A stretch of 63,768 nucleotides of DNA from assembly GCA_041569645.1 (NCBI GenBank), contig JBFFXR010000001.1, positions 1-63,768 on the forward strand, in the 5' to 3' direction. The translations under genes and the position numbers were made by a program. This stretch comes from Gammaproteobacteria bacterium (GTDB taxonomy: Bacteria; Pseudomonadota; Gammaproteobacteria; GCA-001735895). Shown piece by piece: positions 1 through 63,768 of this stretch. The stretch's first letter is position 1. The number at the start of each line of letters is the position of its first letter. A model generated the notes under the pieces. It was not told the DNA's origin. It made no database searches and saw only the letters and a program-made list of their open reading frames with translations.

Positions 1-1
1 G

Positions 2-391
2 GTCGCGCTGATTCACGGCGATACCCTGTGCACCGACGATCACGACTACCAGGCGTTCCGGACGCAGGTACGGCGTCCGGCATGGCAAGCCGAATTCCTT
101 GCCAAACCATTGACGGAGCGCCAGCAGATCGCGGCCGGATTGCGCCGCGACAGCGCCGACGCGATGGCGCAAAAGACGATGGCAATCATGGATACCAACG
201 ACGACGCGGTCAGCCGTTGCTTCACCGCGCTCGGCGTCGATACGATTATTCACGGCCATACTCACCGGCCCGCAGCGCACCGGCCGGCGCCCGGGTTGAC
301 GCGCTACGTGCTCGGCGACTGGAATCCCGGGCCCAGCTATCTGAGCTGGCGTGTCGACACCGGCTTTATCCTGAGCGACCCGCGGGTCTAG
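2..391 (+). CDS. lpxH: UDP-2,3-diacylglucosamine hydrolase, C-terminal part (5' end lies outside the window)
   Basis: The frame is open from the window edge (VALIHGDTLCTDD...). The ORF 110..391 continues with ...IIHGHTHRPAAH...VLGDW, typical of the LpxH calcineurin-like phosphoesterase C-terminus. Confidence 0.85.
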   Translation, partial: VALIHGDTLCTDDHDYQAFRTQVRRPAWQAEFLAKPLTERQQIAAGLRRDSADAMAQKTMAIMDTNDDAVSRCFTALGVDTIIHGHTHRPAAHRPAPGLTRYVLGDWNPGPSYLSWRVDTGFILSDPRV

Positions 392-1185
392 ATACCCCGC
401 TCAAGCGCCGCCAGTTCGCTTGCGTCGAATCCCGCCTCGAGCCGCGCCGGCCAGTTGAACGGTCCGCGCAGTCGGCCTCCGAGATGGCTTGCGACCAGCT
501 CGCGAAACGTCGTTTCGGGGTCGACACCCGTTTCGGCGCAGCAGTGCCGATACCAGCGATCGCCCGTGCGCACGTGGCCGATTTCATCGCGATAGATGAC
601 CTCGAGGATAGCAACCGCCGCGTCGTCACCCGCCTGGCGGAATTTCGCGATCATGCCCGGGGTCACGTCGAGGCCGCGCGCCTCCAGCACCCGCGGCACC
701 AGCGCCATGCGGTCCAGCGCACGGTCGCGGGTTCGACAAACCATGTCCCACAGGCCCGCATGGGCCGGGTAACTGCCGTAGCTTCGGCCGCGACGCTCGA
801 GTTCCGCCACGAGCATGTCGAAATGACGTGCCTCGTCGCAGGCGACGCCGAGCCAGTCATCGACGTAACGCCGCGGCAGCGCGCGAAACCGGTAGACCGC
901 GTCGAGCGCGATGTTGATCGCGTTGAACTCGATGTGCGCGAAGGCATGCAACAGCCGGAGACGTCCCTCCGCCGTCGCGCTGCTACGGCGCGCCAGGCGT
1001 CGCGGGTCGACCAGCGCGGGCGCCGCCGGCCGCCCGGGATCGTCGATCGGGAGTATGCGCGACACCGCTGCGAGCCGCAGCTTCCCATCCCGCCAGGCCG
1101 CCCGAATCGATTGCACCAGCGCGCATTTGCGCGCCGGCTCGGCACACAGTATCGCAGACTCTACCTCGCGGTAGAGTTCAGCCAT
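388..1185 (-). CDS. DUF455 ferritin-like family protein
   Basis: Uses the internal ATG (MAELYREVE...) of ORF 388..1380. Di-iron-like motifs are present: LLHAFAHIEFNAINIALD, DEARHF, RDEIGHV. The longer N-terminal extension is Arg/Pro-rich and overlaps metZ. Confidence 0.8.
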   Translation of the reverse strand: MAELYREVESAILCAEPARKCALVQSIRAAWRDGKLRLAAVSRILPIDDPGRPAAPALVDPRRLARRSSATAEGRLRLLHAFAHIEFNAINIALDAVYRFRALPRRYVDDWLGVACDEARHFDMLVAELERRGRSYGSYPAHAGLWDMVCRTRDRALDRMALVPRVLEARGLDVTPGMIAKFRQAGDDAAVAILEVIYRDEIGHVRTGDRWYRHCCAETGVDPETTFRELVASHLGGRLRGPFNWPARLEAGFDASELAALERGI

Positions 1186-2356
1186 CGAGGCCGCGCGACA
1201 AATCGGCGATGATGTCTTCGAGGTTTTCGAGGCCGACCGCAACGCGTACCAGGCCTTCGCCGATGCCGGCGCGCTCGCGCACCTCGGCGCTGACCCGACC
1301 GTGGGTGGTCGAGGCCGGGTGCGTAATCGTGGTCTTGACGTCGCCCAGATTGGCGGTGATCGACAGCATCCGAGTCGCATCGATCACGCGCCAGGCCGCG
1401 GCCTTGCCACCCGCGACGACGAACGAGACGATGCCGCCGAAGTGGCTTTGCTGGGCTTTGGCCAATGTGTGCTGCGGGTGCGTCTCGAGCCCCGGATGGT
1501 ATACCCGCTCGACCGCCGGATGGGCTTCGAGAAAGCGCGCCAGGTCGAGGGCCTGGTCCGAGTGCGCGCGCATGCGCAGGTTCAGCGTCTCGAGCCCCTT
1601 GGCCGCGACCCAGGCGTTGAACGGACTCATGCTCGGGCCGCAGGTGCGAATCACGCCGAAGACTTCCTCGCCGACCAGCTTGGCGTCGCCGACGACCGCG
1701 CCGCCGACGATGCGCCCCTGGCCGTCAAGATACTTGGTCGCCGAATGGATGATGACGTCGGCGCCGAGTTCGAGCGGACGCTGCAGCGCCGGCGTGCAAA
1801 AACAGTTATCCACCGCGAGCAGGCAGCCGCGCGCGTGCGCGAGCTCGGCGAGCGCGCGGATGTCGCAGATTTCCATCAACGGATTCGACGGCGTCTCGAC
1901 GAACAGCATTTTGGTATTGTCGCGAATCGCGGCTTCCCAGGCGGCCAGGTCGGTCATGTCGACGGTCGTCGTCTCGATGCCGTAGCGCGGCAGGTATTTG
2001 TCGAACAACGTGGTGGTCGCGCCGAACAGCGCGCGCGAGCTGACGACGTGATCGCCCTGCTCGAGCAGCGCGAGGCACAGGCTCAGAATCGCGGCCATGC
2101 CCGAGGCCGTCGCAACGCAGGCTTCGCCGCCCTCGAGCGCGGCCAGGCGCTGCTCGAAGATTCGCGTCGTTGGATTGGTGAATCGCGAGTAGACATTGCC
2201 GTCCTCGTCGCCGGCAAAACGCGCCGCCGCCTGCGCGGCGCTGTCGAAGACGAAGCTGGAAGAGGTATAAATCGGTTCGCTGTGTTCCTGCTCGCGACCA
2301 CGCGCGTGGCCGCTGCGGATGGCCAGCGTATCGAATCCGGTATTGTCCTGGTTCAC
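1178..2356 (-). CDS. metZ: O-succinylhomoserine sulfhydrylase (Cys/Met-metabolism PLP enzyme)
   Basis: Full-length similarity to the MetZ/MetB family (SATKYLDGQGR PLP-lysine motif). I chose the GTG start at 2356 because GGAGA lies 6 nt upstream; the ORF track's upstream start at 2428 has no Shine-Dalgarno (SD) sequence. Confidence 0.9.
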   Translation of the reverse strand: MNQDNTGFDTLAIRSGHARGREQEHSEPIYTSSSFVFDSAAQAAARFAGDEDGNVYSRFTNPTTRIFEQRLAALEGGEACVATASGMAAILSLCLALLEQGDHVVSSRALFGATTTLFDKYLPRYGIETTTVDMTDLAAWEAAIRDNTKMLFVETPSNPLMEICDIRALAELAHARGCLLAVDNCFCTPALQRPLELGADVIIHSATKYLDGQGRIVGGAVVGDAKLVGEEVFGVIRTCGPSMSPFNAWVAAKGLETLNLRMRAHSDQALDLARFLEAHPAVERVYHPGLETHPQHTLAKAQQSHFGGIVSFVVAGGKAAAWRVIDATRMLSITANLGDVKTTITHPASTTHGRVSAEVRERAGIGEGLVRVAVGLENLEDIIADLSRGLDG

Positions 2357-2496
2357 TGAGTTTCTCCACTGGAAAAAACTCGGGAGGGATGTCGGGCAGA
2401 TGATTTGCGGGAACACCCTCTTTAGCACATTTATAATGCGAACCCAGGGCTCGCCGGCGCCTGCAAGCCGAGTAACAAATCGGCGCCGAAATATGA

Positions 2497-2525
2497 AAGA
2501 TATGCCCCGGACCTGGGCTTGTCAA
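2497..2525 (-). promoter_or_regulatory. sigma70-like promoter for metZ (TTGACA, 17-nt spacer, TATCTT)
   Basis: On the minus strand, TTGACA occupies 2525..2520, an exact 17-nt spacer follows, and TATCTT occupies 2502..2497. It lies immediately downstream of the yqhA-like stop and about 135 nt upstream of the metZ GTG. Confidence 0.5.
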
Positions 2526-2531
2526 GACGCG

Positions 2532-3032
2532 TCAGACCGAAGGTTTGACGTTCAATCGATCGGTCAGCGACATGCCGATGGCCGAGACGACGAACACCAT
2601 GTGAATAATCACGTACCACATAATCTTGTCGTTATCGGCGATCTTCTCGACGTTCATGAATACCTTGAGCAGGTGGATCGAAGAAATCGCGACAATCGAC
2701 GCGGCGACTTTCTGCTTGAGACTGCCCGAGTCGAGCTTGCCGAGCCACGCGAGCTTGTCGGCGCCCTCGTCGATATCGATGCGCGAAACGAAGTTTTCGT
2801 AGCCGCTGAACATGACCATGACCAGCAGGCCGCCGACCAGCGCCATGTCGATCAGCGAAAGCGTAACCAGAATCAGATCGGCCTCGGGGGCCTCGAATAC
2901 CAATGGGAAATAATGGATAACTTCCTGGAAGAACTTGATCGCGAGTAATACCAGCGCCAGCGACAGGCCGATGTATATCGGCGCCAGGATCCAGCGGCTG
3001 GCATAGAGTAGCGATTCGGCGAATTTTTCCAT
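2532..3032 (-). CDS. yqhA: UPF0114 / YqhA-family inner-membrane protein
   Basis: [38 protein letters not shown]... aligns with the E. coli YqhA N-terminus. The protein is multi-TM, and the start was chosen at MEKF. Confidence 0.8.
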
Positions 3033-3052
3033 GCTGCTTGGTTCTCTCGTGT

Positions 3053-3592
3053 TCATCGAATCAGGACCAGATCGTTGACCAGCACGTCGTCGAACAATTC
3101 GATGACATCGTCGTTGCGCATGCGAATGCAGCCGGCCGAAACCGGCTGGCCGATGCGCTGTTCGTCGGTAGTGCCGTGAATGTAAATGTAGCGTGAATAG
3201 GTATCGCAACTTCCCCCGCGGTTGATCCCGTCTTCGAGACCGTCTAGCCACAGGATCCGCGAGGTGATCTCGTCGCCGTCGCGGTTGTTGAAATCGCGCG
3301 CAATGCGCCCGCAGGGCTCGCGCGCTTCGAATATCGTCCCCGCCGGTTCGCCGCCGCCGATTTTTTGCCGTATGCGGTGAATGCCGGCCGGCGTCTTGTA
3401 CGAGTCGATCCGATTACCCACGCCCTTCGCCGCGGTCGAAATCGGATAGCTGCGCCGCGCGTCGGGATCGATGTCGACCCAATGCAGCTCCTGACGCGAC
3501 GAGTCGACAAACAGGATCGGTCGCTCGTCGGCGAGCGCCGCGTTACCCGCAAGCCTGAGGGCGATTTCGCGTTGCAGATCCTGCCAGCGCAT
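3053..3592 (-). CDS. L,D-transpeptidase (YkuD domain) protein
   Basis: This is the C-terminal 179 codons of ORF 3053..4384, starting at MRWQDL. The catalytic motif HGT...SAGCIRM is present. The start codon overlaps the purF stop by 1 nt. Confidence 0.8.
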
Positions 3593-5106
3593 CAGGCGTT
3601 GTTGTGCAAATCCATGCCGACGACGTTGATCGCCTCCTCGCCGCTCTCCTTCGCCGAGTCGTTGCGCAGGTCGCTGATCTTGCTGAGGTAATCGTCGTCG
3701 ATCGTGCGGGTGACGTAATCGCCGTCGAAACACGAACAGTCGAAACGCTTGATCGCGCGATTGCCCTTTTGCACCGCATCGATCAGGTCCTCGAGATCCT
3801 GATAGATCAACCAGTCGGCGCCGATGTATTTGGCGATTTGCGCCTCGTCGCGCTGGTGGGCAACGAGTTCGTGCGCGGCCGGCATATCGATGCCGTAGAC
3901 GTTCGGATAGCGCACCGGCGGCGCGGCGGAGGCCATGTAAACCTTTTTCGCGCCGGCTTCGCGTGCCATTTGAATGATTTGCTGCGAGGTTGTGCCGCGG
4001 ACGATCGAATCGTCGACCAGCAGCACGGTCTTGCCCTTGAACTCGATGTCTATCGGGCTGAGCTTGCGCCGCACCGACTGCTTGCGCAGCTTTTGCCCGG
4101 GCATGATGAAGGTGCGTCCGATGTAGCGATTCTTGATGAATCCTTCGCGAAACTTGACGCCCAGGTGGTAGGCCAACTCGATCGCCGACGGCCGGCTGGT
4201 ATCGGGAATCGGGATTACGACATCGATGTCGTGCTTCGGCATTTGCCGCAGGATCTTGCGCGCGAGCTTGACGCCCATGCGCAGCCGAGCCTTGTAGACG
4301 TAGATATCGTCGATGATCGAATCGGGGCGCGCGAAATAGACGTACTCGAAGATACAGGGACTCAGCCTGGCCGAAGCCGCGCACCGGCGCTGGTGCAGCT
4401 TGCCCGCGGTATCGATGTAGATCGCCTCCCCCGGTTTGAGATCGGCGACCAACTCGAAGCCTGCGGTCTGCAGCGCGACGCTCTCCGACGCGATCATATA
4501 CTCGATGCCTGCGTCGCTTTGCCGGCGGCCATAGACCAACGGGCGTATTCCACGCGGATCGCGAAAGCCGATGATGCCCTTGCCCGTCAGCATCATGACG
4601 ACCGCGTAGGCGCCCTCGATGCGTCGATGAGTCGCGCTGACCGCGGTGAAAATCTCGTCGGCTGTCAGATTCAGGCTACCGTACTTGTGCAATTCGTGGG
4701 CGAAGACGTTGAGCAAAGCCTCGGAATCGGATTCGGTATTGATATGCCGCAGATCCGACTCGTAGAGATCGGCCTTGAGCTTGTCGACGTTGGTCAGATT
4801 ACCGTTGTGCGCCAGTGTGATGCCGTACGGCGAATTGACGTAGAACGGTTGCGCTTCGGCCGACGACGAGCAACCTGCGGTCGGGTAGCGCACGTGGCCG
4901 ATGCCCATGTTGCCGGCCAGTTTGCGCATGTGGCGGGTGTGAAATACGTCCCTGACCTGGCCGTTGTCCTTGCGCAGGTTCAGCTTGTTTCCGTCGCAGA
5001 CGACGATCCCGGCCGAATCCTGGCCGCGATGCTGCAACACCAGCAGCGCATCGTAAATGGTTTGCGCCACCGGCTGGTGGCTCATGATTCCGACTATTCC
5101 ACACAT
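3592..5106 (-). CDS. purF: amidophosphoribosyltransferase
   Basis: MCGIVGI N-terminal nucleophile, a PRPP-binding motif ([13 protein letters not shown]) and 504 aa length. Confidence 0.97.
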
Positions 5107-5133
5107 GGTTCGCCCGTCCGGTCCGCGCCGGTC

Positions 5134-5622
5134 TCAAAAATCGAAGCTGCCGACCACATCGGCAGGGATCACGCCCCTGATCCATTCGGCCAGCTGTTGA
5201 AAAAATCCGACCGACGCCGAATCCCGCCACCATTCGGCTTCCGGCATCGGCGTCAGGCTCGCGAGCAGCACCACCATGGCGACGATCAATACGCCGCGGG
5301 CCGCGCCGAAGACCACGCCCAGGGCGCGGTCGGTGCCGCTCAGGCCCGTCTTGTTAACCAGCTGCGTAAAGATGAAGTTTACGATCGCGCCGACGATGAG
5401 CGTACTGACGAACAGAATCGCGAACCCGACGACATTGCGTATCGTCGGTGCGCTAATGTAAGACTCGAGCATCTCGGCCAGCGGCGAAAAATAACGGAAC
5501 GCCAGCACGCCGGCGACGATCCAGGTCAGCAGCGAAATCGACTCCTTGACGAAACCGCGAACCAGACTGATGAGCGCCGACAACACGATGATCACCAGAA
5601 TTACCAGGTCTAGCCAACTCAT
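5134..5622 (-). CDS. cvpA: colicin V production protein CvpA (membrane protein)
   Basis: 162 aa with four hydrophobic segments. It has the conserved position upstream of purF. Confidence 0.9.
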   Translation of the reverse strand: MSWLDLVILVIIVLSALISLVRGFVKESISLLTWIVAGVLAFRYFSPLAEMLESYISAPTIRNVVGFAILFVSTLIVGAIVNFIFTQLVNKTGLSGTDRALGVVFGAARGVLIVAMVVLLASLTPMPEAEWWRDSASVGFFQQLAEWIRGVIPADVVGSFDF

Positions 5623-5706
5623 ACCTCTTCTCGCTCGTAATCCGCCCCGGGTCGAATACCGATGTCGTCGCTCGACCCGCGGTCGTATCGGCGCAGCCGC
5701 GGGCGA

Positions 5707-6303
5707 TTATCTTTCATACTTCATGATAATGCCATCGATGTCGTACTTGGCCTTGACCTTGTTTTGCGCGACGCGCGTCTGGTCGCGATTGACGAAGGGC
5801 CCGAGCCTGACCCGGTAACTGGGTTTGCCGTCGAGCGTAAACTTCTCGATGAAGACCGCGGCGATCTTCGACTGGCGCAGTCGGTCGCGCTGCCTGAGCG
5901 CCTTGTCGCGATCCTGGAAACTGCCGACCTGCAGCACCCAGCTGTCGCCGCCGGCGCGCGCCTCGGGTTCGCTGCGCGCTATCGTGGCTTCCGGCGCGGG
6001 TGGCGGCGGCGCGTCGACCTCGGGCGCCGGGGCGGTCGCCGGCTCGGTAGCGGTCGCGGCGACGCTGCTGTTTTCGTCGACGTAGCGTTGCTCGAGGTCC
6101 GGCAGCGCCTTGACGCCGGTTTGCAACTCGATCAGCTGGGGCTCGAACTCGGGATTCGCGGCAACCAGCGGCTGCGGCGGAATGACGACTTCGAGGGTTT
6201 CCTTGCGTACGCCGGCACCGTCGAGAATCATCGGCAGGAAGATGACTGCGAGCGAGAATACGACCGCAATTCCGACCAGTCGGTGCTTAATGCTTGCTTC
6301 CAT
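5707..6303 (-). CDS. dedD: SPOR-domain cell-division protein (DedD-like)
   Basis: N-terminal KHRLVGIAVVFSLAVIFLPMILDG TM segment, a Pro/Ala-rich linker and a C-terminal SPOR domain (WVLQVGSF...YRVRLGPF). It sits in the folC-dedD-cvpA-purF order. Confidence 0.8.
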   Translation of the reverse strand: MEASIKHRLVGIAVVFSLAVIFLPMILDGAGVRKETLEVVIPPQPLVAANPEFEPQLIELQTGVKALPDLEQRYVDENSSVAATATEPATAPAPEVDAPPPPAPEATIARSEPEARAGGDSWVLQVGSFQDRDKALRQRDRLRQSKIAAVFIEKFTLDGKPSYRVRLGPFVNRDQTRVAQNKVKAKYDIDGIIMKYER

Positions 6304-7585
6304 GATTTGCCTGCCCGCCCGGGGCGGATATTGCGCGTTGGATCAATTCAACGGTTACGAAGGAGCCGGTGGCGAGCATTATATCTCGATTGCTCAAAGA
6401 TGACAGCGCGTGACTCAATGCGTCTGCGGGTCGCTCGAACAGCTGTTCTACCTCGACCTGGGCTTCGATGCGTTCGCTCAACCGCGCCGCGCTCTGGCCA
6501 CGCGGGCATTCCAGTGACAGCAGCCACCAGGCATCGACCTCCGGCGCGAGCGCGCGTACGAACTCGTCGGCCTGCTTGTCCTCGAGCATGCCCAGCAGCA
6601 CGACGACCCGGCCGCCGACCGGGCGCCGTTCGGCAATGCATTCGGCCAGCACACGCGCGGCGTCCGGGTTGTGGCCGACGTCGAGAATCAGCGAGCAAGG
6701 CAGCGGGCTCACAACCGTTTCGAAGCGGCCCGCGACACGCGTGCCGGCGAAATATTCGTCGACCTGCCGCGCCGAGTAGTCGCCGAGCGACAGCAGCCGG
6801 CTCAAGCCCGCCACAACCCCGGCCAGGTTGTGCGCCTGATGGCGTCCCGGCAGTACCGGCGCGAACTCGAAGTCGAGGCCCTGCCCGGTCCAGCGAATCC
6901 GGCCGCTGTCAAACAGACTGAAATCATAGTCGCGCCCGAGCCGCAATTCGCGGCAGCCGCGGCGCTCGATCTCGTCGCTGACCGAGCGCGGCGGGTCGGC
7001 ATCGTTGACGACGACCGAAATCCCGTCGCGCAGTATTCCCGCCTTCTCGAAGCCGATCAGTTCCCGGCTGTCGCCGAGCCAGGCCTGGTGATCGAGGCCG
7101 ATAGGCGTCAGGTGAGCGAGGTCCGGATCGACGATGTTAACCGCGTCCAGGCGACCGCCGAGGCCGACCTCGAGAATCGCGTAATCGGGCCGCCATTCGC
7201 CGATCAGCTTGAGCGCGGCGAGCGTGCCAAATTCGAAGTAGGTCAATGCGGTCGCGCCGCGTGCCGCCTCGACCGCATCGAAGGCAGCGCAGAGCTCGGC
7301 ATCGGTCACCGGTTCGAGATCGCGTTTCAGGCGCTCGTTGTAACGCAGTATGTGCGGTGAGGTATAACTCGCGACCGAGTAGCCGGCGTGACGCAGCCAG
7401 GTTTCATAGGCGGCGACGCTGGACCCCTTGCCATTGGTGCCGGCGACGGTGACGACGCGCCCGGCGATGCGCTCGAGGCCGAGCCGGCGGCCGACCTCGG
7501 CGACGCGCTCGAGACCGAGATCGATGGCCTTGTCGTGCAGCGCCATTTGCCAGTCCAGCCACTGCTCGAGCGTTGCGGGGCGCAT
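6287..7585 (-). CDS. folC: bifunctional folylpolyglutamate synthase / dihydrofolate synthase
   Basis: Mur-ligase-like P-loop VAGTNGKGS, 432 aa, and synteny with accD. Confidence 0.93.
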   Translation of the reverse strand: MRPATLEQWLDWQMALHDKAIDLGLERVAEVGRRLGLERIAGRVVTVAGTNGKGSSVAAYETWLRHAGYSVASYTSPHILRYNERLKRDLEPVTDAELCAAFDAVEAARGATALTYFEFGTLAALKLIGEWRPDYAILEVGLGGRLDAVNIVDPDLAHLTPIGLDHQAWLGDSRELIGFEKAGILRDGISVVVNDADPPRSVSDEIERRGCRELRLGRDYDFSLFDSGRIRWTGQGLDFEFAPVLPGRHQAHNLAGVVAGLSRLLSLGDYSARQVDEYFAGTRVAGRFETVVSPLPCSLILDVGHNPDAARVLAECIAERRPVGGRVVVLLGMLEDKQADEFVRALAPEVDAWWLLSLECPRGQSAARLSERIEAQVEVEQLFERPADALSHALSSLSNRDIMLATGSFVTVELIQRAISAPGGQANHGSKH

Positions 7586-7607
7586 GATCGTTACGCGCGC
7601 GCGTGGA

Positions 7608-8471
7608 TCAGGGTGCCGCCTGCCCCATCATCATAGTGCACAGCGAGCTGATCTTTTCGCGCATCTCGCGGCGGTCGACGATCATGTCGAGGGCGCCGTG
7701 TTCGAGCAGGAATTCGCTGCGCTGAAAGCCGTCCGGCAGCGTCTCGCGCACGGTCTGTTCGATAACCCGGGGGCCGGCGAATCCGATCAGCGCGTCGGGT
7801 TCGCCGATGTGGATGTCGCCGAGCATCGCGAAACTCGCGGAAACGCCACCCATGGTCGGATCGGTCAGCACGCAAATGTAAGGCAGGCCACGGCGCGACA
7901 GGCGGGTCAGCGCGGCGCTGGATTTCGCCATCTGCAGCAGCGAGAACAGGGCTTCCTGCATGCGCGCGCCGCCGCTGGCGGTGAAGCAGATCATCGGCAA
8001 GTCGTTGTCGATCGCGGTGTTGACCGCGCGGACGAATTTTTCCCCGACCACCGATCCCATCGACCCGCCCATGAACTGGAACTCGAACGCCGCCGCGACC
8101 ATCTCGACGCCCATGACCTTGCCGCGCATCGCGATCAGCGCGTCTTTCTCGCCGGTCTGTTTTTGCGCCTGCGCGAGGCGGTCGCGATAGCGCTTGTCGT
8201 CGCGAAACTTGAGCACGTCCTCGGCTTCGAGGTTGGGGGCGATTTCGCTGCGTCCCTCTTCGTCGAAGAAAAAATCGAGTCGCGCGCGCGCCGTGATGCG
8301 CATGTGGAAATCGCACTTGGTGCAGACTTCCTGGTTGCGTTCGAGTTCGGCGCGGTAGATGATCGCGTCGCAACGGTCGCACTTGGCCCACAGGCCCTCG
8401 GGCACGTTTTTCTTGTCGTTGCCACCCGAGGTGCGAATCTTCGAGGGCAACAGCATTTCGAACCAGTTCAT
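7608..8471 (-). CDS. accD: acetyl-CoA carboxylase carboxyltransferase beta subunit
   Basis: N-terminal Cys4 zinc finger (CDRCDAIIY...CTKCDFH) followed by a carboxyltransferase domain. Confidence 0.96.
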
Positions 8472-8492
8472 GCGTCGCTCCGCCGCTTCGGT

Positions 8493-9131
8493 CTAGTTTT
8501 CGCTTTCGTCGCCACGCTTCACCTCGCGCACCAGGGCTTCGATCAATTCGGCGCTCTTGATCCCCTTGGAGACCTCCACGCCGCTGCTCACGTCGACTCC
8601 CCAGGGCCTGACGCGGACGATGGCTTCGGCCACGTTCGACGGCTTGATGCCGCCGGCCAGCACCAGTGGATAGTCGAAGGATTCAGGAATATCGGACCAG
8701 TCAAATGTATCACCCGAGCCGCCCATGCGTCCAGCCGCGTTGCTGTCGAGCAGGAAACCGAGAGCCGACGGATAGCGGCCGGCATAGGCGCCGATGTCGT
8801 CGGTGCTCGCCATCGGAATGGACTTGAGGTACGGCAGCATCCAGCCGTTGCAAAAGGCTTCGTCCTCGTCGCCATGAAATTGCAGGCAGTCGGGGCGCAA
8901 GCGGTGCACGACCTGGGCGATCAGATCCTCGTCGTCATCGAGAAATACCGCCGTGACAGTGACGAATGGCGGCAGGCTTCGGCGAATCTCGAGTGCCGGC
9001 CCGAGCTCGACAAATCGCGGGCTCGGCGGGTGAAACGCGAGACCGATCGAGTCCACGCCGGCGCGCGCCGCGGCGTCGGCGTCCTCGAGGCGGGTGATAC
9101 CGCAGATCTTGATTCGGGTTCGACGGAGCAT
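8493..9131 (-). CDS. trpF: phosphoribosylanthranilate isomerase
   Basis: The ATG at 9131 (MLRRTRIKICGITR...) lies 1 nt after the truA stop. The TIM-barrel PRAI motifs are present. The upstream extension in the ORF track overlaps truA. Confidence 0.9.
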   Translation of the reverse strand: MLRRTRIKICGITRLEDADAAARAGVDSIGLAFHPPSPRFVELGPALEIRRSLPPFVTVTAVFLDDDEDLIAQVVHRLRPDCLQFHGDEDEAFCNGWMLPYLKSIPMASTDDIGAYAGRYPSALGFLLDSNAAGRMGGSGDTFDWSDIPESFDYPLVLAGGIKPSNVAEAIVRVRPWGVDVSSGVEVSKGIKSAELIEALVREVKRGDESEN

Positions 9132-9132
9132 T

Positions 9133-9915
9133 TCAGAATAATATCGGTTTTCGGGTCTCGCCTGGCAGTTCGAAGTTCTCCGGATACCAGGCTTGCACGA
9201 AGTATAAACCCTGCGCCGGCGCGGTGATATCGGCGCGTTCCCGGTCGCGCGCGGCAAAGATCTCGGCGAACCATTGCCGGCTCTGCTCGCCCTTGCCGAC
9301 CGCCATTAGACTGCCGGCGATGTTGCGCACCATGTGATAGAGGAAGGCGTTGGCCCTGATGTCGAGATATATCGCCTCAGCGTCGCGCGTGACCTCGATG
9401 GCCTGCACGTCGCGCCGGCTCGTCTGCGCCTGGCAGCCGACCGCGCGAAAGCTGGAAAAGTCGTGCTCGCCGAGCAGCAGCCGGGCGCAATCGTGCATCG
9501 CTTCGTGATCCAGCGGACGGAACTCCCAGCAGCAGCGATCGTGAAACAGACCGCTGCCAACCGGCGTATTCAAGACCATATAGCGATAGGCCCGCGCGGT
9601 TGCGCTGAAGCGGGCGTGAAAGCCGGCGTCAACCGGCCGCACCCACTTGACCCGGATATCGCGTGGCAGGCGACAGTTGCTTCCCAGCACCCAGGCGCGT
9701 TCGTCACGACTGGCGTCGGAGTCGAAATGCGCCACCTGCCCGACCGCGTGCACTCCGGCATCGGTGCGTCCCGCACAAACCAGTTCGACGGGATGATCGG
9801 CGACGAAGCCGAGCGCCGTCTCGAGGTGCTGTTGCACCGACGGACAATGCGGTTGGCGCTGCCAGCCGCAGTAGGCCGTGCCGGCATACTCGACGCCCAG
9901 GGCGTATCGGATCAC
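9133..9915 (-). CDS. truA: tRNA pseudouridine(38-40) synthase
   Basis: MIRYALGVEYAGTAYCGWQRQ... with the GRTDAGVHA catalytic Asp motif. Confidence 0.95.
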   Translation of the reverse strand: MIRYALGVEYAGTAYCGWQRQPHCPSVQQHLETALGFVADHPVELVCAGRTDAGVHAVGQVAHFDSDASRDERAWVLGSNCRLPRDIRVKWVRPVDAGFHARFSATARAYRYMVLNTPVGSGLFHDRCCWEFRPLDHEAMHDCARLLLGEHDFSSFRAVGCQAQTSRRDVQAIEVTRDAEAIYLDIRANAFLYHMVRNIAGSLMAVGKGEQSRQWFAEIFAARDRERADITAPAQGLYFVQAWYPENFELPGETRKPILF

Positions 9916-10020
9916 GTTGAATTATCCCGATGATGGCTTGCGCCATTATATATCGACAACCGCCGAAGCACTCGCCGATGCGGGCGAGCGCCGGTAGTCG
10001 GCCAGCGAAACGCGGGGATT

Positions 10021-13000
10021 CTAGATTTGCGCGAGCAGCGACTTGGCCTCGGCCTTTTGCTCCTCGTTGCCCTCGGAAATGACTTCCTCGAGACTGCCGC
10101 GGGCACCTTCGGTGTCGCCCATGTCGATAAAGGCGCGCGCCAGGTCGAGCTTGGTCGATACCTCGTCGACGTCGTCGGGCAACATCAGGTCGCCGATGTC
10201 GTCGATGTCGTCGATCGACGGCGTGGCCGCGGTCGGCTCGTCGAAATCGCCGGGCGCGAAGGTGCCGGTTTTGACGTCCTCTTCGTCCTCCATGTCGACA
10301 TCGAACGCCAGCGACGCTTCGTCGAGCGACTCGACGACGTCGGTCGGTTCGACGAAATCGTCGCCGCCAAAATCGATGATCGAGATGTCCTCGTCATCGT
10401 CCGGTTCCTCTTCGCCCACCGGCAGCGTGAGATCGCCGGTATCGAGACTGAGCTCGCCGGTTTCGTCGCTGTCGGCAATGGCCGCCATCGTATCGTCCAT
10501 GCCGAGATCGATATCGCTGGCGTCGTCGTCGATCGCCTCGTCCTGGCGCATCGATGGCACGACCTCGGTCTCCTCATAGTTGGGCGTGATGACCGCGGTT
10601 GCGGTGTCCGTCTCGTCGTCGCCCGGCGGCGCGAGCTCTACCGCGTCGTCGTCGGCCATCGATTCGAAATCCGAGTCAAGCGAAAACTCCTCGGTCCCGT
10701 CGAGGTTGAGCACGCCGGTCTCGTCGTCGGCTATGAGTTCGTCGTCGACGGCAAATTCGGTGTCGAGATTCAGCTCCCCGGTCAAATCGAGATCGGCGTC
10801 GGCCGGCGCGGCATCGGTCGCCGCAGCGTCGTCCATCGAAAACTCGAGCTCTTCGCCGATTTCGTCCGGCAGGTCGAGGCTAGTGTCGGCCTCTTCCTCG
10901 GCGCGAATATTGGTATCCTCGTCGTCATCGAGTTGCGGCAGATCGGGTATTTGATCGATCTGCTGGGTCGCCGAGATATTGCCGGCCTCGCCGGCGTTGG
11001 AGGTATCGTCGAAATCGCCGTCGGTGTCTTCCTCGCCGAGCTGGAAGTCCGTGGTCGAGAAATTGGTATCGTCTTCGTCGCCTGAACCGAGATCGAAATC
11101 GGCTTCCTGCGGTTTGGCAATCTCGAGGTCCGCCGCCGACAGGCCGCTATCCTTGGCATCCGAAAACAACGGGTTGTCGGGCGCGAGTTCGTAACCCATG
11201 ACCTGTACCCGATCCCAGTAGCCGGCTCCCGCTTCGCCCATCGACTTGAGGTTTTCGGCTTCCTTGACGAAAGCGTCGACTTTTTGGGTCGCGAAATAGG
11301 TATCCAGTAATTTCGAGCGATAATCGGCGCGTTCCGGGTGTTCGGCGATGTTGCTGTTGAGCAATTCCTCGGCGTTGTCGTAGAGGCCGTAGGCAAGATA
11401 GACATCGACTTCGTTGAGTACGTCGTCCTGCTCGCCGGCGCCGTCGGCCGCGGCCGGCGCCGCCGGCGCCTCGGGCTCGGGCATTTCGACCGCCGAGATT
11501 ACCGCGGTCTTGGCGAGATCTTCGACTTCTTCCTCGACTTCCGCTTGCGTCTCGACTTCCGCCTCGGTCATAAGGTTGGTATCGATTTCTTCCGGCAAGG
11601 CGTCTTCGACCAGATGCACCGGCGTCAACTCCTCGTCATCGTCGACCAGCGTGGCGACGCCGTCGTCGCTGACCATAATGCCGGACTCTTCCTCGGCGCC
11701 GCCGCGGCGCCGCTTGACCAGCAGCAATACGAGCAGCAGCAAGACCACGCCACCGAGCGCAGCCAGAATGATCGGATCGGCAAACATGCCGCCGACTCCG
11801 CCAAGGTCCGCGACGCCACTTAGATCGGGCATCGACGGAATCATGTCGATGATATCGGGCGGCAGGATGCCGTCGAACATCGACGCTGAGCGCGACACCG
11901 GCTCGGTTACGATGACCGGCGCTGGCGGCGGCAACAATTCATTCTGATTCACCTCGGCGACCATTTCGCCGGCCGATGAATCTTCGCCGCTGGCCGATTC
12001 GTCGACTTGCTCTGAGACCAGCTCCTCGCTTTCGCCGTCCGGAAAATCGCTGCCGGCAGCGACCGATTGATCGGCGCGCGCGGCGTCTTCCTCGGCCTGC
12101 GCGGCGGCTTCCTCGGCGAGCAATTCCTCGAGCAATGCTTCTTCCTCGCTTTGCAGTTGCTCGTTGACCGCGATCTCGGCGGCTTCTTCGGCGGCGGCTT
12201 CCTCGGCCACGCTTTCCTCGCTTTCGCCATCCGGAATCTGATCGACCGGCAGCGGCCCCGGCTCGTCGACCTGCGCCTGGCCGGCCTGCAGCTGTGCGAG
12301 GCTGTCATCCTCGATCTCGATCATTTTCTGCAGCTCTTCGAGCTTCGACAGACGCGCCTGCAATTCGGTTATGCGCGACTCGAGTTCGACGTTTTCGATC
12401 CGCGCCGCGTCGAGTTCTTCCTCGGCGAGCGCAAGTTTGGTGCGCAGTTCGTCGATTTCGCCCGGATCGCCGCTGCCGGCACTTTCACTGCTGCCGTCAC
12501 CGGGTACCAGCAGACTCAGCTCGCCGCTGCCGTCGGATTCGGTGGCACTGTCCGCGACCACAGCAGCGTCGTCGGCTGCGGATTCTACCGCCACCGCCGT
12601 ACTGCGACCGGTCACGCGGGCGACATACTCTTCCCACAGGCCGTTTTGCACCAGCACCTCGGCATAGGCTTCGCGCTGACCGAGCGATTGGATTTCGGCG
12701 GCGTCGGGAACGCGCAACACCGCGCCGACCTTCATGTTGTTGATGTTGCCGTCGTTGAACGCGCGCGGATTGGCGCGCTGGAACGCGAGCATGACCTGCG
12801 ACATCGATTGGCCGGGCGCTCTGACGCGCGATGCGATACTCCAAAGTGTGTCGCCCCTAACGACCAAAACATCATCCCGGATGATGTTTTGCGAAGGCGT
12901 GGTAAAAGCGGGTTCGCTGACCGGCTCCGGCTCCGGAGTCGTGTCGCTGAGCGCGATGGGCTCGGTAATAGTTGGCGCCGGCTCGGCGGCGATCGGTGCC

Positions 13001-13512
13001 GGTTGCGTCGGCGTCACGCCGGCCTGTTCGGCGATTTGCGCAACGCTCGGCGCCGCCTCGATCGGCGTCACCGGTTCGACTGCGACCGGTTCGACCGGCG
13101 GCGGCTGGTCGGCAAAAAACGGGGGGTCGAGCAATACCGTGAACTCGCGCAGGACGCGGCCCTTCGACCAGTCGGCTTCGATCAGAAAATTGAGAAAAGG
13201 CTCCTTGACCGCGTCCTTGGTCGTGACGATGATCGTCGCCTCGTCGCCTTCTTCGCTCTTGCGAACCTGGAAGCGCAAGTCGCTCAGGTAGCGCGGACGC
13301 GACAGGCCGGCGCGGGTAAAAGCTTCGCGCGACGCGAGACTGACGAGCAGATCGTCGATTTCACCGGGACGTGCGGAGATGACTTCGATTTCGGCGTTGA
13401 GCGGCTGATTCAGGAAAGACTTGACTTCGATCTCGCCCAGACCCAACGCGAGGCTGTTCGTCGGCAACAAGACCGCCAAACACAAAGCTACTATATGTCC
13501 CAGATTACGCAC
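10021..13512 (-). CDS. fimV: FimV/HubP-family polar scaffold protein
   Basis: GTG start with GGGAGA 7 nt upstream. Features are a signal/TM segment, the FimV N-terminal motif LGLGEIEVKSFLNQPLNAEIEV, a LysM-like segment (VVRGDTLWSIA...), and a mid TM (ILAALGGVVLLLLVLLLV). There are very acidic low-complexity stretches and a C-terminal FimV motif (STKLDLARAFIDMGDTEGAR). It sits in the conserved asd-fimV-truA position. Confidence 0.9.
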   Translation of the reverse strand: MRNLGHIVALCLAVLLPTNSLALGLGEIEVKSFLNQPLNAEIEVISARPGEIDDLLVSLASREAFTRAGLSRPRYLSDLRFQVRKSEEGDEATIIVTTKDAVKEPFLNFLIEADWSKGRVLREFTVLLDPPFFADQPPPVEPVAVEPVTPIEAAPSVAQIAEQAGVTPTQPAPIAAEPAPTITEPIALSDTTPEPEPVSEPAFTTPSQNIIRDDVLVVRGDTLWSIASRVRAPGQSMSQVMLAFQRANPRAFNDGNINNMKVGAVLRVPDAAEIQSLGQREAYAEVLVQNGLWEEYVARVTGRSTAVAVESAADDAAVVADSATESDGSGELSLLVPGDGSSESAGSGDPGEIDELRTKLALAEEELDAARIENVELESRITELQARLSKLEELQKMIEIEDDSLAQLQAGQAQVDEPGPLPVDQIPDGESEESVAEEAAAEEAAEIAVNEQLQSEEEALLEELLAEEAAAQAEEDAARADQSVAAGSDFPDGESEELVSEQVDESASGEDSSAGEMVAEVNQNELLPPPAPVIVTEPVSRSASMFDGILPPDIIDMIPSMPDLSGVADLGGVGGMFADPIILAALGGVVLLLLVLLLVKRRRGGAEEESGIMVSDDGVATLVDDDEELTPVHLVEDALPEEIDTNLMTEAEVETQAEVEEEVEDLAKTAVISAVEMPEPEAPAAPAAADGAGEQDDVLNEVDVYLAYGLYDNAEELLNSNIAEHPERADYRSKLLDTYFATQKVDAFVKEAENLKSMGEAGAGYWDRVQVMGYELAPDNPLFSDAKDSGLSAADLEIAKPQEADFDLGSGDEDDTNFSTTDFQLGEEDTDGDFDDTSNAGEAGNISATQQIDQIPDLPQLDDDEDTNIRAEEEADTSLDLPDEIGEELEFSMDDAAATDAAPADADLDLTGELNLDTEFAVDDELIADDETGVLNLDGTEEFSLDSDFESMADDDAVELAPPGDDETDTATAVITPNYEETEVVPSMRQDEAIDDDASDIDLGMDDTMAAIADSDETGELSLDTGDLTLPVGEEEPDDDEDISIIDFGGDDFVEPTDVVESLDEASLAFDVDMEDEEDVKTGTFAPGDFDEPTAATPSIDDIDDIGDLMLPDDVDEVSTKLDLARAFIDMGDTEGARGSLEEVISEGNEEQKAEAKSLLAQI

Positions 13513-13700
13513 GTTTAAGTCTCCCAGCTCCCCAACCTGTGTTGTTATAAAAAGTGCCTAAATCCATGCACCTATGGTGGCAGTTAGAGAATTTACTTTA
13601 AAGAAAGCACTTTCACAAGCAGATGTAAATATAGATTATAGATAAGAATTTAGCAAAAAATCGCTAACATTTACGTAATTCGTCGCCAATCCGTATCCGA
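13513..13700 (-). promoter_or_regulatory. AT-rich island upstream of fimV (probable promoter / nucleoid-protein binding region)
   Basis: I counted 42 G+C in the 140 nt from 13541 to 13680 (30%), against a visibly GC-rich background. The island lies directly 5' of the fimV start. No unambiguous -35/-10 pair was assigned. Confidence 0.4.
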
Positions 13701-14586
13701 TCGGGTCTGCGAGCATCCAGAATTGCAGGCTTGTAGGTTGGGTCGGTGCTTGTTCAACGTGGCTTATAGCACAGCTCCGGGCATGATGACAGTCGGATAG
13801 TGTACTGAACGCCTGTTGTCCAATATTCACGCCGTCGAGTTTCGCGAGCCGGCTCAGGCAGGCCGACGGATCGACCGCTTCGGTAAAGCGCAGCTGCAGC
13901 GCCGCGGCCAATCCGTGAAAAACCGGCACGCTGACGCTTTGCACGCTGATCGCATCGCCGTCGAGCCCGGTCAGGCGCGCCAGATCGGCGCCGACGCGCG
14001 GGTCGTTCGCCTCGGCGAGCAGGTCGAAAGCGAGGCGCGCCGGGAACACCCCGGCGTGGGCCTCGCGCGAATTGAGCAGATCGATCGTCTGCGTCGCCAA
14101 TTCGTCGACCCCGGCCTTGCCGCGAAACTCGGCGCTGTACAGCAAAACGGTCGAAATCCCGCGCAGCGGCGCGAGCCCGCCGAGCGCGTGCAATACCGGT
14201 ATCAGGCACGCGGTCGCCGGCCCGACGAGACGCAGTCGCGTGCTACCGACCGGAGGCGGCGTGGTTTCGCCGCCGGCGTCGAGATGGAACAGCTCGGCTT
14301 CGTCGGCCAGCCGATGTCCGACGACCAGGCAACCGGCGGCCTCGGCGCGCCGCGCGAGCTCCGCGTCATCCTCCGGCAGCAACAGCAACGCGCAGTCGTC
14401 GAATTCGAAATCCGCCTGGGTCTGCGTCGTCTGCGAGGCCTTGCCGTAGCGCAGCCGCGCGCCGGCACGCATCTCGACGTCGAGCAAGACCAGCGCGTCC
14501 GCCGGGTAGCCGGTCGCGGCAAGCTTTTCGAGGACCGCCTCGGCAACGGGCGAGCCGGCATGGGCCAGCGCTATGCGCAGATTCAT
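13636..14586 (-). CDS. aspartate-semialdehyde dehydrogenase paralog (USG-1-like)
   Basis: 316 aa with a semialdehyde-dehydrogenase fold pattern. Its ATG overlaps the asd stop by 1 nt. It holds the same position as the asd-like gene between asd and fimV in Pseudomonas. Confidence 0.75.
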   Translation of the reverse strand: MNLRIALAHAGSPVAEAVLEKLAATGYPADALVLLDVEMRAGARLRYGKASQTTQTQADFEFDDCALLLLPEDDAELARRAEAAGCLVVGHRLADEAELFHLDAGGETTPPPVGSTRLRLVGPATACLIPVLHALGGLAPLRGISTVLLYSAEFRGKAGVDELATQTIDLLNSREAHAGVFPARLAFDLLAEANDPRVGADLARLTGLDGDAISVQSVSVPVFHGLAAALQLRFTEAVDPSACLSRLAKLDGVNIGQQAFSTLSDCHHARSCAISHVEQAPTQPTSLQFWMLADPIGYGLATNYVNVSDFLLNSYL

Positions 14587-15701
14587 CAGGCCTCAAGCAG
14601 GATGTTCAGCATGCGCCGCAGCGGTTCGGCGGCGCCCCACAGCAGCTGATCGCCGACGGTAAAAGCCGCCAGGTACTCGTTGCCGATATTGAGCTTGCGC
14701 AGCCGGCCGATCGGGATCTCGAGTGAACCGGTTACCGCCGCCGGCGACAGCGCCGCCATGCTCGCGTCGCGCTCATTGGGGATGACCCTGACCCAGTCGT
14801 TACCGGCGGCCAGGATTTCGTGGACCTCGTCCAGCGGGATATCGCGCTTCAACTTGACCGTAAGGGCTTGCGAATGGCAACGCATCGCGCCGACGCGCAC
14901 GCACAGACCGTCGATCGGAATCGCTGCATCTTCACGGCCGAGAATCTTGTTGGCCTCTGCCTGGGCCTTCCATTCCTCGCGGCTCTGGCCGTTTTCCAGC
15001 TGCGCGTCGATCCACGGGATCAGGCTGCCGGCAAGCGGCACGCCGAATTCGGCGCGCGGAAAGTCGTCGCCGCGCAGCTGGCTGGTAACGCGGCGATCGA
15101 TTTCGAGAATCGCCGCCGCCGGATCGTCGAGCAAGTCGGCGACGCTCGCATGCAGGCTGCCCATGCCGGCGAGCAGTTCGCGCATGTGACGCGCGCCGCC
15201 GCCCGAGGCCGCCTGGTAGGTCATGACGCTCGCCCATTCGACCAGGTCCTGCTTGAGCAGGCCCGCCATCCCCATCATCATCAGGCTGACCGTACAATTG
15301 CCGCCGATGAAATCCTTGCACCCCGCGCCGAGCGCTCTTTCGATGACGTCGCGATTGACCGGGTCGAGCACGATGACCGCATGCCCGGCCATTCGCAGCG
15401 CCGATGCGGCGTCGATCCAGTAGCCCTGCCAGCCGCTGCCGCGCAGGTCGGCATAGACCTGTTTGGTGTAATCGCCGCCCTGGCAGCTGACGATCGCATC
15501 CATCGCCTTGAGTTCGTCGAAATCGGTCGCATCCTTCAACGACGGCAGATCGCGGCCGATGTCGGGCGCCGCCTGACCGGCCTGCGAGGTGGTAAAGAAC
15601 ACCGGTTCGGCGATGCGGTCGAAATCGCGCTCGGCGAGCATGCGCTCGAGCAATACCGAACCGACCATGCCGCGCCAGCCGACGAATCCGATTCTGTTCA
15701 T
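14586..15701 (-). CDS. asd: aspartate-semialdehyde dehydrogenase
   Basis: [16 protein letters not shown]-terminus and the active-site motif GGNCTVS; 371 aa. Confidence 0.96.
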
Positions 15702-15726
15702 GGTTCAATCTCCTTGGATTTGATCC

Positions 15727-16809
15727 TCAGGCGAGCTCGCGTAACGCCGCGACTACCGCGTCGCCCATCTCGGCGGTACTGACGCTTCGCCCGCCGTCGG
15801 CGATATCGAGGGTGCGAAAACCCTGGTTGAGGACGTTGCCAACCGCGGTTTCGATACTCGCGGCCAGCCGCGGCTGCTTCAGGCTGTAGCGTAACAGCAT
15901 CGCCAGCGACAGAATCGTCGCCAGCGGGTTGGCCAGCCCCTGGCCGGCGATGTCGGGCGCCGAACCGTGCACCGGCTCGTACAGGCCCTTGCCATCGGCA
16001 TCGAGCGAGGCCGACGGCAGCATGCCGATCGAGCCGGTCAGCATCGCAGCGGTATCCGACAGGATATCGCCGAACAGGTTCGACGTGACGATGACATCAA
16101 ACTGTTTCGGCGCGCGCACCAGTTGCATCGAGGCATTGTCGACGTACAGATGCGATAGCCCGACCTCGGGATAGTCGGCGGCGACGCGCGTGACGACCTC
16201 GCGCCACAGCTCGGAAACCTCGAGCACGTTGGCCTTGTCGACCGAGCACAGTTTGCGATTGCGCAGCATCGCGATGTCGAATGCCGAGCGCGCGATGCGC
16301 TCGATTTCAGGCTCGGCGTAAACCATTGTATTGAAGGCTTCGCGCTCGCCGCCGTCGAGTTCGCGAATCCCGCGCGGCTCGCCGAAGTAGATACCGCCGA
16401 CGAGTTCGCGCACGATCATGATGTCGAGTCCGGCGACCAGCTCGTTCTTGAGACTCGAGGCCTCGGCGAGCTGCGGATACAGAATCGCCGGGCGCAGATT
16501 CGAAAACAGGCCGAGCTCGGCACGCAGGCGGAGCAGCCCGCGCTCCGGGCGCAATTCACGCTCGAGCCGATCGTACTCGGGACCGCCGATCGCACCGAAC
16601 AGGATCGCGTCGGCCGCGCGGCACAATTCCAGCGTCGCCGGCGGCAGCGGATCGCCGTGCTGCTCGTAGCCGGCGCCGCCAATCGCGGCCGATTCGAGGT
16701 CGGCCTCGAGCGAAAAATCCGTACGCAGACAATCGAGCACCTTGAGCGCCTCGGCGACGATCTCGGGACCGATGCCGTCGCCGGCCAGAACCGCGATGCA
16801 CGCGCTCAC
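15727..16809 (-). CDS. leuB: 3-isopropylmalate dehydrogenase
   Basis: The GTG at 16809 overlaps the leuD stop (GTGA) and gives [17 protein letters not shown]..., 360 aa. The 588-aa ORF in the track is an artefactual upstream extension through leuD. Confidence 0.93.
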
Positions 16810-17453
16810 GCGGTGCCTCGTTTGAGCCACGGCAGGCGTTCGTAGTATTGCGCCTCGAAGGCGCGGATCGCGTCGGCATGCTGCATCGTCAGGCCGATGT
16901 CGTCGAAACCGTTCAACAGGCAATACTTGCGGAACGCATCGATCTCGAAGGCCATCTCGGAGCCGTCGGGCGTGCGCACGCGTTGCGTTTCGAGATCGAT
17001 CGCGAGGCGGTATCCCTCGTGCCGCGCGAGCTCGGCGAACAGTTGCTCGACCTGGTCGGCCGGCAGCGCGACCGGCAACAGCCCGTTCTTGAACGAATTG
17101 TTGTAGAAAATATCGGCGAAACTCGGCGCAATCACGGCGCGGATCCCGAAGTCCATCAGCGCCCAGACCGCGTGTTCGCGCGAAGAACCGCAGGCGAAGT
17201 TTTCCCGCGCAAGCAGAATTCGGGCCTGATCGTAGGGCGACCGGTTGAGCACGAAGTCGGGATTCCTGCGACGCGCGGAATGGTCTTGCCCGGGCTCGCC
17301 GGGATCGAGATAACGCCAGTCGTCGAACAGGTTGACGCCGAAACCGGCGCGCTTGATCGACTTGAGGTATTGCTTCGGGATGATCGCGTCGGTGTCGATA
17401 TTGGCGCGATCGATGCCGGCGACTATACCTTCGAGAGTGGTAAATTTTTCCAT
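16806..17453 (-). CDS. leuD: 3-isopropylmalate dehydratase small subunit
   Basis: ATG at 17453 ([28 protein letters not shown]...), 215 aa, starting 2 nt after the leuC stop. Confidence 0.95.
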
Positions 17454-17455
17454 CG

Positions 17456-18865
17456 CTAGTCTCCGCTCGCGCGCAGGTCGACGAAGTGGCCATTGACCGC
17501 GGCGGCGGCGGCCATCGCCGGCGACACCAGATGGGTGCGTCCGCCCTGCCCCTGGCGACCCTCGAAATTGCGGTTCGACGTCGACGCGCAGCGTTCGCCC
17601 GGCGCCAACCGGTCGGCGTTCATGCCGAGGCACATCGAGCAGCCAGGTTCGCGCCATTCGAAGCCGGCTTCGACGAAAATCCGGTCGAGGCCCTCGGACT
17701 CGGCCTGCTGCTTGATCAGCCCCGAACCGGGCACGACCAGCGCGAGCTTGATGTTGTCGGCGACGCGCCGGCCCCTGACGACGCTGGCCGCGGCGCGCAG
17801 GTCTTCGATACGGGAATTGGTGCAGGAGCCGATGAATACCTTGTCGAGATAAATCTGCTGTACCGGCGTATCCGGTTCGAGATCCATGTAGGCGAGCGCC
17901 TTGCGCATGCCGTCGGCCCTGATCGGATCGCTCTCGAGCGCCGGATCGGGCACCCGGCCGTCGACACCGGTAACCATTTCCGGCGACGTGCCCCAGGTCA
18001 CCTGCGGCGCGATCGCGCGCGCGTCGATGACGACTTCGCGGTCGAACACCGCGTCGGGGTCGGAGTGCAGCTCGCGCCAGAATTCGACCGCGCGCTGCCA
18101 GTCGTCGCCCCGCGGCGCAAACGGCCGGCCGGCGATGTAATCGAGCGTCGTCTGATCGCAGGCGATCAGCCCGGCGCGCGCGCCGGCCTCGATCGTCATG
18201 TTGCAAACCGTCATGCGGCCTTCCATCGACAGGTTTTCGATCGCTTCGCCGGCAAACTCGATGGTGTGACCGGTGCCCCCGGCGGTACCGATTTCGCCGA
18301 TGATGTGCAGCACGATGTCCTTGGCGGTGACGCCGGAGCCGACGCTGCCTTCGACACGCACGCGCATGTTTTTCGATTTTTTCTGGATCAGGCACTGGGT
18401 GGCCATCACGTGTTCGACTTCCGAGGTACCGATGCCGAACGCGAGCGCGGCGAAGGCGCCGTGCGTCGAGGTATGCGAATCGCCGCAAACCACGGTCATG
18501 CCGGGCAGCGTCGCGCCCTGCTCGGGCCCGATCACGTGGACAATGCCCTGGCGCGCGTCGCCCATCTTGAATTCGGTCAGCGCGTACTTGTCGCAATTGC
18601 CGTCCAGCGTGTCGACCTGCAGCCGCGCGACCGGATCGTCGATGCCGTTTTCGAGCCCGGTGGTCGGCACGTTGTGGTCCGGCACCGCGAGAATCGACTG
18701 CTTGCGCCACAGCGCGCGGCCGGCCAGCTCGAGGCCCTCGAAGGCCTGCGGAGATGTCACTTCGTGCACGAGGTGGCGATCGATGTACAGCAGCGCGGTA
18801 CCGTCGTCATCGCGGCGCACCTCGTGTAAATCCCAGATCTTGTCGTACAGCGTTTTTCCGGCCAT
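17456..18865 (-). CDS. leuC: 3-isopropylmalate dehydratase large subunit
   Basis: Aconitase-family protein of 469 aa with cluster-ligand cysteines ([15 protein letters not shown]). Confidence 0.96.
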
Positions 18866-18956
18866 CGCGGTTGTCCGATATAAATTTGCGCAATTCTACG
18901 CCGATGCCTAAAATAACTCTAATTCATTATTTTCATAATTTTAATAACTAAATAGA
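18866..18956. promoter_or_regulatory. AT-rich divergent control region between leuC and a LysR-family gene
   Basis: The 91-bp spacer is strongly AT-rich and contains the inverted repeat AATAA-N10-TTATT (18911..18930), compatible with a LysR-type operator. No Leu-rich leader peptide is present. Confidence 0.4.
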
Positions 18957-19859
18957 ATGCAACTCGCACAGATTCACGCCTTCATCGCGGTCGCCGAGCT
19001 CGAATCCTTTTCGCTGGCGGCCGAACGGCTGCACCTGACCCAGCCGGCAATCAGCAAGCGCATTCACCAGCTCGAGCTGGAGCTGCGCACCGAACTGTTC
19101 GACCGCCTCGGCAAGCGCAGCCTGCTGACGCCCAACGGCAAAGCTTTCAAACCGCACGCCGAGCGCATGCTGCACGAGCTTGCGGCTTTCCGCTCCGGCC
19201 TGAGCCGGCAGCTCGACGCGCCGTCCGGCAGCCTCAGCTTTGCGACCAGCCACCACATCGGCCTGCACCGCTTGCCGCAGGTATTGCGCGAATTCAAGAT
19301 TCGTTATCCGCTGGTCGAACTGGACCTGCAGTTCATGGATTCGGAGGACGCCTGCGCCGCGGTGCTCGACAACGAACTCGAGCTCGCGGTCGTCACGCTG
19401 CCCGAATTGCCCGACGCCCGCCTCGCCTGCGAACCGGTCTGGATCGACCGGCTGGTGGTCGTCGTCGCCGGCGATCATCCACTCGCCGAGGTTGCCACGC
19501 TCGACGCCGCGGCACTGCTCGATCACCCGGCGATCCTGCCGTCTCGCGGAACCTTCACCCGCCGCATCATCAACCAGACCTTCGCCGGCGCCGAGGATCG
19601 CCTGCACATCGCGCTCGAAACCAATTATCTCGAAACCATCAAGGTCATGGTTGCGGCGAATCTCGGCTGGAGCATCTTGCCGCTGAGCATGGTCGATTCG
19701 ACCCTCCGCGGCATACCGCTTTCCGGTCTCGAGGTCCGCCGACCGCTCGGCATCGTGACGCGCCGCGAGCGCACCCTGTCGCTGTCGTCCAGCGTGATGA
19801 TTGGCCTGCTGCGCGAGCGCTCCGAAGCACTCCGCGAGGCCAGGGTCAAGCGCAACTAG
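18957..19859 (+). CDS. LysR-family transcriptional regulator
   Basis: N-terminal wHTH (FSLAAERLHLTQPAISKRIHQLE) plus a LysR substrate-binding domain; 300 aa, divergent from leuC. Confidence 0.9.
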   Translation: MQLAQIHAFIAVAELESFSLAAERLHLTQPAISKRIHQLELELRTELFDRLGKRSLLTPNGKAFKPHAERMLHELAAFRSGLSRQLDAPSGSLSFATSHHIGLHRLPQVLREFKIRYPLVELDLQFMDSEDACAAVLDNELELAVVTLPELPDARLACEPVWIDRLVVVVAGDHPLAEVATLDAAALLDHPAILPSRGTFTRRIINQTFAGAEDRLHIALETNYLETIKVMVAANLGWSILPLSMVDSTLRGIPLSGLEVRRPLGIVTRRERTLSLSSSVMIGLLRERSEALREARVKRN

Positions 19860-19921
19860 TTCACCTGCAAAGCTAAATATTTGCTGCTATATTCAGCGCA
19901 ATTCCAATCCAGGAGAAACCA

Positions 19922-20305
19922 ATGCGTTCGATACTTAATTCCGTGGCAATCTGCTTGTTGCTGGTCGCGAGTTTTCCGGCCGCCGCCGGCCAAGTCAGCC
20001 GCGCGATGTTTACGGTCGGGGTCGAGGATCGCGAACCGGTACTCAAGGTCGACAGCATCAACAGCAACTCGTACAAGCAGATCTCGTTTTTCACCGAGTT
20101 GATGGACCACGAGGGCGATAACGTCACCCACCAGTGGGTCTACGGCGGCAAGGTCATGTTCGAAAAGACCTTCGAAGTGCGTGGTCCGCGCTGGCGAGTC
20201 TGGACCAGCAAGTCGTTGCAGCCGGAATGGACCGGACTCTGGTCGGTCAACGTTCTCGACCAGGATCGCAAGGTGCTGGCAACCAAGTCGTTCGATTACC
20301 AGTAA
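19922..20305 (+). CDS. secreted DUF2914-domain protein
   Basis: SD AGGAGA 6 nt upstream and a signal peptide (AICLLLVASFPAAAGQ). It shows a DUF2914-like pattern (VTHQWVYGGK...RWRVWTSK...GLWSVNVLD). Confidence 0.7.
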   Translation: MRSILNSVAICLLLVASFPAAAGQVSRAMFTVGVEDREPVLKVDSINSNSYKQISFFTELMDHEGDNVTHQWVYGGKVMFEKTFEVRGPRWRVWTSKSLQPEWTGLWSVNVLDQDRKVLATKSFDYQ

Positions 20306-20322
20306 TCGCGCGAAGCTTCAGC

Positions 20323-20352
20323 GAAGCCCCGCCCTGGCGGGGCTTTTTTTTT
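20323..20352 (+). terminator. rho-independent terminator after the DUF2914 gene
   Basis: Stem AGCCCCGCC / GGCGGGGCT with a 3-nt loop, followed by a run of nine T. Confidence 0.85.
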
Positions 20353-20364
20353 GGCACGGCGCCT

Positions 20365-21153
20365 TCAGCCGGCAGCGACGACCTGCAGAATCAGGCGCGC
20401 CAGGATGCCGGTACCGACCACGATCAGCAGCGCCGCGATGAAGCGGCGCAGCTCGGCACCCGGCAAGCGATGAATCGCGAACGCGCCGGCCAGTACGCCG
20501 ACGGCGATGATCGCGGCGAGCGCGAGCGCGAGACCAAAATCGAGATTGCCGGTGAGCCAGTTGCCGAGGCTCGCGAATGCCGCGATTGGGATCTGGATCA
20601 CCATGCCGAGACCGACCGCGATCAGCACCGGCAAGCCGAGAAAAATCGCGATCGGCACCATGATCAGCGGCCCGCCGGTGCCGGTCAGCGCCGAGCCGAA
20701 CCCGGTCACGAATCCGAGCGCGACTAGCAGGCCCGGACCCGGCAAGCGCGGCGGCGCCGGCGCCGGCTTGCGAAAAGTTTTGACCAGCGCATCGACCCCG
20801 GCGAGGATCATCAGCAGCGCGACCAGCGCCATGATCAGCCCGCCCGGAATCCACGGCAGCGCCAGCGCGCCGGCGAACGCGGCCGGCACCGCGCCGGCGC
20901 ACAGCCACGCGGCGAGATCGGTCCGAATCGAGCCGTGGCGCGCGTAGACCAACGAACCGACGATTCCGGCGGCGACGAAACTCAGCCTGCACACCGGCAC
21001 CGCGGTATGCACGTCGATTCCACCGAGATACACCAGCGCCGGCAGCAGCAAAACGCCGCCAATGCCGATCGCACCGATCAGCAGGCCGACGATGAAACAG
21101 ATCACAGCAAGAACAATCGACACGTCTGTAGCCCCGGCGGCACGGCGGATCAT
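20365..21153 (-). CDS. TauE/SafE (TSUP) family anion exporter
   Basis: Multi-TM protein with GIGGVLLLPAL and GTGGPLIMVP repeats. I chose the ATG at 21153, which follows AGGAG; the track's start at 21192 is a TTG. Confidence 0.8.
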   Translation of the reverse strand: MIRRAAGATDVSIVLAVICFIVGLLIGAIGIGGVLLLPALVYLGGIDVHTAVPVCRLSFVAAGIVGSLVYARHGSIRTDLAAWLCAGAVPAAFAGALALPWIPGGLIMALVALLMILAGVDALVKTFRKPAPAPPRLPGPGLLVALGFVTGFGSALTGTGGPLIMVPIAIFLGLPVLIAVGLGMVIQIPIAAFASLGNWLTGNLDFGLALALAAIIAVGVLAGAFAIHRLPGAELRRFIAALLIVVGTGILARLILQVVAAG

Positions 21154-21230
21154 CGACTCCTGCGTGACTCGCGTGGCCGCGTCGCCGGACAATGTACCAC
21201 AGCCGCGATTCCTGCTACCTTTGGGAAATT

Positions 21231-21722
21231 ATGATCGGCTGGACGCATCGCCTGTTCAACGCCCTCGTCGCGCTCGCCATCGTGCAAACCGTCTTTTACT
21301 ACCCGCAAATGCCTGACGTCGTCGCGTCGCATTGGGACGGGCTCGGCGCGCCCAATGGCTGGTCCGGGCGCAGCGCTTTCTTCGGTCTCTACCTCGCGAT
21401 GATCGCGTTGCTGGTCGTGGTCTTTGTCTACTCGCCGAAGTGGACCGAGCGCCAGCCGCGCTTCGGCATGAAAATCCCGCATGCGGAGTACTGGCTCGCG
21501 CCCGAACGCATCGAACATACGCGCCACTTCATCCGCTTGCAGATGCGCCTGATCGGTATCGTACACCTGCTGCTCGCAATCTCGGTCATGCAGCTCGCGA
21601 TCCAGGCGAACTTCGACGATCCGCCGCGCCTGCACTCGAGTATCGCCTGGGCGCTGGTGATTTACTTCGTTGCCCTGATTGGCTGGCTGATCCATTTCTT
21701 CCGCCACTTCCGCCGACCATGA
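21231..21722 (+). CDS. DUF1648-domain membrane protein
   Basis: The pattern [21 protein letters not shown] is typical of DUF1648/SdpI-like N-termini, and there are four hydrophobic segments. The start could alternatively be the ATG at 21192. Confidence 0.65.
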
Positions 21723-22750
21723 GAAGCACTCGCCTCATTCACATCGTCGAGTGCCACGCCGAGGGCGAGGTCGGCAACGTCATCGTCGCCGGCGTCGCGC
21801 CGCCGCCGGGCGAAACCCTGTGGCAACAATCTCGCTGGCTCGACCGTGATGGCGAGCTGCGCAACTTCGTCTTAAACGAGCCGCGCGGCGGCGTGTTCAA
21901 GCACGTCAACCTGCTGCTGCCGGCCCGGCACCCGGACGCGGCCTGGGGCTTCATCATCATGGAGCCGGAACACACCCCGCCAATGTCGGGTTCGAACTCG
22001 ATCTGCGTTGCGACCGTACTGCTCGACAGCGGTCTCGTCGAAATGCGCGAACCGCTTACCGAGTTCATGCTCGAGGCGCCGGGCGGGCTGGTCAAGGTTC
22101 GGGCCCGCTGCGCCGACGGCAAGGCGCAGAGCATCGAAATCGAAAACGTCGCGTCCTTCGCCGACCAGCTCGGCGCGGCGCTCGAAGTCGAGGGTCTCGG
22201 CAGCCTGACGGTTGATACCGCCTACGGCGGCGACAGCTTCGTCATCGTCGACGCGGCCGCGCTCGGTTTCGAGATTCGTCCCGACGAAGCCGCCGATCTG
22301 GCCGCGACCGGCGCGCGCATTACCGCCGCGGCCAACGAGCAGCTCGGGTTTGCGCATCCCGAAAACGCCGACTGGGCGCATATTTCGTTTTGCCAGCTCG
22401 CCGCGCCGCTCGGTGACGAAGCCGGTATTCCGGTCAGCCGCAACGCGGTCGCGATCGATCCGGGCAAGCTCGACCGTTCGCCCTGCGGCACCGGCTGCTC
22501 GGCGCGCATGGCGGTACTGCACGCGCGCGGCAAACTGCGCGTCGGCGATCGCCTGATCGGTCGCTCGATTATCGATTCACGTTTCGACTGCCGCGTCGAC
22601 CGCGAGACGCGCCTCGGCGAGCGGCCGGCGATCGTGCCCACGATTCGCGGCCGCGCGTGGATCACCGGCACGCATCAATTGATGCTCGATCCGGACGATC
22701 CCTGGCCGACCGGTTACCGGGTCGCCGACACCTGGCCGCTCAGGCGATAA
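21719..22750 (+). CDS. proline racemase / hydroxyproline epimerase-dehydratase family enzyme
   Basis: The ATG overlaps the preceding stop (ATGA). [17 protein letters not shown] and DRSPCGTG motifs are present, but the first catalytic position reads MSGSNS (Ser, not Cys). Confidence 0.85.
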
Positions 22751-23954
22751 TCCCGTCGCCGCGCAGCGCCGTAATCCTCGCACCATCCAGGCCGAGTAAT
22801 TCAGCGAGCACTTCGTCGGTATGTGCGCCGAGCAGCGGCGGCGCGCGCTCGTATTCGACCGGCGTTTGCGAAAGCCGAATCGGGCAGGCCACGCTCGCGA
22901 CGCTGCCCGCGCTCGGGTGTTCGAGCTCGAGTTCGAGACCCCGGTGCCGGACCTGCGGATCGGCGAAGACTTCGTCGATATTGTTGATCGGACCGCAAGG
23001 GATACCGCGCGCGTGGAGCCCGTCGAGCCAGTCCGCGCTAGCGCGCTCGCGCATGACCGCGGCAATCCACTCGAGCAGTTCGACGCGATTTTGCACGCGA
23101 TCGCGATTGCGCAGAAAGCGCGCATCGTCGGCCAGTTCCGGCCGCCCGGCGAGTTCGCAAAAGCGGCGGAACTGCGCATCGTTGCCGACCGCGAGGATGA
23201 TGTAGCCGTCGCGCGTCCGAAACGCCTGGTAGGGCACGATGTTCGGATGCGCGTTGCCATAGCGCGGCGGGTTCGCGCGGGTCGCGAGATAATTCATCGC
23301 CTGGCTGGCGAGCGTCGCGACCTGCACGTCGAGCAGCGCCATGTCGATGTACTGGCCCTCGCCGCCGCGCTCGCGGTGCAGCAGCGCGGCCTGGATCGCG
23401 TTGGCGGCGTACAGCCCGGTCAGGATGTCGGCCAGCGCGACGCCCGATTTCATCGGTTCGCCGTCGATTTCGCCGGTCACGCTCATGATGCCGCCCATTG
23501 CCTGGATCATGAAATCGTAGCCGGCGCGCGCGGCGTAGGGCCCGTCCTGGCCGAAGCCGGTGATCGAACAGTAGATCAGCGCCGGGTTTACTGCCTTGAG
23601 GCTGGCATAGTCGAGGCCGTATCTGGCCAGGCCGCCGACCTTGAAATTTTCGACCAGCACGTCGCTGGCACTCGCGAGTTCGCGCACCAGCCGCTGACCT
23701 TCGGCCTGCGCGATATCGATCGCGATCGAGCGCTTGCCACGATTGGCGGCGTGAAAATAAGCCGCCTCGGTGGTTGGCTCGCCCGCTTCGTCGAGCATGA
23801 ACGGCGGCCCCCAGCCGCGCGTGTCGTCGCCGCTGCCGGGGCGCTCGACCTTGATGACATCGGCACCCAGATCGGCCAGCAGCTGGCTCGCCCAGGGCCC
23901 GGCGAGAATCCGGCTCAGGTCGAGAACGCGGTAACCGGCGAGCGGGCCTGGCAT
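22740..23954 (-). CDS. CaiB/BaiF family III CoA-transferase
   Basis: The N-terminus [33 protein letters not shown] is characteristic. It lies immediately downstream of gcdH, as with glutarate CoA-transferases in pseudomonads. Confidence 0.88.
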
Positions 23955-23966
23955 CGGTCGCGCGGG

Positions 23967-25151
23967 CTAGTTGAACGCCTGGATGCCGGTCTGCGCGCGG
24001 CCGAGGATCAACGCGTGGATGTCGTGCGTGCCCTCGTAGGTGTTGACCGCCTCGAGGTTCATCACGTGGCGGATGACGTGAAACTCATCGGCGACGCCGT
24101 TACCGCCGTGCATGTCGCGCGCGACGCGCGCAATGTCGAGCGCCTTGCCGCAATTATTGCGCTTCATCAGCGATACCAACTCCACCGGGCAGTTGCCGGC
24201 GTCCATCAGCTGTCCCATGCGCAGGCAGCCCTGCAGGCCGAGCGTAATCTCGGTTTGCATGTCGGCGAGCTTTTTTTGCACCAGCTGCGTCGCCGCCAGC
24301 GGGCGGCCGAACTGGCTGCGGTCGAGGGTGTAGCGACGCGCGGCGTGCCAGCAGAATTCGGCTGCACCCATCGTGCCCCAGGCGATACCGTAGCGCGCGC
24401 GGTTGAGGCAACCGAACGGTCCCTTGAGTCCCTCGACGCCGGGCAACAGGTTTTCCTCCGGCACGAACACGTCCTGCATCGCGATCTCGCCGGTCACCGA
24501 CGCGCGTAACGAAAACTTGCCCTCGATCTTGGGCGTCGACAGGCCGTCCATGCCGCGTTCGAGGATGAAACCGCGAATCACGCCGTCGAGCTTGGCCCAG
24601 ACGACCATGACATCGGCGATCGGCGAGTTCGTGATCCACATCTTCGCGCCTTTCAGCCGGTAACCGCCGTCGACCGCGGTCGCGGTGGTCTTCATGCTGC
24701 CCGGATCCGAGCCCGCGTCGGGCTCGGTCAGGCCGAAACAACCGACGAGTTCGCCGGTCGCGAGTCGCGGCAGGTATTTCTGCCGTTGATCCTCGCTGCC
24801 GTAGGCGTAGATCGGGTGCATGACCAGCGACGACTGCACGCTCATCGCCGAGCGGTAGCCGGAATCGACGCGCTCGACCTCGCGCGCGACGAGACCGTAG
24901 GCCGTGTAGCTCGCGCCGGCGCAGCCGTAATCCTCAGGTAGCGTCGCGCCGAGCAGGCCGAGTTCGCCGAATTCGTGCATGATTTCGCGATCGAATTTCT
25001 CCTCGCGATTGGCCTCGAGCACGCGCGGCATCAGCCGCGCCTGGCAATACTCGCGCGCGGCGTCGCGTATCAGGCGCTCGTCGTCGCCGAGCTGCTGTTC
25101 GAAAAACATCGGATCCTGCCAGTCGAACGAAGTGCGTTTGCTTTGCGTCAT
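23967..25151 (-). CDS. gcdH: glutaryl-CoA dehydrogenase
   Basis: Acyl-CoA dehydrogenase fold of 394 aa with a GcdH-like N-terminus ([13 protein letters not shown]) and [14 protein letters not shown]. Confidence 0.9.
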
Positions 25152-25222
25152 GGTCTTGCTCGTCGAATATCGTGATCAGATTCTATCGGGACCGCGGCCG
25201 AATTCCAGCCCCGCGGTGGAAT

Positions 25223-26539
25223 TTAATCGCCCTCGCCGGCGCGTGGCCCGCGACGGTCGAAAAACTGCAGCGCCAGCGTGGCGTAGCTGTAATAGGCGGC
25301 ACGCACGCCCGACCACTTTTCCCGGTACAGCGCTTCGATCGGAAACGGAAATTCGTCGCGGTTGCCGCTGGCGATGGTAGCCGCCAGGTGTACGCCCATC
25401 ACGGTGCCGGTACCGATGCCGCGACCGTTGTAGCCGGCCGGGGCGAACACGCCGGGCGCGAGCAGCTGGACGCGCAAAACCTTGCTCGAGGTTACGCCGA
25501 TCTGTCCGCTCCAGGCGAATTCCCAGTCGATGTCGCGGGTCTGCGGGTAGAGCCGGTTGCGCATGCGCGTCATCCAGTCCTGGCGGATCGGGCGCTGGAA
25601 TCCCTGCAGGCTGCCGGCGCTGCTCATGACCAGGCGGCCGTTCGCGTCGACCCGCGACGAGGTCATCAGGGCTTGCGTATCCCACAGGCCGTGTCGCGCG
25701 GGGATGATCGCCGCGGCCAGCGCATCGTCCAGCGGCGGGGTCGCACACTGGAAAATGAATACCGGCAGCGTCGATTCGCGCACCCCGGCGCTGCTCGCGT
25801 CGGCGTAGGCATTGGTCGCGAGAATCACCTGTTCGGCCTCGACCTCGCCGTGCGCAGTTTGCGCGAGCCAGCGATTGCCGCGGCGGGTCAGCGACTCGAT
25901 CGCCGAGCGCGCGTACACGCGGGCGCCGCGGGCGAGCGCGGCGCCGGCCAGCGCGCGCGCGTAGGAGAGCGGCTGTATCGTGCCGGCACTCGGATCGAGA
26001 ATCCCGCCGAAATGGTAGAGCGGCGAACCGGACAGCGCGCGGGATCGCGCGCTGTCGATCAACTCGACTCTGGCGCCGAGCGCCTCGAGCTGGCGGCAGC
26101 GGTCTTCGAGATAGTCCATCGCCGCGGCGCAGTGCGCGAGGTTGATCGTGCCGACGCGGCGCGCGTCGCAATCGAGCCGGTGGCGTTCGACGAGCTCGAA
26201 CACCAGCGCCGGCGAATCGCGCAAGGCGAGATTGAAGCGTTCGCCGGCAGCCTCGCCGAGTACCCGGCGGACGTGGTCGGGATTTCGCCAGATGCCGGCG
26301 TTGACGAGGCCGGCGTTGCGTCCCGATCCGCCGTAGCCGACGCAACGGGCTTCGAGCAAAACGACATCGATTCCGCGCTCGGCGAGATGCAGCGCGCTGG
26401 ACAGTCCGGTGTAGCCGCCGCCGACGACCAGCACGTCGGTCTTGAGCGCTTCCTCCAGCCGTTCGGTGACCGGGTCGGCAATTGCCGTATCGGTCCACAG
26501 CGAACGTTCGCCAGGGTCCTGGGGCAGTGGATCGGTCAT
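25223..26539 (-). CDS. FAD-dependent oxidoreductase (DAO family; gamma-glutamylputrescine-oxidase-like)
   Basis: Rossmann motif VLVVGGGYTGLSSALHLAERG; 438 aa. Confidence 0.85.
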   Translation of the reverse strand: MTDPLPQDPGERSLWTDTAIADPVTERLEEALKTDVLVVGGGYTGLSSALHLAERGIDVVLLEARCVGYGGSGRNAGLVNAGIWRNPDHVRRVLGEAAGERFNLALRDSPALVFELVERHRLDCDARRVGTINLAHCAAAMDYLEDRCRQLEALGARVELIDSARSRALSGSPLYHFGGILDPSAGTIQPLSYARALAGAALARGARVYARSAIESLTRRGNRWLAQTAHGEVEAEQVILATNAYADASSAGVRESTLPVFIFQCATPPLDDALAAAIIPARHGLWDTQALMTSSRVDANGRLVMSSAGSLQGFQRPIRQDWMTRMRNRLYPQTRDIDWEFAWSGQIGVTSSKVLRVQLLAPGVFAPAGYNGRGIGTGTVMGVHLAATIASGNRDEFPFPIEALYREKWSGVRAAYYSYATLALQFFDRRGPRAGEGD

Positions 26540-26663
26540 TTGTTCACGCGTCCGGATCGACGCCGAAATTTTGCGCGATCCGCCGATTTATTGCTAGCCA
26601 TGGTCGTCGAAATCGATAAAAATCGGGTCCCGGCAAAGCCCTCGCGAGGCCGGCAACAAGACC

Positions 26664-28100
26664 ATGTCCGAACCACCGTTGTGCTATCTCAGCGCCGCCG
26701 AGGCGCGCAATCGCTTCGCCGACCGCAGCCTGTCGCCGGTCGAGTTGATGCAGGCCGTAATCGCGCGAAGCGAGGCGGTCGAGCCGGCGATCAACGCATT
26801 CACCGAAACCTGGTTCGATGACGCGCTGGCCGCCGCGCGCGCGGCCGAGGCGCGCTACGCCGACGGCAGCGCGCGGCCGCTCGAGGGCATCCCGCTCGCG
26901 GTCAAGGACGAGTTTCGCGTCGCCGGCAAACGCCGGACTTCGGCGTCGCTGGTCTACCGCGACCGCGTCGACCAAACCAGCGACGTGCTGATTCAGCGTC
27001 TGCTCGACGCCGGCGCGATCGTCCACGCCAAGACCACGACGCCCGAATTTTGCCTGCTCGGTTCCTGCCATTCGCGCCTGTGGGGCATCACCCGCAACCC
27101 GTGGAATCTCGATATCACGCCGGGCGGCTCGTCCGGCGGCTCCGGCGCGGCGCTCGCGGCCGGTGCGGCGACGCTCGCGACCGGCACCGATATCGGCGGC
27201 TCGATCCGCATTCCGGCGGCATTATGCGGTATCGTCGGGTACAAGCCGCCGTACGGCCGCAATCCCGAGATCCCGGTGTTCAATCTCGATTCCTACAGTC
27301 ATTCCGGCCCGATGGCGCGCCGCGTCGCCGACGTCATCGCGATGCAAAACATCATATCCGGGCTCGACCCGCGCGACATCGCGACGCTGCGCGAACGCGT
27401 CGTGATCGACCCGGCGGTACCGCCGGACCTGGCCGGCTGGAAAATCTGTTACTCGATGGATCTCGGTTTCATGCGAGTCGATCAGGGCGTGCGCCGCAAT
27501 ACCGCGGCGGCACTCGACATCCTGCGCGGCCTCGGCGCGACCGTCGACGAGGTGGACCTCGGCTGGGATGAGTCGATCATCGATGCCGCGCACGCGCACT
27601 GGGCGCAGGGCTGGGCCGCGTCGATGGATCCGCTGCTCGACGCACACCGCGACGAGTTGTGCGATTACACGGTCTGGTTCATCGAAAAAGCGCGCAACTC
27701 GACCCGCGCCGACTACCTCGACGCACTCGAGACCGCGGTGCGTATGTACGATCGCTTCGGCCCGCTGATGGAGGACTACGACCTGTTCGTCTGCCCGACG
27801 CTGACGACGGCCGGCGTGCCCGCCGACAGCACCTGGCCGGAAAACGAGGTCGAAATCGATGGCGAGATTCTGCGCGTCAGCGAGGAACGCTGGTCGGCGA
27901 CCTTTCCGTTCAACATGCTGAGCCGCTGCCCGGCGCTGTCGCTGCCGAGCGGGCTTGCCGCCAACGGCGTGCCCACCGGCGTGCAGTTCGTCGCCCGCAG
28001 TTACGACGACCGGCGCGTGTTCAGCGCCGCGCTGGCTTACGAGCGCGAATTCGACGCGCCGCCCTGGCGGCTCGATTCCCGTATCACCCGAGGAGATTGA
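26664..28100 (+). CDS. amidase-signature family amidase
   Basis: GGSSGGSGAALAAG signature, a catalytic Lys context (IPLAVKDEF) and GTDIGGSIRIPA. Confidence 0.9.
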   Translation: MSEPPLCYLSAAEARNRFADRSLSPVELMQAVIARSEAVEPAINAFTETWFDDALAAARAAEARYADGSARPLEGIPLAVKDEFRVAGKRRTSASLVYRDRVDQTSDVLIQRLLDAGAIVHAKTTTPEFCLLGSCHSRLWGITRNPWNLDITPGGSSGGSGAALAAGAATLATGTDIGGSIRIPAALCGIVGYKPPYGRNPEIPVFNLDSYSHSGPMARRVADVIAMQNIISGLDPRDIATLRERVVIDPAVPPDLAGWKICYSMDLGFMRVDQGVRRNTAAALDILRGLGATVDEVDLGWDESIIDAAHAHWAQGWAASMDPLLDAHRDELCDYTVWFIEKARNSTRADYLDALETAVRMYDRFGPLMEDYDLFVCPTLTTAGVPADSTWPENEVEIDGEILRVSEERWSATFPFNMLSRCPALSLPSGLAANGVPTGVQFVARSYDDRRVFSAALAYEREFDAPPWRLDSRITRGD

Positions 28101-28102
28101 CC

Positions 28103-29134
28103 ATGCTTACCGTTTTCAGCGAGCAGCACGCTTTGCGCGACGCCAGGACCGAACTCTACGGCGGCGAACTGGTGCCACCCTTCGAGTGCCCGGTGCGTGC
28201 CGAACATATACTGGAGCGTGTGCGCGAGGTCGGCCTCGGCGAGGTGGTCGCGCCACGCGAATTCGGCCTCGACGCCGTGATCCGGGTCCACGACGCGGAC
28301 TTCATCCGCTTTCTCGAAACCTGCTGGGACGAGTGGGTCGCCGGTGGCTTCAAGGGCGAGGCGATCGCGACCTGCTGGCCGGCCCGCGGCATGCAGCAGG
28401 AGCGCGTGCCCCGGCATATCGAGGGCAAGCTCGGTCACTACGCGCTGGCCGCCGAAACCTCGATCAGCGACGGCACCTGGGAAGCCGCGCGCGCCAGCGT
28501 CAACGTCGCGCTGAGCGCCCAGGCGGCGCTCGCCGACGGCGCCAGCGCGGCCTTCGCGCTGTGCCGCCCGCCCGGCCACCACGCCGCCAGCGATATGTTC
28601 GGCGGCTACTGCTTCATCAACAACGCCGCGGTCGCAACCCAGGCCTTCGTCGACCAGGGCGCGGCGCGCGTCGTGCTGCTCGACGTCGACTTCCATCACG
28701 GCAACGGCAGCCAGGCGATTTTTTACGCCCGCGACGACGTGCTGTTCGTATCGCTGCACGGCGACCCAAGCGAAGCCTTCCCGCATTTCCTCGGCTATGC
28801 CGACGAAACCGGTCGCGGCAAGGGCGAAGGCTTCAATCTCAACTACCCGATGGGTCCGGGCACCGATTTCGCGACCTGGGGCGCGGCGCTGGCCGACGCC
28901 TGCGACAGGATTCGCGCCTACGCTCCGGACGCGCTGGTCGTCTCCCTCGGCGTCGATACCTTCGAACGCGACCCGATCTCGTTCTTCAAGCTCACGAGCG
29001 ACGATTTCAAACGCTACGGCGCGACCATTGCCGCGCTCGGCCTGCCGACGCTGTTCGTCATGGAGGGCGGCTACGCGGTCGAGGAGATCGGTGTCAACGC
29101 GGTCAACGTGCTCGAAGGCTTCGAAGGTCGCTGA
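28103..29134 (+). CDS. histone-deacetylase-family amidohydrolase (acetylpolyamine amidohydrolase-like)
   Basis: The ATG lies 2 nt after the amidase stop. Motifs are CRPPGHHA, DVDFHHGNG and MEGGY; 343 aa. Confidence 0.88.
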   Translation: MLTVFSEQHALRDARTELYGGELVPPFECPVRAEHILERVREVGLGEVVAPREFGLDAVIRVHDADFIRFLETCWDEWVAGGFKGEAIATCWPARGMQQERVPRHIEGKLGHYALAAETSISDGTWEAARASVNVALSAQAALADGASAAFALCRPPGHHAASDMFGGYCFINNAAVATQAFVDQGAARVVLLDVDFHHGNGSQAIFYARDDVLFVSLHGDPSEAFPHFLGYADETGRGKGEGFNLNYPMGPGTDFATWGAALADACDRIRAYAPDALVVSLGVDTFERDPISFFKLTSDDFKRYGATIAALGLPTLFVMEGGYAVEEIGVNAVNVLEGFEGR

Positions 29135-29210
29135 GTAAGGCGCGACCGGCGACGTCGATGGCAGCCGGACGTAACCCGGGCGCGCGTGTTTCTGCCGCCG
29201 GCGGATCGTC

Positions 29211-30152
29211 GTGAGCGCTAATGCGCGCGGCATCGCGTGCCTGCTCGGCGCGCTCGCGTTTCTGACGATCAGCGATTCGATCATGAAGTGGCTGAGCCCG
29301 GCGCTGCCGCTCCACGAGGTTACGCTGTGGCGCGCGCTGTTCGCGCTCGGCGTGGTCGTCGTCATCGTCCGCCTCGAGGGTGGATTCGCCACGCTCAAGA
29401 CCCGCCGCCCGGTGCTGCATTTCACCCGTGGCACGATGCTCGTCATCGCCAACGTGTTCTTCTTCCTCGGTCTCGCGGCGATGCCTTTCGCCGAAGTCGT
29501 CGCGCTGTTTTTCAGCGCACCGCTGTTCATCTGCCTGCTGTCGCAACCGGTGCTCGGCGAGCGGGTCGGTGCACCGCGCTGGTGCGCAATCGGCGTCGGC
29601 CTGCTCGGCGTGCTGATCATGCTGCGCCCGGGCAGCGAGTTGTTTCGCCCGATCGCATTGCTGCCGATCGCCGCGGCGCTGTGCTACGCGGCGATGACGA
29701 TGATGACGCGCAAGCTGGGCATCGGCGAAAAAGCCGGCGCGATGACGTTTTACATCCAGCTGCCATTCATCGCCATCAGCCTGCTGATCGGGCTCGCCAT
29801 CGGCGAAGGCGGCTTCGATCGTTTCGACGATCCGGCTCTCGGTTTTTTGCTGCGCGCGTGGCGCTGGCCCGACGCCGGCGAATGGCGGTTGCTCGCGCTG
29901 TGCGGCGTCATGGTCTCGTTCGGCGGCTACCTGCTGTCGCAGGCCTACCGCCTCGGCGAAGCCTCGGTGGTCGCGCCGTTCGAATACGCGGCGATGCCCT
30001 TCGCGTTGCTGGCCGGATACTACCTGTGGGGCGACTGGCCCGACGGCGTCGCGTTCATTGGCAGCGGGCTGATCATTGCCGGTGGCCTGCTGGTACTGTA
30101 CTTCGAAAACCGCGCGCAACGCCTCGCCGCACGCCTGGCGCGCACCGAGTGA
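29211..30152 (+). CDS. DMT-superfamily (EamA-like) transporter
   Basis: GTG start. About ten hydrophobic segments form two EamA-like halves. Confidence 0.85.
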   Translation: MSANARGIACLLGALAFLTISDSIMKWLSPALPLHEVTLWRALFALGVVVVIVRLEGGFATLKTRRPVLHFTRGTMLVIANVFFFLGLAAMPFAEVVALFFSAPLFICLLSQPVLGERVGAPRWCAIGVGLLGVLIMLRPGSELFRPIALLPIAAALCYAAMTMMTRKLGIGEKAGAMTFYIQLPFIAISLLIGLAIGEGGFDRFDDPALGFLLRAWRWPDAGEWRLLALCGVMVSFGGYLLSQAYRLGEASVVAPFEYAAMPFALLAGYYLWGDWPDGVAFIGSGLIIAGGLLVLYFENRAQRLAARLARTE

Positions 30153-30241
30153 CGCCCGCTCGGCCGGTTTTTCAAATGCGCGCGACTCGGCGGCGAACTT
30201 CGGTATAATCGATCACGGCACAGACAAGCGGAGCAATCCGG

Positions 30242-30571
30242 GTGGACGCAGAACCGTTCAAAAAACGCCTCATCGAACTCAAGGCCGAATTGACCAGGCG
30301 TATCCGCTCGATCGACAAGACCATCCGTCACGAGGGCATGTCGGCCGACTGGAGCGAGCAGGCCAGCGAGCGCGAGAACGACGAGGTGCTCGAATCGCTC
30401 GGTAACAACTCCGAGCAGGAACTCGCGATGATCAAGTTCGCGCTCAAGCGCATCGACGACGGTAATTATTTCTACTGCGAGCAGTGCGGCGACGAAATCC
30501 CGTTGGCGCGTCTCGAGCTGTTGCCATTCACCGCTTACTGCGTCGACTGTGCCGAAAAAATAGAAAACTAA
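30242..30571 (+). CDS. DksA/TraR-family C4 zinc-finger protein
   Basis: GTG start with GGAG 7 nt upstream. It has a coiled-coil N-terminus and the finger CEQCGDEIPLARLELLPFTAYCVDC. Confidence 0.85.
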   Translation: MDAEPFKKRLIELKAELTRRIRSIDKTIRHEGMSADWSEQASERENDEVLESLGNNSEQELAMIKFALKRIDDGNYFYCEQCGDEIPLARLELLPFTAYCVDCAEKIEN

Positions 30572-30580
30572 GGAGGAACC

Positions 30581-30832
30581 ATGCTGATCGAAGACCACGA
30601 CCTGGTGCACGAATTTCCGGAGCACTACAAGACCATCCACCACCTGCGGCAAAACGACGAGCACTTCGCCAAGCTATACAACGAGTACGAGGAAATCGAC
30701 CACGAAGTGCATCTGATCGAGGAAGGTATCGAGAATACCTCTGACGAGTATCTCGAGGGCCGCAAACTTCGCCGCGTATACCTGAAGGACGAGCTTTACC
30801 GGATGATCCGCGAAGCCGACGCGGTCGCCTAG
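30581..30832 (+). CDS. YdcH/DUF465-family protein
   Basis: Strong SD (AAGGAGG) and the pattern HHLRQNDEHFAKLYNEYEEIDHEV, typical of DUF465. Confidence 0.85.
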   Translation: MLIEDHDLVHEFPEHYKTIHHLRQNDEHFAKLYNEYEEIDHEVHLIEEGIENTSDEYLEGRKLRRVYLKDELYRMIREADAVA

Positions 30833-31200
30833 AGAGACTTTTCCGGGGTCTCTATATAGACCGCGAGCAGGCAGCCGCGCTCGGTGTGCGAGCAGTGCTG
30901 CGTGCCCGCTTTCATCAATACCAGATCGCCCTCGCGGTAAACCGTCCCGTCGTTGTCGACGAGGTCGCCGCTGATGACGAGAAACTCCTCGTTGCAGCTA
31001 TGTTCGTGCGCGATCGTCGTCGCACCGGGTTCCATCTTGTAGACGTGAAAACCGGTGCCGAGCGGTTTGCTGCGATCGAGTTGTAACGCATAGCCGTCGT
31101 TTTCGCCCCGGTCGTTGACGAAGGGTTCGTAGTCCGCGGCATAGATATTGGCGACGATGCGTTCGCCGTCGGCGACAGGTTTCATCGGCTGCTCTCCCAT
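30829..31200 (-). CDS. cupin-domain protein
   Basis: ATG at 31200, 2 nt after the upstream gene's stop. Cupin motifs are HEHSCNEEFLVISG and GDLVLMKAGTQH. The longer track ORF runs into the dehydrogenase gene. Confidence 0.75.
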   Translation of the reverse strand: MGEQPMKPVADGERIVANIYAADYEPFVNDRGENDGYALQLDRSKPLGTGFHVYKMEPGATTIAHEHSCNEEFLVISGDLVDNDGTVYREGDLVLMKAGTQHCSHTERGCLLAVYIETPEKSL

Positions 31201-31202
31201 GA

Positions 31203-33272
31203 TCAGTTCTTCAATTGCGTGACTTCGCGTCGGAATGGTAGCGCATCGCCGCGCTCCGGCGTATCCAGTTCGCGCGCGTAGCGATGCCCGGCGTAGGTCG
31301 CCCAGGCGATTGGCGCCGGCGCCTCGGCATCGCCGATCAGGCGGATCGATTCGATTCCGCGCTCCGCCCATTCGCTGGCGCGCGCGGCGAGCGCCTGCCA
31401 GAGCGCATCGTTGCCGATGCGTGACGCGACCATGACCAGCGCATCGGCACCGAGTGCCTGCGCGCGGCCAGAGTAAACGCAGTCGCTGCGGACCTCCCCG
31501 GCGGCGATCGCGCCGACCGCGCGGTTGAGGCGGATATCGACGCCGAGCTCGACGAGACGGGCGTGAATGCTGGCTTGCTCGAGCGTGTTCTGCGTCCACG
31601 CCGAGACGTGCGCGGCCGGCGTCACGAGGGTTACCTCGCAACCCCGCTCGGCCAGCAGCTCGGCCAGCACGCCGCCCATGTAGTAATGGTCGTCGTCGTA
31701 GAGGATGACGCGCCCGTCGGGCAGCCTGCCGTCCATCAGGTCGTCGGGTGTGTACAGCGGCAGCGAACCGTCGTCGGCAAGCGGCACGACGTGATGCCGG
31801 GCGACGCCGTCGGCGCGCCAGCGCGAACCCGTCGCAAGGCAGACGTGCTGGAAGCCGAAATCGAGGATATCGCCGGCGCCGAGCTCGTTGTCGAGGTAGA
31901 TCTCGACGTTGGCCATCTGGCCGAGCTGGTATTCGCGATAGTCGGCGACGCGACCCCAGGCGGCGAGCCCCGGCAGCTCGCGTTCGCGTGCGACGCGACC
32001 GCCGAGCCGGGTGCCGGCTTCGGCGAGTACCACGCGATAACCGCGCTCGCCGAGCGCGCGCGCGGCTTCAAGCCCGGCCGGCCCGGCGCCGACCACGAGC
32101 ACCGATTCGCTCGCACCCTTCGGCTCGATGCGCTCGGGGTGCCAGCCCTTGCGCCACTCTTCCATGAAGGTCGGATTTTGCGTACAGCGCGAGATCGACA
32201 TCGTCATGTCGCCGGAAATGCAAATGTTGCAGCCGATGCATTCGCGTATGTCTTCGGCGCGGCCCTCGTCGATCTTGCGCGGCAAAAACGGATCGGCGAT
32301 CGACGGCCGCGCGCAGCCGATAAAGTCGAGAATGCCGGCGCTGACCTGCCTGGCCATGACGTCCGGCGACGTAAAGCGGCCGACGCCGACTACCGGCTTC
32401 GGCGTCAGCGCCTTGATGCCCTCGATCAGCGATTGCTGCGCGGCCTCGTCGACGAAGCGCGACGGTCCCGAGCACTCGGCCCAGCTGCCGTGGGCCAGGT
32501 CCCACAGATCGGGCAGCTCGGAGTGCATCTCGATCAGGTCGCGGATCTCGGCGTTGCTGAAGCCAAGCTTGCCGATGGTTTCGACCATCGACAGGCGCAG
32601 CGTGATGCCGCAACGATCGCCGACCGCGTCCTTGCATTCCTCGAGCACTTCGCGCAACAGGCGCGCGCGGTTTTCGAGGCTGCCGCCATACTCGTCGCTG
32701 CGCTGGTTGGTCGCCGTCGACAGGAAATGCTGGAACACGCCGTGGCCGTGCGCGGCGTACAGGCAAATCAGGTCATAGCCGGCGGATTGCGCGCGCTTGC
32801 AGGCCGTGCGATGCCAGCGGCGCAGGTCGCGGATATCCCGGCGCGTCATGGCGCGCGCGCTGACCGGATCCGACGTGTAGGTCCGGATCGGCAGCGCGGT
32901 CGGGGCGAGTGGAATTTCACGGCTGTACAGGTTGGGCCCGTTGATGCCGGCATAGGTCAGCTCGGTACCGGCGAGCGCGCCGTGTTCGTGCACCGCGTCG
33001 GCCATCCTGGCGAGGATCGGCAGGTCGTCATCGTCCCACAGGCGCAGCTCGATGTAAGGCGAAATTTCCGAGCTATGGTGCATTTCGGTCTGCTCGGTGA
33101 AGATCACGCCCCAGCCGCCCTCGGCCTTGATGCGGCGCATCGCCGCCGCGGCCGACGGGTCGCGGTAACCGCCGCCGTTGCAGTGGGGCACCTGGTAAAA
33201 GCGGTTCTTCGCGGTGACCGGACCGATCGCGACCGGCTCGAACAAGATATCGTAACGTGGGTCTCGTGCCAT
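31203..33272 (-). CDS. trimethylamine/histamine-dehydrogenase-family amine dehydrogenase (FMN, 4Fe-4S, ADP-binding)
   Basis: ATG at 33272 (MARDPRYDILFEP...), 689 aa. VPHCNGG matches the 6-S-cysteinyl-FMN Cys context. CIGCNICISGDMTMSISRC is a 4Fe-4S motif, and VLVVGAGPAGLEAA is a dinucleotide fold. Confidence 0.88.
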   Translation of the reverse strand: MARDPRYDILFEPVAIGPVTAKNRFYQVPHCNGGGYRDPSAAAAMRRIKAEGGWGVIFTEQTEMHHSSEISPYIELRLWDDDDLPILARMADAVHEHGALAGTELTYAGINGPNLYSREIPLAPTALPIRTYTSDPVSARAMTRRDIRDLRRWHRTACKRAQSAGYDLICLYAAHGHGVFQHFLSTATNQRSDEYGGSLENRARLLREVLEECKDAVGDRCGITLRLSMVETIGKLGFSNAEIRDLIEMHSELPDLWDLAHGSWAECSGPSRFVDEAAQQSLIEGIKALTPKPVVGVGRFTSPDVMARQVSAGILDFIGCARPSIADPFLPRKIDEGRAEDIRECIGCNICISGDMTMSISRCTQNPTFMEEWRKGWHPERIEPKGASESVLVVGAGPAGLEAARALGERGYRVVLAEAGTRLGGRVARERELPGLAAWGRVADYREYQLGQMANVEIYLDNELGAGDILDFGFQHVCLATGSRWRADGVARHHVVPLADDGSLPLYTPDDLMDGRLPDGRVILYDDDHYYMGGVLAELLAERGCEVTLVTPAAHVSAWTQNTLEQASIHARLVELGVDIRLNRAVGAIAAGEVRSDCVYSGRAQALGADALVMVASRIGNDALWQALAARASEWAERGIESIRLIGDAEAPAPIAWATYAGHRYARELDTPERGDALPFRREVTQLKN

Positions 33273-33289
33273 GATTGCCTGGTCTCCGC

Positions 33290-34213
33290 TCAAAGCCGGG
33301 TCATGCCCGGAATGTGGGCGCTGCTGATCTGCGCGCGGCAAAACTCGCTGAATTCGTCGACGACGACCGTCTTGCCCAGGCTGGCGAGCGTCGCGACGCC
33401 CAGCGTCAATCCCGGATTGACACCGGCCAGCGGAATGTAGCGTAACTCGCTGCCGTCGAGCGAGCGGGTATTCAGCGGACGCACATTGGCGAGACTGTAA
33501 CCGTAACCTCTCGCGACGAGACCGCGCTGCACCTCTGTTTGACGCGTGCGCGCATGAATGCGCGGCTTGACCTTGTGATTCGAGAACAGCGACATGAAAT
33601 ACGTGTCGCTGAGCGGCAAGTCCAGCAGTATGAACCTTTCCTCCGCCAGGCTTTGCAGCGAGAGCGACGCGCGGTCGGCAAGCGGATGATCGGCGGCGAG
33701 CATGACGTAAGGCTCGAGCTCCGCCAGCGGAATGAAAGCGATCTCGCTTTCGAGTTGCAGATCGTAGGTCAGCGCGACGTCGATCGCGCCGGTCTTGAGC
33801 CGCGACAACAGTTCGGCCTGGTTGCCTTCGCTGACGCTGACCTCGACGCCGCGATGCGACTGCAAAAAGCCGTGGCACAGTTCCGGAATCACGATCGGCG
33901 CCAGCGGAATGAAGCAGCCGATGTTGATCGAACCGAAGATCCGGTCCGCCAGCTTGCCGGCGAAACTGCGCAACTCGTCGGCGTCGCGCAGCAGCGCCTT
34001 GGCCTTTTCCATGATTTGCGCCCCGGCGGTCGTCAGGCTCATGCCCTGGGCGTGGTGGCGGATGAAAAGCTGGACCTCGAAGACGTCCTCGAGATGCGCG
34101 ATCGCATTGGAGATCGACGGCTGCGACACGTGGATGTTCTCGGCCGCGCGCAGGATACTGCCGGCCTCGCCGGCGGCGACGAAATAGGCGAGCTGTTTGA
34201 GCGTGAACTGCAC
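33290..34213 (-). CDS. LysR-family transcriptional regulator embedded in the operon
   Basis: GTG at 34213 gives VQFTLKQLAYFVAAGEAGSILRAAENIHVSQPSISNAIAHLE (wHTH); 307 aa. It sits 8 nt after the ridA stop and 17 nt before the dehydrogenase start. Confidence 0.85.
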   Translation of the reverse strand: MQFTLKQLAYFVAAGEAGSILRAAENIHVSQPSISNAIAHLEDVFEVQLFIRHHAQGMSLTTAGAQIMEKAKALLRDADELRSFAGKLADRIFGSINIGCFIPLAPIVIPELCHGFLQSHRGVEVSVSEGNQAELLSRLKTGAIDVALTYDLQLESEIAFIPLAELEPYVMLAADHPLADRASLSLQSLAEERFILLDLPLSDTYFMSLFSNHKVKPRIHARTRQTEVQRGLVARGYGYSLANVRPLNTRSLDGSELRYIPLAGVNPGLTLGVATLASLGKTVVVDEFSEFCRAQISSAHIPGMTRL

Positions 34214-34221
34214 CGTTGGCG

Positions 34222-34635
34222 TCAGTCCTCGGGGATTACCGCGATGACGTCGATCTCCATCAACCATTCGGGCTGGCCGAGCCCGGCGACGACCAGCCCG
34301 GTAGAGATCGGGTAAACCCCTTTGAGCCACTTGCCGATTTCCCGGTAAACCGGCTCGCGAAAGCGCGGATCGGTGATGTAGGTCGTCGTCTTGACGATGT
34401 GCGTGAGGTCGCTGCCGGCTTCCTCGAGCAACTGCCGGACGTTCTTCATCGCCTGCTCGGCCTGTGCGCGCGGGTCGCCGAGTCCGACCAGCTTGCCGTC
34501 GAAATCGGTGCCGACCTGGCCGCGTACATAGACCGTATTGCCGGCGACGACCGCCTGGCACAAATCGTTGTCGAGCGTCTGGTTCGGGTAGGTATCCCGC
34601 GTGTTGAACATGCGAATGCGCTTGTGCGTGGGCAT
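34222..34635 (-). CDS. RidA/YjgF/L-PSP family protein
   Basis: The ATG at 34635 is preceded by AAGGGAGGA at 7-nt spacing. The C-terminal pattern is typical of the family (...EIDVIAV). Confidence 0.85.
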   Translation of the reverse strand: MPTHKRIRMFNTRDTYPNQTLDNDLCQAVVAGNTVYVRGQVGTDFDGKLVGLGDPRAQAEQAMKNVRQLLEEAGSDLTHIVKTTTYITDPRFREPVYREIGKWLKGVYPISTGLVVAGLGQPEWLMEIDVIAVIPED

Positions 34636-34760
34636 TTCGGGTCCTCCCTTGCCCGGCCGCGCTTGCATCGCGCCGCGCGAACGGCCGGCTTAGAGTCTCG
34701 CAAAGCGCCCAGTTTGGGCCGGATCCTGCCTCATGTAAATTACTATTTCCGGCAAATTTG

Positions 34761-34777
34761 ATTCAATAAAACCGAAT
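34761..34777. promoter_or_regulatory. candidate LysR-type operator (ATTC-N9-GAAT, T-N11-A architecture)
   Basis: A perfect 4+4 inverted repeat, ATTCAATAAAACCGAAT, lies in the AT-rich centre of the 289-bp divergent spacer between ridA and the DUF1028 gene. Confidence 0.35.
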
Positions 34778-34924
34778 CATGGTCACCCGCGAGCGCGAAT
34801 GACATCGGCGCCCGACGTGTTATCCTTCGCCGCACGGATCTCGCCGGCAGCGCTTCGCCGCAAGGCCCCGGCCGGGCGTCGCGCGGCCGTTCCGATCCGC
34901 ATTTAAATCACCACAGGAGAATCA

Positions 34925-35596
34925 ATGACGCTGTCGATCGCCGCATGGGACGAAGCCACCGGCCGGCTCGGCGCCGCCGTTGCATCGTCGAGTATCAGCG
35001 TCGCCAGCCGTTGCCTGCACTGGCGCAGCGGAGTCGGCATCGCGCTGTCGCAAAACATCACCGACCCGCGGCTCGGACCGCGCATGCTCGCACTGCTGGC
35101 CGACGGCGTCGAGGTCGGCGCGGCGCTCGACGCGACCGTCGCGAGCACGCCGTACATCCGTTTTCGCCAGCTCGCACTGATCGATTGCCGCGGCAACACC
35201 GGACTCTATACCGGCGACGGCGTTCTCGGCTGCTTCGCCTCGGCCCAGGGCCGGCACTGCGTCGCCGCCGGCAACCTGCTCGCCAACGACGGTGTGCCGC
35301 GGGCGATGATCGACGCCTTCGAGCAAAACGACGCGAGTTTCGGCAGCCGGATACTCGGCGCGCTCGAGGCCGGCATCGACGCCGGCGGGGAAGCCGGTCC
35401 GGTGCATTCGGCCGGTTTGCTGCTCGGCGGCAAACCCAGCTGGCCGCTGGCCGAGTTGCGCATCGACTGGGACGACGACCCGATCGGTAAAATGCTCACC
35501 GGCTGGCAGGTCTACGAGCCGCAGATCGACGACTATGTGACCCGCGCCTACCACCCCGACGACGCGCCGTCCTACGGCGTGCCCGGAGACCCCTGA
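34925..35596 (+). CDS. DUF1028-family (Ntn-hydrolase-like) protein
   Basis: SD AGGAGA. The N-terminus MTLSIAAWDEATGRLGAAVASSS is typical of DUF1028 (Thr/Ser at position 2 to 4 after Met). Confidence 0.75.
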   Translation: MTLSIAAWDEATGRLGAAVASSSISVASRCLHWRSGVGIALSQNITDPRLGPRMLALLADGVEVGAALDATVASTPYIRFRQLALIDCRGNTGLYTGDGVLGCFASAQGRHCVAAGNLLANDGVPRAMIDAFEQNDASFGSRILGALEAGIDAGGEAGPVHSAGLLLGGKPSWPLAELRIDWDDDPIGKMLTGWQVYEPQIDDYVTRAYHPDDAPSYGVPGDP

Positions 35597-36763
35597 ATGA
35601 ACAGCACCGAGATCCTCGAACGCCTGGTCGGTTTCGATACCACGAGCACGAAGTCGAACCTGGGATTGATCGACTTCGTTCGCAATCTGCTCGACGACCA
35701 CGGCATCGCGTCGCAGCTGGTCGAAAGCGACGACCGCAGCCGCGCCAACCTGTACGCAAGCATCGGCCCCGACGACCGCGGCGGCGTGATGCTGTCCGGC
35801 CACACCGACGTCGTGCCGACCGCGGGTCAGGACTGGAGCGGCGATCCGTACCGCCTGCGCGCCGTCGACGACCTGCTGTTCGGCCGCGGCAGCTGCGACA
35901 TGAAAGGTTTCATCGCCTGCGTGCTCGCGGCGCTGCCGCAAGTAACCGCGCAGCGTCTGCAGACGCCTGTTCATCTGGCATTCTCCTACGACGAGGAAAT
36001 CGGCTGCGTCGGCGCGCGGCGACTCGCCGACGCGCTCGCCGGCTTCGAGGTCAGGCCGAAAATCGGCATCATCGGCGAACCGACGAGCATGCAGATGGTA
36101 ACCGGGCACAAGGGCAAGTTGTCGTACCGCGTGACCTTCACCGGCCTGTCGTGCCACTCGGCCTACATCAGCAGCGGCGTCAACGCGGTCGAGTACGCCG
36201 CCGAACTGGTCGCGTTCATCCGCGCGATGAACCGCCGCGTGCAGGAGCGCGAGCTCCTCGACGCCAGCTACTCGGTGCCGCATTCGACCTTCCACGTCGG
36301 CAATATTCGCGGCGGCACCGCGCTCAACATCGTGCCGAGCGAATGCAGCTTCGAATTCGAAATCCGCAACCTGCCGCAGGACGATCTCGACGCACTGGCG
36401 CACGAAATTCGCCACTACGCCGACGCTGTGCTGTTGCCCGACATGCAGGCGCGCCATCCCGAAAGCGCAATTCGCTTCGTCGAGATCTCGAGCTATCCGG
36501 GCCTGCATACACCGCGTGATTCGACGGTGATCGAGTACACCCGCGCGGTCAACCCGGTCGACGCTTTCGGCGACAACGTCAGTTTCGGCACCGAGGCCGG
36601 GTTGTTCGACGGGATCGGCATCGAATGCGTGGTTTGCGGCCCGGGCAGCATAGAACAGGCGCACAAGCCCGACGAATTCGTCAGCCGCGAGCAGCTCGCG
36701 GCTTGCGACCGACTGCTTGAAAATCTTGTACATCGGGCGCGCAACCCGTCAGAATTCGGCTAA
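35597..36763 (+). CDS. M20-family deacylase (acetylornithine deacetylase ArgE-like)
   Basis: The start abuts the preceding stop (TGAATG). Motifs are LSGHTDVVP, GRGSCDMKG and YDEEIG; 388 aa. Confidence 0.85.
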   Translation: MNSTEILERLVGFDTTSTKSNLGLIDFVRNLLDDHGIASQLVESDDRSRANLYASIGPDDRGGVMLSGHTDVVPTAGQDWSGDPYRLRAVDDLLFGRGSCDMKGFIACVLAALPQVTAQRLQTPVHLAFSYDEEIGCVGARRLADALAGFEVRPKIGIIGEPTSMQMVTGHKGKLSYRVTFTGLSCHSAYISSGVNAVEYAAELVAFIRAMNRRVQERELLDASYSVPHSTFHVGNIRGGTALNIVPSECSFEFEIRNLPQDDLDALAHEIRHYADAVLLPDMQARHPESAIRFVEISSYPGLHTPRDSTVIEYTRAVNPVDAFGDNVSFGTEAGLFDGIGIECVVCGPGSIEQAHKPDEFVSREQLAACDRLLENLVHRARNPSEFG

Positions 36764-36787
36764 TCACGAAAACGCCTGGTATCGTCC

Positions 36788-37270
36788 ATGAGCTCAGCAT
36801 CCGGTCCCGGCATTATCGGCTGGCGCGAATGGGTCGCGCTGCCCGATCTCGGTCTACCCGCGATCAAGGCCAAGGTCGACACCGGCGCACGTACCTCGGC
36901 GTTGCACGCCTACCAGATCGACCCTTACGTCGACGGCGGACGCAATATGATCTGTTTTCTGATTCACCCGATCCAGCGCGATTTCGAGTTTTCGGTCGAA
37001 TGTCACGCGCCGGTGCTCGACCAGCGCCAGGTCACCGATTCGGGCGGTCACCGCGAGGAACGCTACGTGATCGAAAGCCTGGTCGCGATCGGCGGCGAAC
37101 GCTGGCCGATCGAGTTGACGCTGACCAACCGTGATACGATGCAGTTTCGGATGCTGCTCGGGCGCACTGCGATGGCCGGGCGTTTCGTCGTCGACCCGGC
37201 CGAGTCCTACGCCAGCGGCAAACTGCGGCCGCGCAAGCTGTACGGGCTGGCACCCCGTCAATCAGACTAA
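36788..37270 (+). CDS. retropepsin-like 'ATP-dependent zinc protease' domain protein (RimB-like)
   Basis: [31 protein letters not shown] carries the DTGA aspartic-protease signature. It lies immediately upstream of rimK. Confidence 0.75.
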
Positions 37271-37289
37271 ACATATTCCAGGATAAAAC

Positions 37290-38178
<889 letters not shown>

Positions 38179-38192
<14 letters not shown>

Positions 38193-39240
38193 GCCACGCC
38201 CGGCAATCGAGATTGCCGGCGTCAGCGTCGCGCCCGGCACGCAGCAATCGATCGATATTCCGCTGCCAAGCTTCTATACCCACAGCAGCGTCAACATGCC
38301 GGTGCACGTTGTCCACGGGCGCAAGCCCGGACCGGTGCTGCTGGTCTGCGCGGCGATCCACGGCGACGAGATCAACGGCACCGAAATCATCCGCCGGTTG
38401 CTCGCACACCGCGCGATGAACCGCCTGCGCGGTACGCTGATCGCGATCCCGGTGGTCAACGTCTACGGTTTCGTTTCCAAGTCCCGCTACCTGCCGGACC
38501 GGCGCGACCTGAACCGCTCGTTCCCCGGCAGCGAGACCGGTTCGATGGCCTCGCGCCTGGCCCACGTGCTGACCAAGCAAATCATCGCCCATTGCACCCA
38601 TGTAGTCGACTTGCATACCGGCGCGGTCTACCGCGAAAATCTGCCGCAAATCCGTGCCAAGCTCAGTGGCGAACCCGAGGTCGAGGCGCTCGCACGCGCC
38701 TTCGGCGTGACGGTAATTCTCGATGCGGGCCTGCTCGAGGGATCGTTTCGCGCCGCCTGTAACGATCAGGGCGTACCGGTGATTCTATACGAGGCCGGCG
38801 AGGCGCTGCGCTTCGACGAACTCGCGATCCGCGCTGGCTTGCGTGGCGTGCTCAACGTCATGACCGCGCTCGGCATGCGCACGCTGACCAAGGCACCAAA
38901 GACGCCGAAAACAATGGTCGCCAATATGAGCCGCTGGCTGCGCGCGCCGCAAAGCGGCATCCTGCGCTCGCTGTGCGCGACCGGCGCGCACGTCAAGGAG
39001 GGCGAGATCGTCGCCTACGTCAACGACCCGCTCGGCAATAACCTGTGCGAAATCACCAGCATGATCGACGGCATCGTCATCGGCAAGACCAACCTGCCGC
39101 TGGTGTTCGCCGGCGAGGCAATCTTCAACATCGCCGCCTACGAATCGCCCCACAAGGTTTCCGGCCACATCGAGGCTTACCACGAACAGCTCGCGCCGAG
39201 CGACGACGAAAAAGGCGTCGACGAACCTCCTCTCGTCTGA
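38179..39240 (+). CDS. succinylglutamate desuccinylase/aspartoacylase (M14-like) family zinc hydrolase
   Basis: The GTG start overlaps the rimK 3' end by 14 nt. The zinc motif [12 protein letters not shown] and the DLNRSFPG motif are present. Confidence 0.8.
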
Positions 39241-39241
39241 A

Positions 39242-40459
39242 CTAGCCGGCGGGTTCGAAGGCGGGGCGCTGCACCGGCTCCTCGCGGATCGGCCAGTGAA
39301 CGATCGCGGCGAAGATGCCGAGCGCGACGCCGATCCACCAGATCGCATCGTAGCTGCCGGTCAGATCGTAGAGCTCGCCGCCGAGCCAGACGCCGAGAAA
39401 CGAACCGACCTGGTGTGAAAAGAACACGATGCCACCGAGCATACCGAGGTAGCGCGTGCCGAACATGACCGCGACCAGCCCGTTGGTCGGCGCGACCGTC
39501 GACAGCCACAGGATGCCGATAACGATCGAGAACACCGTGACCGTCAACGGACTCGCCGGAATCAGCAGGAACAGCGTCACCGCGATCGAGCGGCCGATGT
39601 AGATCCAGGCAAGAAATATGGGTTTCGAGTAACGCTGGCCGATCACTCCCGAGGCGAGCGAACCGATGATGTTGAAAAAACCGATCAGGCCGATCGCAAC
39701 CACCGCCCAGCGCGAGGCAATGCCGAGATCACTGATGTAGGCCGGAAAATGCGCGGTGATGAACGCGACCTGGAAGCCGCAGACGAAAAAGCCGGAAATC
39801 AGCAGGATATAGCCGCGCGTCGCCAGCGCCTCTCGCAATGCTTCGCCGACGGATTGCTCGAACTCGGCGCTGGCGATCGCCGACGATGCGGAATTGCCGC
39901 GCAACGGTATCGCGAGTAGCGGAATTACGAGCATGATCGCGCTGATTGCGATCAGGCTGTCCGACCAGCCGAGGGAGTCAATCAGGCCCTGCGAAATCGG
40001 CGCGAACACGAACATCCCGGCCGAACCCGATGCGGTACCGAGGCCAAAAGCGAAAGAACGCCGCTCGGCGCTGACGCGGCGCGCAATTGCCGCGAGGATG
40101 ACGCCGAAGGAACAGGCGGCAACGCCGAGGCCGACGAGGATGCCGCCGCCGATATGCAACCACAGCGGGGTCGGCGCGATCGCCATGACGACAAGCCCGA
40201 GCGCGTACAGGATCGCGCCGATCGTCAGTACCCGCCAGGTTCCGAACTTGTCGGCGATCACGCCGAACAGCGGCTGGCCCAGGCCCCAGAACAGGTTTTG
40301 CAGCGCCATCGCGAGGCCGAAGGTCGCTCGGTCCCAGCCGTTGGTCTCGATGATCGGCAGCTGGAAGAAGCCCATCGCCGAGCGCGGACCGAAGGCCAGC
40401 AGCGCGATCAGGCAGGCACAACTGATCGCAATCGGCGGAATTCGGGAATTGGCGCTCAA
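39242..40459 (-). CDS. MFS transporter
   Basis: About twelve hydrophobic segments in 405 aa. The start is a TTG and is uncertain. Confidence 0.8.
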   Translation of the reverse strand: MSANSRIPPIAISCACLIALLAFGPRSAMGFFQLPIIETNGWDRATFGLAMALQNLFWGLGQPLFGVIADKFGTWRVLTIGAILYALGLVVMAIAPTPLWLHIGGGILVGLGVAACSFGVILAAIARRVSAERRSFAFGLGTASGSAGMFVFAPISQGLIDSLGWSDSLIAISAIMLVIPLLAIPLRGNSASSAIASAEFEQSVGEALREALATRGYILLISGFFVCGFQVAFITAHFPAYISDLGIASRWAVVAIGLIGFFNIIGSLASGVIGQRYSKPIFLAWIYIGRSIAVTLFLLIPASPLTVTVFSIVIGILWLSTVAPTNGLVAVMFGTRYLGMLGGIVFFSHQVGSFLGVWLGGELYDLTGSYDAIWWIGVALGIFAAIVHWPIREEPVQRPAFEPAG

Positions 40460-40559
40460 GTCGTCGCTCCTGGGCGGTTCTATCGGGTTAGTCGTGGCCG
40501 TCCGGGGAGTTTACAATATCACTTTGGCCGATGCGCCCCGATCTGCGAGGAATCGTCGC

Positions 40560-41066
40560 TTGACGATCAGGATATTCACCACCGGCGGAACCTTCGACAA
40601 GGTTTACTTCGACGCGCTCAGCGAGTTCCGGTTCGGCGACACGCTGGTCGGCGATTTGCTCGTCGAGGCCAACGTCAATTTTGCCTATCAAGTCGAAACG
40701 CTGCTGCAAAAAGACAGTCTCGACCTCGACGACACCGACCGCGAACTGATCCGGCGCGCGGTCGAAGGCGCAGACGAGAGCAGGATCGTCATTACCCACG
40801 GAACCGATACGATGGTAGAAACCGCCCGCGCGCTGGCCGGCATCGACGGCAAGACCATCGTCCTGTTCGGTGCGATGCAGCCTGCGCGGATGCGCTATAC
40901 CGACGCGATGTACAATCTTGGTGTCGCCACCGCGGCCGTGCAGCTGCTGACGCCCGGCGTACACCTGGCGATGAACGGGCAGGTATTCGCGCCCGACAGG
41001 GTGCGCAAGAATCGCGCGCGCGGCCGCTTCGAGCCGATCGACGGTGGATCCGCGCGTCGCGAGTAG
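40560..41066 (+). CDS. asparaginase N-terminal-domain-only protein
   Basis: TTGGTFDK and THGTDTM match the two catalytic-Thr motifs of L-asparaginases. No in-frame ATG exists, so a TTG at 40560 was chosen; a GTG at 40494 is the alternative. Confidence 0.6.
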   Translation: MTIRIFTTGGTFDKVYFDALSEFRFGDTLVGDLLVEANVNFAYQVETLLQKDSLDLDDTDRELIRRAVEGADESRIVITHGTDTMVETARALAGIDGKTIVLFGAMQPARMRYTDAMYNLGVATAAVQLLTPGVHLAMNGQVFAPDRVRKNRARGRFEPIDGGSARRE

Positions 41067-41091
41067 CCTGTCCAGCGCCGATGAAACGACG

Positions 41092-42333
41092 ATGACGATA
41101 CGCAGCAAAGCCCGGATCCTGCTTCCGCTACTCGCGCTCGGGCTCGCCGCGTTCATCTACCACGCGCTGCTCTCGAGCAAGACCGAACGGCAAAAACCGC
41201 AACTCGCGGAAAAGGTCTGGCAAATCGAGGCGCTCACCGCCGCGCCGCAATCGCTCGCGCCGAGCGTCACGCTCTACGGCCATATTGAGTCGCCCGAACG
41301 CCTGCAGGCCGGGGCACCCGGGCCCGGCGTGGTCGAGCGCGTATTCGTCCGCAACGGCACGCGGGTGCAACGCGACGAGCCGCTGATTCGCCTCGATCCA
41401 CGCGATTTCGAGGCCGCGCTGCGCCAGTCCGAAGCCGACTATCGCGACGTCGAAAACCAGCTCGACGAGCTGCAGATCCGCCATCGCGCTGACCGCGCCG
41501 CGCTCGATACCGAGCGCGAGCTGATGGCGATCGCCGAAGCCGAAGTCGAGCGCCTTGTCAAACTGCAGCAGCAGAATCTGAGCACCGATACCGCGCTCAA
41601 CTCGGCGCGCAGCGAGCTCGAACGACGCCGCCTCGCGGTGCTGTCGCGCGAGCTCGACGTCGCCAGCTACCCGGCGCGGCTCAAGGCCCTCGAAGCCCGC
41701 CGCGACCGCGCGCGCGCACGCGTCGACCAGGACCGCCTGGCGTTCGACCGCGCCGAGATTTCTGCGCCCTTCGATGCGATCGTCAGCCGGGTCACGGTCG
41801 CCGCGGGTGACCGCGTCGCAATTGGCCAGGTATTGCTCGAGCTGTTCCCGTTCGACAGTCTCGAGATTCGCGCCCATTTGCCGCTTAAATATATGGACAC
41901 GCTGCGCCGTGCACTCGCCGCCGGGCAAACGCTTCGGGCCCGCGTTACGCGCGCCGGCACGGACCGGAGCTTCGCGTTGCTGCGCCTGGCTGGCGAGGCC
42001 GAAGCAACCGGCATCGACATCTACTTCGACGCCAGCGAGTCGGGCGAAAGCCTGCGGCCGGGCGAACTGCTCGCACTCGACCTCGAATTACCGCGCGAGG
42101 ATGACGTCTACGCCCTGCCCTACCAGGCGATTTACGGCAATTCGCGGATCTACCGGGTAATCGACGATCGGCTGCAGGCGCTCGATGTCGTCAGCGTCGG
42201 CCAGACCCGCGACGCCGACGGCGGAACGCTGGTGCTGATCCGCAGCGACCGGATTACGCCGGGCGACCGGATCGCGACCACCCACCTGCCCAACGCGGTC
42301 ACTGGCCTCAAGGTGCGGATCGATGGTGAATAG
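41092..42333 (+). CDS. RND efflux periplasmic adaptor (HlyD/MFP family)
   Basis: ATG at 41092 (MTIRSKARILLPLLALGLAAF), with an N-terminal TM, a coiled-coil hairpin and a beta-barrel tail. Confidence 0.85.
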   Translation: MTIRSKARILLPLLALGLAAFIYHALLSSKTERQKPQLAEKVWQIEALTAAPQSLAPSVTLYGHIESPERLQAGAPGPGVVERVFVRNGTRVQRDEPLIRLDPRDFEAALRQSEADYRDVENQLDELQIRHRADRAALDTERELMAIAEAEVERLVKLQQQNLSTDTALNSARSELERRRLAVLSRELDVASYPARLKALEARRDRARARVDQDRLAFDRAEISAPFDAIVSRVTVAAGDRVAIGQVLLELFPFDSLEIRAHLPLKYMDTLRRALAAGQTLRARVTRAGTDRSFALLRLAGEAEATGIDIYFDASESGESLRPGELLALDLELPREDDVYALPYQAIYGNSRIYRVIDDRLQALDVVSVGQTRDADGGTLVLIRSDRITPGDRIATTHLPNAVTGLKVRIDGE

Positions 42334-45300
42334 CCCGCTCGGAGTTTTCGCGCGTCACCGCGTCGCCGCCAATCTGCTAATGGCGATGATGCTGCTGGCC
42401 GGTGCGATCGCGCTGCAAAAACTCAACGTGCAGTTCTTCCCGAACTTCGAACTCGACCGGATCAGCGTTTCGACCGTCTGGAGCGGCGCCAGCGCCGAGG
42501 ACGTCGAGAGCGCGATCACAATCCCGCTGGAGCAGCGCCTGCGCAGCGTCGATCGGCTCAAGGAGATGACCTCGACCTCGGCCAGCGGGACGTCGGGCAT
42601 CACCCTCGAATTCGAGGAAGACAGCAACATGGTGTTCGCCCTCGAAGAAGTCAAGAAACAGGTCGACAATTTCACCAACCTGCCGGCCGACGCGGAGAAA
42701 CCCGAGGTCGCGCAGGCGGTGCGTTACGAGTCCGTCGCCCGACTGCTGATCAGCGGCACGACGCAGATCGACGAGATGCGCGGACTCGCACGCCAGTTCG
42801 AGCGCGAACTGATTGCCGCGGGCATCGACAAGGTCGACATCGTCGGCCTGCCCGAACGGCAGATCCAGATCGAACTCGCCGCCGAGCAACTGCAGCGCCT
42901 CGGCCTCGGTCTCGACGAGCTCGCGCGGCGGATCGACGCCGAGAGCCAGGACCTGCCCGCCGGGTTGATCGGCGAGGACGACGGCACGCGCGAAATCCGT
43001 GGTCAGAATCAGCGCCGTTCGCCGCAGGATTTCGCCGATCTCGCGATCATCACGTCGGCCGACGCGCGCGTACGTCTCGGCGACCTCGCGCGGGTCGAGC
43101 TGGCCGATCAGCCCGGCGCGACGACGATCAGCCGCGGCGGAAAAAACGCGGTCGTGCTCGTGCTTCGACGCAACGAAACCGGCGACTCGCTCGACGCCGC
43201 ACAAGTGCTGCAAACCTGGCTCGACGACGCGCGCCCCCGGCTGCCGCCGAACATCGAGATCGAGGTCTTCAACGAGCGCTGGCAGCTGATCAAGGATCGC
43301 ATCCTGCTGCTGGTCAAGAACGGCGCCGGTGGACTCGCGCTGCTGCTGGTAATTCTCTACCTGTTTTTGTCCGCGCGGGTCGCATTCTGGGTAGCGGTCG
43401 GCATTCCGGTGTCGTTCATGGCGACGCTCGCGGTGCTCTACCTCGCCGGCGGCTCGATCAACATGATCACGCTGTTCGCGCTGATCATGGCGCTCGGCAT
43501 CATCGTCGACGACGCGATCGTGGTCGGCGAGGACGCGCAGGCGCATTTCGACATGGGCGAAGACCCGCTGATGGCTTCCGAGGGCGGCGCGCGTCGAATG
43601 CTCGCGCCGGTGCTGGCGTCATCGCTGACGACCATCGCGGCCTTTTTGCCGCTGATGCTGATCGGCGGGCACATGGGCAATATCATGATGTCGATTCCGC
43701 TGGTCATCATCTGCGTCATCGTCGCGTCGCTGATCGAAAGCTTTCTGATCCTGCCCGGCCACCTGCGCCACGCCTTCGTTCGCGGCGGCCACTCCGAGAC
43801 ACGGTTGCGGCGCCGGCTCAATCGCGGCTTCGAGCGCCTGCGCGACGTTTACTTCCGTCGCCTGGTCACGCTCGCGATCGAGTTTCGCTGGACCACGCTG
43901 GCAACTGCGCTGGCGTTCCTGATCATCGCCGTGGGCCTGTTTTTCGGCGGCCGCACCGGCTGGCAATTCTTCCCGTCGCCCGAATCGACAACGGTTTACG
44001 CCAACGCCCGGTTCGTTTCCGGCACCAGCGAGGCGATCGTCGATCGCTTCATGGATCGGGTCGAGGCCGAGCTCGACAATGTCATCGCCGATCTTGACGA
44101 GACCGTCGTATCGACCTACTACCGGGTACACGGCTCGACCGTGGGCCGCGGTCGCGCGATCACCGGCGAGCGCGTCGGCGGCATCTACGTCGAGCTGGTG
44201 GGTTCCGATGCGCGCGCAACCGACAACCAGACTTTCATCGCTGACTGGCGGCGGCGTATCGACGTGCCGGCGGGTGTCGAGTCCTTTCAGATCACATCAC
44301 GGCGCGTCGGCCCGGCGCGACGCGACCTGAGCCTGCGCCTGACCGGCCCGTCGCCACAAACCCTCAAGGCCGCCGCGCTCGATCTCGCGCAAACCCTCGA
44401 AGCGATTCCCGGCGTCAACGCGATCGACGACGATCTTCCCTACGGACGCGAACAGTTGATTTATACGCTGACGCCGGCCGGCGAGGCACTCGGGCTGTCG
44501 ATCAGCGACATCGGCCGCCAGCTGCGCGCCGCCTACGACGGCATCGTCCTGCAGCGCTACCAGCAGGGCGCCGACGAAATCGAGGTTCGGCTGCAACTGC
44601 CCGATGCCGAGCAGCGCCGTCTCGACAGCCTGCCGAACCTGCCGATCCGCCTGCCCGACGGCCGCTTCGTGCCGCTGGAATCGGTTGCCGCGTGGCGTTC
44701 GGCGCAGGGCTTCGAGACGCTGCGCCACTTCAACGGCCAGCTGTCGGTCGACGTCAGCGCCGACGTGAACCCGGCGCTCAACAATATCGCCGATATCGTC
44801 GCCGATCTGGACGCGTCGACGCTGCCGTCGCTGGCGTCGCGACATGGCATCCAGTACAGCGTCGAGGGCCGCTCGGCGAGCCAGCGCGAAACCTTCGCCG
44901 ACATGCGCACCGGCGCGATGATCGCGCTGCTGCTGATGTATCTCGTCCTCGCCTGGGTATTTTCGTCCTACGGCTGGCCGCTCGTCGTGCTGCTGGCGGT
45001 GCCGCTCGGCTTCACCGGGGCGATCTTCGGCCACTGGCTGATGGACATGAACCTGACGATTCTGTCGGTATTCGGTTTGTTCGGCCTGTCCGGCATCGTC
45101 GTCAACGATTCGATCATTCTGGTGATTTTCTATCGCCAGTTGCTGGCACGGGGCGCAAGCGTGCGCGAGGCGCTCGTCGAAGCGGCCTGCCAGCGCCTGC
45201 GCGCGGTGCTGCTCACGTCGCTGACGACGATCGCGGGATTGACGCCACTGTTGTTCGAAACCTCGCGCCAGGCGCAGTTCCTGATTCCGATGGCGGTGTC

Positions 45301-45421
45301 GATCGCCTTCGGCCTGGCCTGGGCGACGATGTTGATCCTGCTCGTGATTCCGAGCCTGCTGTCGATCTACGAGGATGCGCGCGTCGCCTTGCAACGCGAT
45401 CCCGCGGTAACCGCGACCTGA
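42323..45421 (+). CDS. RND-family inner-membrane efflux transporter (AcrB/AcrD/AcrF family)
   Basis: 1032 aa with a 12-TM, two-large-loop architecture. The start overlaps the adaptor gene by 11 nt. Confidence 0.93.
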   Translation: MVNSPLGVFARHRVAANLLMAMMLLAGAIALQKLNVQFFPNFELDRISVSTVWSGASAEDVESAITIPLEQRLRSVDRLKEMTSTSASGTSGITLEFEEDSNMVFALEEVKKQVDNFTNLPADAEKPEVAQAVRYESVARLLISGTTQIDEMRGLARQFERELIAAGIDKVDIVGLPERQIQIELAAEQLQRLGLGLDELARRIDAESQDLPAGLIGEDDGTREIRGQNQRRSPQDFADLAIITSADARVRLGDLARVELADQPGATTISRGGKNAVVLVLRRNETGDSLDAAQVLQTWLDDARPRLPPNIEIEVFNERWQLIKDRILLLVKNGAGGLALLLVILYLFLSARVAFWVAVGIPVSFMATLAVLYLAGGSINMITLFALIMALGIIVDDAIVVGEDAQAHFDMGEDPLMASEGGARRMLAPVLASSLTTIAAFLPLMLIGGHMGNIMMSIPLVIICVIVASLIESFLILPGHLRHAFVRGGHSETRLRRRLNRGFERLRDVYFRRLVTLAIEFRWTTLATALAFLIIAVGLFFGGRTGWQFFPSPESTTVYANARFVSGTSEAIVDRFMDRVEAELDNVIADLDETVVSTYYRVHGSTVGRGRAITGERVGGIYVELVGSDARATDNQTFIADWRRRIDVPAGVESFQITSRRVGPARRDLSLRLTGPSPQTLKAAALDLAQTLEAIPGVNAIDDDLPYGREQLIYTLTPAGEALGLSISDIGRQLRAAYDGIVLQRYQQGADEIEVRLQLPDAEQRRLDSLPNLPIRLPDGRFVPLESVAAWRSAQGFETLRHFNGQLSVDVSADVNPALNNIADIVADLDASTLPSLASRHGIQYSVEGRSASQRETFADMRTGAMIALLLMYLVLAWVFSSYGWPLVVLLAVPLGFTGAIFGHWLMDMNLTILSVFGLFGLSGIVVNDSIILVIFYRQLLARGASVREALVEAACQRLRAVLLTSLTTIAGLTPLLFETSRQAQFLIPMAVSIAFGLAWATMLILLVIPSLLSIYEDARVALQRDPAVTAT

Positions 45422-45431
45422 ATAATCCTCC

Positions 45432-45469
45432 CGGCAGCCGCGGCGATCCGCCGCGCGCTCGAGCTGCCG
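45432..45469. terminator. GC-rich compound hairpin between the convergent RND and tldD genes
   Basis: The outer stem is CGGCAGC/GCTGCCG and the inner stem is CGCGGCG-ATC-CGCCGCG. There is no U-tract on either strand. Confidence 0.3.
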
Positions 45470-46912
45470 CTAGTCGGTGCCGCCGACGGTGATCTCGTCG
45501 ATTTTGAGCGTCGGCTGGCCGACGCCAACCGGCACACCCTGCCCTTCCTTGCCGCAGACGCCGACGCCCTGGTCGAGCTCCAGATCATTACCAACCATCG
45601 AAATCTTGCCCATGACCTCGGGCCCGGAGCCGATCAGCGTCGCGCCCTTGACCGGCGCGCCGAGCTGGCCGTTTTCGATCAGATAAGCTTCGGACAGCGA
45701 AAACACGAAGCGACCCGACGTGATGTCGACCTGGCCGCCGCCGAAGTTGACCGCGTAGAGGCCTTTGTCGACCGAGCGGATAATTTCCTCCGGTTCGCTT
45801 TCGCCGGGCAGCATGTAGGTGTTGGTCATGCGCGGCATCGGCAGGTGGGCGAAGGATTCACGCCGGCCGTTGGACGTCGGCCGCATGCCCATCAGACGCG
45901 CATTGAGCTTGTCCTGCATGTAGCCTACGAGAACGCCGTTTTCGATCAGCGTCGTGCACTCGGCCGGGACGCCCTCGTCGTCGACGCTCAGCGAGCCGCG
46001 CCGGTCCGGCAGCGTGCCGTCGTCGACCACCGTGCACAGCGGCGACGCAACCAGCTCGCCCATGCGATTCGAGAAAGCCGACGTCCCCTTGCGATTGAAA
46101 TCGCCCTCGAGACCGTGGCCGACCGCCTCGTGCAACAGCACGCCCGGCCAGCCCGGCCCGAGTACGACCTGCATGCTGCCGGCCGGCGTCGGCACCGAAC
46201 CGAGATTGACACTCGCCTGGCGGACCGCTTCGCGCGCGATTTCGTAGGCGCGATCGGTATCGAAAAAAACATCGTAGGAATGACGCCCGCCGCCGCCGGC
46301 GCCGCCCTGCTCGCGGCGGTCGCCGTCGCGCATCAGTACGGTGACATTGAGCCGCACCAGCGGCCGCACGTCGGCCGCCAGCGTCTCGTCGATCGCCGCG
46401 ACGAGCACGTGATCGACGCCTCCTGACAGCGAAATGATGACCTGCTCGATACGCTCGTCGAGGCTGCGAGTATAGACGTCGAGCTGCTTGAGCAGGTCGA
46501 CCTTGGCCTGCGCGCTGCGGCCGTCGACGGGATTGTCGGCGGCGTAGAGCGCCTTTGCGGGTCGATTGACGAGCCTGATCGCGGCCGACCCCGACTGTCC
46601 CTGCCTGACGATCGCGCGGGCGTTGCTGACCGCCTGGGTTATCGCGTTGCCGGCGAGCTCGTCGCAGTAGGCGAAACCGGTTTTCTCGCCCGCCATCGCG
46701 CGGATACCGACGCCCTGCTCGATGTTGAAACTGCCCTCTCGAAGGATGCCGTCGTCGAGCACCCAGGATTCCTGCTGACTCATCTGGAAATACAGGTCGC
46801 CGGCGTCGATTTGCGTGCTTTGCAGGCTGCCGAGATAGCGATCCAGCCCGGCGACGTCGAGATCGCTGGGTTCGAGAATTTTTCGGCTTACGGTTTCGAG
46901 TGCTGTTGCCAT
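45470..46912 (-). CDS. tldD: metalloprotease TldD
   Basis: 480 aa with [11 protein letters not shown] and a full-length TldD pattern, downstream of yhdP as in E. coli. Confidence 0.95.
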
Positions 46913-46915
46913 GCC

Positions 46916-47296
46916 TTATTGCTCCAGTTCGCCGCGGTTTCCGACCACGAGCGTGATTTCGTCGGCGTCACCGCTGCCGGCGCGCAAGCCGATTGCGTCG
47001 GCGGGCACGCCGAGCGATATCAACCAGTCGCGCAGTTCTGCGGCCCACAATACGCCGCTATCTTCGCCCGGGTGGCGAATCACGATCATCGCGTCGGCTC
47101 CGAGCTCCCAGTAACGCACCGCCGATCGGACTGCTTCGAGCTGCGGAATTACCGCGCCGCTGCGCGGCCGGGCCCACTCCTCGGCCGACAGCGAGAACAG
47201 CCGCAGGCTGCTCGCATCGAGCGCCGGCGCGAGCGCGAGCAGTATTGCCGCGGCCAGGCTAGCGTTTGTCGGCCGGAAGTTCTTGCTGATTTTCAT
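46916..47296 (-). CDS. hypothetical small secreted protein
   Basis: Signal-peptide-like N-terminus (ASLAAAILLALAPALDA). The stop lies 3 nt before the tldD start, and the start overlaps the yhdP 3' end by 38 nt. I recognised no family. Confidence 0.5.
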   Translation of the reverse strand: MKISKNFRPTNASLAAAILLALAPALDASSLRLFSLSAEEWARPRSGAVIPQLEAVRSAVRYWELGADAMIVIRHPGEDSGVLWAAELRDWLISLGVPADAIGLRAGSGDADEITLVVGNRGELEQ

Positions 47297-50200
47297 CGAC
47301 TGCCTTGATCAATTCAATTTTCGGGTCGTCCCAGCTGCCGCTGATCCGGTACTCGACCTCGACGGCCTTGTCGATGGTCTTCTTGAACAGGTTTTGCAGC
47401 AGCAGCAAACCCCAGCCCACCGAACTGCCGGCGGAAACCGCGCCGATTACCGGCAGGGTTTGCCGGATACTGGGCGTTACCCGGATTACCTGGTCATAGC
47501 TCCGATCGACAATCCCGGTCGTGCCAGAAATCCGGATCGTCGCCGACGGCCCCTCGAGCTTGGTATCGGCAGTATGCAGCCGGCCGTCCTCGAGATGATA
47601 GGTGCCGGCGATTCTATCAAACTCCATGCCCTTGATCAGCACATCGCTGAAATCCAGTGACAGTCGCCGTGGCAACGCGCTCAGGCTGAGCAGCCCGACG
47701 AAGCGGCCGCTGCCGGGTTCGACATTGTTCAACACGCCGTCGCGAATCTCCAGGCTGGCATCGCCGACGAGGTTTTCGAGGCTGAAGCCGAGCGCCGGCG
47801 CGGGCCAGGTGAAGCCGCCCTCGAGCTCGACCTCGCCGCCGCGGATACTGTCGCCGAAGCCGAGACCGGAGAGCGCCTGGCCGAGATTTTCGCCGGCCAT
47901 CTTGAGCGCCAGCGAACTCTCGTGACTGCGGTCGGATTCGCGATACTGCCATTTGCCGCTGGCTTGCAACTCGACCTGGTCACGGCGCATGTCGAGGCGA
48001 TCGATGAGCAAGGCCTCGTCGACCACGCGGACGTCGATTGCCACGTCATTGAGCAGCATGTCGTGATAAACCAGTGCGGCGCAGCGCAGCCTGAAATCGG
48101 GAAAATGCGTCGGCAACAGCGCGCCGTAGTCGGTATCGCGCTCGAGCTTGTCGAGGCGAAGATATTCGAGGTCGATCTCGACCGGCTTTTCCTCCGCCGC
48201 CTGGAAGCGGCCGTCGAGCAGATCCGATTCGATCGAGCCGACGAACCCGACATCGGTTTGTTCGAGTTCGAGACTGACCATTTGCAGCCGACGAGTGTAA
48301 ACCTGCAGATCGTCGATACGGAGTTCGACCGACTGAAGCAGCGCCGGATTGACGCCTTCGGCGGCCTTGTAGAGCCCGGCCCATTCCTCGAGCGAAACCC
48401 GCTCGATTCGACCGTAGAGATTCAGGCCCGGCGTCGGATTGGCACGCAAGGCCTGGCCGAATGCGACGTCGAGACTTTCGAGCCGCTGCGCGGGGCCGCG
48501 GGCGATACGGCCGCGCGCCTGGATTGCATCGCCATAACGCGCATCGAGGCTGATATGGTCTGAAAAGAATTCCAGGTCCAGCGCGATACGTTGCGCGCCT
48601 GAGGCCGGCTTGGCAAAGGGCTCGGGGAAATCGAGCGAGGTACCCAGCAGATTACTCGCCGCGCTGATGCTCAATTGCGGTGTAGTGCCGCTGCCGGCGA
48701 TGCCGATGCGCAGCTGCCAGTCGCTCTTGCCCGCGACCCGCGCGCGCAGGCGCTCCGGCAGCGGCCACGCCAGCCGCCGGCCGTCGAGCCGGCCGTTCGC
48801 GCTGATCAGCGTGCGTGGCGAGTCCGCATCGGGCGCGACGACGATGTCGACCGGCTCACCGAACAGACGCCCGCCGAGTCCGTCGGAACGAACTTCCCTG
48901 CCGGTGACGACCAGACTTCCGCCGACGTCATCGAGTTCGAGCCCCCAGTCCGGCGCGCGCGCGCTCAGCTTCTCGAGCTCGATCGCGACCCGGCTGTCGG
49001 CCGATGCCGGCGTCTTGAGCGGGATGCCCAGCGTGACCGCGGTGCGAGTGCGGCCGCCGATCGTGTCGACGGCGGCCAGCGGCTCGCGATAATCCTCGCC
49101 GACCGGCGTCGCCAGCCAGACCGCGACCGCGTCGGCGGCATCCGCGTCGGCGCGCGCGTCGACCTCGACGAACGCGGACCTGAAATCGGCGATGGCGATT
49201 CGCGCGCTGGCCTCCGCAATGCGATCGAATCCGACGCGGTCGAGCTCGATCGTCATGCCCAGGTTATGGAACAGCCCGCGCCCGGTACCGTTACGCGCGT
49301 GTTGCCAGCCGGGCGCGAACATTACCTCGGCGTCCTCGATGTCGAAATCGACGAAGAATTCGCCGGCGCCGGCAGCGGCGAGATGCTCGATCCGACGCAG
49401 GCGGCCGTGGAACTGCAGGTCACCACGCGGGATCCGGCCCGCGCGAATGCCGCGATCGAGCCAGGCGACGGTCTTTGCCGGCATGATTCCGACCGGCAGG
49501 TAACGGCCGTGGTTTTCGGCGTTGCGGCCGCTGAAATTCGCGCGCAGGTACATGAACGGACGCTGTTCCGCCTCGGCTTCGAGCCACAGGCGCCCGTCGA
49601 CGTCGAGGTCGGCATTGCCGGCGCGTGCATTGCGGACCTCGAGTAAAAATCCGTCGTTGCGAAACTGCAGACTGGCCTCGGCCTGCAGGTGATCGAGTTC
49701 GAGCGGCGCGCGCAACAGGTCGCCGAAATCGAGCCGCAGTTGCCGGCCATCGAGTTCGGCGCCAAGCTTGTCGTCGCCATACAGGATTCGCGCGTTCAGA
49801 TTGCGCACGCCCGGCAAACGCGCCAGGGCTTCGCTTTCGAGGTTGCGCACGGCGCCGCCGAGCTTGACCTGCCGCGGCCGCGCGGGGTCCAGGATCATGA
49901 CGAAATTCTCGATCAGGCCGCTGAACCTGCCCCGCTCGACGTGGCCGCCGATATCGGTCGGCACGAATTGCGGCAGCACGGTGGCGAGATCGTCGAGCTC
50001 GACGCGTTCGACCCAGGCCAGCAGACGCTTGCCGTAGTCGCCACGCGCGAGCCGCATTTCGGCACGAAACCGCGGCACCCGCTTGCCGTCGATGCTCATC
50101 CGCTCGAAACGGTTGCTGATGCGCCAGCCGGACTCGCGATTGACCGCGTTGAAACGGGCATGGTAGCTTACCGGCAGCGCGCGTTTTTCCGGCGTCATTT

Positions 50201-51023
50201 GCAGCACGCCATTCTTGAGTACGATGTTGCCGTTTATCGCGCGCGCGCGGCGGCCGTCGACATTGAACCAGAGTTCGCCGTCGAGGGCGCCTTCCCGAAG
50301 ACCCCAGGTATCGATATCGAACAAATCCGCGACCGGTCGGGTCTGCAGATCCGACGTGTTGACATAGAGCAGGCTGTTTTCGCGAGACAGCACCGACTTG
50401 ATCAGGATTCCGCGACCGAGCTGCGGCGGCAAGGCCGCGCTGACCTGCGCCAGGTATTGATCGCCGCGACGGTCGATGTAAGCCCTGACCCGCTCGAGCG
50501 TGTGTTCGGCGTCGCGCCGCCGATCACGAATCACGAGCCGGCGTAAATCGATCTTCAGGTAGCGCGGCACCAGCGCGAGGCGGCCGGTCAAATCGCGAAT
50601 CGTTGCGCCGTCGCCGTCGGCGGTGAGCGCGAGCTCGTCGAGCCACCAGCGGCCGTCGACATCGCGCGTCAATTCGAGTTTCTCCAGGGTGCTGGTGATT
50701 TCTCGCGCGACCGGCGCCCCGGCGCGCAGGCTGGCCCAGAAATCGAACTCGACGGCGAGACGATCAATGAAAACCGGCTGCGTACGATCCGGCAGTGTCA
50801 GCGTCAGGTTGTCGATCCGTATTATCGGGTTGAACCGGTTCATGTCGCCGGCCAGGCCGCCAAATGTGATCCCCTGGCTGATGTCCTCGGTCAACAGGTA
50901 CTCGATTTCCGACTTGAAATACTCGATGTTGATCATCGCCAGCCGCAGCGCCCATAGCGCCAGCGCGAGCAATATGATCGCGGCAGCCAACAGGCCAAGG
51001 GTAATTCGTTTGAACGCCTGCAT
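47259..51023 (-). CDS. yhdP: YhdP-family (AsmA-like) envelope lipid-transport protein
   Basis: 1254 aa with an N-terminal TM anchor and a C-terminal YRISGSWDDPKIELIK motif. It sits in the rng-yhdP-tldD order. Confidence 0.9.
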   Translation of the reverse strand: MQAFKRITLGLLAAAIILLALALWALRLAMINIEYFKSEIEYLLTEDISQGITFGGLAGDMNRFNPIIRIDNLTLTLPDRTQPVFIDRLAVEFDFWASLRAGAPVAREITSTLEKLELTRDVDGRWWLDELALTADGDGATIRDLTGRLALVPRYLKIDLRRLVIRDRRRDAEHTLERVRAYIDRRGDQYLAQVSAALPPQLGRGILIKSVLSRENSLLYVNTSDLQTRPVADLFDIDTWGLREGALDGELWFNVDGRRARAINGNIVLKNGVLQMTPEKRALPVSYHARFNAVNRESGWRISNRFERMSIDGKRVPRFRAEMRLARGDYGKRLLAWVERVELDDLATVLPQFVPTDIGGHVERGRFSGLIENFVMILDPARPRQVKLGGAVRNLESEALARLPGVRNLNARILYGDDKLGAELDGRQLRLDFGDLLRAPLELDHLQAEASLQFRNDGFLLEVRNARAGNADLDVDGRLWLEAEAEQRPFMYLRANFSGRNAENHGRYLPVGIMPAKTVAWLDRGIRAGRIPRGDLQFHGRLRRIEHLAAAGAGEFFVDFDIEDAEVMFAPGWQHARNGTGRGLFHNLGMTIELDRVGFDRIAEASARIAIADFRSAFVEVDARADADAADAVAVWLATPVGEDYREPLAAVDTIGGRTRTAVTLGIPLKTPASADSRVAIELEKLSARAPDWGLELDDVGGSLVVTGREVRSDGLGGRLFGEPVDIVVAPDADSPRTLISANGRLDGRRLAWPLPERLRARVAGKSDWQLRIGIAGSGTTPQLSISAASNLLGTSLDFPEPFAKPASGAQRIALDLEFFSDHISLDARYGDAIQARGRIARGPAQRLESLDVAFGQALRANPTPGLNLYGRIERVSLEEWAGLYKAAEGVNPALLQSVELRIDDLQVYTRRLQMVSLELEQTDVGFVGSIESDLLDGRFQAAEEKPVEIDLEYLRLDKLERDTDYGALLPTHFPDFRLRCAALVYHDMLLNDVAIDVRVVDEALLIDRLDMRRDQVELQASGKWQYRESDRSHESSLALKMAGENLGQALSGLGFGDSIRGGEVELEGGFTWPAPALGFSLENLVGDASLEIRDGVLNNVEPGSGRFVGLLSLSALPRRLSLDFSDVLIKGMEFDRIAGTYHLEDGRLHTADTKLEGPSATIRISGTTGIVDRSYDQVIRVTPSIRQTLPVIGAVSAGSSVGWGLLLLQNLFKKTIDKAVEVEYRISGSWDDPKIELIKAVDENQQELPADKR

Positions 51024-51041
51024 TTCGGTTGCGGCTCGCGC

Positions 51042-52517
51042 CTACATCGGCACCACGTCGTAGGATTCCTGGCTAAAGTGCGTTTCCACCTGTAGTTTGA
51101 CCGGAATACCGATAAAGGTTTCCAGTTCGGCGAGGCTCGCCGCCTCCTCGTCGAGCAGGCGATCGATGACGTCCTGGTTGGCCATGACCAGCAATTGCTG
51201 GGCCTCGTCATAGAGCCTGGCCTCGCGCAGGATCTCGCGGAATATCTCGTAACAAACGGTCTCGGTCGTCTTGACCGAGCCGCGGCCATGGCAGACGTTG
51301 CAGGGCTCGCACAGTACGTGCTCGAGGCTTTCGCGGGTGCGCTTGCGGGTCATCTCGACCAGCCCCAGCGGCGAAACTTCGCATACCTGGGTTTTGGCGT
51401 GATCCTTGTCGAGTTGTTTTTCCAGCGATTTGAGCACCTGGCGCTTGTGATCGTCGTGCTCCATATCGATGAAGTCGATGATGATGATGCCGCCGAGGTT
51501 CCGCAATCGCAGCTGCCGCGCGATCGCCTGCGCGGCTTCCATATTGGTGCGAAAAATGGTCTCCTCGAGATTCTGATGCCCGACGAAGGCGCCGGTATTG
51601 ATATCGATTGTCGTCATCGCCTCGGTCTGGTCGATGATCAGGTAGCCGCCGGACTTCAGGCTGACCTGGCGGGCGAGCGCACGCTCCAGTTCGTCATCGA
51701 TATTGTAGAGGTCGAACAGCGGCCGTTCGCCGGGATAGTGCTCGATCTTGGCCGGTAGGTCCGGGATGTAGCGCAGCGCGAAATTCACCATTTTCTGATA
51801 AGTCTCGCGCGAATCGACCTTGACGGCGCTGGTATCGGCGCCGACCATGTCGCGCAGTGTGCGAATCGACAGCGGCAAGTCCTCGTGGATCATCGTACCC
51901 GGCTCGACCTCGCTGGCATAGGCCAGGATCGAGCCCCACAGCTTGGACAGGAAGTTGATATCGCGCTTGAGTTCCTGTTCGTCGACGCCCTCGGCCGCGG
52001 TGCGAATGATGCAACCGCCCAGCTCGTTTTCGGCGCGGCAGGCCTCGAGCAGGCTGCGCAGCCGCTCGCGTTCGGTTTCGTCCTCGATCTTGACCGAGAT
52101 CCCGACGATCTGCGAGTTGGGCATATAGACGAGATAGCGCGACGGCACCGAGATGCTGGTTGTCAGGCGCGCCCCCTTGGTGCCCATCGGATCCTTGACG
52201 ACCTGCACCAGAACGGTCTGGCCGTCGCGCAGCAGCTCGCCGATTACCGGCCGGTTGTTGGCCTCCTCGTCGTCGCCGCCCCCGCCGACATCGATGTCGG
52301 AGACGTGCAGAAATCCGGCCTTGTCGAGACCGATATCGACGAACGCGGCTTCCATGCCGGGCAGCACGCGGTTGACCTTGCCCTTGTAGATATTGCCGAC
52401 GATGCCGCGACTGCGCTCGCGCTCGATCGAGACTTCCTGCAGCGCGCCGTTTTCGACGATCGCGACGCGGGTTTCCTGCGGCGTGATGTTTAACAGTATT
52501 TCTTCGTTGATCGTCAT
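51042..52517 (-). CDS. rng: ribonuclease G
   Basis: ATG at 52517 (MTINEEILLNITPQETRVAIVENG...), 491 aa, with an S1 domain and an RNase E/G catalytic core. The track ORF's upstream extension overlaps maf. Confidence 0.94.
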   Translation of the reverse strand: MTINEEILLNITPQETRVAIVENGALQEVSIERERSRGIVGNIYKGKVNRVLPGMEAAFVDIGLDKAGFLHVSDIDVGGGGDDEEANNRPVIGELLRDGQTVLVQVVKDPMGTKGARLTTSISVPSRYLVYMPNSQIVGISVKIEDETERERLRSLLEACRAENELGGCIIRTAAEGVDEQELKRDINFLSKLWGSILAYASEVEPGTMIHEDLPLSIRTLRDMVGADTSAVKVDSRETYQKMVNFALRYIPDLPAKIEHYPGERPLFDLYNIDDELERALARQVSLKSGGYLIIDQTEAMTTIDINTGAFVGHQNLEETIFRTNMEAAQAIARQLRLRNLGGIIIIDFIDMEHDDHKRQVLKSLEKQLDKDHAKTQVCEVSPLGLVEMTRKRTRESLEHVLCEPCNVCHGRGSVKTTETVCYEIFREILREARLYDEAQQLLVMANQDVIDRLLDEEAASLAELETFIGIPVKLQVETHFSQESYDVVPM

Positions 52518-52519
52518 GT

Positions 52520-53095
52520 TTAAAGCAACTCGATGCCGGCTTCGCGCAGCAGCTCCGCGGTTTCGAACAGCGGCAATCCCATGACCGCCGAATAGCTGCC
52601 CTCGAGACGGCGCACGAAGCACGCGGCCTTGCCCTGTATCGCGTAGGCGCCGGCCTTGTCCCGCGGCTCCTCGGACCCGCAATAAGCTTCGATTTCACGG
52701 CTATCGAGCGGCCGGAAGCTGACCCGGTTTTCCGCCAGGCGCAGTTCGATCCCGGCCTCGCTGGCCAGCGCGACCGCCGACAGTACCCGATGTTCGCGGC
52801 CGGAAAGTCGGGCGAGAATCCGGCAGCATCCGGCGGGATCGGCGGGTTTGCCGATGATATCACCGTCGAGCGCGATCGTCGTATCGGCGCCGAGAACGAG
52901 ACCCGGGGCGTCGCGCGCGGCGAGCTCCGCGGCAGCCTGTGCGGCCTTGTCACGGGCGACTCGGCAAACGTATTCATCGGGTAATTCGCCGGGCAGCCGG
53001 GACTCGTCGACGTCGACCGGGAATACCTCGAATTTCACGCCGATCTGGCGCAGCAACTCGGCGCGGCGAGGGGAACGCGAGGCGAGATAGATCAT
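52520..53095 (-). CDS. maf: Maf-family nucleoside-triphosphate pyrophosphatase
   Basis: MIYLASRSPRRAELLRQIG...; 191 aa. Confidence 0.93.
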   Translation of the reverse strand: MIYLASRSPRRAELLRQIGVKFEVFPVDVDESRLPGELPDEYVCRVARDKAAQAAAELAARDAPGLVLGADTTIALDGDIIGKPADPAGCCRILARLSGREHRVLSAVALASEAGIELRLAENRVSFRPLDSREIEAYCGSEEPRDKAGAYAIQGKAACFVRRLEGSYSAVMGLPLFETAELLREAGIELL

Positions 53096-53128
53096 GAATG
53101 GATAATAGCCAAAATCCCTGCTCGCCGC

Positions 53129-53599
53129 CTATTCGCGATGATAGGGATGCTTGTTCAGGATACTCCACGCGCGGTAGAGTTGTTCGAGCAGGACGATGCG
53201 CACCAGCGCATGCGGCAAGGTCGCCGGCCCCAGCGAAACGCGCTGCGCGCAGGCCTCGAGACAATCCCCGGAGAGACCGTCGGGACCGCCGATAACGAGG
53301 TCGACGTGCGGATGCCGCTGCATCCAGCCGGCCAGCTCGCGCGCCCAGTCGTCGCTCGACCAGGCCCGGCCGCGCTCGTCGAGCGCGAGGGCCAGACCGC
53401 CGGGGTTGAGCCGGTCGACGATCCGGCGTCCCTGCTCCTGCTTGCGCTCGGCCGGCGAGGTTTTCGCGCCACGCGGCACCAGTGGCAGGCTGACGATTTC
53501 GGGTTTGATCTCGCGCGGCAGGCGAGCGAGATATTCGTCGCAGCCGGCGTCGACCCAGGCCGGAAGTCTTTGCGCAACGCTCAGTATCCGGATGCGCAC
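53129..53599 (-). CDS. rlmH: 23S rRNA (pseudouridine1915-N3)-methyltransferase
   Basis: GTG at 53599 (VRIRILSVAQRLPAWV...), 156 aa, with a SPOUT C-terminal knot motif (SLGPATLPHALVRIVLLEQLYRA). Confidence 0.92.
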   Translation of the reverse strand: MRIRILSVAQRLPAWVDAGCDEYLARLPREIKPEIVSLPLVPRGAKTSPAERKQEQGRRIVDRLNPGGLALALDERGRAWSSDDWARELAGWMQRHPHVDLVIGGPDGLSGDCLEACAQRVSLGPATLPHALVRIVLLEQLYRAWSILNKHPYHRE

Positions 53600-53600
53600 A

Positions 53601-53963
53601 CTATGAATCCGGCGCGAGCGTTTCGCTCCAGAGTTTTTCCAGTTCGTAGTAGCGACGTACGTCGGGCAACATGATGTGAACGATGACGTCACCGAGATCG
53701 ACCAGAATCCATTCGCCGGCTTCGGCGCCTTCGACGCCCAGCGGTCGATGGCCGCGGGCATCGGCAGCTTCGACAACCGCGTCGGCAATCGCGCCCGTGT
53801 GCCGCGTCGACGTACCGCTGGCGACGATCATCGTGTCGGTGAAGCTCGCCCGCGCGCGCACGTCGAGCTCGACGATATCGACCGCCTTGAGGTCTTCGAG
53901 GGCCTGCCGCGCGAGCTGGCGAACGGCGGCCGATTCCAGCGAGACGGGCTCGGAGTCAGCCAT
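53601..53963 (-). CDS. rsfS: ribosome silencing factor
   Basis: 120 aa with the motifs FTDTMIVASGTSTRH and WILVDLGDVIVHIM. Confidence 0.92.
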   Translation of the reverse strand: MADSEPVSLESAAVRQLARQALEDLKAVDIVELDVRARASFTDTMIVASGTSTRHTGAIADAVVEAADARGHRPLGVEGAEAGEWILVDLGDVIVHIMLPDVRRYYELEKLWSETLAPDS

Positions 53964-54579
53964 CGGCGGTGCGATACAGTTGCCGGGTTTCGATGTAGTC
54001 GGCCACCTGCGGATGCAGGCAGTCCGGAGGCGGCGCCTCGCCGGCGGCCAGCGCCGCGCGAATCGCACTCGATGCGCAATCGTTGGCGTCGATGTCGAGC
54101 AGCAGGATCGCGCCGGCCGGACTCGCGGCTAACGCCGCGACCGACGCGACCCGATTATCGGCGCAGATCCCGGCATCGACGGCGACATCGGGGCGCAAAC
54201 AGACGGCGATATTCGCCAGACGCAGAATCTCGGCCGGCTCGCGCCAGCCGGCGAAGCCGTTGAACGCGTCGCCGCCGAGAATCAGCACCAGCGGGCCGGC
54301 AAGCGCCGCACGCAGCGCACGCAGCGTATCGACCGAGTACGAGGGACCGCCACGGTCGAGCTCTTGCCGATCGAGCGAAAACGCGGGCTCGTCGTCGATC
54401 GCCAGTTCGATCATCGCCACCCGATGTGCAACGCTTGCGCGCGGCGGATCGCGATGCACCGGCTCGGCACAGGGCACGAAGCGCACCGCGTCGAGCCCGA
54501 GGCGCTGCCGAACCGCCGCCGCGACGAGAACGTGGCCGTTATGGATGGGGTCGAAGCTGCCACCCAGGATACCGATCAT
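53956..54579 (-). CDS. nadD: nicotinate-nucleotide adenylyltransferase
   Basis: MIGILGGSFDPIHNGH (HxGH motif); 207 aa. Confidence 0.93.
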   Translation of the reverse strand: MIGILGGSFDPIHNGHVLVAAAVRQRLGLDAVRFVPCAEPVHRDPPRASVAHRVAMIELAIDDEPAFSLDRQELDRGGPSYSVDTLRALRAALAGPLVLILGGDAFNGFAGWREPAEILRLANIAVCLRPDVAVDAGICADNRVASVAALAASPAGAILLLDIDANDCASSAIRAALAAGEAPPPDCLHPQVADYIETRQLYRTADG

Positions 54580-54591
54580 GCGCGGGACAGG

Positions 54592-55878
54592 CTAACTGCG
54601 AATGTGGCCGTCGCCGAAGACCACGTATTTTTGCGTGGTCAGGCCTTCGAGGCCGACGGGACCGCGCGCGTGCAGCTTGTCGGTGCTGATACCGATCTCG
54701 GCGCCGAGACCGTATTCGAAGCCATCGGCAAAACCGGTCGACGCGTTGACTATCACCGAACTCGAATCGACGCGCCGCAGGAATTCGCGCGTATGGCGGT
54801 AATCGTCGCTGACGATCGCATCGGTGTGGTGCGAGCCGTAACGATTGATATGCTCGATCGCCGGTTCGAGCCCGTCGACGATGCGGATCGCGAGGATCGG
54901 CGCGAGATATTCGGCATGCCAGTCGTCCTCGCCGGCTTTCGCGATCGACGCATCGAGCGCGCGGCTGCGCTCGCAGCCACGCAGTTCGACGCCGGCGGCA
55001 CGCATCCGCGCGATAATTTCGGGCAATACGGTCGGCGCGATCGCGACGTCGACGAGCAGCGTCTCCATCGCGTTGCAGACGCCGTAGCGGCGGTTCTTCG
55101 CGTTGTCGGCGATCGCGATCGCCTTGACCGGATCGGCGGCGCCATCGATATAGACGTGACAGTTGCCGTCGAGGTGCTTGATCACCGGGATCTTCGATTC
55201 GCCGGCGATGCGCTCGATCAGCGATTTGCCACCGCGCGGAATGATCACGTCGATCGCGTCGTCCATTTGCAGCATCAGGCCGACCGCCTCGCGGTCGGGC
55301 GTGGCGACGACCTGAACCGCGGCTTCGTCGAGGCCGGCTTCAACGAGGCCCTCGCGGATGCACTGGTAGATTGCCTGATTCGAATGCAGGGCTTCCTTGC
55401 CGCCGCGCAGGATGCTGGCATTGCCGGATTTGAGGCACAGCGCTGCCGCGTCGACGGTGACGTTGGGCCGCGATTCGTAAATGATACCGATCACGCCGAG
55501 CGGCACGCGCATCTTGCCGACCTGGATGCCCGACGGGCGATAGCGCAGCTCGCTGATCTCGCCGACCGGGTCGGCCAGCGCGGCGACCTGTTCGAGACCC
55601 TCGATCATCGCGTCGATTCGCGCCGGGTCGAGTTCGAGACGCTCGGTCAGCGCCGGGCTCAGCTGCGCGCCGGCGGCGCCGGCGAGATCCTTCCGGTTGG
55701 CCTCGAGGATGAAGTCGCGGCGTGCGTCGAGCGCGCGCGCAATCGCGCCCAGCGCGGCGTTCTTCTGCTGGGGTTCGGCGTGCGCGAGAACCGCGGCCGC
55801 CGCGCGCGCGGCGAGACCGAGTTCGCGCATGTAAGCGCCGAGGTCGGCGGCGTAGTCGTCAGGTAAGGCCAGACTCAT
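54592..55878 (-). CDS. proA: gamma-glutamyl phosphate reductase
   Basis: Full-length ProA pattern ([16 protein letters not shown], catalytic CNAMETLLV). The chosen ATG at 55878 overlaps the holA 3' end by 20 nt; 55899 and 55830 are alternatives. Confidence 0.92.
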
Positions 55879-56890
55879 GGCGGTTGGTCGTTTCTCCACA
55901 AAAGCGGGTCACCAGGGAGCGGATTTCGTGCCAGTCCGCTTGCGGGAAATCGCTGCCCTCCTGACCCTTGCCAAGGCGGTCTAATTTAGCACAGCTTTGC
56001 AGCAAACGCTCGACCACCGCCGCCGGCAGGCGCCCGAGCGCGGCGCGGTACAGGCGCTGCTTGTTGCGCCAGATGCGCAGCCGTTGCCAGGTACGGTCGT
56101 CGATGCCGCCGGCGCGCTCGGCCGCCGCGAGCTCGTCGAGCTGTTCCAGCGCCGCCTGCAATGCCCAGCGCAACTGTGGCGTCGCATAGCCTTCGGCATC
56201 GAGGCTGCGCAGGATCTTGACTGCGCGCGCGGTCTGCCCGGCGAGACAGGCGTCGACCAGCAGGAAATGACTATAGCGCGACGACTGGGCGATAGAATCC
56301 TCGATCATCGCCAAATCGATGCGCGCGTCGGCGGTGAAACGGATCGACAGCTTTTCGAGCTCCTGGTCGGCGGCGAGCAAGTTGCCCTCGGTACGCTCGG
56401 CGAGGAATTGCGCCGCCTGGCCATCGAGCTCGAGCCCCTTGGCCCGCGCGCGCTCGCCGATCCAGTCAGGTAACTGGTTGTCGTATACCGGCTTCAGCTC
56501 GACGATGCGGCCGTGACTCTCGATAGCGCGAAACCACGCGGTCTTGCGCGTCGCGCGGTCGAGCACCGGGGTCACGAAAATGAAGACGTCGCCGGCGGCG
56601 ATCCGCGCGCACAGCGCTTCTATCGCTTTCGCGCCGGCGACGCCCGGCTTGCCGGTCGGCAGCGTGACGATGCGGCATTTGTTGCTCGCGAACAGCGACA
56701 GCGTATCCCTGTCCTCGAGCAGTTCGTTCCAGTCGAAACCGGCGTCGGCCTGCAGGTTCAAAATATCTTCGCAACCCGCCGCGCGCAGCGCCGCGCGCGC
56801 GTCGTCGAGCCAGTCGCGCAGCAGCAGCGGCTCGCCGCTGGCGAGCAGATAGACGGGCTGCAAATCCCGGGTGATACCGACGCCTTGCAT
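55859..56890 (-). CDS. holA: DNA polymerase III delta subunit
   Basis: N-terminal [13 protein letters not shown] and a length typical of HolA. The start is the ATG at 56890 or the GTG at 56908. Confidence 0.88.
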
Positions 56891-56930
56891 GGGCGGCAAT
56901 GCTAGCACAGAAGCGCGCTGTGGCCGGCGG

Positions 56931-56967
56931 AAAAAAAGGATCCCCGGTCACGAAGAGCGCGGGGATC
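56931..56967 (-). terminator. rho-independent terminator just upstream of holA
   Basis: The minus strand reads GATCCCCG-(13-nt loop)-CGGGGATC followed by CTTTTTTT. Confidence 0.55.
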
Positions 56968-57075
56968 GAATGATTACCTGCTATATCATCCAGCAGCTTC
57001 CTGCAAGGCTTCCTGCCTCCGATGTGGGGAGAAAGTCCTTGTACACATCTCCGTCACCCGCCTCCTTGCAGGCAC
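56931..57075 (-). ncRNA. candidate small RNA (roughly 145 nt), unclassified
   Basis: A weak promoter (TTCAGC, 18-nt spacer, TATACT; -10 at 57087..57082) precedes a 9-bp long-range stem (CCTGCAAGG/CCTTGCAGG, 56999..57007 with 57064..57072). There is an inner GGAGA/TCTCC stem, and the unit ends at the terminator above. No convincing ORF is present. Confidence 0.25.
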
Positions 57076-57154
57076 GAAATCAGTATAGCCGCCGACCGGC
57101 GCCCGGCTGAAGTCGCAGCGGAGGTTTGAGCTGTAAGCCAGGGCAAAAGCCGAT

Positions 57155-57170
57155 GTAGGATTTTTCCTAC
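57155..57170 (-). terminator. short perfect hairpin after the permease gene
   Basis: GTAGGA-AAAA-TCCTAC lies 22 nt after the stop, followed by ATCGGCTTTTGCC. The stem is weak and AU-rich. Confidence 0.3.
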
Positions 57171-57192
57171 AATTTCCGGCCTACGCGGCGAA

Positions 57193-58404
57193 TCAGACGT
57201 CGCGCAGCCCGTCCGACGGCTGGATGCGAGCCGCGCGCAGCCCGCCGAGTATCGCCGCGTAGATCGCGATCAGGACGGTCAGGCCGAGCGCCCAGAGGAA
57301 ATGCTCGGTCAGCAGAAAGCAGAGCTTGCGGTCGATGTTCAGCGTCGGCGCGAGCACGTGGTTGATCAGGTGCTCGAATACGAGGTAGATCAGCACCGCC
57401 AGCAGCCAGCCGAGAAACGCGGTGTAGCAGGATTGCAGCACCGGGAACAGCACGATGCGGCCGCTCTTGAAACCGATCAGGCGCAGGATACTCAGATCCT
57501 TGCGTTTGCGGTCGACGTTGGCCCACAGGCTCGCACCGAGCGAAAACGAGAAACCCAGCGCGCCGACGCAGGCGATGATCCAGAAAATCACCGACAGGTT
57601 GCGGTCGATCGACTGCACCGTGTCGATCTCGGCGACGTTGGCCTTGACCCGCACGCCCTCGCGCTCGAGATCCTCGACCAGCCGCGTGACGTCGTAGATC
57701 GATCGCGCGTAGAGCCGGAAGGACGGGAAGCTGCGCGCCCCGGCCGTCGCCGAGTTGCCGCTCCAGCCGAGTTCGGGCACCGCCCGGCCATCCTTGAAGT
57801 GTTCGCTGGCGATCAGCAGGTCGAGGTGAACGAAGGCCACGTTGCGCGGCGTCACGCCGGGATCGGCCACGCTGATCACGGTCAGCGGCAGGTGCACGCG
57901 CTCGCGTTTGCCGCGAAACTGGCGCGCGAGGCTGCCGTCGATACGATCGCCGGCGGTAATCTCGAGGCGTTTGGCGGCGCTCGCACTGAGTACGACCTCG
58001 TAGTAGTTGGCCGGCGCGCGCAGGCCGCTGCCGAGCAACGGATCGCCCGCTGCGGTCGCCAGCAGTTCGGTCGACAGGATACGCCTGGCGGTGTCGCTCT
58101 TGAGCTGAATCGTCGCCGCCAGCGCGCGCGTTTTCGGGATGATGAACTCGACGTCTTCGCGCGCGCGCAGGCGCTCGATCCAGGCATCGTCGTAACTGCC
58201 GCTGCCGATCGGCCGAATTTCGCGGTTGATCGGGTTTTCGACCAGATCGGCGATCATCGTGCTGACGACACCGAACTTGAGGCCGAACAGAATCATCATC
58301 GGCGCCAGCACCGAGGCCAGCGCGAGTACGAAACAGCCCGACATGCGCCATTCGTGGCTGTAGTCGCGAAAACTCAGGCGGACGATGTTGGTGATCTGCG
58401 CCAT
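57193..58404 (-). CDS. MacB/FtsX-type ABC permease (four TM segments with a large periplasmic loop)
   Basis: The ATG at 58404 overlaps the ATPase stop. TM1 spans about aa 22 to 47, followed by a hydrophilic loop of roughly 220 aa and three C-terminal TMs. An FtsX-like stretch (KRKDLSILRLIGFKSGRI) is present; 403 aa. Confidence 0.8.
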   Translation of the reverse strand: MAQITNIVRLSFRDYSHEWRMSGCFVLALASVLAPMMILFGLKFGVVSTMIADLVENPINREIRPIGSGSYDDAWIERLRAREDVEFIIPKTRALAATIQLKSDTARRILSTELLATAAGDPLLGSGLRAPANYYEVVLSASAAKRLEITAGDRIDGSLARQFRGKRERVHLPLTVISVADPGVTPRNVAFVHLDLLIASEHFKDGRAVPELGWSGNSATAGARSFPSFRLYARSIYDVTRLVEDLEREGVRVKANVAEIDTVQSIDRNLSVIFWIIACVGALGFSFSLGASLWANVDRKRKDLSILRLIGFKSGRIVLFPVLQSCYTAFLGWLLAVLIYLVFEHLINHVLAPTLNIDRKLCFLLTEHFLWALGLTVLIAIYAAILGGLRAARIQPSDGLRDV

Positions 58405-59129
58405 CAATCGCAAAAAGTCGACTGGTAGATCTTGCCGTCGTCGACCGGCTCGGCAACCTGGTTCAAGGTACGTAAATCCATTTTGTAGACGTGATGCCAG
58501 TCGTGGCTCGCGGTGATCAACGTGATCTTGAGCCCCTTGATGACCTCCATGACGACCGCCATGATCTTCTGGGTCGTGATCGGGTCGAGGGTCGCGGTCG
58601 GCTCGTCGGCGATCAGGATCGACGGCCGGTGCGACAGCGCGCGGGCGAAAGCCGCGCGCGAGCGCTCGCCGACCGACAGGTAGCCCGGTAGCTTGTCGAG
58701 CTGGCGCTGAATGCCGAGCACTTTCGATATCGATTCGATCGAGTCGTCGTCCGGCAGGTTCAGCAGCCGCCGCGGCAGTTCGATATTTTCGCGCACGGTC
58801 AGGTACGGTAGCAGGCCGCCCGATTGCAGCACGTAGCCGATGTGGCGCTTGCGGATTTGCGACAGGGGGCCCTGGCGATTGCGTTGCCACATATCGGCGA
58901 CATCGCTGTTGTCGCCATCGATCGGGTGCAGGTTGAAATCCTCGGAGTCATCGGGACGCAGAATCAGCGCCAGCATGTCGAGCAAGGTACTCTTGCCACA
59001 GCCGCTGTGGCCGATCAGAGCGATGTTTTCCTGCGCGCGAATCTCGATCTTCGGCACGCACAGGCGAAAACCGACGCCGTCGTTCAGCCGTTCCTTGACG
59101 ACGTTCCTGAGCGTATAGATGATCGACAC
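58404..59129 (-). CDS. ABC transporter ATP-binding protein
   Basis: GTG start. Motifs are Walker A GHSGCGKST, Q-loop GYVLQ, signature variant LSVGERSR, Walker B ILIADEPT and H-loop ASHD. Confidence 0.9.
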   Translation of the reverse strand: MSIIYTLRNVVKERLNDGVGFRLCVPKIEIRAQENIALIGHSGCGKSTLLDMLALILRPDDSEDFNLHPIDGDNSDVADMWQRNRQGPLSQIRKRHIGYVLQSGGLLPYLTVRENIELPRRLLNLPDDDSIESISKVLGIQRQLDKLPGYLSVGERSRAAFARALSHRPSILIADEPTATLDPITTQKIMAVVMEVIKGLKITLITASHDWHHVYKMDLRTLNQVAEPVDDGKIYQSTFCD

Positions 59130-59138
59130 CGCCGTAAG

Positions 59139-61094
59139 TCAGGGCAGCAGGTCGAGGGCGACCGGAAATACCGAGTTGCCGTTGACCGGCCCGCCGCCGG
59201 GCGTGACCCACAGGTCGGTATGGTCGTGCAGCGCCTGGTAGTAGTTGATCTTGCTTTCGAGGCGGTGCATGAACTCGATTTGCACCTTGGCCGACCATTC
59301 TTCCCAGGACTCCAATGTCAGGTTCATGACCTCGCCGGTATACGGCAAATCCTCGATGTATTCGCGCATGTAGCCCATGTCGGCGAGATTGCCGCCCGCC
59401 CCGGACGTGCTCGCGGCGACCGCCGACGGATCGCGGCTGACCGTTGCCGCGAGGCTCTTGAGATCGTCGATGAAATTTTGCGGGCTCAGCACGCCTTCCT
59501 CGGCGAGTTCGAGCACCTGCTGCATGACGTTTTTCAAATCGGAGAGCTGATCGCGCGTCAGCAATACGCGGACGTCGACCGCCGAGCGTTCGGGTTTGAG
59601 AAAGTCGCGATCGACCATCCACGCGTCGAAGACCTTGGGCAGCGGCGCGCCGCGTTCTTTCTGGATGTAGCGCATGCGCAGCGCATTGCCCAGCTTGGCG
59701 ACGCGATCCTGCAATTGCGCGAGCTGGGACTCGCCAGCGTCGCGTTCCGGCAGCGGCAGCGGCGGAACGCCGTTGGTCGTCGCCAGCACCTGCTGGGTAA
59801 TCTGGTTGGCGAGCACTTCGAGCACGGTGCCGAACTCGTCGACCTGGCCGAGGCTGACGCCGTAGTAAAAATCACCGATACCGGGGTAGTACGAAACCTG
59901 CTTGTAGAGCTGCTCGGCCAGCTCGTGGTCGGCGGACTCCGACGGCGTGCGCAGGTGCAGCACCCAGACCGAAACGCCCTTGTCGTAGGCGAGCTGGCGC
60001 AGCGCTTCGGCCGACAGGCGCGTCGCGCCCAGCGAATCGTGACTTTCGCGCGGCCCGGCGTCGGTAATCAGCACGACATAGCGCGCGTCGAATTTTTCCC
60101 AGTCGGTGTCCTCGATCGCCGAGCGGATCCCGGCGTAGGCATCCTCGCGAAAGTCGCGACTGGAAATTTCGGCCGGTTTCAGCGCATTGACGTTGGCGAA
60201 GAAGGTTTTGACATCGGTGCCCTCTGCGAGACTGACGTAGCGACGCGTCAGGTACTCGAGCTCGGGAACCATATCGACGTTGTCGCGATAGGCGGTCAGC
60301 CCGAAGCTCACCTGGTTGGTCAGGCCCTGTCGCTCGATCGCCGCGTAGACTCGCGCTACGGCTTCGCGCGTACGGTCGATGTACGGCCCCATCGACTGCG
60401 TCGAGTCGATGACGAAATGAATCCCGCTGCGGTAGCTGCGTGGCTTGGCGTCGGGCGCCGACAGCTTGCCTGCCGCGTCGCTGTCGTCGAGCGGCACGCT
60501 GGCGATCTCGAGCAGGCGCGCCTGCTCGTTGCCGAGATAGACGTCTTCGTGCTGCTTGATCGGCACGAGGTAGAAATTCTCGCGGATCTCGAGGTGCGCC
60601 TCGGGCTGGATCGCGATTACCGGCGAGTCGGGCGGCGGGCTGCCGCTGACGACCGCGTTGTAGAGCGCCTGGTAGCCGATCTTGTCGTATTTCGTCACCA
60701 TCCGTTCGAGCGCGTCGCGCTCGCCGAACATCATGACTCGCTGGATGTCCTGCGGGTCCTTGAACGACACGGTCAGCGCCGTATTCCACTCGATCGCCTG
60801 GTCGCGGCGGATCCAGCCGGCGATCCGGCCGACGCTGTCGTAGCCGACCTCGAGCCAGTCGCTGCCCTTGTCGTAGACGTAGAGCACGCTGAAAGGCACG
60901 ACCTCGCTCGATGTCGCGGTGTCGGTCGGCGACTCGTAGAGCCGCGCCTCGGGCACGCTCAGGACTCGCTGGTAGAGCGATTTCTTGCCCTCCATCAACA
61001 GCGGTTTCTCGCCCGCAGCGAGCGGCGTCGCCAGACAGGAACACAGCAGGAACAGGAATGCGGTGGCGCGCGGTAATCTGCCGGAGCGCTGCAT
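59139..61094 (-). CDS. secreted von Willebrand factor A (MIDAS) domain protein with N-terminal SH3b-like and C-terminal unknown domains
   Basis: The ATG at 61094 follows AAGGTGA. There is a signal peptide (ATAFLFLLCSCLATPLAAG). MIDAS residues are D230-S-T-Q-S (60407..60393), later TAYRD and ITDAGP; 651 aa. Confidence 0.8.
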   Translation of the reverse strand: MQRSGRLPRATAFLFLLCSCLATPLAAGEKPLLMEGKKSLYQRVLSVPEARLYESPTDTATSSEVVPFSVLYVYDKGSDWLEVGYDSVGRIAGWIRRDQAIEWNTALTVSFKDPQDIQRVMMFGERDALERMVTKYDKIGYQALYNAVVSGSPPPDSPVIAIQPEAHLEIRENFYLVPIKQHEDVYLGNEQARLLEIASVPLDDSDAAGKLSAPDAKPRSYRSGIHFVIDSTQSMGPYIDRTREAVARVYAAIERQGLTNQVSFGLTAYRDNVDMVPELEYLTRRYVSLAEGTDVKTFFANVNALKPAEISSRDFREDAYAGIRSAIEDTDWEKFDARYVVLITDAGPRESHDSLGATRLSAEALRQLAYDKGVSVWVLHLRTPSESADHELAEQLYKQVSYYPGIGDFYYGVSLGQVDEFGTVLEVLANQITQQVLATTNGVPPLPLPERDAGESQLAQLQDRVAKLGNALRMRYIQKERGAPLPKVFDAWMVDRDFLKPERSAVDVRVLLTRDQLSDLKNVMQQVLELAEEGVLSPQNFIDDLKSLAATVSRDPSAVAASTSGAGGNLADMGYMREYIEDLPYTGEVMNLTLESWEEWSAKVQIEFMHRLESKINYYQALHDHTDLWVTPGGGPVNGNSVFPVALDLLP

Positions 61095-61104
61095 GGAAGT
61101 CACC

Positions 61105-61695
61105 TTAACGATAAATGAGAAGCAATTGCGCCGCGTCGGCATCGCCGGCTTCGGCAGCGGCCTGCGCCCAGTGGCGCAACGCGTCGACCCGCGCGCCCGC
61201 ATCCGGATGGCCGAGATCAGCGGCCTTGCGATACCACTTGTGGGCCTGAACCGCATCGGCCTCGTCGAGCAGCGAATCGGCGGCTTCGAAGCGAGTCGGG
61301 TCGGCCATTTCGCCGAGCGTCATGATCGCCGGCAGGTAATCCTCGCGCGCGGCGAAGAAATACAGCAGATGGGCGTCGGCGAGACTGCCCTCGGCAAGAT
61401 GCCGGCCGGCGCGGGCGAAGACTTCTTCGAGCGGGTACGGCTTGCCGGCAGCGCGCATCCGGTCGATGTATTCGCGCGCGTGCATGCCCGGGGGCACCAG
61501 CAGGTTGCGATCGATCGTGTCGGAGGTGGATGATTCGGGATTTTCGACCAGGGTCGCACTGGTTTCGCCCCGATCGCCACTGAGAATGACGAAGACGATG
61601 AGGCCCGCGATTACGGCCGCGATCCCGATCAGCGGATTGATGCGGCGTTGCCGCCGGCGCGCCGCGCCGTTTTCCGGTTCAACTGGTGATGGCAT
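61105..61695 (-). CDS. membrane-anchored Sel1-like repeat protein
   Basis: A positively charged N-terminus (ARRRQRR) precedes one TM (INPLIGIAAVIAGLIVFVILSG). Sel1-like motifs follow (LYFFAAREDYLPAIMTLGEM; AHKWYRKAADLGHPDA). Confidence 0.7.
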   Translation of the reverse strand: MPSPVEPENGAARRRQRRINPLIGIAAVIAGLIVFVILSGDRGETSATLVENPESSTSDTIDRNLLVPPGMHAREYIDRMRAAGKPYPLEEVFARAGRHLAEGSLADAHLLYFFAAREDYLPAIMTLGEMADPTRFEAADSLLDEADAVQAHKWYRKAADLGHPDAGARVDALRHWAQAAAEAGDADAAQLLLIYR

Positions 61696-61763
61696 GGGAC
61701 ATACTAAATTCGCTCAGCTCCGTGTTCGGCTTTGGTGTGTCGATTAGGGTCCCAGTTCGGGCG

Positions 61764-61792
61764 ATTATAAACGCTTGTTGGCGGCCGGTAAA
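61764..61792 (-). promoter_or_regulatory. sigma70-like promoter for the Sel1/vWA/ABC unit (TTTACC, 17-nt spacer, TATAAT)
   Basis: On the minus strand TTTACC occupies 61792..61787, an exact 17-nt spacer follows, and a perfect TATAAT occupies 61769..61764. It starts 2 nt after the lptE stop and lies about 70 nt upstream of the Sel1-like ATG. Confidence 0.5.
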
Positions 61793-61793
61793 T

Positions 61794-62288
61794 TCAGATT
61801 CGGCCTAATTGGAAAATTAATTGCTCGAAGAGCGATTTTTCCAGCTCGACGAGCAGGTTCGCGCGCTCCTCGTTGGATGCCAGCAGGTTATCCTCGTCGC
61901 GGGTGAAATCCCGTTGCCGGGTCAGGGTCTTGGCCTCGATCAGCGGCTCGCCGTCTGCGCCGACCAGGCTGAAGCGCAGGCTGCGGGTAAGCCGCTCGAT
62001 GGTCTTGCCGCTGCTGCCGCCGGCGACGAGATCCCTGGCCGGAACGTTCAGGAAACTGACCCGCAGCAGCGTCGCGTCGGCATCGCCCTCGCCGGCAAGC
62101 AACGCGCCGGCCCGCTCGAGGCGCGCGCGCAGGGCCTTGCGCTGGCGCTCGCTGAAATTGTCGGTTTCGAGCCGGATCAGTTCGAGCGAATCGGCCAGCT
62201 CGGCGGTGCCGGCGAGACGAAAGCCGCAGGCCGCAAGCGCCAGGCACAGCACCAACAACGCGACCCGGCAAGTGACGGCTCGCGACAT
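61794..62288 (-). CDS. lptE: LPS-assembly lipoprotein LptE
   Basis: The ATG at 62288 lies 2 nt after the leuS stop. It has a lipobox LALAAC-G, is 164 aa, and sits in the conserved leuS-lptE order. Confidence 0.85.
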   Translation of the reverse strand: MSRAVTCRVALLVLCLALAACGFRLAGTAELADSLELIRLETDNFSERQRKALRARLERAGALLAGEGDADATLLRVSFLNVPARDLVAGGSSGKTIERLTRSLRFSLVGADGEPLIEAKTLTRQRDFTRDEDNLLASNEERANLLVELEKSLFEQLIFQLGRI

Positions 62289-62290
62289 GC

Positions 62291-63768
62291 TCAGACGACG
62301 ATGTTGACCAGCTTGCCGGGGACGACGATGACTTTTCTGACTTCGGCGTCGCCGATGAAGCGCCTGGCCTGCTCGTTCGATAGCGCCGCGGCTTCGCAGG
62401 CGGCGCGGTCGGCATCGGCCGGCAGCTGCATGCGCCCGCGCAGCTTGCCGTTGACCTGAATAACCATCTCGATCGTGTCCTGCTCGAGCGCCGCCGGATC
62501 CGCCTCGGGCCAGGCCGCGTCGATCAGCCCGCCGGCGTGGCCGAGATCGTGCCACAGACGATGGCAAATATGCGGAATGATCGGTGCCAGCATCAATATC
62601 ATGTGGTCGAAGACTTCCTGGCGGATTGCGCGACCGGTCGCGGTTTCGTCGTCGAAACGCGTGACCGCGTTGAGCAGCTCCATGTTGGCCGCGATCGCGG
62701 TGTTGAAGGTCAGACGCCGCTCGAAATCGTCGCCGACCTTGGCGACGGTCTCATGCAGCTTGCGCCGCATCGCGTGCTGGTCGTCGTCGAGCGTCGCGGC
62801 GTCGATGTCGACCGCGACCACGCCGGCGTCGACCTGCGCGCGCACCGCGGCCCACAGGCGCTTGATGAAACGATAGGCGCCCTCGACGCCGGAATCGGAC
62901 CAGTCGAGGGTCTGCTCCGGCGGCGACGCGAACATGATGAATAGCCGTACCGTGTCGGCGCCGTAGCGGTCGATCAGATCCTGCGGGTCGATCGTGTTGC
63001 CCTTCGACTTCGACATCTTGCTGCCGTCCTTGAGCACCATGCCCTGGGTCAGCAGCCGCTGGAACGGTTCGTTCGACTCGAGCAGCCCGTGATCGCGCAA
63101 CAGCTTGTGGTAGAAGCGCGCGTACAGCAGATGCAGGATCGCGTGCTCGATGCCGCCGATGTAGAGATCGACCGGGGTCCAGTAATCGGCGCGCTCGTCG
63201 AGCATCGCCGCGTGCTGATCGGCGCAGGCGAAGCGCTCCTGGTACCACGACGATTCCATGAAGGTGTCGAAGGTATCGGTTTCGCGCTCGGCGGCGCCGC
63301 CGCAACGCGGGCAGGTCGTATCGATGAACGAGCGCATTTTCTTGATCGGCGAACCGATACCCTCGAATTCGACGTCTTCGGGCAACACCACCGGCAAGTC
63401 CTCCGCCGGCACCGGCGACAGCCCGCAATCGGGGCAATGGATGACCGGGATCGGCGCGCCCCAGTAGCGCTGGCGCGATACGCCCCAGTCGCGCAGCCGG
63501 TAATTGACCTGGCGGCTACCCTTGCCCTCGGCTTCCATCTTGTCGGAGATGCGATCGAAGGCGGCCTGGAATTCGAGGCCGTCGAGGATATCCGAATTGC
63601 AGCAGCGGCTTTCCTTGGTGACGAACGAACCGGCGTCGAGGTCGATGGCCGAACCGTCGATCGGCTCGACCACCTGGCGGATTTCGAGGCCGTACTTGCG
63701 CGCGAACTCCCAGTCGCGCTGGTCGTGCGCCGGCACCGACATGATCGCGCCGGTGCCGTAACCCATCA
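62291..63768 (-). CDS. leuS: leucine--tRNA ligase, C-terminal part (5' end lies outside the window)
   Basis: KMSKSKGN motif, the zinc-binding CPRCG region and an anticodon-binding C-terminus. The frame is open to the window edge. Confidence 0.96.
   Translation of the reverse strand, partial: MGYGTGAIMSVPAHDQRDWEFARKYGLEIRQVVEPIDGSAIDLDAGSFVTKESRCCNSDILDGLEFQAAFDRISDKMEAEGKGSRQVNYRLRDWGVSRQRYWGAPIPVIHCPDCGLSPVPAEDLPVVLPEDVEFEGIGSPIKKMRSFIDTTCPRCGGAAERETDTFDTFMESSWYQERFACADQHAAMLDERADYWTPVDLYIGGIEHAILHLLYARFYHKLLRDHGLLESNEPFQRLLTQGMVLKDGSKMSKSKGNTIDPQDLIDRYGADTVRLFIMFASPPEQTLDWSDSGVEGAYRFIKRLWAAVRAQVDAGVVAVDIDAATLDDDQHAMRRKLHETVAKVGDDFERRLTFNTAIAANMELLNAVTRFDDETATGRAIRQEVFDHMILMLAPIIPHICHRLWHDLGHAGGLIDAAWPEADPAALEQDTIEMVIQVNGKLRGRMQLPADADRAACEAAALSNEQARRFIGDAEVRKVIVVPGKLVNIVV

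Follow-up and report, generated by a model that had tools for sequence, protein, structure and literature searches.

The TagQRST-PpkA system is the textbook case of bacteria sensing outer-membrane attack. It responds to outer-membrane damage, including that caused by depletion of bamA, lptD or tolB, while the signal that it senses is still sought and the way in which its ABC complex talks to the vWA domain of PpkA likewise remains open (PMC7817224, PMC11881912). A second system of related composition, a 'Lol-like ABC + vWA + FGE' cassette located beside srfABC, has already been noted in earlier work, and a role of the LolF type in trafficking was put forward for such Srf-linked homologues in a 2026 preprint.

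Here, we describe a quartet of genes located between lptE and holA in a 63.7-kb window, i.e. the whole stretch of gammaproteobacterial DNA that was analysed. The genes encode a Sel1-like anchor, a vWA protein, an ABC ATPase and an FtsX/LolC-type permease. The quartet is very likely a reduced, autonomous member of a family of envelope modules that includes both the H1-T6SS sensor (PpkA/TagT/TagS) and the srfABC cassette; the homology is firm, and the function is what we infer from it.

Organization of the Operon

In E. coli K-12, leuS, lptE and holA are contiguous, with lptE and holA overlapping by 1 nt, and the quartet does interrupt this normally contiguous locus, as was pointed out in the initial annotation. 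The module and its flanks consist of the following elements, listed in the direction of transcription:

61794..62288, reverse strand: lptE, the upstream flank, outside the module (Pfam LptE 2.2e-8 and synteny)
61764..61792, reverse strand: promoter-like element TTTACC-17 nt-TATAAT in the lptE/Sel1 intergenic region (10 of 12 consensus matches)
61105..61695, reverse strand: Sel1-like gene (anchor), 196 aa
59139..61094, reverse strand: vWA gene, 651 aa
58404..59129, reverse strand: ABC ATPase gene, 241 aa, GTG start
57193..58404, reverse strand: FtsX/LolC-type permease gene, 403 aa
57155..57170, reverse strand: weak A/T-rich hairpin GTAGGAAAAATCCTAC, about 20 nt past the permease stop, read from the sequence and present in the minimum-free-energy fold
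56931..56967, reverse strand: intrinsic-terminator-like hairpin GATCCCCG...CGGGGATC followed by T7, just upstream of holA
55859..56908, reverse strand: holA, the downstream flank, outside the module (NCBIfam holA 2e-66 and synteny)

The coordinates bear out the tight packing that had been taken to indicate one compact unit of transcription: 10 nt separate Sel1 from vWA and 9 nt separate vWA from ABC, while the ABC stop and the permease ATG have one base in common (ATGA), a 1-nt overlap. The vWA ATG is preceded by TAAGGTGA, and the Sel1 stop does lie within this SD sequence. With 2 promoter-like matches observed in 5.6 kb versus 1.1 expected, a single match is not significant by itself. The element upstream of the Sel1-like gene, including its spacer motif ACAAGYGTT, is retained in at least 21 of 33 syntenic loci, in which the surrounding intergenic sequence diverges. 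Thus, the near-consensus promoter of the initial annotation stands, although it starts 1 nt, rather than the 2 nt originally given, after the lptE stop. Terminator-like hairpins do follow the last gene, with GTAGGAAAAATCCTAC being weak and GATCCCCG...CGGGGATC the better of the two; the latter lies at the end of the 287-nt permease-holA spacer, which folds with z = -3.2. Judged from these sequence features, the quartet (57193-61695) is a compact single operon, whose promoter is conserved across the phylogeny and which ends in terminators of its own.

Domain Architecture of the Four Proteins

The predicted parts of the three periplasm-facing proteins are as follows:

61576-61632, reverse strand: TM of the Sel1-like protein, residues 22-40, preceded by a 21-aa basic cytoplasmic tail
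61108-61500, reverse strand: periplasmic Sel1-like domain, residues 66-196, separated from the TM by a variable linker
61011-61094, reverse strand: signal peptide of the vWA protein, residues 1-28
60495-61007, reverse strand: N-terminal beta domain of the vWA protein, residues 30-200
59775-60428, reverse strand: vWA/MIDAS domain, residues 223-440, with D230-S-T-Q-S234 and D345
59142-59726, reverse strand: C-terminal helical/beta domain of the vWA protein, residues 457-651
57592-58278, reverse strand: periplasmic loop of the permease, residues 43-271 (229 aa)

With its one predicted TM, the Sel1-like protein is a bitopic inner-membrane protein. The Pfam Sel1 match of the single sequence (5e-4) is under the curated cutoff, and a profile of the family matches five Sel1 proteins in the PDB (best E 1.3e-7). 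Its AF2 model is of the helical-repeat type, with pLDDT >95 over residues 70-196, and the top Foldseek neighbours of the model are Sel1-repeat proteins, albeit weak ones (best E 0.02). Profile and predicted structure together confirm the earlier Sel1 assignment, i.e. tandem helical Sel1 repeats (SLR) in the window anchor. Two relatives of the domain are informative, namely: the C-terminal domain of the Srf-type anchor protein X (hhalign 98.7%, E 2.6e-16) and the C-terminus of a Hanks kinase-X-TM-Sel1 fusion (42% identity), whose gene is located directly upstream of a stand-alone vWA gene.

The Pfam VWA match of the second protein (4e-4) is likewise under the curated cutoff. Its AF2 model has a mean pLDDT of 83.8 and finds integrin I domains and the SpaC vWA domain in Foldseek, which confirms the vWA fold that had been claimed, and the MIDAS-like residues D230-x-T-x-S234 and D345 are conserved family-wide.

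The ATPase matches Pfam ABC_tran (8e-25), and its best NCBIfam matches include YbbA, LolD and FtsE. All of its motifs are intact: Walker A (G40-T48), Q-loop (Q103), signature LSVGER (151-156), Walker B (D175-E176) and H-loop (H209). By sequence classification, it is of the LolD/TagT type. The permease matches Pfam FtsX above the cutoff (3e-9) and has predicted TMs at residues 24-42, 272-290, 317-335 and 361-379. Among PDB entries, its family profile finds LolC first (2.5e-12), followed by LolF, LolE, YtrF, MacB and FtsX. MacB_PCD (the Porter/Sabre fold) has no match on the loop of the window protein and matches a 37%-identical homologue under the cutoff (2.4e-4). The permease is classified as FtsX/LolC-type, with type VII ABC architecture and a cognate ATPase. 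The Pfam matches thus agree with the ABC ATPase and FtsX-type permease first proposed, and the predicted TMs and signal peptide with the proposed periplasm-facing topology of the Sel1 repeats, vWA protein and permease loop.

Relationship to TagQRST-PpkA and the srfABC Cassette

P0167, whose gene belongs to a complete T6SS cluster (Fha-TssJKLM-TagF-PppA), carries a Pkinase domain, and its residues 406-1028 can be aligned to residues 23-651 of the vWA protein (E 1e-103). The periplasmic part of PpkA is homologous to the three-domain vWA protein of the window over its full length. At locus L052, the ABC/FtsX pair adjacent to ppkA, which is followed by a TagR-like gene, is 48% (ATPase) and 44% (permease) identical to the window pair, also over the full length; it should be noted that the L052 pair is identified as TagT/TagS by synteny and not by P. 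aeruginosa sequences. The gene order vWA-ATPase-permease is the same in the two systems, and the window permease is LolE-like (COG4591) and the ATPase LolD-like (COG1136), as given in the literature for TagS and TagT, respectively.

There are also differences. None of the four proteins has a Pkinase match, i.e. the Hanks kinase domain is missing, and neither TagR (FGE-sulfatase fold) nor the TagQ lipoprotein is found in the 63.7-kb window, where searches that included tblastn revealed no kinase, T6SS or TagR homologue. Fha, PppA, TagF and TssM are absent from the window as well as from the related loci. Furthermore, the window vWA protein is secreted and soluble, whereas the vWA module of PpkA is TM-anchored, and the window has an additional gene, that of the TM-Sel1 anchor, which is absent in canonical PpkA.

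A sister subfamily, with the gene order SrfA-SrfB-SrfC-anchor X-vWA-ABC-FtsX-SUMF1/FGE, is found on plasmid pENTE01 of Enterobacter sp. 638 and on Klebsiella plasmids. It shares all four core components with the window in identical order. Its anchor X, encoded directly upstream of vWA, spans the membrane once and carries at its C-terminus a Sel1-like domain homologous to that of the window, while its vWA protein is stand-alone, secreted, about 650 aa long and 37-38% identical to the window's. The window, in contrast, contains neither Srf genes nor a gene for an FGE-sulfatase, the cytoplasmic N-domain (~110 aa) of anchor X is missing from its anchor, and sequence identity between the two systems is just 27-42%.

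The gene content of subfamilies I and II was counted in 50 loci with flanks of 4.5 kb or more on each side (27 of subfamily I and 23 of subfamily II). Sel1, vWA, ABC and permease genes are all present in 27/27 subfamily-I loci, none of which (0/27) has TagR, kinase, Srf or T6SS genes. For subfamily II, TagR is found in 20 of the 23 loci, and srfA/srfB/srfC also in 20 of 23. The view in the initial annotation that no characterised system of such a composition is known does not hold, since ppkA (periplasmic part)-tagT-tagS is both a homologue of the vWA-ATPase-permease trio and arranged in the same order; the srfABC-linked cassette is homologous as well. The relationship is one of homology and not of membership: the kinase, TagR and TagQ are missing from the quartet, as are Srf and T6SS genes. 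The absence of MFP/OMF and MoxR partners was, on the other hand, correctly noted, as the four products contain no MFP or OMF domain and the sole ATPase of the operon is ABC-type.

These comparisons show the constants of the family to be a predicted bitopic Sel1-like anchor (absent in canonical PpkA), a three-domain MIDAS vWA protein, a LolD-like ATPase and a LolC/FtsX-like four-TM permease. The sister systems have TagR, and a cytoplasmic Hanks kinase or other domain on either the anchor or the vWA protein, while the window anchor has a 21-residue tail and TagR is missing. In PpkA, the kinase shares a polypeptide with the vWA module, and in L095/L096 with the Sel1 anchor; this occurrence on either one is Rosetta-stone-type evidence that the periplasmic Sel1 and vWA proteins work together. 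There are hence three natural 'fusion experiments', namely: kinase on vWA, kinase on the Sel1 anchor and no kinase, which together predict which proteins touch. We hold the homology and classification of the quartet to be very likely correct.

Proposed Mechanism and Alternatives

The absence of a cytoplasmic signalling domain from all components suggests that the output is periplasmic, and the quartet probably acts directly in that compartment. One tentative possibility is that it is an integrin-like, self-sufficient, ATP-powered periplasmic switch, in which the LolC-like ABC pair toggles the Sel1-tethered MIDAS vWA protein to capture or return a molecule derived from the outer membrane, in direct upkeep or repair of the envelope and without phosphorylation. 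The Sel1 anchor would keep the secreted vWA protein next to the permease at the inner membrane. As the cytoplasmic ATPase binds and hydrolyses ATP, the periplasmic domain of the permease would pass the change on, as in MacB, LolCDE and FtsEX, and this motion would toggle the vWA/MIDAS protein between ligand-binding states. Its ligand might be a molecule that reaches the periplasm upon outer-membrane perturbation, and the output would be local and not a phospho-signal: the ligand might be captured, extracted or handed over, or a partner in the periplasm controlled. This is the likeliest way of working, although its specifics are tentative. If it is true, the T6SS damage sensor and the Srf-linked cassette are the same machine with a reporter domain added, and the minimal quartet would reveal the long-sought signal of TagQRST-PpkA.

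As a working analogy only, FtsEX-EnvC and MacAB-TolC would share with the quartet an ATPase cycle that likely reshapes a periplasmic partner instead of transporting a substrate through the inner membrane. The partner in the window is, however, a MIDAS vWA protein with a Sel1 anchor, and not a coiled-coil amidase activator or membrane-fusion protein, and, unlike MacAB-TolC, the operon has no MFP or OMF and is bounded by lptE and holA. In the MoxR-vWA pairs and the Bat operon (BatA-E), too, vWA/MIDAS proteins occur in the cell envelope together with repeat proteins of the TPR/Sel1 type. In this case, the sequence relationship is limited to the vWA fold, and the window has an ABC ATPase as its energy source in place of the MoxR AAA+ ATPase.

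Alternatively, the quartet may be a sensor with a trans-acting output, which detects envelope perturbation as TagTS-PpkA does and relies on a kinase, two-component system or other transducer located elsewhere, perhaps through a membrane ABC complex as in BceAB-BceS. The sister systems, with their kinase or other cytoplasmic domain on anchor or vWA, argue in this direction. So does a rough NJ tree with E. coli LolC/LolD as its root, in which the quartet clade is nested inside the TagTS-like family. The absent output domain therefore looks to have been lost or separated, and a partner for output could lie at another place in the genome. However, kinases and transducers are absent both from the 63.7-kb window and from the flanks (4.5 kb or more each) of 27/27 well-flanked subfamily-I loci, and just the four genes remain co-conserved when the genomic context changes. 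We therefore regard this alternative as unlikely.

Somewhat more doubtful still is a Lol- or MacB-like role in export or trafficking, whereby the ABC pair would extract or expel a lipoprotein, lipid or peptide, or move the vWA protein to the outer membrane or surface as a metal-dependent adhesin, with Sel1 as an assembly adaptor. LolC, LolF and LolE are the nearest solved relatives of the permease, and LolCDE/LolDF share with the window the type VII ABC layout: a separate ATPase and a four-TM permease having a large periplasmic domain between TM1 and TM2. The trafficking proposal for the Srf-linked homologues and the pilus-tip adhesins among the Foldseek neighbours of the vWA domain point the same way. 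Yet the similarity to LolCDE/LolDF is limited to TM2-TM4, the NCBIfam models for LolC/LolE (TIGR02212, 24.8 vs 362 bits) and LolD (TIGR02211, 110 vs 308) score far under their cutoffs, and the window module is always coupled to vWA and Sel1, with no evident lipoprotein substrate. The operon has no MFP, OMF or LolA/LolB-like gene. Moreover, the vWA signal peptide is of the ordinary type-I and a lipobox is not conserved, being seen in 28/120 close homologues and 8/116 representatives, and PpkA unites the vWA module permanently with an inner-membrane kinase, so that the module works at the inner membrane there.

Conservation and Age of the Insertion

The quartet adjoins lptE and holA in 43 loci, whose holA proteins have diverged to 47-85% identity, and is found elsewhere in other genomes, e.g. 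in Sedimenticola-like MAGs; all hosts of this variant are uncultured MAGs. In the rough NJ tree, the lptE-holA loci form one clade nested among quartets sited elsewhere in the genome. The adjacency to lptE is accordingly lineage-specific, which leaves a link to LPS merely suggestive. Over the 43 syntenic loci, median identity is 79% for vWA, 77% for ABC, 77% for the permease, 77% for leuS, 61% for holA, 52% for Sel1 and 46% for lptE, so that the vWA protein, ATPase and permease evolve as slowly as leuS. At the module, there is no integrase, no compositional (GC) break and no flanking direct repeat beyond chance matches. An inert or recently acquired island in an lptE-holA hotspot, which the interruption of a locus contiguous in E. 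coli might suggest, is effectively refuted by the presence of the same four genes at this site in 43 loci, the leuS-like constraint on three of its four genes and the conserved promoter. The evidence fits instead the old, domesticated insertion that had been proposed, and an autonomous, selected function of the quartet is highly likely.

That the quartet is under leuS-like constraint in the absence of any signalling domain argues for a core of ABC pair, vWA protein and anchor with a periplasmic activity of its own. Since the Srf-linked sister operon is carried on plasmids of cultured Klebsiella and Enterobacter, the core mechanism is testable in tractable hosts. Finally, a Pfam kinase domain is present in only 2 of the 150 best representative clusters at 50% identity, which shows that, within this large family, forms with a kinase and a T6SS link are few.

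Organization of the sel1-vWA-ABC-FtsX Operon

Four minus-strand genes, identified by six-frame ORF listing and translation, separate lptE from holA:

61794-62288, lptE (flanking gene)
61105-61695, minus strand, Sel1-like protein, 196 aa
59139-61094, minus strand, vWA protein, 651 aa
58404-59129, minus strand, ABC ATPase, 241 aa, GTG start
57193-58404, minus strand, permease, 403 aa
55859-56908, holA (flanking gene)

Within this quartet, gaps of 10 nt and 9 nt separate the first three genes and the last two overlap by 1 nt (ATGA); the first stop codon, that of the Sel1 gene, lies within TAAGGTGA. The four-gene anatomy described in the initial annotation, i.e. ORFs, junctions and domain calls, is thus borne out. 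In E. coli K-12, leuS, lptE and holA are contiguous, with a 1-base overlap between lptE and holA; the quartet therefore interrupts a conserved arrangement. Downstream of it, the window (51042-56908) keeps the housekeeping order holA-proA-nadD-rsfS-rlmH-maf-rng; unlike in the E. coli order holA-nadD-cobC-rsfS-rlmH, holA and nadD are separated in this lineage by an inserted proA.

A consensus scan recovers the proposed promoter, TTTACC-17 nt-TATAAT, at 61792-61764, but it starts 1 nt, not 2 nt, past the lptE stop. Taken alone, the match is not significant (2 sites in 5.6 kb vs. 1.1 expected). Of 33 syntenic loci, at least 21 keep the promoter element together with the spacer motif ACAAGYGTT, the remaining intergenic sequence having diverged. 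The ACAAG(C/T)GTT segment is conserved immediately upstream of TATAAT (61764-61792 in the window; homologous intergenic regions of the related loci L001-L078), and could be a candidate regulator-binding site overlapping the promoter. Hairpins resembling terminators do follow the last gene, as had been noted: a weak one after the permease stop (57170-57155), and a much better one, followed by T7, at the end of the 287-nt permease/holA spacer (56967-56931). Folding of this spacer (56909-57195) beats that of shuffled controls (z = -3.2); related loci have a spacer of about 120 to 970 nt at this point. An Rfam scan of the quartet spacers for non-coding RNA gave nothing credible (best E 0.36).

Conservation of the Quartet and of its Position

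A locus scan limited to one genome per species gave 49 loci, every one in a MAG of an uncultured gammaproteobacterium, and each has the four genes in the quartet order as far as its contig reaches. Where vWA identity is 66-95%, the quartet lies between leuS-lptE and holA-proA-nadD. At 48-54% vWA identity, which includes MAGs labelled Sedimenticola, it is found elsewhere, among unrelated neighbours. Co-conservation through these changes of genomic context covers exactly the four quartet genes.

Median identity to the window genes across 43 syntenic loci
vWA: 79%
ABC ATPase: 77%
permease: 77%
leuS: 77%
holA: 61%
Sel1: 52%
lptE: 46%

Judging from the position and these medians, the module is old at the lptE/holA site and under strong purifying selection. 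The GC content across the window shows no break at the quartet, and the search for flanking direct or inverted repeats gave chance-level matches only. The earlier description of an old, domesticated insertion thus holds, with the vWA, ATPase and permease genes conserved at slow, leuS-like rates in the 43 syntenic loci. That the quartet has an autonomous, selected function is, in our estimation, quite probable.

In one branch with the quartet outside lptE/holA (L049 at 7050-9251, L045, L046 and two further loci), a divergent gene of 729-733 aa lies just upstream. In L049, the single member scanned, Pfam assigns it to the DUF748/YhdP-like (AsmA) family. By this assignment, the neighbour again points to lipid homeostasis of the outer membrane, but in the L049-type lineage only.

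Features of the Encoded Proteins

The Pfam VWA match of the vWA protein (4e-4) is below the curated cutoff, and PDB sequence searches, with both the single sequence and the family profile, gave no match; the fold is thus recognised solely by structure comparison. In the AlphaFold2 model, built from a 42-sequence family alignment (mean pLDDT 83.8), a signal peptide is followed by three domains: residues 30-200 form an N-terminal beta domain, residues 223-440 the Rossmann-like vWA domain and residues 457-651 a C-terminal domain of helical/beta type. By Foldseek, the central domain resembles integrin I domains and the SpaC adhesin, and the MIDAS-like D230-S-T-Q-S234 and D345 are conserved family-wide. 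The signal peptide is of type I, with its cleavage site preceding the invariant KPLLMEGKK motif. The mature N-terminus, KPLLMEGKKxLYQRVL (residues 30-45; 60960-61007), is nearly invariant and is among the most conserved segments of the family, down to about 30% overall identity. Conservation of these post-cleavage residues suggests that they may serve as a docking peptide. A lipoprotein, and hence a Lol-type substrate, was also considered given an LLCSC match in the window protein, and was rejected because the lipobox is not conserved in homologues and the cleavage site is of type I.

The Sel1-like protein has one TM (residues 22-40, by hydropathy). Its Pfam Sel1 match (5e-4) is below the curated cutoff; its family profile matches five Sel1-repeat proteins in the PDB (best 1.3e-7). 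Residues 70-196 of its AF2 model have pLDDT above 95, and the top Foldseek neighbours are Sel1 proteins, at weak E-values (0.02). The ATPase (Pfam ABC_tran, 8e-25) has the full set of catalytic motifs. By hydropathy, the permease has four TMs (24-42, 272-290, 317-335 and 361-379) and a 229-aa periplasmic loop. Its Pfam FtsX match (3e-9) is above cutoff, and its family profile matches LolC (2.5e-12), LolF, LolE, YtrF, MacB and FtsX over TM2-TM4 only, the loop lying outside the aligned region. Housekeeping LolCDE was dismissed since the NCBIfam equivalog cutoffs are missed, and anti-phage defence since PADLOC matches are generic ABC/P-loop only.

Homology to the PpkA-TagT-TagS Proteins of Type VI Secretion

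In an exhaustive search, 1327 of 1.84 billion representative proteins proved to be related to the vWA protein (483 with E below 1e-30), and nearly all alignments span the whole length. Most are about 650 aa and a few about 1000 aa; kinase forms are rare, a Pfam kinase domain being found in only 2 of the 21 longest proteins among the best 150 representatives. One long relative, P0167 (1028 aa), bears a Pkinase domain at its N-terminus; the alignment to the window protein pairs its residues 406-1028 with window residues 23-651. Its gene lies within an Fha-TssJ-TssK-TssL-TssM-TagF-PppA cluster, which identifies P0167 as a T6SS PpkA. The gene for another kinase form, P0134, is followed by those for an ABC ATPase, an FtsX permease and a TagR-like protein, the ATPase and permease being 48% and 44% identical, respectively, to those of the window over their full length. 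The published arrangement ppkA-tagT-tagS-tagR and the COG classes for TagS, TagT and TagR agree with this locus.

Based on these alignments and gene orders, the vWA-ATPase-permease trio is homologous to, and syntenic with, PpkA(periplasmic)-TagT-TagS but has no kinase, and we place the quartet in the PpkA-TagT/TagS-related family with high confidence. The statement that no characterised system has such a composition is thus superseded, all the more as the core also occurs in an Srf-linked cassette (see below). The sensor core being homologous to that of the T6SS threonine-phosphorylation pathway, the quartet may work in a similar way; however, it does not belong to that pathway, as kinase, TagR, TagQ and T6SS linkage were each looked for in the window and not found. 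TagQRST-PpkA reacts to outer-membrane damage, namely: depletion of bamA, lptD or tolB, polymyxin nonapeptide, and AFM puncture (PMC7817224, PMC11881912). It is unexpected to find a relative of this well-known damage sensor that has no kinase, is as conserved as an aminoacyl-tRNA synthetase and lies beside lptE; such a relative allows damage sensing to be approached by comparison.

In a further long relative, P0124 (1041 aa; L051 667-3792), an AAA_22/AAA_16 ATPase domain replaces the kinase N-terminal to the vWA module. The ABC/FtsX pair is absent downstream of its gene, and the neighbours are moaC/moaE and ilv genes.

Two Subfamilies and Their Homologous Anchor Domains

A metagenome scan with the family alignment and neighbourhood clustering separates subfamily I from subfamily II, which share 45% or more and 42% or less identity, respectively, with the vWA protein of the window. 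Subfamily I is the quartet: all four genes are present in 27/27 loci with flanks of at least 4.5 kb on each side, and TagR, kinase, Srf and T6SS genes in none of these 27. Subfamily II is a longer operon, SrfA-SrfB-SrfC-X-vWA-ABC-FtsX-FGE sulfatase, with TagR-like genes in 20 of 23 loci, Srf genes in 20 and a kinase in 2. The association of the cassette with srfABC was noted earlier without a function (PMC3608642; a 2026 bioRxiv preprint). Given the homologous core, the quartet may function like this cassette, but it is not one of its members, as Srf genes were looked for and not found.

Protein X, the one-TM anchor of these operons, begins with a cytoplasmic N-domain and a proline-rich linker; its TM leads to a periplasmic C-terminal domain that is a homologue of the Sel1 domain in the window protein (hhalign 98.7%, E 2.6e-16). 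In L095 and L096, a Hanks kinase is added at the N-terminus of X, the vWA protein is encoded by a gene of its own that comes next, and the C-terminus of X shares 42% identity with residues 105-192 of the window Sel1 protein. The kinase is thus fused in some forms to the vWA module, as in PpkA, and in others to the Sel1 anchor, which argues that these two periplasmic proteins would act in one complex. The L095/L096 arrangement amounts to a 'split PpkA' (L096 5931-7946; L095 5122-7131), with Hanks kinase, X N-domain, TM and Sel1-like domain in one 671-aa protein. Secreted vWA, ABC, FtsX, FGE-sulfatase, a Gly-zipper protein and a trypsin-like protease follow, and the cluster sits downstream of SrfB and SrfC.

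A rough NJ tree was built from the ATPase and permease together, with E. coli LolD/LolC as root, a long outgroup branch and no support values. In it, subfamily I is one clade inside the family and lies close to the kinase-anchor and T6SS-linked forms, and the lptE/holA group is a single sub-clade. This topology fits one ancient insertion at lptE/holA and an architecture that is probably reduced rather than ancestral. The quartet as ancestral core was dropped, since the tree nests it inside the family.

Possible Mode of Action

ABC systems of the MacB, LolCDE and FtsEX type pass ATP-driven movements to periplasmic domains and partners, and vWA/MIDAS domains use a metal ion to bind their ligands, with allosteric switching of affinity. 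The Sel1 anchor may hold the secreted vWA protein next to the permease, where the ABC cycle would toggle the vWA protein or, conversely, ligand-bound vWA would gate the cycle. Since the quartet products include no cytoplasmic signalling domain, the effect would stay local in the periplasm. We put forward this coupling of a Sel1-tethered vWA protein to the ABC cycle only tentatively.

An output acting in trans and encoded elsewhere in the genome is unlikely. Lol/MacB-like trafficking, with the vWA protein or some other molecule as cargo, is a doubtful proposition; the quartet differs from MacAB in having no MFP or OMF, and it is not a MoxR-vWA pair either. Inert cargo is close to inconceivable, as the age of the module at its site and the selection on it speak against this as well as against a hotspot passenger or a recent island.

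The plasmid-borne sister operon offers a tractable host for the shared core. Subfamily II occurs in cultured enterics on conjugative and other plasmids, namely: in 114 Klebsiella pneumoniae plasmid records and on pENTE01 of Enterobacter sp. 638, where L134 (567-17134) reads VWA-SrfA-SrfB-SrfC-hypothetical(X)-vWA-ABC-FtsX-SUMF1/FGE plus three hypothetical genes.
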